This document shows, piece by piece, positions 1 through 20,000 of a stretch of DNA of 20,000 nt. The translations under genes were made by a program, and so were the position numbers. The notes beneath the pieces were generated by a model. It did not search any database. It was not told the DNA's origin and saw only the letters and a list, made by a program, of their open reading frames with translations. The stretch lies in sequence record SRR20825006_870; one strand, written 5' to 3'. How positions within the stretch are numbered: position 1 is the first letter of the stretch; each line of letters opens with the position of its first letter.

Positions 1-35
1 TCATCAGCCTGCTGCAAGAAAATGGAGTGGCCTGA
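1..35 (+). CDS. 3' end of an upstream gene (partial, ...ISLLQENGVA*), product unknown
   Basis: The frame from position 3 is open to TGA at 33-35, which overlaps the ATG at 35 (TGATG coupling). It is too short to identify. Confidence 0.45.
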   Translation, partial: ISLLQENGVA

Positions 36-826
36 TGCCCTTTTCCTTAAAGGACAAAGTGGCCCTGATTACGGGCGCGGGGCGTGGCATTGGCGCCGCC
101 ATTGCTACCCGCTTTGCTGAAGCGGGCGCGCAAGTGATCCTAGCCAACCGCACCTTTGATTATGCCGAGGAGCTAGCGGCTGCACTCACAGCGGTGGGGC
201 ATAAAGCGCTGGTGCTGCCACTGGATGATCTATCGCGAGATGGATTGCATCATCTTGTGGGCAAAGCGGCGGCAGCTGCAAATGGGCAATTGGATATTGT
301 GGTGCACAATGCGGGCGGTTGCCCGTGGGGCGACGTGGAAGAACTAGACGAAGACCAGTTGGAACTGGTGCTCGATCTGAACCTTAAATCCTGCTTCTGG
401 CTTACACAGGCGGCCTTGCCTTTTCTGCGTAAATCAAATGCGGGACGGTTTTTGGTGACCTCATCCATCTCATCGCGCAGCGCCTTTGGCGGCGGTACGC
501 ATTATTCAGCGGCGAAAGCGGGCGTGAATGCCTTTATCCGCGGCACAGGCTTTGAGCTGGCGCGGGAGAACATCACCGTGAACGGCGTGGAGCCGGGCTT
601 TATTGCCAAGCCCGGTCGTGGCCGCATGGGGCAGCCCGATGCCATGGCAGAGCTGGGCCGACATATTCCCATGGGGGCGCTGGGCGAAGCCGACGATATT
701 GGCCACGCCATGCTGTTTTTAGCGTCAGAAGAAGCGAAATATATCACCGGGCAAACCATAATTGTGGATGGCGGCGCGAGCTTGCCGGAAACGGGTTACG
801 CCGTGGAAGACCGATGGGGGCTATAA
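35..826 (+). CDS. Short-chain dehydrogenase/reductase (classical SDR, FabG-like fold)
   Basis: TGAGRGIG Rossmann motif, NAG motif, catalytic YSAAK, C-terminal ITGQTIIVDGG; RBS GGAG at 24-27. Confidence 0.9.
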   Translation: MPFSLKDKVALITGAGRGIGAAIATRFAEAGAQVILANRTFDYAEELAAALTAVGHKALVLPLDDLSRDGLHHLVGKAAAAANGQLDIVVHNAGGCPWGDVEELDEDQLELVLDLNLKSCFWLTQAALPFLRKSNAGRFLVTSSISSRSAFGGGTHYSAAKAGVNAFIRGTGFELARENITVNGVEPGFIAKPGRGRMGQPDAMAELGRHIPMGALGEADDIGHAMLFLASEEAKYITGQTIIVDGGASLPETGYAVEDRWGL

Positions 827-1578
827 TGAGTGCACTTAAAGGCAAACGCGCATTGATCACCGGGGCGGCCACTGGCATGGGCCGGGCCACCGCAGAACGA
901 TTTGCGCAAGAAGGCGCGGAGTTGATTCTATTTGGTCTCGGTGGAGACTTGCTTGACGACGTGGCCGCAAAAACCAATGGGATTGCTATTCATGGCGACG
1001 TGACGCAAATGGCCGATATTGAGGCGGCCATCAGCGCGTGTGATGGACAATTGGACATATTGGTCAGCGCCGCCGGGGTGATCTTTGATGATGATCCTGA
1101 GACCATTCAGGATGAGGTTTGGGACAAGACGTTTGACGTCAACACCAAAGGGGCCATGCGCATGTGCCGCACGGCGATCCCATTATTAAAAAAACAAGGC
1201 GGTGCCATCGTCAATATCGCCTCCGTCGCGGCGCAAAATAGCGGGCCCGGCATGGCGAGTTACGCGGCCAGCAAGTCGGCGCTGATCACCTACACAAAGT
1301 CAATTGCCAATGCCCATGGGCCTGATGGGATTCGGGCCAATGTGGTGCTGCCCGGTTGGGTGCGCACGCCCATGAGTGAAATGGAAATGGCACAATTGGC
1401 AAATTCACGGGGCACAAACCCGGAAGAGGAATTTGAAAAAATACGTCAAACCATCTGTTTGCGCCGGATTGCCGGGGCAGACGAGATTGCGGCCTGTTGC
1501 TTGTTTTTAGCCTCTGATGAGGCCAGCTTTATTAGCGGCACCCAATTGGTAGCTGATGGCGGTGGGCGCAAGAAATAG
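826..1578 (+). CDS. Short-chain dehydrogenase/reductase, related to the SDR at 11607-12395
   Basis: TGAATGMG, NIAS, YAASK and PGWVRTPM motifs. Start placed at ATG 826, which overlaps the TAA of the previous gene (TAATG). Confidence 0.9.
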   Translation: MSALKGKRALITGAATGMGRATAERFAQEGAELILFGLGGDLLDDVAAKTNGIAIHGDVTQMADIEAAISACDGQLDILVSAAGVIFDDDPETIQDEVWDKTFDVNTKGAMRMCRTAIPLLKKQGGAIVNIASVAAQNSGPGMASYAASKSALITYTKSIANAHGPDGIRANVVLPGWVRTPMSEMEMAQLANSRGTNPEEEFEKIRQTICLRRIAGADEIAACCLFLASDEASFISGTQLVADGGGRKK

Positions 1579-1591
1579 GGTGAGTTAAACC

Positions 1592-2026
1592 CTATTCCTC
1601 AACAAATTCTTCGAGCAGATCGAGAAGCTTTTCAATGCGCTCAACGCCATATTTTTCTTCTAGAGATTGATAGATGCGGCGTTGTTCTGGTGAGATGGCT
1701 TCAATAAAAGCTTTGCCGCTTTCGGTGACAGAAAGCACGGCGCGACGGCCATCATCATCGGCCCGGCGGCGCAGAATAAAGCCGCGATCTTCAAGCGTTT
1801 TGATGATGCGCGTCAAGCTCGGCGCCAACACGGAAGCACGGTTAGCCACTTCGGTGGCATCCAACGGACCTTCTTCATCAACAACACGGAGCACCCGCCA
1901 TTGTTGCTCGGTCACATTATGCGCAGCCAGCATTGGCCGGAAATGAGACATGACAGATTCGCGAGCACGCAACAGGGCCATTGGCAGTGAGCGGCGGGTA
2001 CTTTGTGGAAACATATTTCTTTCCAT
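1592..2026 (-). CDS. hpaR: MarR-family repressor of homoprotocatechuate degradation, HpaR/HpcR
   Basis: RSLPMALLRARESVMSHFRPML...TEQQWRVLR...PSLTRI signature; divergent from the hpa operon. Alternative start at ATG 2014. Confidence 0.92.
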   Translation of the reverse strand: MERNMFPQSTRRSLPMALLRARESVMSHFRPMLAAHNVTEQQWRVLRVVDEEGPLDATEVANRASVLAPSLTRIIKTLEDRGFILRRRADDDGRRAVLSVTESGKAFIEAISPEQRRIYQSLEEKYGVERIEKLLDLLEEFVEE

Positions 2027-2089
2027 CCGGCTTCAAAAAACTTGGCACCCTTTATTGCGGGATTGTTGAATTGGGGCAAGCCTTTTCCT

Positions 2090-2131
2090 TTGACGCTTGA
2101 CAAGAGAGAAAAATATATTTAACACGTTAAA
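2090..2131 (+). promoter_or_regulatory. Putative hpa operon promoter overlapped by a palindromic HpaR operator
   Basis: TTGACG (2090-2095) and TTGACA (2097-2102) are -35-like, TATATT (2114-2119) is -10-like, and the palindrome TTTAAC-AC-GTTAAA lies at 2118-2131. RBS GGAGG at 2144-2148. Confidence 0.7.
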
Positions 2132-2153
2132 CAATATTGGGACGGAGGCGACT

Positions 2154-2552
2154 ATGCCGCATTTGAGCATAGAATACTCAGCCAACCTGGCTGATAAGAT
2201 TGATATGAACGCACTTTGTCATGCGCTGCATGACGTGATGATCAATGCAGGGCCATTTGAAAAAGGCGGCGTGCGCGTGCGCGCTTTCCGCGCAGATCAT
2301 TATGCCATTGCGGATTTGCATGTGGAAAATGCATTTGTCGATATCAATTTGCGCATTGGTCGAGGCCGCAGCCAAGAAGACAAAAAGCAAGTGGGCGAGG
2401 CGCTGATCGCACGTGCTCAAGCGGAATTGGCATCGCTTTTTGAAACCGAACATTTTGCTCTTTCACTCGAAATTCGCGAAATTGACGCCGAGTTAAGTTG
2501 GAAGCGCAACACCATCCATAAACGCATTCGAGCAACAGGATCTAACGCATGA
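2154..2552 (+). CDS. hpaF: 5-carboxymethyl-2-hydroxymuconate Delta-isomerase (HpaF/HpcD, tautomerase superfamily)
   Basis: MPHLSIEYSANL start gives the catalytic Pro-1; GGVRVRA, IGRGRS and KRNTIH motifs; good RBS before ATG 2154. Confidence 0.92.
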   Translation: MPHLSIEYSANLADKIDMNALCHALHDVMINAGPFEKGGVRVRAFRADHYAIADLHVENAFVDINLRIGRGRSQEDKKQVGEALIARAQAELASLFETEHFALSLEIREIDAELSWKRNTIHKRIRATGSNA

Positions 2553-4063
2553 CCGACCTGAAGACCAATATTGAAAAGGCACAATCCTATTTAGAACGCT
2601 TTCGCAAAGAGGGTGTGTTGAACCATATTGCAGGGCAATCAGTTGCAGCAGATAGCGGCGAGCAGTTCGAAATTATCTCGCCGGTTGATCTGGAGCCGAT
2701 TGCAAAGGTTGCGCGTGGCGGTGCGTCAGATATCGACAAGGCAGCAAAAGCGGCAAAAGCAAGCTTTGCGGAATGGGTCGCGATGTCGGGCAAAGAACGC
2801 AAAAAACTGTTGCACCGCATTGCGGATGCGATTGAGGCGCGGGCCGAAGAAATTGCATTTGTTGAAAGCATGGATACGGGCCAAGCCATTCGCTTCATGT
2901 CGAAAGCCGCTTTGCGCGGGGCGGAGAATTTCCGCTTTTTCGCGGATCGTGCGCCAATGGCCCGCGACGGTGAATCCTTGCGTGCCAACAATCAATTGAA
3001 CATCACAGCACGTTCGCCAATCGGCCCAGTGGGGATCATCACCCCATGGAACACGCCGTTTATGCTGTCAACCTGGAAAATCGCCCCAGCGCTAGCGGCA
3101 GGCTGCACAATTGTACACAAGCCTGCAGAATTTTCGCCACTCACCGCGCGCCTATTGGTGGAAATTGCCGAAGAGGCCGGCCTGCCCAAAGGCGTGTGGA
3201 ACCTGGTGAATGGCTTTGGCGAAGATGCCGGCAAGGCGCTGACTGAACATCCTGACATCAAGGCCGTGGGCTTTGTGGGCGAAAGCCGCACGGGCTCCAT
3301 GATCATGAAGCAGGGCGCAGACACACTAAAACGCTTCCACTTTGAATTGGGCGGCAAAAACCCAGTGGTGGTTTTTGATGATGCCGATTTGGACCGCGCC
3401 GCAGATGCAGCCGTGTTCATGATCTACTCACTGAACGGCGAGCGCTGCACCTCTTCCTCACGCTTGCTGGTGCAATCATCAATCTATGATGAGTTCACTG
3501 CCAAGGTGGCGGAGAAAGCTAAGAACATTAAAGTGGGGCACCCGCTTGACCCGCAAACTGTGGTCGGCCCGTTGATCCATCCAGTGCACGAAAAGAAGGT
3601 GCTGGAATATCTTGAGATCGGCCCAAAGGAAGGCGCGACTGTTGCTGCTGGCGGCAAGAAGGCGGAAGGGTTCACCGGCTGCTATGTGGAGCCGACCTTA
3701 TTCACCAATGTCACCAACGATATGCGCATCGCTCGGGAAGAGATTTTTGGCCCCGTATTGAGCGCCATGAAATTTGACAGCGAAGAAGAAGCGCTGAGCA
3801 TCGCCAACGACACCGAATATGGCCTCACGGGCTATGTGTGGACCTCAGATGTGACACGCGCTTTGCGCTTCACCGATCAGCTCGAAGCGGGCATGATCTG
3901 GGTAAATTCAGAAAATGTACGCCATCTGCCATCGCCATTTGGCGGCGTGAAAAGTTCTGGCATCGGCCGCGATGGCGGCGATTGGTCTTTCGATTTCTAT
4001 ATGGAAACAAAGAACATCGCTTTTGCCACCACTGCGCATGCCATTCCAAAATTGGGTGGCTAA
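2549..4063 (+). CDS. hpaE: 5-carboxymethyl-2-hydroxymuconate semialdehyde dehydrogenase (HpaE/HpcC)
   Basis: ALDH motifs ITPWNTPFMLSTWKIAPALA, ELGGK, SLNGERCT, WVNSENVRHL; ATGA overlap with hpaF. Confidence 0.95.
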   Translation: MTDLKTNIEKAQSYLERFRKEGVLNHIAGQSVAADSGEQFEIISPVDLEPIAKVARGGASDIDKAAKAAKASFAEWVAMSGKERKKLLHRIADAIEARAEEIAFVESMDTGQAIRFMSKAALRGAENFRFFADRAPMARDGESLRANNQLNITARSPIGPVGIITPWNTPFMLSTWKIAPALAAGCTIVHKPAEFSPLTARLLVEIAEEAGLPKGVWNLVNGFGEDAGKALTEHPDIKAVGFVGESRTGSMIMKQGADTLKRFHFELGGKNPVVVFDDADLDRAADAAVFMIYSLNGERCTSSSRLLVQSSIYDEFTAKVAEKAKNIKVGHPLDPQTVVGPLIHPVHEKKVLEYLEIGPKEGATVAAGGKKAEGFTGCYVEPTLFTNVTNDMRIAREEIFGPVLSAMKFDSEEEALSIANDTEYGLTGYVWTSDVTRALRFTDQLEAGMIWVNSENVRHLPSPFGGVKSSGIGRDGGDWSFDFYMETKNIAFATTAHAIPKLGG

Positions 4064-4125
4064 GCCCACCCCACAAATAAGAATTGAGTTTGCGGTTTTA
4101 GACCGCGTTGAGGAGATCCGTTAAA

Positions 4126-5106
4126 ATGCCTGTACCCAAGAGTAATTTATATCCCGACTTCAACATTGTTCGCCTGTCTCATGTGGAATTTATGGTGACC
4201 GATTTGGCGGCCAGCAAAGCTTTTTATGCTGATACGCTTGGGTTGCAAATCTCTTATGAAGATAGCGAAACAGTGTTTTTGCGTGCTTTGGAAGAACGCA
4301 ATCATCACTGTATCATTCTACGCAAAGGCCAAAAAGCTGAAGCCAATGTGTTGGGCTTTAAGGTCTATGATGAGCAGGATTTGGACAAGGCTGAAATCTA
4401 TTTCAAAGAAAAGGGCCTGCCCACCGAATGGATTGAGCGTCCGCATCAGGGCCGCACTTTGCGCACTCAGGATTTGCATGGCATCCCGCTGGAATTCTAT
4501 GCGCGCATGAACCAGCTCGACCCAATCCATCAGCAATATAAGCTTTATAAAGGCGTGCGCCCCTTGCGCATTGACCACTTCAACTGCTTCTCCACCAATG
4601 TGGATGAAAGCGTGGCCTTTTATAATGATCTCGGCTTCCGCGTGACCGAATATACCGAAGATGAAGAGAGCAAAAAACTTTGGGCAGCGTGGATGCACCG
4701 CAAAGGTGGCGTGCACGACATGGCCTTCACCAATGGCCGTGGCCCCCGCTTGCACCATACGGCCTTTTGGGTGCCAAACCCGTTGGCCATTATCGACTTG
4801 CTCGATTTGATGTCCACTACAGGCTATCTCGAAAACATTGAACGTGGCCCTGGCCGTCACGGCATTTCAAATGCGTTTTTCCTCTATATCCGAGACCCAG
4901 ATGGCCACCGGATTGAGATCTATTGTTCGGACTATATGACCGTTGATCCAGACCTTGAGCCGATCAAATGGGATTTGAAAGATCCGCAGCGGCAAACCCT
5001 TTGGGGGGCGCCAGCACCGCGCAGCTGGTTTGAGGAAGGCACGACTTTTGCCAATACCGAAATCAGCGACAGCCAATTGGCCGCGCAGCCTATTGTGGCG
5101 CCATAA
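4126..5106 (+). CDS. hpaD: 3,4-dihydroxyphenylacetate 2,3-dioxygenase (VOC-fold extradiol type)
   Basis: Metal-ligand motifs RIDHFN, LHHTAF and RIEIY, plus GGVHDMAFTNGRGPRLHH and ERGPGRHGISNAFFLY; RBS AGGAG at 4111-4115, ATG at 4126. Confidence 0.95.
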   Translation: MPVPKSNLYPDFNIVRLSHVEFMVTDLAASKAFYADTLGLQISYEDSETVFLRALEERNHHCIILRKGQKAEANVLGFKVYDEQDLDKAEIYFKEKGLPTEWIERPHQGRTLRTQDLHGIPLEFYARMNQLDPIHQQYKLYKGVRPLRIDHFNCFSTNVDESVAFYNDLGFRVTEYTEDEESKKLWAAWMHRKGGVHDMAFTNGRGPRLHHTAFWVPNPLAIIDLLDLMSTTGYLENIERGPGRHGISNAFFLYIRDPDGHRIEIYCSDYMTVDPDLEPIKWDLKDPQRQTLWGAPAPRSWFEEGTTFANTEISDSQLAAQPIVAP

Positions 5107-5108
5107 AG

Positions 5109-5213
5109 CGAACCCACTGGCGTTGGGCGGGGCGAAGATAACGGCAAGGCGAGAACTTTTTGAGCACTGAGCCGTTGACCTTTTAACGCCATCCCAACGC
5201 CAAGAGGCGTTTG
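5109..5213. repeat. Long imperfect intergenic inverted repeat (candidate MITE/REP-like element or mRNA stability hairpin)
   Basis: Nested pairings: TGGCGTTGGG (5118-5127) with CCCAACGCCA (5193-5202), GGCG (5131-5134) with CGCC (5187-5190), AACGGC (5140-5145) with GCCGTT (5171-5176). Confidence 0.6.
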
Positions 5214-5241
5214 ACTTGAACGGCTAACAAAGGAAAGCGAC

Positions 5242-6705
5242 ATGAAACTGAACGACCCCAAATTGCTCCGCGAAGCCCTGCCAGTTGCTGGTAAATGGAT
5301 CGAAACCAGCGATGATATGCTGACGGTCAAAAACCCATCCACCGGCGACATTGTGGGCAAGCTGCCCAAAATTGGCGCTGAAGAAGTGGAAGAAGCGATT
5401 GCCGCTGCGGCCAAAGCGCAAAAGCAATGGGCCAAACGCACCGCAAAAGAGCGGTCACAGATTCTGCGTCGCTGGTTTGAATTGATGATGGAACATCAGG
5501 ATGACCTCGCGGCCATTCTGACCCTTGAGCAAGGCAAACCGCTTTCCGAAGCCAAAGGCGAAATCGCCTATGGCGCAAGCTTTATTGAATGGTTCGCCGA
5601 AGAGGCACGCCGCGTTTATGGCGATTTGATCCCGGCGCACCGTACCGATAGCCGCATCATGGTGATGAAGCAGCCCGTTGGCGTTGTGGCGGCCATCACG
5701 CCGTGGAATTTCCCCAATGCCATGATCACCCGCAAAGCCGGACCTGCTTTGGCGGCAGGGTGTGCCATGGTGCTAAAGCCCGCGTCGCAAACCCCGTTCT
5801 CGGCGATTGCATTGGCCGTGCTGGCGGAACGTGCCGGGTTGCCCATGGAATTGTTCTCCGTGGTCACCGGCTCCTCCAAAACCATTGGCGACACACTGAC
5901 CGCCAGCGATGTGGTGCGCAAAATCACCTTTACCGGCTCCACGGAAGTGGGGGCGATGCTCTATGAGCAAAGCGCGCCAACCATCAAAAAACTCGGCTTG
6001 GAATTGGGCGGCAATGCGCCCTTTATTGTGTTCGACGATGCTAATGTGGATGACGCGGTTGACGGAGCAATCATCGCCAAGTTCCGCAATAATGGCCAGA
6101 CATGTGTGTGCGCCAATCGGGTTTATGTGCAAGCCAATATCTATGATGAATTTGCGCAAAAGCTGAAAGAAGCATTGCAGAAACTGAAAACCGGCGATGG
6201 ATTTGAAGATGATGTGACCTTCGGGCCGCTGATCGATCAGGGCGCGGTTGAAAAGGTGGAAGAACATATTGCGGATGCCAAGCAAAAGGGCGCTGAAGTT
6301 ACCTTGGGTGGTCAGCGCCACAGCTTGGGCGGTACCTTCTTTGAACCGACCATCATGACCGGCGTCACCCAAGATATGGCCGTGGCGACGGAAGAAACTT
6401 TTGGTCCCGTTGCGCCGCTGTTCAAGTTCGAGAGCGAAGCCGATGTGGTGCAGATGGCCAATGACACTGAATTTGGCCTTGCCTCTTATTTCTACGCCAA
6501 TGACCTCAGCCGCGTTTGGCGCGTCGCTGAGGAATTGGAATATGGCATGGTGGGCGTAAACACCGGGCTTATCTCCACTGCGGAAGCACCGTTTGGTGGC
6601 GTCAAACATTCCGGACTGGGCCGCGAAGGTTCCCACTATGGCTTAGATGAATTTTTAGAACTCAAATATGTCTGCCTCGGCGGCATCAAGGAAAATGAGG
6701 AATAA
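5242..6705 (+). CDS. gabD: NAD(P)-dependent succinate-semialdehyde dehydrogenase
   Basis: EQGKPLSEAKGEIAYGASFIEWFAEE, AITPWNFPNAMITRK, LELGGNAPF, KFRNNGQTCVCANR, GLGREGS. Confidence 0.95.
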   Translation: MKLNDPKLLREALPVAGKWIETSDDMLTVKNPSTGDIVGKLPKIGAEEVEEAIAAAAKAQKQWAKRTAKERSQILRRWFELMMEHQDDLAAILTLEQGKPLSEAKGEIAYGASFIEWFAEEARRVYGDLIPAHRTDSRIMVMKQPVGVVAAITPWNFPNAMITRKAGPALAAGCAMVLKPASQTPFSAIALAVLAERAGLPMELFSVVTGSSKTIGDTLTASDVVRKITFTGSTEVGAMLYEQSAPTIKKLGLELGGNAPFIVFDDANVDDAVDGAIIAKFRNNGQTCVCANRVYVQANIYDEFAQKLKEALQKLKTGDGFEDDVTFGPLIDQGAVEKVEEHIADAKQKGAEVTLGGQRHSLGGTFFEPTIMTGVTQDMAVATEETFGPVAPLFKFESEADVVQMANDTEFGLASYFYANDLSRVWRVAEELEYGMVGVNTGLISTAEAPFGGVKHSGLGREGSHYGLDEFLELKYVCLGGIKENEE

Positions 6706-6706
6706 T

Positions 6707-7579
6707 ATGACCAATCGGGCGCGCATCGCCACCTTTAAGCGCAACAACAAGCTGGGCTATGGGGCCATCACCGACACAGGCGTCGTGGACCTTTCTGCCC
6801 GCTTTGGCTCCAAATATGCAGGGTTGCGTGAAGTGATCGAAGCGGGCGCGCTGCCCGAATTGGTTGAGGCCGCAAAAGGCCAGCCCGACGATTTTGGTTT
6901 GGATGAGATTTCCTATGAAATTCCTATTCAGAATCCAGAGAAATTGATTTGCGTGGGCGTTAACTTCCCTAACCGAAATGAAGAATATAAGGACGGGCAA
7001 GAGGCACCGCCAAACCCGTCACTTTTCATCCGGTTCCCACGCTCCTTCACTGGCCATGACCAAGCTTTGGTCCGCCCTCACGCCTCGCCACAATTGGATT
7101 ATGAAGGCGAGATCGTGTTGGTGATCGGCAAAGGCGGTCGGCACATTGCGGAAGAAGACGCGTTGGACCATGTGGCGGCCTTGACCTTGTGCAATGAAGG
7201 CACAATCCGCGATTGGGTGCGCCATGCCAAGTTCAATGTGACCCAAGGCAAAAACTTTGACGATACGGGCGCCATCGGCCCTTGGTTGGTGCCGTTTGAA
7301 GGCGAAGAGCAATTGGCCGATGTGCGCCTCACCACCAAGGTGAATGGCGAAGTCCGTCAGGATGATCGCACCTCTCGCATGATTTTCAGCTTCAGAAAAT
7401 TGATCAATTATATTTCGACCTTCACCACCTTGGTGCCCGGCGACGTGATCGTGACCGGCACACCAACAGGCGCAGGCGCACGGCTTGATCCGCCACAATG
7501 GCTGAAGCCCGGTGATGTGATCGAAGTAGAAGCGGAAGGCATTGGCCTGTTGCGTAATACAGTGCGGGATGAGGACTAA
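6707..7579 (+). CDS. hpaG: Fumarylacetoacetate hydrolase family protein, probable HpaG-type isomerase/decarboxylase (single FAH domain)
   Basis: KLICVGVNF, LDYEGE, QGKNFD, GPWLV, PGDVIVTGTP motifs; positioned inside the hpa operon; start at ATG 6707 directly after gabD. The family call is strong; the exact activity is inferred from context. Confidence 0.8.
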   Translation: MTNRARIATFKRNNKLGYGAITDTGVVDLSARFGSKYAGLREVIEAGALPELVEAAKGQPDDFGLDEISYEIPIQNPEKLICVGVNFPNRNEEYKDGQEAPPNPSLFIRFPRSFTGHDQALVRPHASPQLDYEGEIVLVIGKGGRHIAEEDALDHVAALTLCNEGTIRDWVRHAKFNVTQGKNFDDTGAIGPWLVPFEGEEQLADVRLTTKVNGEVRQDDRTSRMIFSFRKLINYISTFTTLVPGDVIVTGTPTGAGARLDPPQWLKPGDVIEVEAEGIGLLRNTVRDED

Positions 7580-7580
7580 A

Positions 7581-8384
7581 ATGATCAGTGATGATGATGC
7601 CAAAAAGCTGGCGGAAGAACTGCACAATGCCGAGGAAACGCGGCAGCAAATTCCGCTGATCTCCAAGCGGTTTCCGGAGGCAGAACTGGCCGATGCCTAT
7701 AAGGTGCAAGATGCCTGGGTGGCCCATAAATATGGGTTGGGGCGTCAACGCATTGGGTGGAAAATTGGCCTCACGTCAAAAGCCATGCAGGCGGCATTGA
7801 ACATCACCACGCCCGATTCCGGCGTGTTGTTTGACGATATGGCGTTTGAAGATGGCGCAACAGTGCCAAAAGATCGCTTTATCCAACCGCGCATTGAAGC
7901 GGAAATTGCATTCGTTTTGAAAGCACCACTGAAAGGCGACAAGGTCACCATGTTCGATGTGCTGAACGCCACGGACTATGTGATCCCGTCATTGGAGATC
8001 TTGGACACGCGGGTTGTGCGCAAAGACGCAGACACAGGCCAGATGCGCACCATTGTCGACACGGTATCAGATAATGCGGCGAATGCCGGGCTGGTGCTGG
8101 GTGGCCGTGCCATGCGGGTTGATGAGGTAGATTTACGTTGGATCGGCGCCATCGTGCAGCGCAATGGCGTGGTGGAAGAAACTGGCCTTGGCGCAGGCGT
8201 GCTCAATCACCCGGCCATGGGCATTGTGTGGCTGGTGAAGCGGCTGGCGCAATTTGACATTGGCTTGGCACGCGGCGAGATTGTGCTTTCCGGCTCTTTC
8301 ATCCGCCCCGTGGAAACCAGCCACGGCGACACCATCATGGCAGACTTCGGCCCCTTGGGCACCGTCAGCACCTACTTCGAATAA
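7581..8384 (+). CDS. hpaH: 2-oxo-hept-4-ene-1,7-dioate hydratase (HpaH/HpcG)
   Basis: GWKIGLTSKAMQ, PRIEAEIAF, DTVSDNAANAG, EETGLGAGVLNHPA, VLSGSFIRP; RBS GAGG before ATG 7581. Confidence 0.95.
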   Translation: MISDDDAKKLAEELHNAEETRQQIPLISKRFPEAELADAYKVQDAWVAHKYGLGRQRIGWKIGLTSKAMQAALNITTPDSGVLFDDMAFEDGATVPKDRFIQPRIEAEIAFVLKAPLKGDKVTMFDVLNATDYVIPSLEILDTRVVRKDADTGQMRTIVDTVSDNAANAGLVLGGRAMRVDEVDLRWIGAIVQRNGVVEETGLGAGVLNHPAMGIVWLVKRLAQFDIGLARGEIVLSGSFIRPVETSHGDTIMADFGPLGTVSTYFE

Positions 8385-8395
8385 GGAACATCACC

Positions 8396-9199
8396 ATGCC
8401 AGCACCCACCAACAAATTTAAAGCCGCCATCCTGAAAGGCGAAAAGCAGATCGGGCTGTGGATGGGCCTCGCCAATGCCTATACGGCTGAAATTTGCGCC
8501 GGGGCAGGCTTTGATTGGCTGGTTATTGATGGCGAACATGCCCCCAATGATCTGCAATCCACTTTGAGCCAATTGCAAGCTTTGTCCAACTATCCGGTGA
8601 ACCCAGTGGTGCGGGTGCCGATTGGCGAAACCTGGTTGATCAAACAAGTATTGGACCTTGGGGCGCAAACCGTTTTGGTACCCATGGTGGAAAGTGCTGA
8701 ACAGGCGAAAGAGCTGGTGCGGGCGATTAAATATCCCCCCGCTGGCGTGCGCGGCGTTGGCGCGGCGCTGGCGCGAGCATCGCAGTTCAACCGCATTGGC
8801 GATTATCTGCAAACGGCAAATGATCAAACCTGCCTGATTGTACAGGTGGAAAGCCAAGTCGGCGTTGAGGCGATCGAAGAGATCGGTCAGATCGAGGGCG
8901 TGGATGGCATTTTTATCGGGCCTGCTGATTTGGCCGCAGATATGGGCTATCTGGGCCGCCCCGGCGAGCAGGTGGTGAAAGACGCGGTGCTTGATGGCAT
9001 CGCAAGAATTGTCGCCACAGGCAAAGCCGCAGGCATTTTGAGCGCGGATAAGGCTTTTGCGCGCGCGTGTTTAGACCAAGGCGCAAGCTTTGTGGCGGTC
9101 GGCACAGACGTAACTCTGTTCTCAGGTGCCACCAGCAAATTGGCTGAAGAATTCACTGGTGCGGGCCACGCTGCACCTGCAGGTGACAAGACCTACTAA
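8396..9199 (+). CDS. hpaI: 4-hydroxy-2-oxoheptanedioate aldolase (HpaI/HpcH)
   Basis: GFDWLVIDGEHAPN, KQVLDLGAQTVLVPMV, YPPAGVRGVG, GIFIGPADL. Confidence 0.93.
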   Translation: MPAPTNKFKAAILKGEKQIGLWMGLANAYTAEICAGAGFDWLVIDGEHAPNDLQSTLSQLQALSNYPVNPVVRVPIGETWLIKQVLDLGAQTVLVPMVESAEQAKELVRAIKYPPAGVRGVGAALARASQFNRIGDYLQTANDQTCLIVQVESQVGVEAIEEIGQIEGVDGIFIGPADLAADMGYLGRPGEQVVKDAVLDGIARIVATGKAAGILSADKAFARACLDQGASFVAVGTDVTLFSGATSKLAEEFTGAGHAAPAGDKTY

Positions 9200-9213
9200 T
9201 TTTCTAAAGCAAG

Positions 9214-9238
9214 GCCCTGCCCATCAGATGAGCAGGGC
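9214..9238 (+). terminator. GC-rich hairpin after hpaI (possible weak terminator or pause site)
   Basis: GCCCTGC (9214-9220) pairs with GCAGGGC (9232-9238), with an inner CATC/GATG. No clear U-tract follows. Confidence 0.4.
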
Positions 9239-9255
9239 AAACTTGCACCCATACT

Positions 9256-9274
9256 TTTAACATGTTAAATATAT
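9256..9274. promoter_or_regulatory. Second putative HpaR operator, upstream of the FeaR-like regulator
   Basis: Perfect palindrome TTTAACATGTTAAA (9256-9269). The reverse complement of 9256-9274 matches 2113-2131 at 18 of 19 positions. Confidence 0.7.
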
Positions 9275-9409
9275 AGCTAGGCAGCTCGACTGTTTAAAAA
9301 ATACTATGACATGGCGTTGGCCGCTCAACTGGGCAGACAACTGCATGCCACCACAAAGCATAATGAGATCGCGAGTTGCCGATGAGGGAGTTTTGTTGGA
9401 GGAAGTGCC

Positions 9410-10360
9410 ATGCTGATACAACCAGAAACACGCATACAACATGCGGTGAACGATGCGTTTCAACCGCTCGCGCTGGATATTTTTGGCTCATTGGTGGTGG
9501 GGTTTAACGACGCCGAGCCGCAAAGTGCTGAGCTGCACACGGCAAACTTTGGCGCTTGCCGATTGTCGCACATCACGGCAAGTGCCCATTCGGTTGATGG
9601 CGCGCGCGCGGTGCGTCGTTCGTTCGACCCGGACGCCATTAAGCTGATTTTGCAAAATGAGGGCCATTCACGCCTGAAACAAGCAAATGTTGAACTGGAG
9701 TTGGTACCCGGCAGCTGGGTGGCCTATGATCCAACCAAATCCTATAGCTTGGATAACCTATCGCCCGTGAAGCAATTGATCCTTCAATTGCCGCGCCATA
9801 ATATTCCAGCCGCCGCATTGCAGCAATTGATGCGCCCCAACAAGCTGGATATTGCCGAACGGAGCTTGCACAAAATTTTGTACACCATGATGTCTTCAGC
9901 ATTGGACCAAGTGGATGGATTAGATGCCGAAGGGCAATCTGGTGTAGGCGATGCGCTGCTCCATTTGGCCAAAACATTGGTGCTGCGCATCGATCCAGAG
10001 GATTTGGAGCGCTCTGCCGTTTCCCTCAAAACCCTGCGCATGCGGGTTAAAGCCTATATCGAAACCAATCTGTCACGATCAGATTTGGACATTGCCGAAC
10101 TGGCACAAAAAATGGGGTGTTCGCGCCGCTATTTGTTCCGCGCTTTCGAGCAAGACGAAACCACCCCATCAGAATTTTTGTGGGGGCTTCGGCTGGATAA
10201 ATCTTTGGAACGTTTGTCTTCGCCCAAATTTGCAGGAGCATCAATTTCGGAGATCGCGTTCTCTTGCGGCTTTTCATCAAGTTCGCACTTTTCACGCGCC
10301 TTCAGAAAACGCTTTGATATTTCACCAAGCGAAGCGCGGCATGCCAAAACGTTGAATTAA
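9410..10360 (+). CDS. AraC-family transcriptional activator, FeaR/TynR-like
   Basis: C-terminal AraC double HTH (IAELAQKMGCSRRYLFRAF; ISEIAFSCGFSSSSHFSRAFRKRFDISP). The N-terminal domain has the FeaR-type pattern (ELVPGSWVAYDPTKSY, QLILQLPR). RBS GGAGG. Confidence 0.88.
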   Translation: MLIQPETRIQHAVNDAFQPLALDIFGSLVVGFNDAEPQSAELHTANFGACRLSHITASAHSVDGARAVRRSFDPDAIKLILQNEGHSRLKQANVELELVPGSWVAYDPTKSYSLDNLSPVKQLILQLPRHNIPAAALQQLMRPNKLDIAERSLHKILYTMMSSALDQVDGLDAEGQSGVGDALLHLAKTLVLRIDPEDLERSAVSLKTLRMRVKAYIETNLSRSDLDIAELAQKMGCSRRYLFRAFEQDETTPSEFLWGLRLDKSLERLSSPKFAGASISEIAFSCGFSSSSHFSRAFRKRFDISPSEARHAKTLN

Positions 10361-10382
10361 AAAAGGGGCCAATTGGCCCCTT
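10359..10382 (-). terminator. Rho-independent terminator of the minus-strand SDR-moaF-snoaL operon (possibly bidirectional)
   Basis: Perfect palindrome AAGGGGCCAATTGGCCCCTT (10363-10382). The A6 run at 10359-10364 reads as U6 on the minus strand. It lies between convergent genes. Confidence 0.8.
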
Positions 10383-10404
10383 AATTCTTGGTCTATGATT
10401 GCCC

Positions 10405-10797
10405 CTAAGGCTTTAAAGCATCTGCCACCAATTTTGTGTCGGCAAACTGTTCAAACTTGACCACTTTGCCGTCCTCAACTTCCCACACATGGGTGACACG
10501 CGCTTCAAAGCTTTTGCCTGTTGATTTGGCCGTGGCTGCATAAAGACCGACACCCACGACATGGGAACCAGCGTCTAGCAATTGGTTGAGGGTGAAGGTG
10601 AAATTATCGAACAGATCGCCAAGGGCGAAGAACACGTTCTTCTTCACTTCCTCCGGCCCAATATAGGTGCCAGCGCACGGAAAACCCGCAGCTTCAGTCC
10701 AGGCACAATCATCGGCAAGTGGGGCCAGCATGCCCTCCAGATCACCCCGATCACTGGCGGCATAATGGGCTTTTACAATCTCATAAGCTTCAGACAT
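10405..10797 (-). CDS. SnoaL-like / NTF2-family protein (ketosteroid isomerase-like fold)
   Basis: 130 aa; HYAASDRGDLEGML, WTEAAGFPCAGTYIGPEEV, HVWEVEDGKVVKFEQFADT; RBS GGAG. Confidence 0.88.
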   Translation of the reverse strand: MSEAYEIVKAHYAASDRGDLEGMLAPLADDCAWTEAAGFPCAGTYIGPEEVKKNVFFALGDLFDNFTFTLNQLLDAGSHVVGVGLYAATAKSTGKSFEARVTHVWEVEDGKVVKFEQFADTKLVADALKP

Positions 10798-10806
10798 TAG
10801 GTCTCC

Positions 10807-11595
10807 TTAAACCGGCTCTTGGCCCGGCAGATAGTAGGTCATGGATGCTTTGCGGATGAATGCGCCGGCCGGGTTGTTGGCAATGGAGCCGTCGCCCTCA
10901 ATGCCCAAAAATTTGCCGGTAGAGCGCATTTCATTAAAGTCGTGGAAGAAGGTGGAGGCCACCGGGATCAAATATTCCCGGAAGGTGAAAATATATTGGC
11001 CTTCATCAAACTTATAAGTGGTCGCCAAATCCACATCCCCATGGCCACGCTGCACGCCCACCAAATTCTGCCACGCATAGCGCGTGGACGAGAGATAGGT
11101 GTGTTCATACACATGGTTGGGGCTATAGGTGTAATGCGCCCGCAAGCCGATCAAATCGCGCGTTTCTGCGGGCTCTGGTCCGCTAATCTCTACGCCATCC
11201 AATGTGCCGGGGCGGAAAATCTGTTCCACCTGTGGGTCGCCCGCTGCTTCTTCAACACTGCGAATATGCGCGTAGATGGAGAGCACACGACCTGTGCTTA
11301 CATTGATGATCACCGTGTCCGCATCTTTGGGGCGATCTGCAAAGACCATATCGACAAAATAGGTGTTGGGCGCCAAATTGATGACCTCACACCAATCGCT
11401 GCCGCTTTGGCCATTTTCTTGCCAATCCACCTTGTCTTTTGCGGTGAATTTTAGGGCCAGTTTGCGCCCATCATTAAAGCTGATGGCAAAATCCTTGCCG
11501 ATCAACTCGTCGGTTGTGGGCAGGCGATTATGATCAATGCCAGCGGCAAAATCATCGTAATTCTTCCAGTCTGCGGGTCTCGCTTGTTCGCTCAT
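10807..11595 (-). CDS. moaF: MoaF-family protein (two tandem calycin / phenolic-acid-decarboxylase-like domains), function uncharacterised
   Basis: 262 aa with an internal repeat (TDELIGK.../TRDLIGLR...). Motifs YTYSPNHVYEHTY, WQNLVGVQRG and YIFTFREYLIPV are recognised as MoaF-like. It lies downstream of an SDR, as in the Klebsiella monoamine-regulon moaEF operon. It is not a molybdenum cofactor gene. Confidence 0.78.
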   Translation of the reverse strand: MSEQARPADWKNYDDFAAGIDHNRLPTTDELIGKDFAISFNDGRKLALKFTAKDKVDWQENGQSGSDWCEVINLAPNTYFVDMVFADRPKDADTVIINVSTGRVLSIYAHIRSVEEAAGDPQVEQIFRPGTLDGVEISGPEPAETRDLIGLRAHYTYSPNHVYEHTYLSSTRYAWQNLVGVQRGHGDVDLATTYKFDEGQYIFTFREYLIPVASTFFHDFNEMRSTGKFLGIEGDGSIANNPAGAFIRKASMTYYLPGQEPV

Positions 11596-11606
11596 TTGTT
11601 CCTCCT

Positions 11607-12395
11607 CTATTCAACAAATGCCAATGTGGGCAGATCAACCGTGCCAGCGCCGCCATCGACGGTGACGATGGCGCCATTCATCATCGACGCCTCCGCACTG
11701 GCCAAAAAGCAGATCACATTGGAGATTTCTTCCGGTGTGGCCGCGCGCCCCAAAGGCACGTCTTTCGTGACCAGTTGATAGGCCTCATCCACTGAGTTCA
11801 GCCCGTGCTTTTCAATCAGCACTTGCATTTGATCGTCAGCCATGGCGGTGCGCACCCAACCGGGGCATACCGTGTTGGTGCGGACGCCCTTGCGGCCATA
11901 ATCGCGCGCCAGCGATTTCGCTAGACCAATCAAACCATGCTTCATGGTCACATAGCCCGCCGCATCCGGCCCGGCAAACAGCCCAGCAATGGAGGCCACA
12001 GCCACAATGTTGCCTTTGGCTTCAATCAGGGCGGGCAGAGCAGCGCGGGCCGTTACAAACGCCGTGTCTAGATTTGCGCGGGTGGCGTTCGCCCACGTCT
12101 CATCGCTCATGGAGATGGTGGGGCCAACACCATGGCCACCCGCATTGGCGATCAAAATATCCAAATGGCCATATTGTTTCACAAGGCTCTGGACCACTTG
12201 GCCCATCGCGTCTGCGTCCGCTGCATCTGCCGCATAGATATCTGCCTCAATATCAGCAGCCACAGCTTCCAATGGTTCTTTGCGGCGACCCACCAAAGCC
12301 ACCTTGCCGCCTTCAGCGGCGATCCGCTTGGCAACCTCGGCCCCAATGCCGGTGCCGCCACCCGTGATCAGCGCAACTTTATCTTTAAATCTCAT
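11607..12395 (-). CDS. Short-chain dehydrogenase/reductase (positional equivalent of Klebsiella monoamine-regulon MoaE)
   Basis: TGGGTGIG, NAGG, VAVAS, YVTMK, CPGWVRTAM motifs; strong RBS GAGGAGG before ATG 12395. Confidence 0.9.
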   Translation of the reverse strand: MRFKDKVALITGGGTGIGAEVAKRIAAEGGKVALVGRRKEPLEAVAADIEADIYAADAADADAMGQVVQSLVKQYGHLDILIANAGGHGVGPTISMSDETWANATRANLDTAFVTARAALPALIEAKGNIVAVASIAGLFAGPDAAGYVTMKHGLIGLAKSLARDYGRKGVRTNTVCPGWVRTAMADDQMQVLIEKHGLNSVDEAYQLVTKDVPLGRAATPEEISNVICFLASAEASMMNGAIVTVDGGAGTVDLPTLAFVE

Positions 12396-12499
12396 CTGTT
12401 CCTCCTCGGTCCGATCAGAGCCTAGGTTTGGCGAGATCGCGTGTCGCGCCCCGGTGCGCATTCAAGATTGATCAGGAGTGCAAAGGCCGCCCTAAGCCG

Positions 12500-12537
12500 C
12501 GTCAACCCCTTGATAGCCGGGGCTTTGACGGGTCAAA
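12500..12537. promoter_or_regulatory. Overlapping inverted repeats in the divergent SDR/ALDH promoter region
   Basis: CGTCAA-CCCC (12500-12509) pairs with GGGG-CT-TTGACG (12519-12530); a second palindrome TTTGAC-GG-GTCAAA lies at 12524-12537. Confidence 0.4.
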
Positions 12538-12592
12538 AATCAGATTAATCATCGCGCAATCCCAAATGCGCGTACCCTGAGGAGGAGGAAAA

Positions 12593-13999
12593 ATGAGTTC
12601 TTACGGCCTAGTGATCAATGGTGAAAAAATCAGCACGGCAGACTATCTCGATGTCTTAAACCCGGCAGACCAATCAGTGGTGGGGCAGATGCCCCTTGCC
12701 AGCACGGATCAACTTGATGACGCAGTGCGCGCCGCCCAAGCGGCCTTTCTGGCGTGGCGTGATTTGGATGACAAAGAACGGCAGAAATTGTGCAATCAAT
12801 TGGCAGATAAGCTGGAAGCGCACCATGAGGAATTGGCCAAACTGATCACCGCCGAACAGGGCAAGCCACTTGTGCAATTGGGTTCACGCTTTGAGCTGGA
12901 TGGCGCCATCGGCTGGAGCCGCGCGACTGCCGCGCTGGACATGCCAATCGAAGTGATTGAAGAAACTCCTGATGGTCGTGTCGAACTGCACCGCAAACCC
13001 ATTGGCGTTGTGGGCTCCATTACCCCATGGAACTATCCTGTGATGATCGGGTGCTGGCACATCATCCCGGCCTTGCGGGCGGGCAACACGGTGGTGATTA
13101 AACCGTCGCCGCTCACCCCGCTTTCCACTTTGCGAATGGTCGAACTATTCAATGAAGTTTTGCCCAAAGGCGTTTTGAACGCGGTGACGGGCGACGACCA
13201 ATTGGCTGCTGCCATGTCTGCCCACCCTGGCTTCAACAAAATGGTATTCACCGGCTCAACCGCCACGGGCAAAAAGATCATGGCATCGGCGGTGGATAGC
13301 TTGAAACGCTTAACGTTGGAACTGGGGGGCAATGATGCTGGGATTGTGCTGCCTGATGCTGACCCGAAACAAGTGGCCGAAGGCCTGTTTTGGGGCGCGT
13401 TCCTGAACAATGGGCAGACCTGTGCGGCGCTTAAACGACTCTATGTCCATGCGAATATTTATGATGCAGTGTGCACCGAAATGGCGGCCATTGCGCAAAA
13501 TGTAAAAACCGGACCGGGCATGGAAGAAGACAGTGTGTTCGGCCCCATCCAAAACCGCAATCAATTTGAAAAAGTCAAAGCTTTGGTGGACGATGCTAAG
13601 GCGCGTGGTGCGCGCATTTTAACGGGTGGCGAGCCAATGGCGGGGGAGGGCAATTTTTATCCCATCACGCTGGTGGCGGACATTGAGCAAGATGCACGGT
13701 TGGTGGATGAAGAACAGTTTGGCCCGGCTCTGCCCATCGTCAAATATCACGATATAGACGAAGCGGTGAAGATGGCCAACGCATCTCCCATGGGGCTAGG
13801 CGGTTCAGTTTGGTCGAGCGACAAAGCCAAAGCCAAACAAATCGCTAGTCGGCTCGAATGCGGATCTGTCTGGATCAACAATCACGGGGCCATTCAACCC
13901 AACGCGCCCTTCGGTGGCGTCAAGCAATCGGGCATCGGCCTTGAATTCGGCATGGAAGGCCTCAAAGAGTTCACGGTTACCCAAACCGTGTTTGTTTAA
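12593..13999 (+). CDS. Aldehyde dehydrogenase, probably acting on an (hydroxy)phenylacetaldehyde
   Basis: SITPWNYP, FTGSTATGKK, TLELGGNDAGIV (catalytic Glu), NNGQTCAALKRLYVH (catalytic Cys), EEQFGP; RBS GAGGAGGAGG. Substrate is inferred from context. Confidence 0.9.
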   Translation: MSSYGLVINGEKISTADYLDVLNPADQSVVGQMPLASTDQLDDAVRAAQAAFLAWRDLDDKERQKLCNQLADKLEAHHEELAKLITAEQGKPLVQLGSRFELDGAIGWSRATAALDMPIEVIEETPDGRVELHRKPIGVVGSITPWNYPVMIGCWHIIPALRAGNTVVIKPSPLTPLSTLRMVELFNEVLPKGVLNAVTGDDQLAAAMSAHPGFNKMVFTGSTATGKKIMASAVDSLKRLTLELGGNDAGIVLPDADPKQVAEGLFWGAFLNNGQTCAALKRLYVHANIYDAVCTEMAAIAQNVKTGPGMEEDSVFGPIQNRNQFEKVKALVDDAKARGARILTGGEPMAGEGNFYPITLVADIEQDARLVDEEQFGPALPIVKYHDIDEAVKMANASPMGLGGSVWSSDKAKAKQIASRLECGSVWINNHGAIQPNAPFGGVKQSGIGLEFGMEGLKEFTVTQTVFV

Positions 14000-14015
14000 G
14001 TCTTTTAGGGCGGCG

Positions 14016-14666
14016 CTATGGCGTCGCCTTTTCCGGGGCATGGGGGCCAAAGGCGCAAAGGAAAATGCGCACGGCTTCCTGTGCCTGCGCTTTCAGCGCA
14101 GCCTTGTTGGGGATGCCTTTATCGCCCAACAACATGGCATCATTTGTTGGTGCACCCATCAAAAGCCAATTGAATTGTCGCGCCGCAACGCTAGCATTTG
14201 GTGCGTAAAGCAGGCCTCTCTGATGATAAAATTCTATCGCATGGGCAAGCCGTGCGATGGAGTTTTTCGGGCCATTTTCATGCAAGGCTTCACCTAGCTC
14301 GGGAAACCGTTCAACCTCGCCAATCACCATGCGGCGTAGCTGCATAAGACGTGGGGTCATCACCACCATCAATTGCTGCTCAGCGATTTCCAAAAAGAAG
14401 TTTTTCACATCATCATTTGTTGGCGGCTCAATTTGATCTTCCCGAAGTTCAGCCGACGCCATGCCCGACATGCTTGTCGCTAGGGCTTTGAATAGAATTT
14501 CTTTGGATTGAAAATTGGCATAAACCGTTTGCTTGGACACGCCGGCCCTATCCGCAATTGCATCCATATTGGTGCCCAAAAAACCATTTTTCAAAAAGAC
14601 ATATTCCGCCGCTTTTAGGATTTTTTCCTGACTGCGCTTTTTGCGGGTTTGCGCCCCATTGGACAT
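14016..14666 (-). CDS. TetR/AcrR-family transcriptional regulator
   Basis: N-terminal HTH (ILKAAEYVFLKNGFLGTNMDAIADRAGVSKQTVYANFQSKEILF); C-terminal LRRMVIGEVERFPELG and AVRIFLCAF; RBS GAGG before ATG 14666. Confidence 0.93.
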   Translation of the reverse strand: MSNGAQTRKKRSQEKILKAAEYVFLKNGFLGTNMDAIADRAGVSKQTVYANFQSKEILFKALATSMSGMASAELREDQIEPPTNDDVKNFFLEIAEQQLMVVMTPRLMQLRRMVIGEVERFPELGEALHENGPKNSIARLAHAIEFYHQRGLLYAPNASVAARQFNWLLMGAPTNDAMLLGDKGIPNKAALKAQAQEAVRIFLCAFGPHAPEKATP

Positions 14667-14718
14667 AAATATGTGCCTCAAATCACCTCATATGACACCA
14701 CACTATAAAAGACTCCTC

Positions 14719-14747
14719 TTGACAAATCAAACTGGACGGTCCAGTCT
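14719..14747 (+). promoter_or_regulatory. Promoter of the GFA-family gene with a TetR operator in the spacer
   Basis: TTGACA at 14719-14724 and the 15-bp palindrome ACTGGAC-G-GTCCAGT at 14731-14745, in the gap between divergent tetR and its partner. Confidence 0.75.
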
Positions 14748-14777
14748 ATTTGGCGAGATGGAAATAGGTGAGTAGAG

Positions 14778-15254
14778 ATGCAAAACCAAATTTTGTCCTG
14801 CCAATGTGGCAAGGTGCAGTTGAGCTTGAAGGGCAAGGAAATGGCCAGTGCGGATTGTGGGTGCAGCAGCTGCCAAAAGGCTGGGGCGAAGATGCAAGCT
14901 TTGGATGGCGCACCTACAATTCTGAATTCGCACGGCGCCACGCATTTCGAGCTTTATCGCAAAGATTATATCAATTGCGAAAAGGGCGCTGAGCATTTGG
15001 CGCAGTTCCGTTTGAAAGAAGATAGTCCCACCCGTCGCATCATGGCCACGTGCTGCAACACTCCGATGTTTCTCGATTTCGGACCGGGCCATTGGGCTAG
15101 TGTTTACGGCATTTTGTGGCCAGCCGGTACCGTAACGTCAAAGCGTGCTAAATCATTTTCGGCTGGTTTTATGGCCAAGCTATTGTGGGCGTGGGCAAAG
15201 ATGGGCTTCAAATCGCCTAAGATCACATTTGTCGATCGACAAATTGAACTTTAA
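14778..15254 (+). CDS. GFA / CENP-V-like zinc-binding protein (DUF6151-like)
   Basis: Cys pattern CQCG...CGCSSC...ATCCNTPMF; RBS AGGTGAG. Confidence 0.8.
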   Translation: MQNQILSCQCGKVQLSLKGKEMASADCGCSSCQKAGAKMQALDGAPTILNSHGATHFELYRKDYINCEKGAEHLAQFRLKEDSPTRRIMATCCNTPMFLDFGPGHWASVYGILWPAGTVTSKRAKSFSAGFMAKLLWAWAKMGFKSPKITFVDRQIEL

Positions 15255-15366
15255 GGGCACCAATTGCATGCGTAAAACCCACTTTTGCGTGTAAAAATCG
15301 CCTATTGCATTGTTTTGCCTTAACTTCTCCCTTAGCTTTATCGAGATTTATATGGGGAGGAAGCCA

Positions 15367-16137
15367 ATGAGCGGTACGGAAAAATATAACGCGCCAGCGC
15401 TCGATAAAGGGCTCGACATTATTGAAACATTGGCAGAGGCGGGGGAAAGCCTCACCCAGGGTGAAATCGCCAAACGTCTGGATCGCTCCGTCAGTGAAAT
15501 TTTCCGGATGCTGGTGGTGCTGCGGCGGCGTGGGCTGATCGCGCTGGATGAAACCAGCGACCGCTATTACCTCACCACACGCCTGTTTGAATTGGCCCAT
15601 CGTATCCCCATTGTAAAGCGGTTGACCGTGGCGGCCGCACCTGTGATGCAGCGCTTAGCTGCGCAAACCAACCAATCTTGTCATTTGGGGGTCCGCTCCG
15701 GCGATAGCATTGTGATTGTGGGGCAGGTGGACAACCCCGGCAACAATGTGTTGAGCGTGCGCATGGGCGCGCGGATCGAATTTTGGCGCACCTCATCTGG
15801 TCGGGTGATTTTGGCGCATTCAGACCCTGAAGTGCGTGAAAAGGCAATCGCCAGCATTCCTCATCCTGATAAAGTGCCTGCCAAACAATTGCGCACGGAA
15901 CTGAACCAGATTGCCAGCCAAGGCTATGAGCAACTGGAAAGCCTTGTGGTGAAGGGCATCGAAAATATCAGTGCCCCGATATTGGGCTTTGATGGCTTTG
16001 CCACCGCAGCGCTGACCATACCTTATATGGAGCGCTTGCAAGGCGGTATGCCGAAAGAGGAATGTTTGCAGGAATTGCTGGCCGCCGCTGAAAGCATTTC
16101 AGTGCAATTGGGCGGCCCAGCACGGGCGCTCACTTAA
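15367..16137 (+). CDS. IclR-family transcriptional regulator
   Basis: YNAPALDKGLDIIETLA and EIAKRLDRSVSEIFRML HTH, TSSGRVILA, ISAPI...AALTIP; RBS GGAGG at 15356-15360 supports ATG 15367. Confidence 0.93.
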   Translation: MSGTEKYNAPALDKGLDIIETLAEAGESLTQGEIAKRLDRSVSEIFRMLVVLRRRGLIALDETSDRYYLTTRLFELAHRIPIVKRLTVAAAPVMQRLAAQTNQSCHLGVRSGDSIVIVGQVDNPGNNVLSVRMGARIEFWRTSSGRVILAHSDPEVREKAIASIPHPDKVPAKQLRTELNQIASQGYEQLESLVVKGIENISAPILGFDGFATAALTIPYMERLQGGMPKEECLQELLAAAESISVQLGGPARALT

Positions 16138-16151
16138 ATCGTAAGCGTGGC

Positions 16152-17207
16152 TCAAGCTTCTGGAAGCGTGTGGGACGGCAATTCATTGGCCTCAAAACAT
16201 GCTTCCACCAAAGCCATGGTGTCGATGCAGTTTTCCACTGAGGTTTCTAACGCCTCATCTTCCCCAATGTGGAAGCGCTGCACATTGCGGAAAATGCCGG
16301 AAAACGCGTCGAGGAACCAAGATCCTTCAAGCGGGATTTGCTGCCATTCCTGCTCTTTTGTCGCCAACCACAATTCGTCTGGCTCGCCCTTTGGGTAGTT
16401 CAGATTAACGCCGATCTGGGTCACGATTGCGCCCTTGTCGCCTTCAAAGCGGAACGAGCACTCTTGGAATTTACGGCCATAATCATGGTTGTGATTTAGG
16501 GTGAGGGTACAGCGCAGCTTGTCGCCATAATCCAAAATGGCTGATGTGCGGGTTTGCGCCATATTGGCAGATCGCGGATCGCCCATTGTGCGGGCAAATA
16601 CGCCTTTAGGTGCGCCCACTAGTGACCGGATCAAATCTAAATAGTGTATAGAGTGCACCGCAATTTCGATGCGCTCCAGGCCCTCAAGGAAAGGCCATAA
16701 CTCCCATGGCGTTTTCAAATTGAGGTGCATTTCAATTTCGAGCAACTCACCTAAGACACCCCGCTGAATCGCGTCGCGCACCGCCAACATTTGTGGGCTG
16801 AACCGCAATTGGAAATTGATTCCCGCCTTTAAATTGCGATCACGACAAATCTGCAAAATCTCTTTCGCCTGATCGAAGTTCGATCCCATTGGCTTTTGAA
16901 TCAGCACCGTGGCGCCTTCAGGCACATGGTGCAACGTTTCGGCAATGGCCGCGGGCGGCAAGGCCAAATCATAAATGACGTCGGTGCCATGCTGCATGGC
17001 TTCAGCAAGCGTGGCGAACACTTTGTCCACACCCCATTCGGTTGCAACTTCCTGCGCGCGTTCCTGATTCAAATCGAACAGGCCAGCCACCGGAATGCCC
17101 TCATTCTTATAGGTGGGCAAATGTGCATCAACCACAATGCTGCCCGCGCCAATGATGACGGTGGGCGTGGTGCGCGATGGTTTTGGCCAGCTTTGCATAA
17201 GCGTCAT
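16152..17207 (-). CDS. Gfo/Idh/MocA-family oxidoreductase, probable sugar dehydrogenase
   Basis: IIGAGSIVVDAHLP, IQKP (variant of EKP), NFQLRFSP, HSIHYLD; start at ATG 17207 after an AAGG RBS. Confidence 0.88.
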   Translation of the reverse strand: MTLMQSWPKPSRTTPTVIIGAGSIVVDAHLPTYKNEGIPVAGLFDLNQERAQEVATEWGVDKVFATLAEAMQHGTDVIYDLALPPAAIAETLHHVPEGATVLIQKPMGSNFDQAKEILQICRDRNLKAGINFQLRFSPQMLAVRDAIQRGVLGELLEIEMHLNLKTPWELWPFLEGLERIEIAVHSIHYLDLIRSLVGAPKGVFARTMGDPRSANMAQTRTSAILDYGDKLRCTLTLNHNHDYGRKFQECSFRFEGDKGAIVTQIGVNLNYPKGEPDELWLATKEQEWQQIPLEGSWFLDAFSGIFRNVQRFHIGEDEALETSVENCIDTMALVEACFEANELPSHTLPEA

Positions 17208-17289
17208 GGGAGTACCTTTCCGCCATTTTTTGATTTGGCGATCTGTAAGAATTAGCCGAGCAAAGGGGTAAATGCACCCCAAAAGTTAA

Positions 17290-17338
17290 TTTCATTTATA
17301 AAAATACTTTTGACATATAAAAAAATCAAGTTTAGTTT
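17290..17338 (+). promoter_or_regulatory. Sigma70-type promoter of the mutarotase-dehydratase operon with tandem putative IclR boxes
   Basis: TTGACA (17310-17315), 17-bp spacer, TAGTTT (17333-17338). Boxes TTTCATTTATAAAA (17290-17303) and TTTGACATATAAAA (17309-17322). Confidence 0.65.
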
Positions 17339-17368
17339 GCGGGAAAAATCAATCCAATGGAGCAGCCA

Positions 17369-17698
17369 ATGGAACGCATGGGAATGGTGATCGGTGTGCG
17401 GCCTGAATTTATTGCGCGCTATAAAGAACTGCACGCAGATGTGTGGCCGGAAATTTTGCAAAGCCTGAGCGATTGCAACGTCACCAACTATTCCATTTTT
17501 CTGCGCGAACCAGAAAATTTGCTGTTCGGTTATTGGGAATATGTGGGCAGCGATTTTGCTGCCGACATGAAGAAAATGGCCGACATGCCCATCACCCAAG
17601 AATGGTGGGAAGTGTGTATTCCTTGTCAAAAGCCATTGGAGAGCAAACAAGAAGACGAATGGTGGGCATCTATGGAGCAAGTCTTCTACCATCCATAA
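17369..17698 (+). CDS. L-rhamnose mutarotase (RhaM) family sugar mutarotase
   Basis: YKELHADVWPE, NYSIFL, LLFGYWEY, TQEWW, MEQVFY; RBS GGAG at 17359-17362 supports ATG 17369. Confidence 0.88.
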   Translation: MERMGMVIGVRPEFIARYKELHADVWPEILQSLSDCNVTNYSIFLREPENLLFGYWEYVGSDFAADMKKMADMPITQEWWEVCIPCQKPLESKQEDEWWASMEQVFYHP

Positions 17699-17725
17699 TC
17701 CACCTTGCGGATCGAAAGTCTATTC

Positions 17726-18067
17726 ATGACCAATAAAAATAACACAGCCCCAATGGGCGAATATGATCCACGACTGATTTTGCTGGACCCGAACGACAAT
17801 ATATTTGGCGTGGCCCGGCCCATTCGCGCGGGCGAAATGCTTATGATTGATGGCGAGCTTGCGCAACTCGACCAACAGGCGGGCATGGGCTTTAAAATTG
17901 CGGCCCGCAACATCGAACAAGGCGAACATATTTTAAAATATGGCGCCGTGATTGGCGTGGCCAATCAACATATCACCAAGGGCCAATTGGTGCATGTGCA
18001 CAATATTGAAAGCACCTATATGGCCAACACCGTGACAACAGGCACCAGAAAAGAGGTTATCTCATGA
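17726..18067 (+). CDS. UxaA/GarD-family dehydratase small subunit (stand-alone SAF domain)
   Basis: LDPNDNIFGVARPI...GFKIAARNIEQGEHILKYGAVIGVA...GQLVHVHNI. Start is uncertain (17726 or 17753). Confidence 0.85.
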   Translation: MTNKNNTAPMGEYDPRLILLDPNDNIFGVARPIRAGEMLMIDGELAQLDQQAGMGFKIAARNIEQGEHILKYGAVIGVANQHITKGQLVHVHNIESTYMANTVTTGTRKEVIS

Positions 18068-19254
18068 AGGGCTATTTACGCAGCGACGGCCGCAAAGGCA
18101 TCCGCAACATTGTCACAGTGGTTTATCTGGTTGAATGCGCGCACCACGTGGCGCGGCAAGTGGCGCAGCGCTTTGCGCCACAAGATGTGCAGGTGATCGG
18201 TTTTCCGGGGTGTTATCCAAATGAATATGCCCAATCCATGATGGAACGACTTTGCACCCACCCCAATGTGGGCGCCGTTTTGCTGGTTTCACTCGGATGT
18301 GAGGGCTTCAACAAGCTAAAGCTGAAAGATGTGGTTGCTGAAACTGGCCGCCCGGTTGAAGTGTTGACCATTCAGGGCGAAGGCGGCACGGGTAAAACGA
18401 TGCAAAAAGGCATCGAATGGGTCGAGCAACAATTGCAAGGTTTGAAAGAGGCACCAACGGTCGAAATGGACTGGTCGGAACTGGTGGTGGGCACCATTTG
18501 CGGCGGGTCAGACGGTACCAGTGGCCTCACCGCTAACCCTGCAATTGGCCGCGCGTTTGACCAATTTGTGGACAAAGGTGCGGCATGCATCTTTGAAGAA
18601 ACTGGCGAGTTGATCGGATGCGAGCCGCATATGGCGAAACGCGCGGCAACCCCTGAGCTGGCTAAAGAGCTGGTGCAAAGCATCGAAAAAGCCGCGCGCT
18701 ACTACGAGGTGCTGGGCTATCCAAGTTTTGCGCCGGGCAATGCCGATGGTGGCCTTTCGACCATTGAAGAGAAATCCATGGGCGCTTACGCCAAATCTGG
18801 CGCGTCGACCATTTCCGGCCTAATCAAGCCTGGCGATATTCCGCCCTCAGGCGGGCTTTATCTTTTGGACGTGGTGCCAGATGGTGAAGTGCGCTTTGGC
18901 TTCCCCAACATTGTCGACAATGCCGAGATCGTTGAACTGATCGCGTGCGGCTCGCATGTGATTTTGTTTGCCACGGGCCGCGGCTCGGTTGTGGGCTCCG
19001 CCATTTCACCCGTGGTGAAAGTGTGCGCCAATCCGCTCACCTATAAACGCATGGCCGACGATATGGACGTGAACGCAGGCAAAATTTTGGACAATGAGGC
19101 CAGCCTTGATGAGGTGGGCCAAGAGATTGTTGATCTTGTGGCGCAGGTGGGCGATGGCGAAATGACCCGCTCTGAAGCGCTGGGCCATACCGAATTTATT
19201 CTCACCTATAAGAGTTTTGAACCGATTGGACCGGCCTGTTTGCCGGCCGCATAG
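18064..19254 (+). CDS. UxaA/GarD-family (altronate dehydratase-like) sugar-acid dehydratase large subunit
   Basis: GYLRSDGRKGIRN, HPNVGAVLLVSLGCE, CGGSDGTSGLTANPAIG, PGNADGGLSTIEEKSMGA, FATGRG; own RBS GAGG at 18053-18056 and ATGA overlap. Confidence 0.92.
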   Translation: MKGYLRSDGRKGIRNIVTVVYLVECAHHVARQVAQRFAPQDVQVIGFPGCYPNEYAQSMMERLCTHPNVGAVLLVSLGCEGFNKLKLKDVVAETGRPVEVLTIQGEGGTGKTMQKGIEWVEQQLQGLKEAPTVEMDWSELVVGTICGGSDGTSGLTANPAIGRAFDQFVDKGAACIFEETGELIGCEPHMAKRAATPELAKELVQSIEKAARYYEVLGYPSFAPGNADGGLSTIEEKSMGAYAKSGASTISGLIKPGDIPPSGGLYLLDVVPDGEVRFGFPNIVDNAEIVELIACGSHVILFATGRGSVVGSAISPVVKVCANPLTYKRMADDMDVNAGKILDNEASLDEVGQEIVDLVAQVGDGEMTRSEALGHTEFILTYKSFEPIGPACLPAA

Positions 19255-19262
19255 GAGTTAAA

Positions 19263-20000
19263 ATGCAACGCGTAAAAGACAAGTTTTGCCTGGTCACCGC
19301 AGCGGCCCAAGGCATTGGCCGCGCCAGCGTAAAACGTTTGGTGGACGAAGATGCCACCGTTCTGGCCACCGATATTGACGAAGAGGGCTTGGCCTCTTTG
19401 GCAGAAGAAACAGGCTGCGCCACCAAAGTGCTCAATGTGATGGACAAGAATGCAATCAAGGCGATTGCGGAAGAATATCCACATATCGATGTGCTGTTTA
19501 ACTGCGCTGGCTTTGTGGCCAATGGCAATATTTTGGAGTGTGACGATAAGGATTGGGACTTCTCGTTCAATCTCAACGTTACGGCCATGTATCAAATGAT
19601 CAAGGCGCTGTTGCCGAACATGATCAAAAATGGCGGCGGCTCCATCATCAATATGTCTTCCGTTGCCTCCAGCGTCACGGGCGTGCCAAACCGTTTTGCC
19701 TATGGCGCATCCAAGGCGGCGGTGATCGGCCTGACCAAATCCGTTGCGGCTGACTTTGTGAAAGACAATATTCGCTGCAACGCCATTTGCCCGGGCACAG
19801 TGCATTCGCCATCGCTTGAGCAACGCTTGGCAGCGCAGGGCGATTATGAAACAGCAAAAGCGCAATTTATCGCCCGTCAGCCCATGGGACGCATTGGCGA
19901 GCCAGATGAAATTGCGGCGCTTGTGGCCTATTTGGCCAGCGACGATAGCGCATACACCACAGGACAAATTCACGTCATTGATGGCGGCTGGACGATCTAA
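19263..20000 (+). CDS. SDR, 2-keto-3-deoxy-L-fuconate 4-dehydrogenase / BDH2-like
   Basis: TAAAQGIG, ATDID, LFNCAGFV, WDFSFNLNV, NRFAYGASKAAVIGLTKSVAADF, CPGTVHSPSL, FIARQPMGRIG; ends with TAA at 19998-20000. Confidence 0.88.
   Translation: MQRVKDKFCLVTAAAQGIGRASVKRLVDEDATVLATDIDEEGLASLAEETGCATKVLNVMDKNAIKAIAEEYPHIDVLFNCAGFVANGNILECDDKDWDFSFNLNVTAMYQMIKALLPNMIKNGGGSIINMSSVASSVTGVPNRFAYGASKAAVIGLTKSVAADFVKDNIRCNAICPGTVHSPSLEQRLAAQGDYETAKAQFIARQPMGRIGEPDEIAALVAYLASDDSAYTTGQIHVIDGGWTI

Follow-up and report, generated by a model that had tools for sequence, protein, structure and literature searches.

The question raised by this locus was what a short operon encoding a short-chain dehydrogenase (SDR), a MoaF protein and a SnoaL-like protein, accompanied by a divergent aldehyde dehydrogenase (ALDH) and an AraC-family regulator, does beside the genes for meta-cleavage of HPC (3,4-dihydroxyphenylacetate). 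The stretch of DNA analysed, 20,000 nt in length and referred to here as the window, came from a marine bacterium. All features described in the first-pass annotation were recovered at the positions it had given them.

A complete hpa set occupied positions 1592-9199 and adjoined the MoaF triad region. Five of its products exceeded the NCBIfam equivalog cut-offs: HpaR, the MarR-type repressor of the operon (1592..2026, minus strand, the other hpa genes being on the plus strand; TIGR02337, 170.5 bits, cut-off 121.2); HpaE, the CHMS dehydrogenase (2549..4063; TIGR02299, 784.6 bits, cut-off 638); HpaD, a VOC-type 3,4-dihydroxyphenylacetate 2,3-dioxygenase (4108..5106; TIGR02295, 418.6 bits, cut-off 321.4); the HpaH hydratase (7542..8384; TIGR02312, 413.7 bits, cut-off 351.5); and the HpaI aldolase (8396..9199; TIGR02311, 382.3 bits, cut-off 368.8). 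The set also included HpaF, the 5-carboxymethyl-2-hydroxymuconate isomerase (CHMI), recognized through Pfam (2097..2552; PF02962, 163 bits), a single-domain, HpaG-like FAH-family decarboxylase (6668..7579; PF01557, 226 bits; TIGR02303, 171.6 bits, below the cut-off of 276) and a succinate-semialdehyde dehydrogenase (5242..6705; TIGR01780, 733 bits, cut-off 646). Neither an HpaB-type hydroxylase nor an amine oxidase was found in the 20,000 nt of the window, and the closest genome compared (G001, 98% complete, with 95% identity over window positions 1-14034 and 14778-20000) gave zero matches to HpaB_N and zero to Cu_amine_oxid, in agreement with the earlier statement that no HpaBC hydroxylase is encoded here. 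With HpaB_N unmatched, no other source of HPC was apparent in the G001 sequence. Absence of a ring hydroxylase did not hold as a general trait, as HpaB was present in four of the eight MoaF genomes tested.

The triad was read from the minus strand, beginning with a MoaE-type SDR (11607..12395; its reading frame extends to 12461, with the Met at 12395 as the likely start), followed by MoaF (10807..11595; PF10703, 105.5 bits, and PF17409, 132 bits, both far above cut-offs) and ending with a SnoaL_2/NTF2-like protein (10405..10797). The gaps between these genes measured only 9 and 11 bp, indicating a tight operon. The ALDH gene (12593..13999, plus strand) was divergent from the triad at a distance of 131 bp; its product reached no equivalog cut-off, and phenylacetaldehyde dehydrogenases were its second-best matches. 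Another ALDH type, found beside MoaF mainly in Mesorhizobium and Pannonibacter loci, had the StyD phenylacetaldehyde dehydrogenase as its best family (628 bits, below the cut-off of 850), and both MoaF-adjacent types were most like phenylacetaldehyde dehydrogenases, at scores below the cut-offs. The regulator (9410..10360, plus strand) combined an AraC_binding_2 sensor domain with HTH_18. Its earlier designation as a FeaR-like activator was apt as a likeness, FeaR being the best NCBIfam match, but with 124 bits it stayed below the cut-off of 199 and was not a FeaR equivalog. Where the AraC and SnoaL genes converge, a pattern match alone indicated a palindromic GC-rich hairpin (10363..10382), terminator-like on both strands, in a scan whose hairpins overall did not exceed shuffled controls.

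The neighbourhoods of 80 MoaF orthologues (57-98% identity) were surveyed; anchored on MoaF and dominated by related Hyphomicrobiales, these loci are not independent. The SDR-MoaF-SnoaL triad was intact in 70 of the 80, SnoaL was found in 76, an orthologous ALDH (at least 55% identity) in 44, and a GMC oxidoreductase (at least 47% identity to the Rhizobium one) in 66; in the genome lineage of the window, the GMC orthologue sits elsewhere. HPC-pathway genes lay within 10 kb of MoaF in 35 loci, and an AraC homologue (at least 35% identity) adjoined it in 56, in line with the association that the first-pass annotation had anticipated from such an analysis. The 35 HPC-linked loci consisted of 31 with a VOC-type hpa set and four from Pannonibacter with a LigB-type HpaD_Fe (TIGR02298, 448.6 bits, cut-off 316). 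In the window, the hpa genes were followed by AraC and then by the triad on the opposite strand, while in Rhizobium, Shinella and Brucella, hpaI-SDR-MoaF-SnoaL ran on one strand. Other arrangements were triad, AraC, HpaR, hpaG and hpaFED (L047), hpaFED-MoaF-SnoaL (L082), hpaG-triad-hpaH (L065), and the triad followed directly by HpaD_Fe (L071 and L072). A fortuitous adjacency, in which the triad and ALDH serve an unrelated pathway and merely lie next to the hpa operon, would accommodate the 45 loci with no HPC-pathway gene within 10 kb, as well as the fact that, of 41 close relatives, only 3 yielded MoaF, which marks it as accessory DNA. It is nevertheless highly improbable and strongly disfavoured, as the HPC genes adjacent to MoaF were of two unrelated dioxygenase types and were spread over at least seven named genera, in at least five gene orders. 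Moreover, among 401 sampled Pseudomonadota genomes, MoaF occurred in 10, seven of them with the canonical two-domain form, and a strong hpaF/CHMI match (E ≤ 1e-25) was present in all seven canonical MoaF genomes versus 35 of the 394 others. A functional tie of the triad, ALDH and regulator to HPC meta-cleavage is supported both by the neighbourhoods and by this co-occurrence across genomes.

No amine oxidase or dehydrogenase had been noted in the first pass, and the absence of the former stood, but at the edge of the window lie the final 10 codons and the stop of a class-III (GSA-aminomutase-like) aminotransferase gene (3..35, plus strand, by comparison with G001). The apparent absence of an amine-removing enzyme was thus a consequence of where the window was cut. 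The C-terminus reads ISLLQENGVA before the stop in the window and ISLLQENGVV in G001, where the full-length enzyme has 464 aa and matches NF005453 'transaminase' (610 bits, cut-off 425), and where Peripla_BP_6/Liv-type ABC transporter genes precede it. Its stop codon overlaps the ATG at 35 of a co-transcribed short-chain dehydrogenase, SDR_a (35..826, plus strand; domain and family matches, conserved neighbourhood), and a second one, SDR_b (814..1578, plus strand), belongs to the same transcription unit. This aminotransferase and SDR_a/SDR_b module was found again beside MoaF in 5 of the 80 loci. Orthologues of SDR_a (64-73% identity) accompanied the aminotransferase in L017, L063, L074, L085 and L092, SDRs 46-51% identical to SDR_a adjoined MoaF in G325 and G116, and in G014 a second MoaF paralogue lay directly downstream of an aminotransferase paralogue. 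The GSA-aminomutase-like subfamily to which the window enzyme belongs has no assigned substrate, which was counted against the reading proposed below.

MoaF itself was found to consist of two phenolic-acid-decarboxylase (PAD)-like beta-barrels in tandem. Behind 4q51, the best Foldseek matches of its AlphaFold model (pLDDT 96.5) were about 20 PAD chains (E 6e-5 to 2e-3, TM 0.48-0.55), and in a profile search both domains matched PADs (E 2.2e-5 for the C-terminal and 5e-3 for the N-terminal domain). Conserved in the C-terminal barrel were Tyr155-x-Tyr157, Tyr163-Glu164-His165, Tyr167, Arg152 and Arg206-Glu207. The profile alignment equated Tyr155-x-Tyr157 with the PAD Tyr pair and Glu207 with the catalytic Glu; the phenol-anchoring pair and this Glu were retained in the C-terminal barrel only, with Tyr157 present in all 70 sequences compared and Glu207 in all but one of them. 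The PAD Arg (Arg48/49), in contrast, aligned with a non-conserved position, and MoaF has its own conserved Arg152 and Arg206. According to two papers, the Tyr pair of PADs anchors the phenolate and the Glu serves as acid/base; hydroxystyrenes are hydrated by PADs via a quinone methide, with water added to the benzylic carbon, and mutation of the Glu or of either Tyr abolishes this hydration (PMC5488193, PMC10116590). The PAD fold and key residues of MoaF, together with the addition of water by PADs at the benzylic carbon, make a benzylic dehydration chemically credible. The partner SDR carried a Gly-Arg-Arg after beta-strand 2 that was invariant in 14 of 14 sequences, and a Gly-Arg-Arg at this place points to NADP(H) under the SDR coenzyme rule.

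We tentatively propose that the region constitutes the central part of an accessory island of catabolic genes that funnels catechol-type C6-C2 compounds into HPC, and MoaF and the SDR could plausibly strip para-hydroxylated C6-C2 compounds of their benzylic hydroxyl via a quinone methide. The substrate would be taken up by the Liv-type ABC transporter, and the class-III aminotransferase would convert an arylethyl(anol)amine to the aldehyde; in most relatives, the GMC alcohol oxidoreductase would act on the corresponding alcohol or glycol. The benzylic (beta) hydroxyl would then be removed by the SDR-MoaF pair, with MoaF as a cofactor-free PAD-like lyase whose Tyr pair anchors the para-phenolate and whose Glu207, as acid/base, expels water to leave the quinone methide, and with the NADP(H)-type SDR providing the redox step by reducing either the quinone methide or a carbonyl before dehydration. 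SnoaL may be an auxiliary tautomerase or dehydratase, the ALDH would convert the arylacetaldehyde to HPC, and the adjoining hpa operon would cleave HPC to pyruvate and succinate, the FeaR-like AraC protein activating the divergent triad and ALDH promoters. We infer the substrate class, the directions of the steps and the level, aldehyde or acid (mandelate), at which the hydroxyl is removed, as well as the roles of SnoaL and the two upstream SDRs. If true, this route would allow beta-hydroxylated catechols to reach HPC. Three SDRs and SnoaL exceed the number of enzymes that the route strictly needs. From the upper pathway sketched earlier, the HPC link and the dehydration chemistry were retained, but MoaF need not be the deaminating step, given the aminotransferase upstream and the GMC enzyme in most relatives, and an SDR making 3,4-dihydroxyphenylglycol, as had been suggested, would be working against any GMC enzyme that oxidises the glycol.

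It is also possible, if doubtful, that the island degrades non-hydroxylated substrates (dopamine/tyramine, hydroxytyrosol/tyrosol) via the aminotransferase or GMC enzyme and the ALDH, with the triad in an auxiliary role, such as dealing with reactive quinone/quinone-methide by-products formed from catechol aldehydes, or modifying the ring or the side chain in some other way. An entry enzyme and the ALDH would already be enough to bring dopamine or hydroxytyrosol to HPC, and the function of the triad is assigned by remote homology only. The SnoaL model (pLDDT 97) is 56% identical to 3ec9, itself without assigned function, and among characterised folds it lies nearest to TerC, ketosteroid isomerase and limonene epoxide hydrolase; its closest characterised relatives include TerC and cyclases acting on quinone/polyketide substrates. 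An auxiliary role hardly explains, however, why the triad is embedded in hpa operons, or follows them immediately, in several independent arrangements, and it leaves the retention of the SDR-MoaF pair from alpha- to gamma-proteobacteria unexplained.

Two further explanations give MoaF a different role. In one, the direct form of the first-pass idea, which we regard as unlikely, MoaF alone would be the orphan octopamine/synephrine-type hydro-lyase, turning a phenylethanolamine (noradrenaline, adrenaline, octopamine) via the enamine into arylacetaldehyde and ammonia or methylamine, with the ALDH yielding HPC and the SDR only making or inverting the benzylic alcohol. The PAD-like quinone-methide residues and the likeness of both ALDH types to phenylacetaldehyde dehydrogenases suit this chemistry, in many Rhizobium loci the 10 kb on either side of MoaF encode no deaminating enzyme, and the divergent triad and ALDH genes share a single AraC regulator. 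This last arrangement fits an observation by Cuskey et al. in 1987, who reportedly found octopamine hydrolyase and 4-hydroxyphenylacetaldehyde dehydrogenase co-induced in Pseudomonas aeruginosa PAO. A redox-neutral lyase needs no SDR, however, and here the SDR is an obligate partner with an NADP(H)-type motif, fused to MoaF in two representative proteins; an aminotransferase, co-transcribed upstream here, also accompanies MoaF in other loci, and the frequency of the GMC enzyme suggests that in most lineages the substrates are alcohols rather than amines. In the other, which is quite unlikely, MoaF would be a cofactor-free decarboxylase of the 3,4-dihydroxyphenylpyruvate enol, an alpha-hydroxycinnamate analogue, giving arylacetaldehyde, with the SDR interconverting aryl-lactate and arylpyruvate, SnoaL as the keto-enol tautomerase and DOPA-type amino acids entering via the aminotransferase. 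The closest characterised relatives of MoaF are indeed para-hydroxycinnamic acid decarboxylases, keto-enol isomerases occur among NTF2 folds, and Arg152 and Arg206 might serve to hold a carboxylate, in which case an acid substrate or a decarboxylation would be favoured over the reading we propose. A TRAP system adjoins the triad in two Pannonibacter loci and Peripla_BP_6 binding proteins also lie near the module; the usual cargo of both is amino acids or organic acids, a hint that the substrates are anionic or resemble amino acids rather than being cationic amines. Decarboxylation would nevertheless leave the GMC oxidoreductase without a role, alpha-amino acids are rarely substrates of class-III aminotransferases, an NADP(H)-type SDR suits a reductase better than a lactate-oxidising dehydrogenase, and there would be no tie to the presumed monoamine-regulon context of the moaEF-type locus.

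Comparison with that locus bears on the dehydration route that we propose. The MoaE-type SDR was 50-53% identical to SDRs beside distant MoaFs in L109 and L107, and one distant MoaF locus had the order LuxR, radical-SAM, sulfatase, SDR, MoaF. The kinship to Klebsiella moaEF that had been recognized from the window was upheld, as its SDR and MoaF are orthologous to the pair in the Klebsiella-type moaR-atsBA-moaEF locus, which we take to belong to a monoamine-regulon context.

Each gene named in the first-pass annotation was present in the window, as determined by ORF listing and Pfam/NCBIfam scans. Two SDR genes, SDR_a (35-826) and SDR_b (814-1578), lay on the plus strand, followed by hpaR on the minus strand (1592-2026; 170.5 bits, NCBIfam cut-off 121.2) and a complete homoprotocatechuate (HPC; 3,4-dihydroxyphenylacetate) meta-cleavage set on the plus strand (2097-9199). 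This hpa set comprised a VOC-type HpaD (TIGR02295, 418.6 bits, cut-off 321.4), the CHMS dehydrogenase HpaE (TIGR02299, 784.6 bits, cut-off 638.35), a CHMI isomerase (PF02962, 163 bits), HpaH (413.7 bits, cut-off 351.5), HpaI (382.3 bits, cut-off 368.8) and a succinate-semialdehyde dehydrogenase; for the hpa decarboxylase there was only a single-domain FAH-family protein, which scored 171.6 bits with TIGR02303, under the cut-off of 276.4. With the dioxygenase, CHMS dehydrogenase, downstream enzymes and regulator all present, the set belongs to the HPC pathway. Beyond it, an AraC-family regulator gene on the plus strand (9410-10360; AraC_binding_2 and HTH_18 domains) converged on a minus-strand triad transcribed in the order MoaE-type SDR (11607-12461, likely start at 12395), MoaF (10807-11595) and SnoaL_2 (10405-10797). 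The triad formed a tight operon, with gaps of 11 bp between SDR and MoaF and 9 bp between MoaF and SnoaL_2. An aldehyde dehydrogenase (ALDH) gene followed on the plus strand (12593-13999). Pattern matching alone picked out a GC-rich palindrome at 10363-10382, between the convergent AraC and SnoaL genes.

The closest genome, G001, was 95% identical to the window over 1-14034 and 14778-20000, and the nearest named locus came from Maritalea mobilis, with a MoaF 98% identical to ours among the best 80 of 410 relatives. In G001, the region upstream of the window equivalent carried a Liv-type ABC transporter and then a gene for a 464-aa class-III aminotransferase, which scored 610 bits with NF005453 ("transaminase"; cut-off 425). 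The best solved relative of this enzyme was 5ykr, a "probable aminotransferase" that we take to come from Pseudomonas aeruginosa. In passages of two papers on that species, PA4088/PA4089 and PA5523/PA5524 are described as GSA-aminomutase-like aminotransferase/SDR gene pairs, with no function assigned there (PMC6558427, PMC7857532). Window positions 3-35 encoded the last ten residues and the stop codon of the aminotransferase, and that stop overlapped the start codon of SDR_a. The earlier statement that no amine-removing enzyme is encoded therefore held for the window and was misleading for the locus, as the 3' end of one lies at the window's edge. HpaB_N and copper amine oxidase gave no match in G001, which is 98% complete.

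A TetR/AefR-like regulator gene (14016-14681) coincided with a clean 743-bp presence/absence difference at 14035-14777, where G001 has 69 bp instead. Contigs from sequencing runs X10 and X11 ended at 14034 and restarted at 14778, and a marine metagenome run contained two forms, one with 14034 joined to 14778 and one in which a contig spans the TetR gene. From 14778 to 20000 there was a separate cluster resembling sugar-acid catabolism, with genes for a GFA/DUF6151 protein, an IclR regulator, a GFO/IDH/MocA oxidoreductase, a 146-aa protein without a family, an SDR, and a galactarate/altronate-dehydratase-like protein without its N-terminal domain. A 120-aa ORF at 17705-18067, abutting the dehydratase-like gene, may be the missing N-terminal piece. 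The cluster continued in G001 with an FAH-family protein, an FMN-dependent dehydrogenase, a LacI regulator and a sugar ABC transporter. Two runs of one RNA-library study were considered as a source of evidence for transcription of the region and were set aside; both contained a 90-95% relative of the whole window in long contigs, with even depth over both strands and intergenic regions, a pattern indistinguishable from DNA carry-over.

Of 41 close relatives, 3 had MoaF, as did 10 of 401 sampled Pseudomonadota genomes, and clustering of 1.84 billion proteins at 50% identity gave 335 MoaF clusters; it is accessory and rare. Its neighbourhood was surveyed by scanning species genomes with an alignment of orthologues, taking the best 80 of 410 relatives (57-98% identity, orthologue group only; nearly all Hyphomicrobiales) and searching all ORFs of these loci with the window proteins, the upstream proteins of G001 and a few proteins from the loci themselves. 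Within 10 kb of MoaF, the SDR (at least 60% identity) and SnoaL (at least 45%) occurred together in 70 of the 80 loci, a GMC oxidoreductase at least 47% identical to that of Rhizobium in 66, and the orthologous ALDH (at least 55%) in 44. The association of moaF with hpa genes and an AraC-type regulator put forward in the first-pass annotation recurred across this set, with some HPC-pathway gene within 10 kb in 35 of the 80 loci and the AraC regulator (at least 35%) in 56. VOC-type hpa genes accounted for 31 loci (25 of the 59 with full 10-kb flanks), and the other four, all Pannonibacter, carried a LigB-type HpaD_Fe (TIGR02298, 448.6 bits, cut-off 316), which directly followed SnoaL in two of them. 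HpaB was present in 7 of 80 loci and the aminotransferase plus SDR_a module in 5, a count in which the Maritalea mobilis locus, ending too near MoaF on the upstream side, does not cover the aminotransferase position. Further loci, mainly from Mesorhizobium and Pannonibacter, carried a non-orthologous ALDH whose best family was StyD phenylacetaldehyde dehydrogenase (628 bits, under the cut-off of 850).

At the genome level, a strong hpaF/CHMI match (E ≤ 1e-25) was found in 7/7 genomes with a canonical two-domain MoaF versus 35/394 others, or 7/10 versus 35/391 once three genomes with atypical MoaF-like proteins were added; this split by architecture was set after the co-occurrence table had been seen. 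Such counts exaggerate independence, since the genomes and loci are themselves related. A stronger case for a link between MoaF and HPC comes from the range of gene orders and from the presence of two unrelated dioxygenase types. In the window, the hpa genes and AraC precede a triad on the opposite strand; in Rhizobium, Shinella and Brucella, hpaI-SDR-MoaF-SnoaL run on a single strand; and other loci showed triad, AraC, HpaR, hpaG, hpaFED (L047), hpaFED-MoaF-SnoaL (L082), hpaG-triad-hpaH (L065) or triad-HpaD_Fe (L071, L072). With these varied orders, the two dioxygenase types and the hpaF co-occurrence, chance adjacency of triad and hpa was effectively excluded. The closest locus outside Maritalea, from a Rhizobiales MAG (L017), had a contiguous run of ALDH, MoaF, SnoaL, AraC, HpaR, SDR_b, SDR_a, aminotransferase and ABC transporter, with no MoaE-type SDR passing the identity filter. 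The presence there of HpaR with no hpa operon between it and AraC suggests that a module otherwise unbroken either gained the operon by insertion or has lost it.

In Rhizobium, an operon of ALDH, GMC oxidoreductase, Peripla_BP_6 ABC transporter, SDR and AraC stood beside hpa...hpaI-SDR-MoaF-SnoaL, and its GMC enzyme was choline-dehydrogenase-like, under the family cut-off. Devosia loci and L017 had both the GMC enzyme and the aminotransferase. The GMC orthologue of G001 (61% identity) was on a different contig from MoaF, in a two-gene unit with an SDR (L115, 8261-10768) that has a glycoside hydrolase and a sugar ABC transporter as neighbours. This distribution indicated that the entry enzyme varies, being an alcohol oxidoreductase in most lineages and an aminotransferase here; ALDH, triad and HPC end-point are constant. 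One genome, G014, had a second, divergent MoaF paralogue (30% identity) whose gene directly follows that of a class-III aminotransferase paralogue (46%), at about 9407-11700 of locus L110. On one side of this pair lies hpaFED-SSADH and on the other an ABC transporter, the orthologue of that upstream of the window; two MoaF types thus flank the hpa genes of one genome.

More distant MoaFs, of about 30% identity, kept an SDR partner. The gene order was LuxR-type regulator, radical-SAM maturase, sulfatase, SDR and MoaF in G289; LuxR, FAD oxidoreductase, MFS transporter, amidase, MoaF, SDR and SDR, with a divergent AraC, in G325; and AraC, MoaF and SDR in G116. The FAD oxidoreductase of G325 (locus L107, 10367-15880) had L-pipecolate oxidase as its best family, under the cut-off. 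The amidase, MFS transporter, LuxR-type regulator and FAD oxidoreductase beside MoaF-SDR-SDR hint at an amide or secondary amine as the entry substrate in that lineage.

MoaF itself was a true member of its family, with 105.5 bits for PF10703 (cut-off 23.3) and 132 bits for PF17409 (cut-off 22.1), and its only solved relative by sequence was 4q51, an uncharacterised Burkholderia protein (E 2.6e-27). The AlphaFold model (pLDDT 96.5) contained two beta-barrels, and after 4q51 the Foldseek matches were about twenty phenolic acid decarboxylase (PAD) chains (E 6e-5 to 2e-3, probability 1.0, TM 0.48-0.55 on the target). PADs are homodimers. A profile of 70 MoaFs matched PADs with both halves (C-terminal domain, E 2.2e-5; N-terminal domain, E 5e-3), which makes MoaF a fused pair of PAD-like domains. 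The Pfam PA_decarbox model gave no match to MoaF at E ≤ 0.001, the only domains found being MoaF and MoaF_C, so that MoaF is a remote PAD relative outside that family, with homology at the profile and fold level only.

In the profile alignment, the Tyr-x-Tyr, Tyr-Glu and Trp-x-Glu motifs of PADs corresponded to Tyr155-Thr-Tyr157, Tyr163-Glu164 and Phe205-Arg206-Glu207 of MoaF, and the PAD arginine to a variable position. The PDB titles of the PAD matches included Tyr20Phe, Arg48Gln and Glu71Ser mutants, and counting along the chains placed these residues exactly in the aligned motifs. Conservation among the 70 MoaFs was complete for Tyr157 and close to complete for Glu207 and Glu164 (69 each), Tyr167 (68), and His165 and Arg152 (65 each); Arg206 was kept in 52, and Tyr155 was a tyrosine in 37. 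The N-terminal domain had none of the PAD catalytic residues and is degenerate. According to passages in two studies of PADs, the tyrosine pair anchors and deprotonates the phenol, the glutamate is the general acid/base, hydroxystyrenes are hydrated at the benzylic carbon via a quinone methide, and this hydration is abolished by Glu-to-Ala or Tyr-to-Phe substitution (PMC5488193, PMC10116590). Run backwards, this hydration removes a benzylic hydroxyl located para to a phenol, the same step that the first-pass annotation gave MoaF.

Some MoaF-like proteins stood apart. Genomes G228, G284 and G379 encode atypical long or single-domain forms and had no hpaF match. Those of G284 (L113, 8872-10614) and G228 (L114, 8814-10643) were proteins of 580-609 aa, in which an N-terminal half of about 330 residues without a known family was fused to weak MoaF N- and C-terminal domains; the G284 gene neighbours one for a tannase/feruloyl-esterase family protein. 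A 2068-aa candidate relative (P0218) was discarded as an immunoglobulin-repeat protein, and a MoaF_C plus SnoaL_2 protein (P0163), which may be a gene-calling artefact, was not counted as evidence.

The MoaF-linked SDRs, 50-78% identical, made up a single orthologous group reaching from alpha- to gamma-proteobacteria, with catalytic Asn/Ser/Tyr/Lys and the C-terminal tail in common; those directly adjoining distant moaF genes in loci L109 and L107 were 50-53% identical to that of the window. A Gly-Arg-Arg motif after beta-strand 2 was invariant (14/14). Under the classical SDR coenzyme rule, this motif denotes NADP(H) and usually a reductase, which indicates that the MoaF-linked SDR probably uses NADP(H) and would, as is usual, act as a reductase. 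SDR-MoaF fusion was seen in two representative proteins (about 590 aa), and the fused SDR came from a different subfamily, providing independent support for a coupled redox step. Complex prediction for SDR and MoaF scored 0.00, which bears on binding neither way. The SnoaL protein (model pLDDT 97) was 56% identical to the uncharacterised 3ec9, and its nearest characterised folds were TerC, ketosteroid isomerases and limonene epoxide hydrolases; as it was missing from the moaEF-type and G325 loci, it is auxiliary. The AraC regulator, previously called a FeaR-like activator, did have FeaR as its best family and shared its architecture; at 124.2 bits with NF007243 (cut-off 199), it is not a FeaR equivalog. 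The ALDH reached no equivalog cut-off, scoring 433 bits with its best family, an aminobutyraldehyde dehydrogenase subfamily (cut-off 615), and 403.8 bits with phenylacetaldehyde dehydrogenase (NF045735, cut-off 850); its best PDB relative was 8YEN, for which a literature search gave no substrate, with the phenylacetaldehyde dehydrogenases 4o5h and 4qyj second and fourth.

Natural catecholic C6-C2 compounds with a beta-hydroxyl, among them noradrenaline, adrenaline and the corresponding glycol, glycolaldehyde and mandelate, cannot enter the HPC pathway unless the hydroxyl is removed, and a quinone-methide-forming lyase acting with an NADPH-dependent reductase is a chemically sensible way of removing it. 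These two points led to our reading of the island. After uptake via the ABC transporter, the aminotransferase (or the GMC enzyme in relatives) would produce an alpha-hydroxy aldehyde, which MoaF and the SDR, assisted by SnoaL, would convert to the arylacetaldehyde; the ALDH would oxidise this to HPC for degradation by the hpa operon. Alternatively, the MoaF and SDR step could follow the ALDH, at the level of mandelate. Gene content, its conservation, the fold, the residues and the SDR features are established here; the substrate, step order and oxidation level of the route are tentative, and we put them at somewhat less than an even chance. In the boldest version, SDR and MoaF would form a previously unrecognised two-enzyme benzylic dehydroxylase, in which a cofactor-free lyase derived from PADs turns beta-hydroxylated para-hydroxyphenyl C2 compounds into a quinone methide, leaving completion of the reaction to a dedicated NADPH-dependent SDR; we regard this specific assignment as possible and rather doubtful.

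Several features fit the proposed route less well: the conserved arginines that are MoaF's own, the Peripla_BP_6 and TRAP transporters, which suit acids or amino acids better than amines, an aminotransferase subfamily without a known substrate, and more SDRs than the route needs. Three other explanations were considered beside it. One, the first option of the first-pass annotation, would make MoaF a stand-alone deaminating hydro-lyase. Another would make MoaF a cofactor-free decarboxylase of an enol-arylpyruvate. The last would leave the triad auxiliary, beside a simple dopamine or hydroxytyrosol route.

The locus is a peripheral pathway into HPC cleavage containing an uncharacterised enzyme pair. 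Our literature search, largely of open-access papers, found no functional account of MoaF, moaEF or the SDR-MoaF-SnoaL/hpa gene set. If the dehydroxylase reading is true, SDR and MoaF would be the missing genes with which bacteria convert octopamine, synephrine, noradrenaline and adrenaline to (di)hydroxyphenylacetaldehyde or -acetate, and would also cover the glycol, glycolaldehyde and mandelate metabolites of those amines. It would account for moaEF, known for 30 years from the Klebsiella monoamine regulon, and for a conserved island of marine and plant-associated Hyphomicrobiales, allowing growth on such compounds via HPC meta-cleavage. Orphan enzyme activities would gain genes, bacterial use of beta-hydroxylated catecholamines and related plant or algal catechols would gain a route, and the PAD fold, already in biocatalytic use, would gain a new reaction type. 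The MoaF family is small and rare and has a solved structure (4q51) but no assigned function, and the locus makes its role directly testable, as the locus and its relatives provide a partner enzyme, the end-point HPC, the candidate residues Tyr157 and Glu207, and a short substrate list. Even if the substrate is wrongly guessed, the conserved set of SDR-MoaF-SnoaL, GMC enzyme or aminotransferase, ALDH, AraC regulator and hpa holds.

Among known systems, the tynA-feaB-feaR plus hpa route of E. coli and Klebsiella for tyramine and dopamine follows the same logic, from amine to arylacetaldehyde, arylacetate and HPC meta-cleavage, and the window's AraC regulator has the same two domains as FeaR. 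However, an aminotransferase or GMC enzyme stands in for the copper amine oxidase, G001 lacks HpaBC, the regulator falls below the FeaR cut-off, the ALDH is not a FeaB/StyD equivalog, and the SDR-MoaF-SnoaL triad is extra. In its logic the locus works as this route does, but it lies outside it, given the sub-cut-off regulator and ALDH, the missing amine oxidase and HpaBC and the additional triad.

Two orphan activities, the octopamine dehydratase of Pseudomonas aeruginosa (EC 4.2.1.87) and the synephrine dehydratase of Arthrobacter synephrinum (EC 4.2.1.88), were reportedly described without an NADPH requirement, and we know of no gene or sequence for either; a search of the literature for a gene assignment found none. 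Their net chemistry is that proposed here, leading from a beta-hydroxylated para-hydroxyphenylethylamine to an arylacetaldehyde, an NAD-dependent aldehyde dehydrogenase and HPC meta-cleavage. Unlike these activities as described, MoaF always occurs with an SDR. Systems that deoxygenate phenolic substrates by pairing a reductase with a dehydratase (tri-/tetrahydroxynaphthalene reductase with scytalone dehydratase; TerB with TerC; the quinone-methide reductases of eugenol-synthase and pinoresinol-lariciresinol reductase type) combine an NADPH-dependent SDR-fold reductase with a small cofactor-free dehydratase, as proposed here, where the NTF2-like SnoaL may be a third part. Among characterised folds, TerC comes closest to the SnoaL of the window, at only 22-24% sequence identity, and the other systems show none. 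They serve biosynthesis, with naphthalene, terphenyl or phenylpropene compounds as substrates, and the dehydratase candidate here is PAD-like rather than NTF2-like.

With PADs, MoaF has in common the beta-barrel fold; its C-terminal domain aligns with the Tyr-x-Tyr and catalytic glutamate, with Tyr157 and Glu207 strongly conserved and Tyr155 a tyrosine in only 37 of 70 sequences. It differs in being a fused pseudo-dimer with one degenerate domain, in a variable residue at the place of the PAD arginine, in having its own conserved Arg152, His165, Tyr167 and Arg206, and in its invariable SDR partner and HPC-catabolic context, that of PADs being hydroxycinnamate detoxification.

The closest parallel in gene pairing is moaEF of Klebsiella aerogenes, in which an SDR gene is followed directly by moaF as in the window. 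Azakami et al. reportedly described this operon in 1995 as part of the monoamine regulon, with the layout moaR-atsBA-moaEF, which the gene order of the G289 locus matches. To our knowledge, no function has been established for moaEF. Unlike the window, the G289 locus has no adjoining SnoaL, ALDH, AraC or hpa genes, and its regulator is LuxR-type rather than AraC-type. Its MoaF is only 30% identical to that of the window; its SDR is 50% identical and has the Gly-Arg-Arg motif and the C-terminal tail in common. Judged from its genes, the window contains a moaEF-type pair.

Follow-up and report, generated by a model that had tools for sequence, protein, structure and literature searches.

Introduction

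What is the function of a protein that is named after molybdenum cofactor (Moco) biosynthesis and is encoded beside genes of the homoprotocatechuate pathway? This is the question raised by the present locus, which has been analysed in a stretch of 20,000 nucleotides, called the window in the following. The MoaF family is widespread among bacteria, with 335 representatives at 50% identity, and many of its members bear a misleading 'molybdenum cofactor' name. In an earlier note on this DNA, the C-terminal domain of MoaF was read as a cofactor-free relative of phenolic acid decarboxylases (PADs) which removes a benzylic hydroxyl group by way of a quinone methide. Our analysis partly supports this interpretation. 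MoaF is probably an as yet undescribed enzyme in the breakdown of phenolic compounds, because its C-terminal half is PAD-like with the key Tyr and Glu residues and its fixed operon lies beside the hydroxyphenylacetate pathway. The operon, the SDR-MoaF fusions and the frequent adjoining of hpa genes and of a FeaR-like regulator are new beyond the earlier note, in which the SDR and SnoaL partners and the homologous, degenerate N-terminal barrel had been overlooked.

Domain architecture of MoaF

The gene and its two domains are located as follows.

10807-11595, minus strand: moaF gene (protein P0002, 262 amino acids), an open reading frame with both Pfam MoaF domains and a match to 4q51_A
11200-11571, minus strand: N-terminal barrel, residues 9-132, modelled by AF2 with 8 strands and related by hhalign to both the C-barrel and PAD as a homologue
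10840-11169, minus strand: PAD-like barrel at the C-terminus (residues 143-252), which VIA-align and conservation mark as the candidate catalytic domain

The protein belongs to the MoaF family by both of its Pfam domains (PF10703 and PF17409), which score above their gathering values: MoaF N at residues 9-112 (E 1.7e-30, 105.5 bits against a cut-off of 23.3) and MoaF_C at residues 143-251 (E 1e-38, 132 bits against a cut-off of 22.1). The stretch 10906-11157 encodes residues 147-230, inside the C-terminal domain, and the MoaF residues quoted for it are real, as all of them were found as written in the minus-strand frame and their codons were checked. In the AF2 model (pLDDT 96.7) the protein is folded into two tandem 8-stranded barrels; its sole helix by DSSP is a short N-terminal one, and C-terminal helices are absent. 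The same two-barrel architecture is present in 4Q51, the 'putative molybdenum cofactor biosynthesis protein F' of Burkholderia cenocepacia J2315 from structural genomics, which is a member of the same family (VIA-align Z 34.2, rmsd 1.7 A, 248 residues, 30% identity; phmmer E 2.6e-27). 4Q51 shares the Tyr residues at 155 and 157 and the Glu residues at 164 and 207 with the window protein, whereas it has Leu at the H185 position and carries the WQC/DRC Cys residues. A search of the ESM Atlas with MoaF returned MoaF clusters only.

The two barrels are related to each other (hhalign 96.8%, E 2.1e-10). Nearly invariant columns of the family concentrate in the C-barrel, and hydrophobic residues occupy the positions of the N-barrel that are equivalent to the catalytic ones of PADs. 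Judged from its sequence, the N-barrel is a homologous but degenerate copy which has lost the polar residues. MoaF would be a cytoplasmic protein whose two tandem calycin-type barrels have arisen by internal duplication, roughly a fused and asymmetric counterpart of the PAD homodimer.

Structural relationship with phenolic acid decarboxylases

The nearest solved structures to the C-barrel are 4Q51, then 5HAL and then the PADs. The PAD-type fold is evident from VIA-align (Z 11.1-13.5, rmsd mostly 2.2-2.5 A, 110-116 residues aligned), and all PAD matches fall on residues 140-262 of the MoaF model, i.e. on the C-domain only. With Foldseek, the PADs rank straight after 4q51 (E 5e-5 to 2e-3); once 4q51, the PADs and 5hal are set aside, the structural neighbours that come next are avidins and binding proteins of the lipocalin-like type (VIA-align Z 7-10). 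5HAL is a protein of 103-115 amino acids from Burkholderia vietnamiensis, titled 'putative beta-lactamase' or uncharacterised, which matches the C-domain better than the PADs do (VIA-align Z 15.7, rmsd 1.7 A, 101 residues); unlike MoaF it has one barrel only, and the identity is 13%.

When the MoaF family profile was searched against all PDB sequences with hmmsearch, 19 distinct sequences were obtained at E <= 10, namely 4q51, 15 PAD sequences (E 1.3e-5 to 0.13), 5hal (E 0.0097) and two RibF sequences (E 0.5 and 1.2). The hhalign comparison with the PADs gave E 1.4e-4 for the C-domain profile at a probability of only 52%, and E 5.8e-7 for the N-domain at a probability of 92.2%. The Pfam model PA_decarbox (PF05870) did not match P0002 itself at E <= 0.01, and its cut-off of 24.6 is exceeded in the C-domains of the MoaF relatives P0194 (25.0 bits) and P0244 (27.6 bits). 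The hhalign comparison, the PDB profile search, the Pfam matches of relatives and the VIA-align results place the similarity between MoaF and the PADs beyond chance. The C-domain had been likened to a PAD by eye, and Foldseek, VIA-align and the PDB profile search agree on a PAD-type barrel.

In passages of PMC10915792, Tyr11 and Tyr13 of PAD hold the p-hydroxyl group, Arg41 holds the carboxylate and Glu64 acts with them. Glu64 is described as the general acid/base of a quinone-methide mechanism in passages of PMC10116590, where the additional hydration of hydroxystyrenes by PADs is also reported. Decarboxylation appears as the native activity in passages of PMC10915792, PMC10116590 and PMC3025021, the last of which also describe the PAD homodimer and the pocket residues of FADase. 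The PADs compared here (PF05870; B. subtilis PadC 2P8G, L. plantarum PDC 2GC9/2W2A and Enterobacter FADase 3NX1) have the barrel fold in common with MoaF and are, like it, cofactor-free. The Tyr-x-Tyr motif, the pocket Tyr (FADase Tyr27, Y163 in MoaF) and the catalytic Glu stand in the same register in both, as does an aromatic residue (W175 in MoaF) where B. subtilis PAD has Tyr31, and the PAD homodimer, as described in part of PMC3025021, is mirrored by the two fused barrels. On the other hand, a PAD is a homodimeric single barrel of about 160-180 amino acids with C-terminal helices, whereas the 262-residue MoaF has two barrels in one chain, the first being degenerate, and lacks the C-terminal helices, the carboxylate Arg and Thr66/Thr68. 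MoaF further differs by the extra conserved residues R152, H165, Y167, D187, D189 and R206 and is always paired with an SDR.

Candidate active site residues and their conservation

Five natural PADs from genomes served as the PAD reference, in which the key residues are Y19, Y21, R49 and E72. Numbering offsets were taken from mutant names in PDB titles, from passages of papers and from the aligned structural ranges, and by these the four residues are Tyr18, Tyr20, Arg48 and Glu71 of L. plantarum and Tyr11, Tyr13, Arg41 and Glu64 of B. subtilis. Conservation was counted over 100 MoaF family representatives. The segments concerned are given below.

11125-11133, minus strand: Tyr155-Thr156-Tyr157, placed by hhalign on the two PAD tyrosines that hold the p-hydroxyl
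11095-11109, minus strand: conserved strand Y163-E164-H165-T166-Y167, with Y163 on the PAD pocket Tyr (FADase Tyr27 in passages of PMC3025021)
11029-11049, minus strand: R183-G-H185-G-D187-V-D189, a loop and strand start at the PAD Arg position, with two conserved acidic residues
10975-10977, minus strand: Glu207, placed by hhalign on the PAD catalytic Glu (B. subtilis Glu64)

In the hhalign register, Y155 (codon 11131-11133) and Y157 (11125-11127) lie on PAD Y19 and Y21, E164 (11104-11106) on E28 and E207 on E72, which is the register in which the tyrosines and the catalytic Glu had been paired by eye. The starts of the VIA-align ranges likewise match Y155/Y157 to Tyr11/Tyr13 in 2p8g and to Tyr18/Tyr20 in 2gc9. 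Conservation across the family had been expected for this set. It was found for Y157 (Tyr in 100/100 representatives), E164 (96/100) and E207 (97/100), but not for position 155, which is Tyr in 58/100, nor for position 185 (codon 11041-11043), which is His in 12/100 and Leu in 48/100; the full set of Y155, Y157, E164 and E207 is present in 54/100. Around them, Y163 (86/100), H165 (95/100), Y167 (98/100) and W175 (91/100), which occupies the B. subtilis Tyr31 position in hhalign, are well conserved. Y155, Y157, Y163, E164, W175 and E207 are invariant in the eight SDR-linked MoaFs, which represent four clades.

The PAD Arg is absent, as had been stated: no Arg is conserved at that position among the 100 representatives, and an Arg anywhere in 181-186 occurs in only 31/100, position 183 being Lys or Arg in 48/100. 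As a replacement for this Arg, H185 is not a feature of the family. Since His is found in only 12/100 at a position that is mostly Leu, H185 is a local feature of one clade, and among the eight SDR-linked MoaFs it occurs in the Hyphomicrobiales clade only. Moreover, because hhalign leaves R49 opposite a one-residue gap that separates G184 from H185, the description of H185 as standing in place of Arg depends on the placement of this gap.

hhalign offers no PAD counterpart for a number of conserved polar residues, namely R152 (89/100), H165, D187 (78/100), D/E189 (95/100; Asp in 71 and Glu in 24) and R206 (64/100, and 8/8 of the SDR-linked MoaFs). PAD Thr66 and Thr68 are not kept and align with L209 and P211/V212. 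His is present at position 176 in 54/100 and Cys at positions 177 and 191 in 77/100 and 50/100, respectively. These Cys residues are lacking in the window MoaF, which has N177 and A191, and in its 80 close relatives, and a Cys-based site cannot for this reason be general.

Operon organisation and pathway surroundings

The genes surrounding moaF that bear on its function are the following.

11607-12461, minus strand: SDR gene (adh_short_C2, E 2.9e-54), separated by 11 nt from moaF, which follows it in the same operon
10405-10797, minus strand: SnoaL_2/NTF2-like gene (SnoaL_2, E 3.3e-15), 9 nt downstream of moaF
12593-13999, plus strand: aldehyde dehydrogenase (ALDH; Pfam Aldedh), phenylacetaldehyde-dehydrogenase-like, divergent
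9410-10360, plus strand: AraC-family regulator, FeaR-like (AraC_binding_2 and HTH_18)
1592-9199, both strands: homoprotocatechuate meta-cleavage cluster, from NCBIfam and Pfam matches

The SDR, MoaF and SnoaL-like genes form a tight operon. Related loci were collected with a pattern derived from an 8-row alignment in a one-genome-per-species collection, where 477 of the 487 pattern-matched stretches encode a MoaF relative, and gene neighbours were counted over the best 80 of these 477 loci. In this set, the SDR gene stands immediately upstream of moaF on the same strand in 77/80 loci and a SnoaL-like gene immediately downstream on the same strand in 78/80. The SDR also adjoins moaF in 8/8 full-length loci examined, which comprise the window and 7 of the 9 matching genomes of a 401-genome sample, and the proteins P0168 and P0260 are SDR-MoaF fusions. 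In sequence searches of the PDB, the best matches of the SDR are generic dehydrogenases, and the nearest solved relatives of the SnoaL/NTF2-like protein are uncharacterised NTF2-like proteins; in NCBIfam, no model matches MoaF or the SnoaL-like protein.

By homology, the surroundings of MoaF appear to handle hydroxyphenyl-C2 compounds, as indicated by the hpa genes, the FeaR-like regulator and the phenylacetaldehyde-dehydrogenase-like ALDH. The meta-cleavage cluster begins with hpaR on the minus strand, followed on the plus strand by CHM isomerase, hpaE, hpaD, succinate-semialdehyde dehydrogenase, an hpaG-like gene, hpaH and hpaI, of which HpaR, HpaE, HpaD, HpaH and HpaI score above their NCBIfam cut-offs. 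The ALDH reaches 403.8 bits with the StyD model, below the cut-off of 850, and matches PDB 4o5h, 'Phenylacetaldehyde dehydrogenase', at E 4e-101. The AraC-family regulator matches the FeaR model at E 6.6e-36 with 124.2 bits, below the cut-off of 199. Among the best 80 of the 477 loci, a FeaR-like homologue is encoded downstream in 45, an HpaI homologue at most 5 kb upstream on the same strand in 29, and an ALDH at least 58% identical to that of the window within 5 kb in only 8. Where coordinates were read (e.g. L028), the HpaI homologue lies directly upstream of the SDR.

Other neighbours were also noted. In three other lineages an amidase, an HDAC-type deacetylase or a cyclase/formamidase-type gene is found beside or near the module, and in locus L074 a TRAP transporter adjoins the operon; TRAP transporters usually carry carboxylates. 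The Liv-type binding protein of related operons is nearest to amino-acid binders (E 8e-21 and weaker), a faint hint of an amine substrate. In G001, the nearest genome (98% complete), an HpaB-type 4-hydroxyphenylacetate hydroxylase was not found, and other hydroxylase types exist; a copper amine oxidase was likewise not found there, in a search which gave no signal for its E. coli control.

An SDR followed by MoaF is also the order of the Klebsiella aerogenes moaE-moaF operon, which Azakami et al. reportedly assigned in 1995, in Gene 164:89, to the monoamine regulon. In the gammaproteobacterial genome G251 the SDR-MoaF pair comes after atsB-atsA with a LuxR-type regulator close by, which we take to be the Klebsiella arrangement. 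G251 differs from the window in that its MoaF is 30% identical, no SnoaL-like gene follows, and the regulator and neighbours are others. The function of MoaE and MoaF is, to our knowledge, not established, and no functional study of MoaF or 4Q51 was retrieved in our literature search.

Proposed role of MoaF and alternative explanations

We tentatively propose that the PAD-derived MoaF, the SDR and the NTF2-like protein constitute an upper funnel to (di)hydroxyphenylacetaldehyde through quinone-methide loss of a benzylic group, a proposal which is plausible and still falls somewhat short of probable. MoaF would act as a single unit with the upstream SDR and, in Hyphomicrobiales, also with the downstream NTF2-like protein. 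We infer that the conserved residues of the C-barrel line one cavity, in which Tyr-x-Tyr would hold the phenolate oxygen, Glu would be the general acid/base, and Y163 and W175 would form an aromatic pocket, with no Arg to hold a carboxylate. The substrate of the trio would be a p-hydroxyphenyl or catechol compound that bears a side chain of two carbons and lacks a carboxylate. Its conversion would be the PAD hydration run backwards: the benzylic leaving group would be lost to give a p-quinone methide, the adjacent carbon would then be deprotonated to an enol or enamine, and tautomerisation or hydrolysis would yield the (di)hydroxyphenylacetaldehyde. The SDR might, for example, produce the benzylic alcohol from a ketone or hydroxy-aldehyde, the NTF2-like protein might serve as a tautomerase or imine hydrolase, and the neighbouring ALDH would oxidise the aldehyde to the acid that enters hpa meta-cleavage. 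The quinone-methide dehydratase suggested earlier is a chemically coherent candidate and fits the context of MoaF.

A more specific version concerns two orphan enzymes. Octopamine dehydratase (EC 4.2.1.87) and synephrine dehydratase (EC 4.2.1.88) are activities of Pseudomonas aeruginosa and Arthrobacter synephrinum which convert a p-hydroxyphenyl-ethanolamine into 4-hydroxyphenylacetaldehyde and ammonia or methylamine, feeding the hydroxyphenylacetate/homoprotocatechuate route. We know of no gene or sequence assigned to either EC number, and our literature search gave no relevant paper on these dehydratases. Their reaction would be the one hypothesised here for MoaF. It is rather doubtful, though worth stating, that MoaF is their missing gene, a cofactor-free PAD-derived lyase which with the SDR and the NTF2-like protein would provide an amine-oxidase-independent route into the homoprotocatechuate pathway. 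The lyase would take the benzylic hydroxyl from p-hydroxyphenyl or catechol ethanolamines and glycols by way of a quinone methide, and the compounds channelled by the route would be octopamine, noradrenaline and synephrine, or keto and N-acyl forms of these, in soil, plant-associated, marine and enteric bacteria.

A number of observations count against a dehydratase, among them the presence of Tyr155 in only 58/100 representatives and of the full residue set in 54/100, the loss of Thr66/Thr68, the TRAP transporter in L074, the few loci with a close ALDH and the 52% probability of the C-domain in hhalign. In addition, a simple dehydratase needs no SDR, yet the coupling with the SDR is the strongest signal of all. 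The conserved R152 and R206 could still bind a carboxylate, and the PAD-like site might instead serve a different reaction of the quinone-methide type, with a carboxylated substrate or another phenolic one, which we consider unlikely but deserving of attention. It might, for instance, decarboxylate the enol of 4-hydroxyphenylpyruvate without a cofactor to the enol of 4-hydroxyphenylacetaldehyde, with the SDR making the keto acid from a hydroxy acid and the NTF2-like protein as keto-enol tautomerase; or the benzylic hydroxyl of (di)hydroxymandelate might be lost reductively, with the SDR reducing the quinone methide. Every protein of the operon would then have a job, and decarboxylation is after all what PADs natively do (passages of PMC10915792, PMC10116590 and PMC3025021). 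R152 and R206, the latter in all eight SDR-linked MoaFs, and the Lys or Arg at position 183 in 48/100 suit a carboxylate, as does the TRAP transporter of L074, and many loci are without a dedicated FeaB-like ALDH within 5 kb, as would be expected if the product were an acid already. However, the carboxylate Arg of PADs is missing with no conserved basic residue there, the acidic D187 and D/E189 come after that loop, and the FeaR-like regulator and phenylacetaldehyde-dehydrogenase-like ALDH favour an aldehyde intermediate, with which only the 4-hydroxyphenylpyruvate version is compatible.

Strand alternation suggests that the extra polar residues may sit on the outer barrel face, and with them a different site at the domain interface. 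The working site could accordingly be sought in the inter-barrel cleft or on the outer face of the C-barrel, with chemistry unrelated to that of PADs and the Tyr/Glu residues as inherited scaffold; this, too, we judge improbable, though worth considering. The candidate residues, R152, H165, Y167, H/Q176, C/N177, D187, D189 and R206, might bind a metal in the His/Cys members. R152, H165, Y167, D187 and D/E189 (89, 95, 98, 78 and 95 per 100) match the PAD-like set in conservation, His176 (54/100), Cys177 (77/100) and Cys191 (50/100) are frequent, all are without PAD counterparts in hhalign, and in the model several would point opposite to Y155/Y157. Against this, the Cys residues are missing from the window protein as well as from its 80 close relatives, polar residues on the outer face may just form the interface between the barrels, and the most conserved polar residues, E207 and Y157, stand at PAD catalytic positions. 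A non-enzymatic MoaF, a calycin-type module that presents or sequesters a phenolic substrate or reactive aldehyde for the SDR, is quite unlikely in our estimate. Avidins and lipocalin-like binding proteins follow as structural neighbours (Z 7-10), operon and fusion with the SDR are what a non-catalytic subunit would show, and the N-barrel is clearly non-catalytic by its residues; but an invariant Tyr with nearly invariant Glu, Glu and His in a small barrel is more typical of catalysis, and the nearest characterised relatives are enzymes. Participation in Moco biosynthesis has next to no probability, being suggested by source names alone, such as 'molybdenum cofactor biosynthesis protein F'. 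No Moco gene is present among the 23 window ORFs scanned, which agrees with the earlier doubt about this label, nor in the scanned parts of the eight sampled loci and of four of the best 80 related loci (in the other 76, only homologues of eight chosen query proteins were sought). Furthermore, no NCBIfam model names MoaF, PADs are among its closest structures, and MoaF_C occurs in 0/14 well-known control genomes. The name MoaF presumably stems from the moaEF operon, which belongs to the monoamine (moa) regulon of Klebsiella.

Conclusion

This study provides the MoaF family with a concrete candidate active site, in a C-barrel which stands beside the PADs, and with a short list of candidate substrates. 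Which proteins are to be reconstituted together follows from the conserved SDR-MoaF-NTF2 module. If MoaF is indeed a dehydratase, genes would be at hand for two orphan EC numbers, a new reaction would be added to the few cofactor-free quinone-methide enzymes, a group used in biocatalysis, and the induction of Klebsiella moaEF by monoamines would be explained. If it is not, the conserved residues mapped here and the operon still leave a smaller field in which to look for the function of MoaF.

Domain architecture and naming of MoaF

The moaF gene lies in the middle of its operon, 11 nt after a gene for a short-chain dehydrogenase/reductase (SDR) and 9 nt before a SnoaL_2/NTF2-like gene, and Pfam recognises two domains in its product:

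10807-11595, minus strand: moaF ORF, 262-aa product
MoaF residues 9-112: MoaF N-terminal domain (Pfam, E 1.7e-30)
MoaF residues 143-251: MoaF_C domain (Pfam, E 1e-38)

Residues 147-230 correspond to window positions 10906-11157, and a codon-by-codon check located Y155, Y157, E164, H185 and E207 as the earlier note had stated. No NCBIfam model covers the protein. Its relatives are named 'MoaF C-terminal domain-containing protein' or 'molybdenum cofactor biosynthesis protein F' in the databases; among named records, a contig of Maritalea mobilis comes closest, at 98% protein identity. A role in molybdenum cofactor synthesis found no support. Two relatives of 547-592 aa (P0146 and P0258) carry the complete MoaF unit twice and hence four barrels. 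A 2068-aa immunoglobulin/Sushi-repeat protein (P0220) was also among the MoaF matches, with 10 matched stretches; it has no MoaF domain in Pfam, and the match is probably spurious.

Relationship of MoaF to phenolic acid decarboxylases

The search for MoaF representatives gave 335 proteins at E <= 1e-3. The family alignment (100 rows) holds the query and 99 proteins of 235-300 aa from the 150 listed of these, the other 51 of the 150 being fragments, fusions or long proteins. For comparison, 401 genomes from the phylum were scanned with Pfam PA_decarbox, 5 of which gave matches, and the five phenolic acid decarboxylases (PADs) aligned have Y19, Y21, R49 and E72 as key residues. Numbering offsets were set by PDB titles (L. 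plantarum mutants Tyr20Phe, Arg48Gln and Glu71Ser) and by published residues, namely Tyr21 and Tyr27 named for the Enterobacter enzyme FADase in an extract of PMC3025021 and Tyr11, Tyr13, Arg41 and Glu64 listed for B. subtilis PAD in an extract of PMC10915792.

With hhalign, the MoaF C-domain aligned to the PADs over 83 columns (E 1.4e-4, probability 52%), which placed Y155/Y157 on Y19/Y21 and E207 on E72 in agreement with the proposed catalytic set, and E164 on E28. The N-domain matched the same part of the PADs better than the C-domain did (92%, E 5.8e-7), and the two MoaF domains matched each other at 96.8% (E 2.1e-10). When the family profile was searched against all PDB sequences, 19 distinct sequences were found at E <= 10: 4q51 (the Burkholderia cenocepacia MoaF crystal structure), 15 PADs (E 1.3e-5 to 0.13), 5hal and two RibF (E 0.5 and 1.2). 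The C-domains of two family members pass the Pfam PA_decarbox threshold; the window MoaF lies below it.

The AlphaFold2 model built with the family alignment was confident (pLDDT 96.7, pTM 0.92) and contains two eight-stranded sets, at residues 35-132 and 151-252. Foldseek ranked 4q51 first (E 2.8e-20) and PAD entries directly after it (E 5e-5 to 2e-3). In VIA-align the Z-scores were 34.2 for 4q51, 15.7 for the small uncharacterised protein 5hal, 11.1-13.5 for seventeen PAD entries (rmsd mostly 2.2-2.5 A over 110-116 residues) and 8-10 for avidins, which came next. All the PAD alignments cover model residues 140-262. The aligned ranges start at model/PAD residues 145/1 in 2p8g (B. subtilis), 144/7 in 2gc9 (L. 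plantarum) and 142/6 in 3nx1 (FADase), and with the first ten residues taken as gap-free they put Y155/Y157 on Tyr11/13, Tyr18/20 and Tyr19/21, respectively. The structural register is thus the sequence register, and on the agreement of both alignments MoaF, as modelled, consists of two PAD-like barrels fused in tandem. PADs are described as homodimers in an extract of PMC3025021, so the fusion may mimic the PAD dimer.

The nearest structure to the C-barrel after 4q51 is 5hal, a single barrel of 103-115 aa deposited as 'putative beta-lactamase'. The MoaF profile matches its sequence, and the deposited label looks doubtful.

Conservation of the putative active site

Conservation in the 100 rows upheld part of the predicted set, with Y157 in 100, E207 in 97 and E164 in 96, but Y155 in 58 and H185 in only 12. 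Position 155 is otherwise Trp (11), His (6) or Phe (5), position 185 is Leu in 48, and Y155, Y157, E164 and E207 occur together in 54 rows. Other conserved positions are Y167 (98), G150 (98), G227 (96), H165 (95), G180 (93), W175 (91), R152 (89), Y201 (88) and Y163 (86). The absence of the PAD arginine was borne out, any Arg within 181-186 being present in only 31 of the 100 rows. The placing of H185 at its position held less well: the arginine aligns to no MoaF residue, its column being a gap flanked by G184 and H185. Among eight SDR-adjacent MoaFs from four clades, Y155, Y157, Y163, E164, H165, Y167, W175, D187, D189, Y201, R206 and E207 are invariant, and H185 is limited to the Hyphomicrobiales sequences, so it is not a family feature.

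When pocket residues reported for PADs were placed on MoaF by the same hhalign mapping, FADase Tyr21, Tyr27 and Leu45/Val46 correspond to Y157, Y163 and V181/Q182, FADase Ile41 to N177 (Cys in 77 of the 100 rows) and B. subtilis Tyr31 to W175. Unlike these, PAD Thr66 and Thr68 are not kept, their counterparts being L209 and P211/V212. Since the N-barrel has Leu, Ile or Phe at the Tyr-pair positions and no conserved acid, the C-barrel is the candidate active domain. From the PAD equivalences we infer that its conserved residues would share a cavity.

Genomic context

One flank of the operon carries a FeaR-like AraC regulator (124 bits, below the 199 cut-off), and the other a divergent aldehyde dehydrogenase (ALDH) whose best matches include phenylacetaldehyde dehydrogenases (StyD, 404 bits, below cut-off; PDB 4o5h, E 4e-101). 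Directly beyond the regulator is a catabolic cluster, and further away a locus of another kind:

1592-9199: complete homoprotocatechuate meta-cleavage (hpa) cluster
17705-19251: altronate/galactarate dehydratase split into two ORFs, first one of 120 aa with the SAF domain, then one of 396 aa with GD_AH (Pfam)

The dehydratase pair, with a GFO/IDH/MocA oxidoreductase on one side and an SDR on the other, appears to be a separate locus for sugar acids. HpaR, HpaE, HpaD, HpaH and HpaI exceed their NCBIfam cut-offs. A 4-hydroxyphenylacetate 3-hydroxylase of the HpaB type was not found in the nearest genome (98% complete); if the absence of this type holds, the hpa pathway would receive catechol-type substrates. 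The copper amine oxidase search (PF01179) had no match in the E. coli control genome, although E. coli K-12 carries tynA, so its negatives need caution.

MoaF_C gave matches in 9 of 401 sampled genomes and no match in the 14 controls. A full-length MoaF with both domains is present in seven of these nine, adjoined by an SDR in every case. One of these seven has the order atsB, atsA, SDR, MoaF with a LuxR-type regulator nearby, which fits the moaEF operon of the monoamine regulon reported for K. aerogenes. The loci of the other two genomes (L022 and L023) encode 580-609-aa proteins with the MoaF domains in the C-terminal half and no Pfam family at E <= 1e-4 in the N-terminal half.

In the best 80 of 477 related loci, which are closely akin to one another and therefore not independent, the same-strand gene just before moaF is an SDR in 77, and the gene just after it is SnoaL-like in 78. 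The same 80 include a FeaR-like gene (45), a same-strand HpaI homologue no more than 5 kb upstream (29; directly upstream of the SDR where coordinates were read, e.g. L028), an ALDH of any kind (46, of which only 8 have at least 58% identity to that of the window), a GMC oxidoreductase (22) and a Liv-type binding protein (16). L021 and the Mesorhizobium-type loci L084-L101 have GMC oxidoreductase and ALDH genes divergently upstream of SDR-MoaF-SnoaL and a Liv-type ABC transporter downstream, so that in this genus the conserved block is larger. Coupling of SDR and MoaF has Rosetta-stone support from two natural fusions of ~590 aa (P0168 and P0260), in which an SDR domain precedes the MoaF N and C domains; P0266 is a partial case with a weak SDR match (24.5 bits, below cut-off).

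A TRAP transporter stands beside the module in another lineage, and amide-cleaving enzymes (amidase, HDAC-type deacetylase, cyclase/formamidase-type protein) are beside or near it in three. Two of these neighbours hint at N-acylated amine substrates:

L064, 2928-4184: HDAC/acetylpolyamine-amidohydrolase-type gene, directly upstream of SDR-MoaF-SnoaL in one MAG
L016, 10370-11830: amidase-signature gene, directly upstream of MoaF-SDR-SDR in genome G287

Proposed mechanism and alternatives

In PADs, two tyrosines hold the p-hydroxyl and Arg41 the carboxylate (extract of PMC10915792), Glu64 serves as general acid/base in a mechanism that passes through a quinone methide, and hydroxystyrenes can be hydrated through the same intermediate (extract of PMC10116590). 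A pocket keeping the Tyr pair and Glu without the Arg would be well suited to the reverse of this hydration on a carboxylate-free substrate. The benzylic OH would depart to give a quinone methide, the next carbon would be deprotonated to an enol or enamine, and the final product would be an arylacetaldehyde, the usual partner of a FeaR-like regulator and ALDH, which would supply the hpa genes. By this analogy we tentatively put forward MoaF as a PAD-derived quinone-methide dehydratase whose arylacetaldehyde product would feed the ALDH and hpa genes, and such a reading fits the monoamine history of the moa name. The proposed reaction also matches the octopamine and synephrine dehydratase activities, which to our knowledge are orphan and on which our literature search found no paper; that MoaF accounts for these two in particular seems unlikely.

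The obligate SDR is the main fact which a dehydratase leaves unexplained. Its presence suggests that the module's true substrate and the substrate of MoaF differ by one redox step, the former being e.g. a phenacyl ketone or hydroxy-aldehyde that is reduced first; alternatively, the SDR may reduce the quinone methide. MoaF might instead catalyse some other quinone-methide reaction with a carboxylated compound, e.g. the enol of 4-hydroxyphenylpyruvate, which we consider improbable, or its active site might lie elsewhere and be made up of the conserved residues R152/H165/Y167/D187/D189/R206, which is doubtful to a similar degree. That it is a non-catalytic binding subunit appears more improbable still.

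The fold relationship between MoaF and PADs can be seen by anyone searching 4Q51, and our literature search found one paper that mentions 4Q51 but none discussing the relationship or giving a MoaF function. Three points appear to be new: the reading at residue level, the degeneracy of the N-barrel, and the conservation of the SDR-MoaF-NTF2 module, including its fusions and its linkage to hpa genes. Should MoaF prove to be a dehydratase of the type put forward, it would add a variant to the cofactor-free enzymes of the PAD kind.
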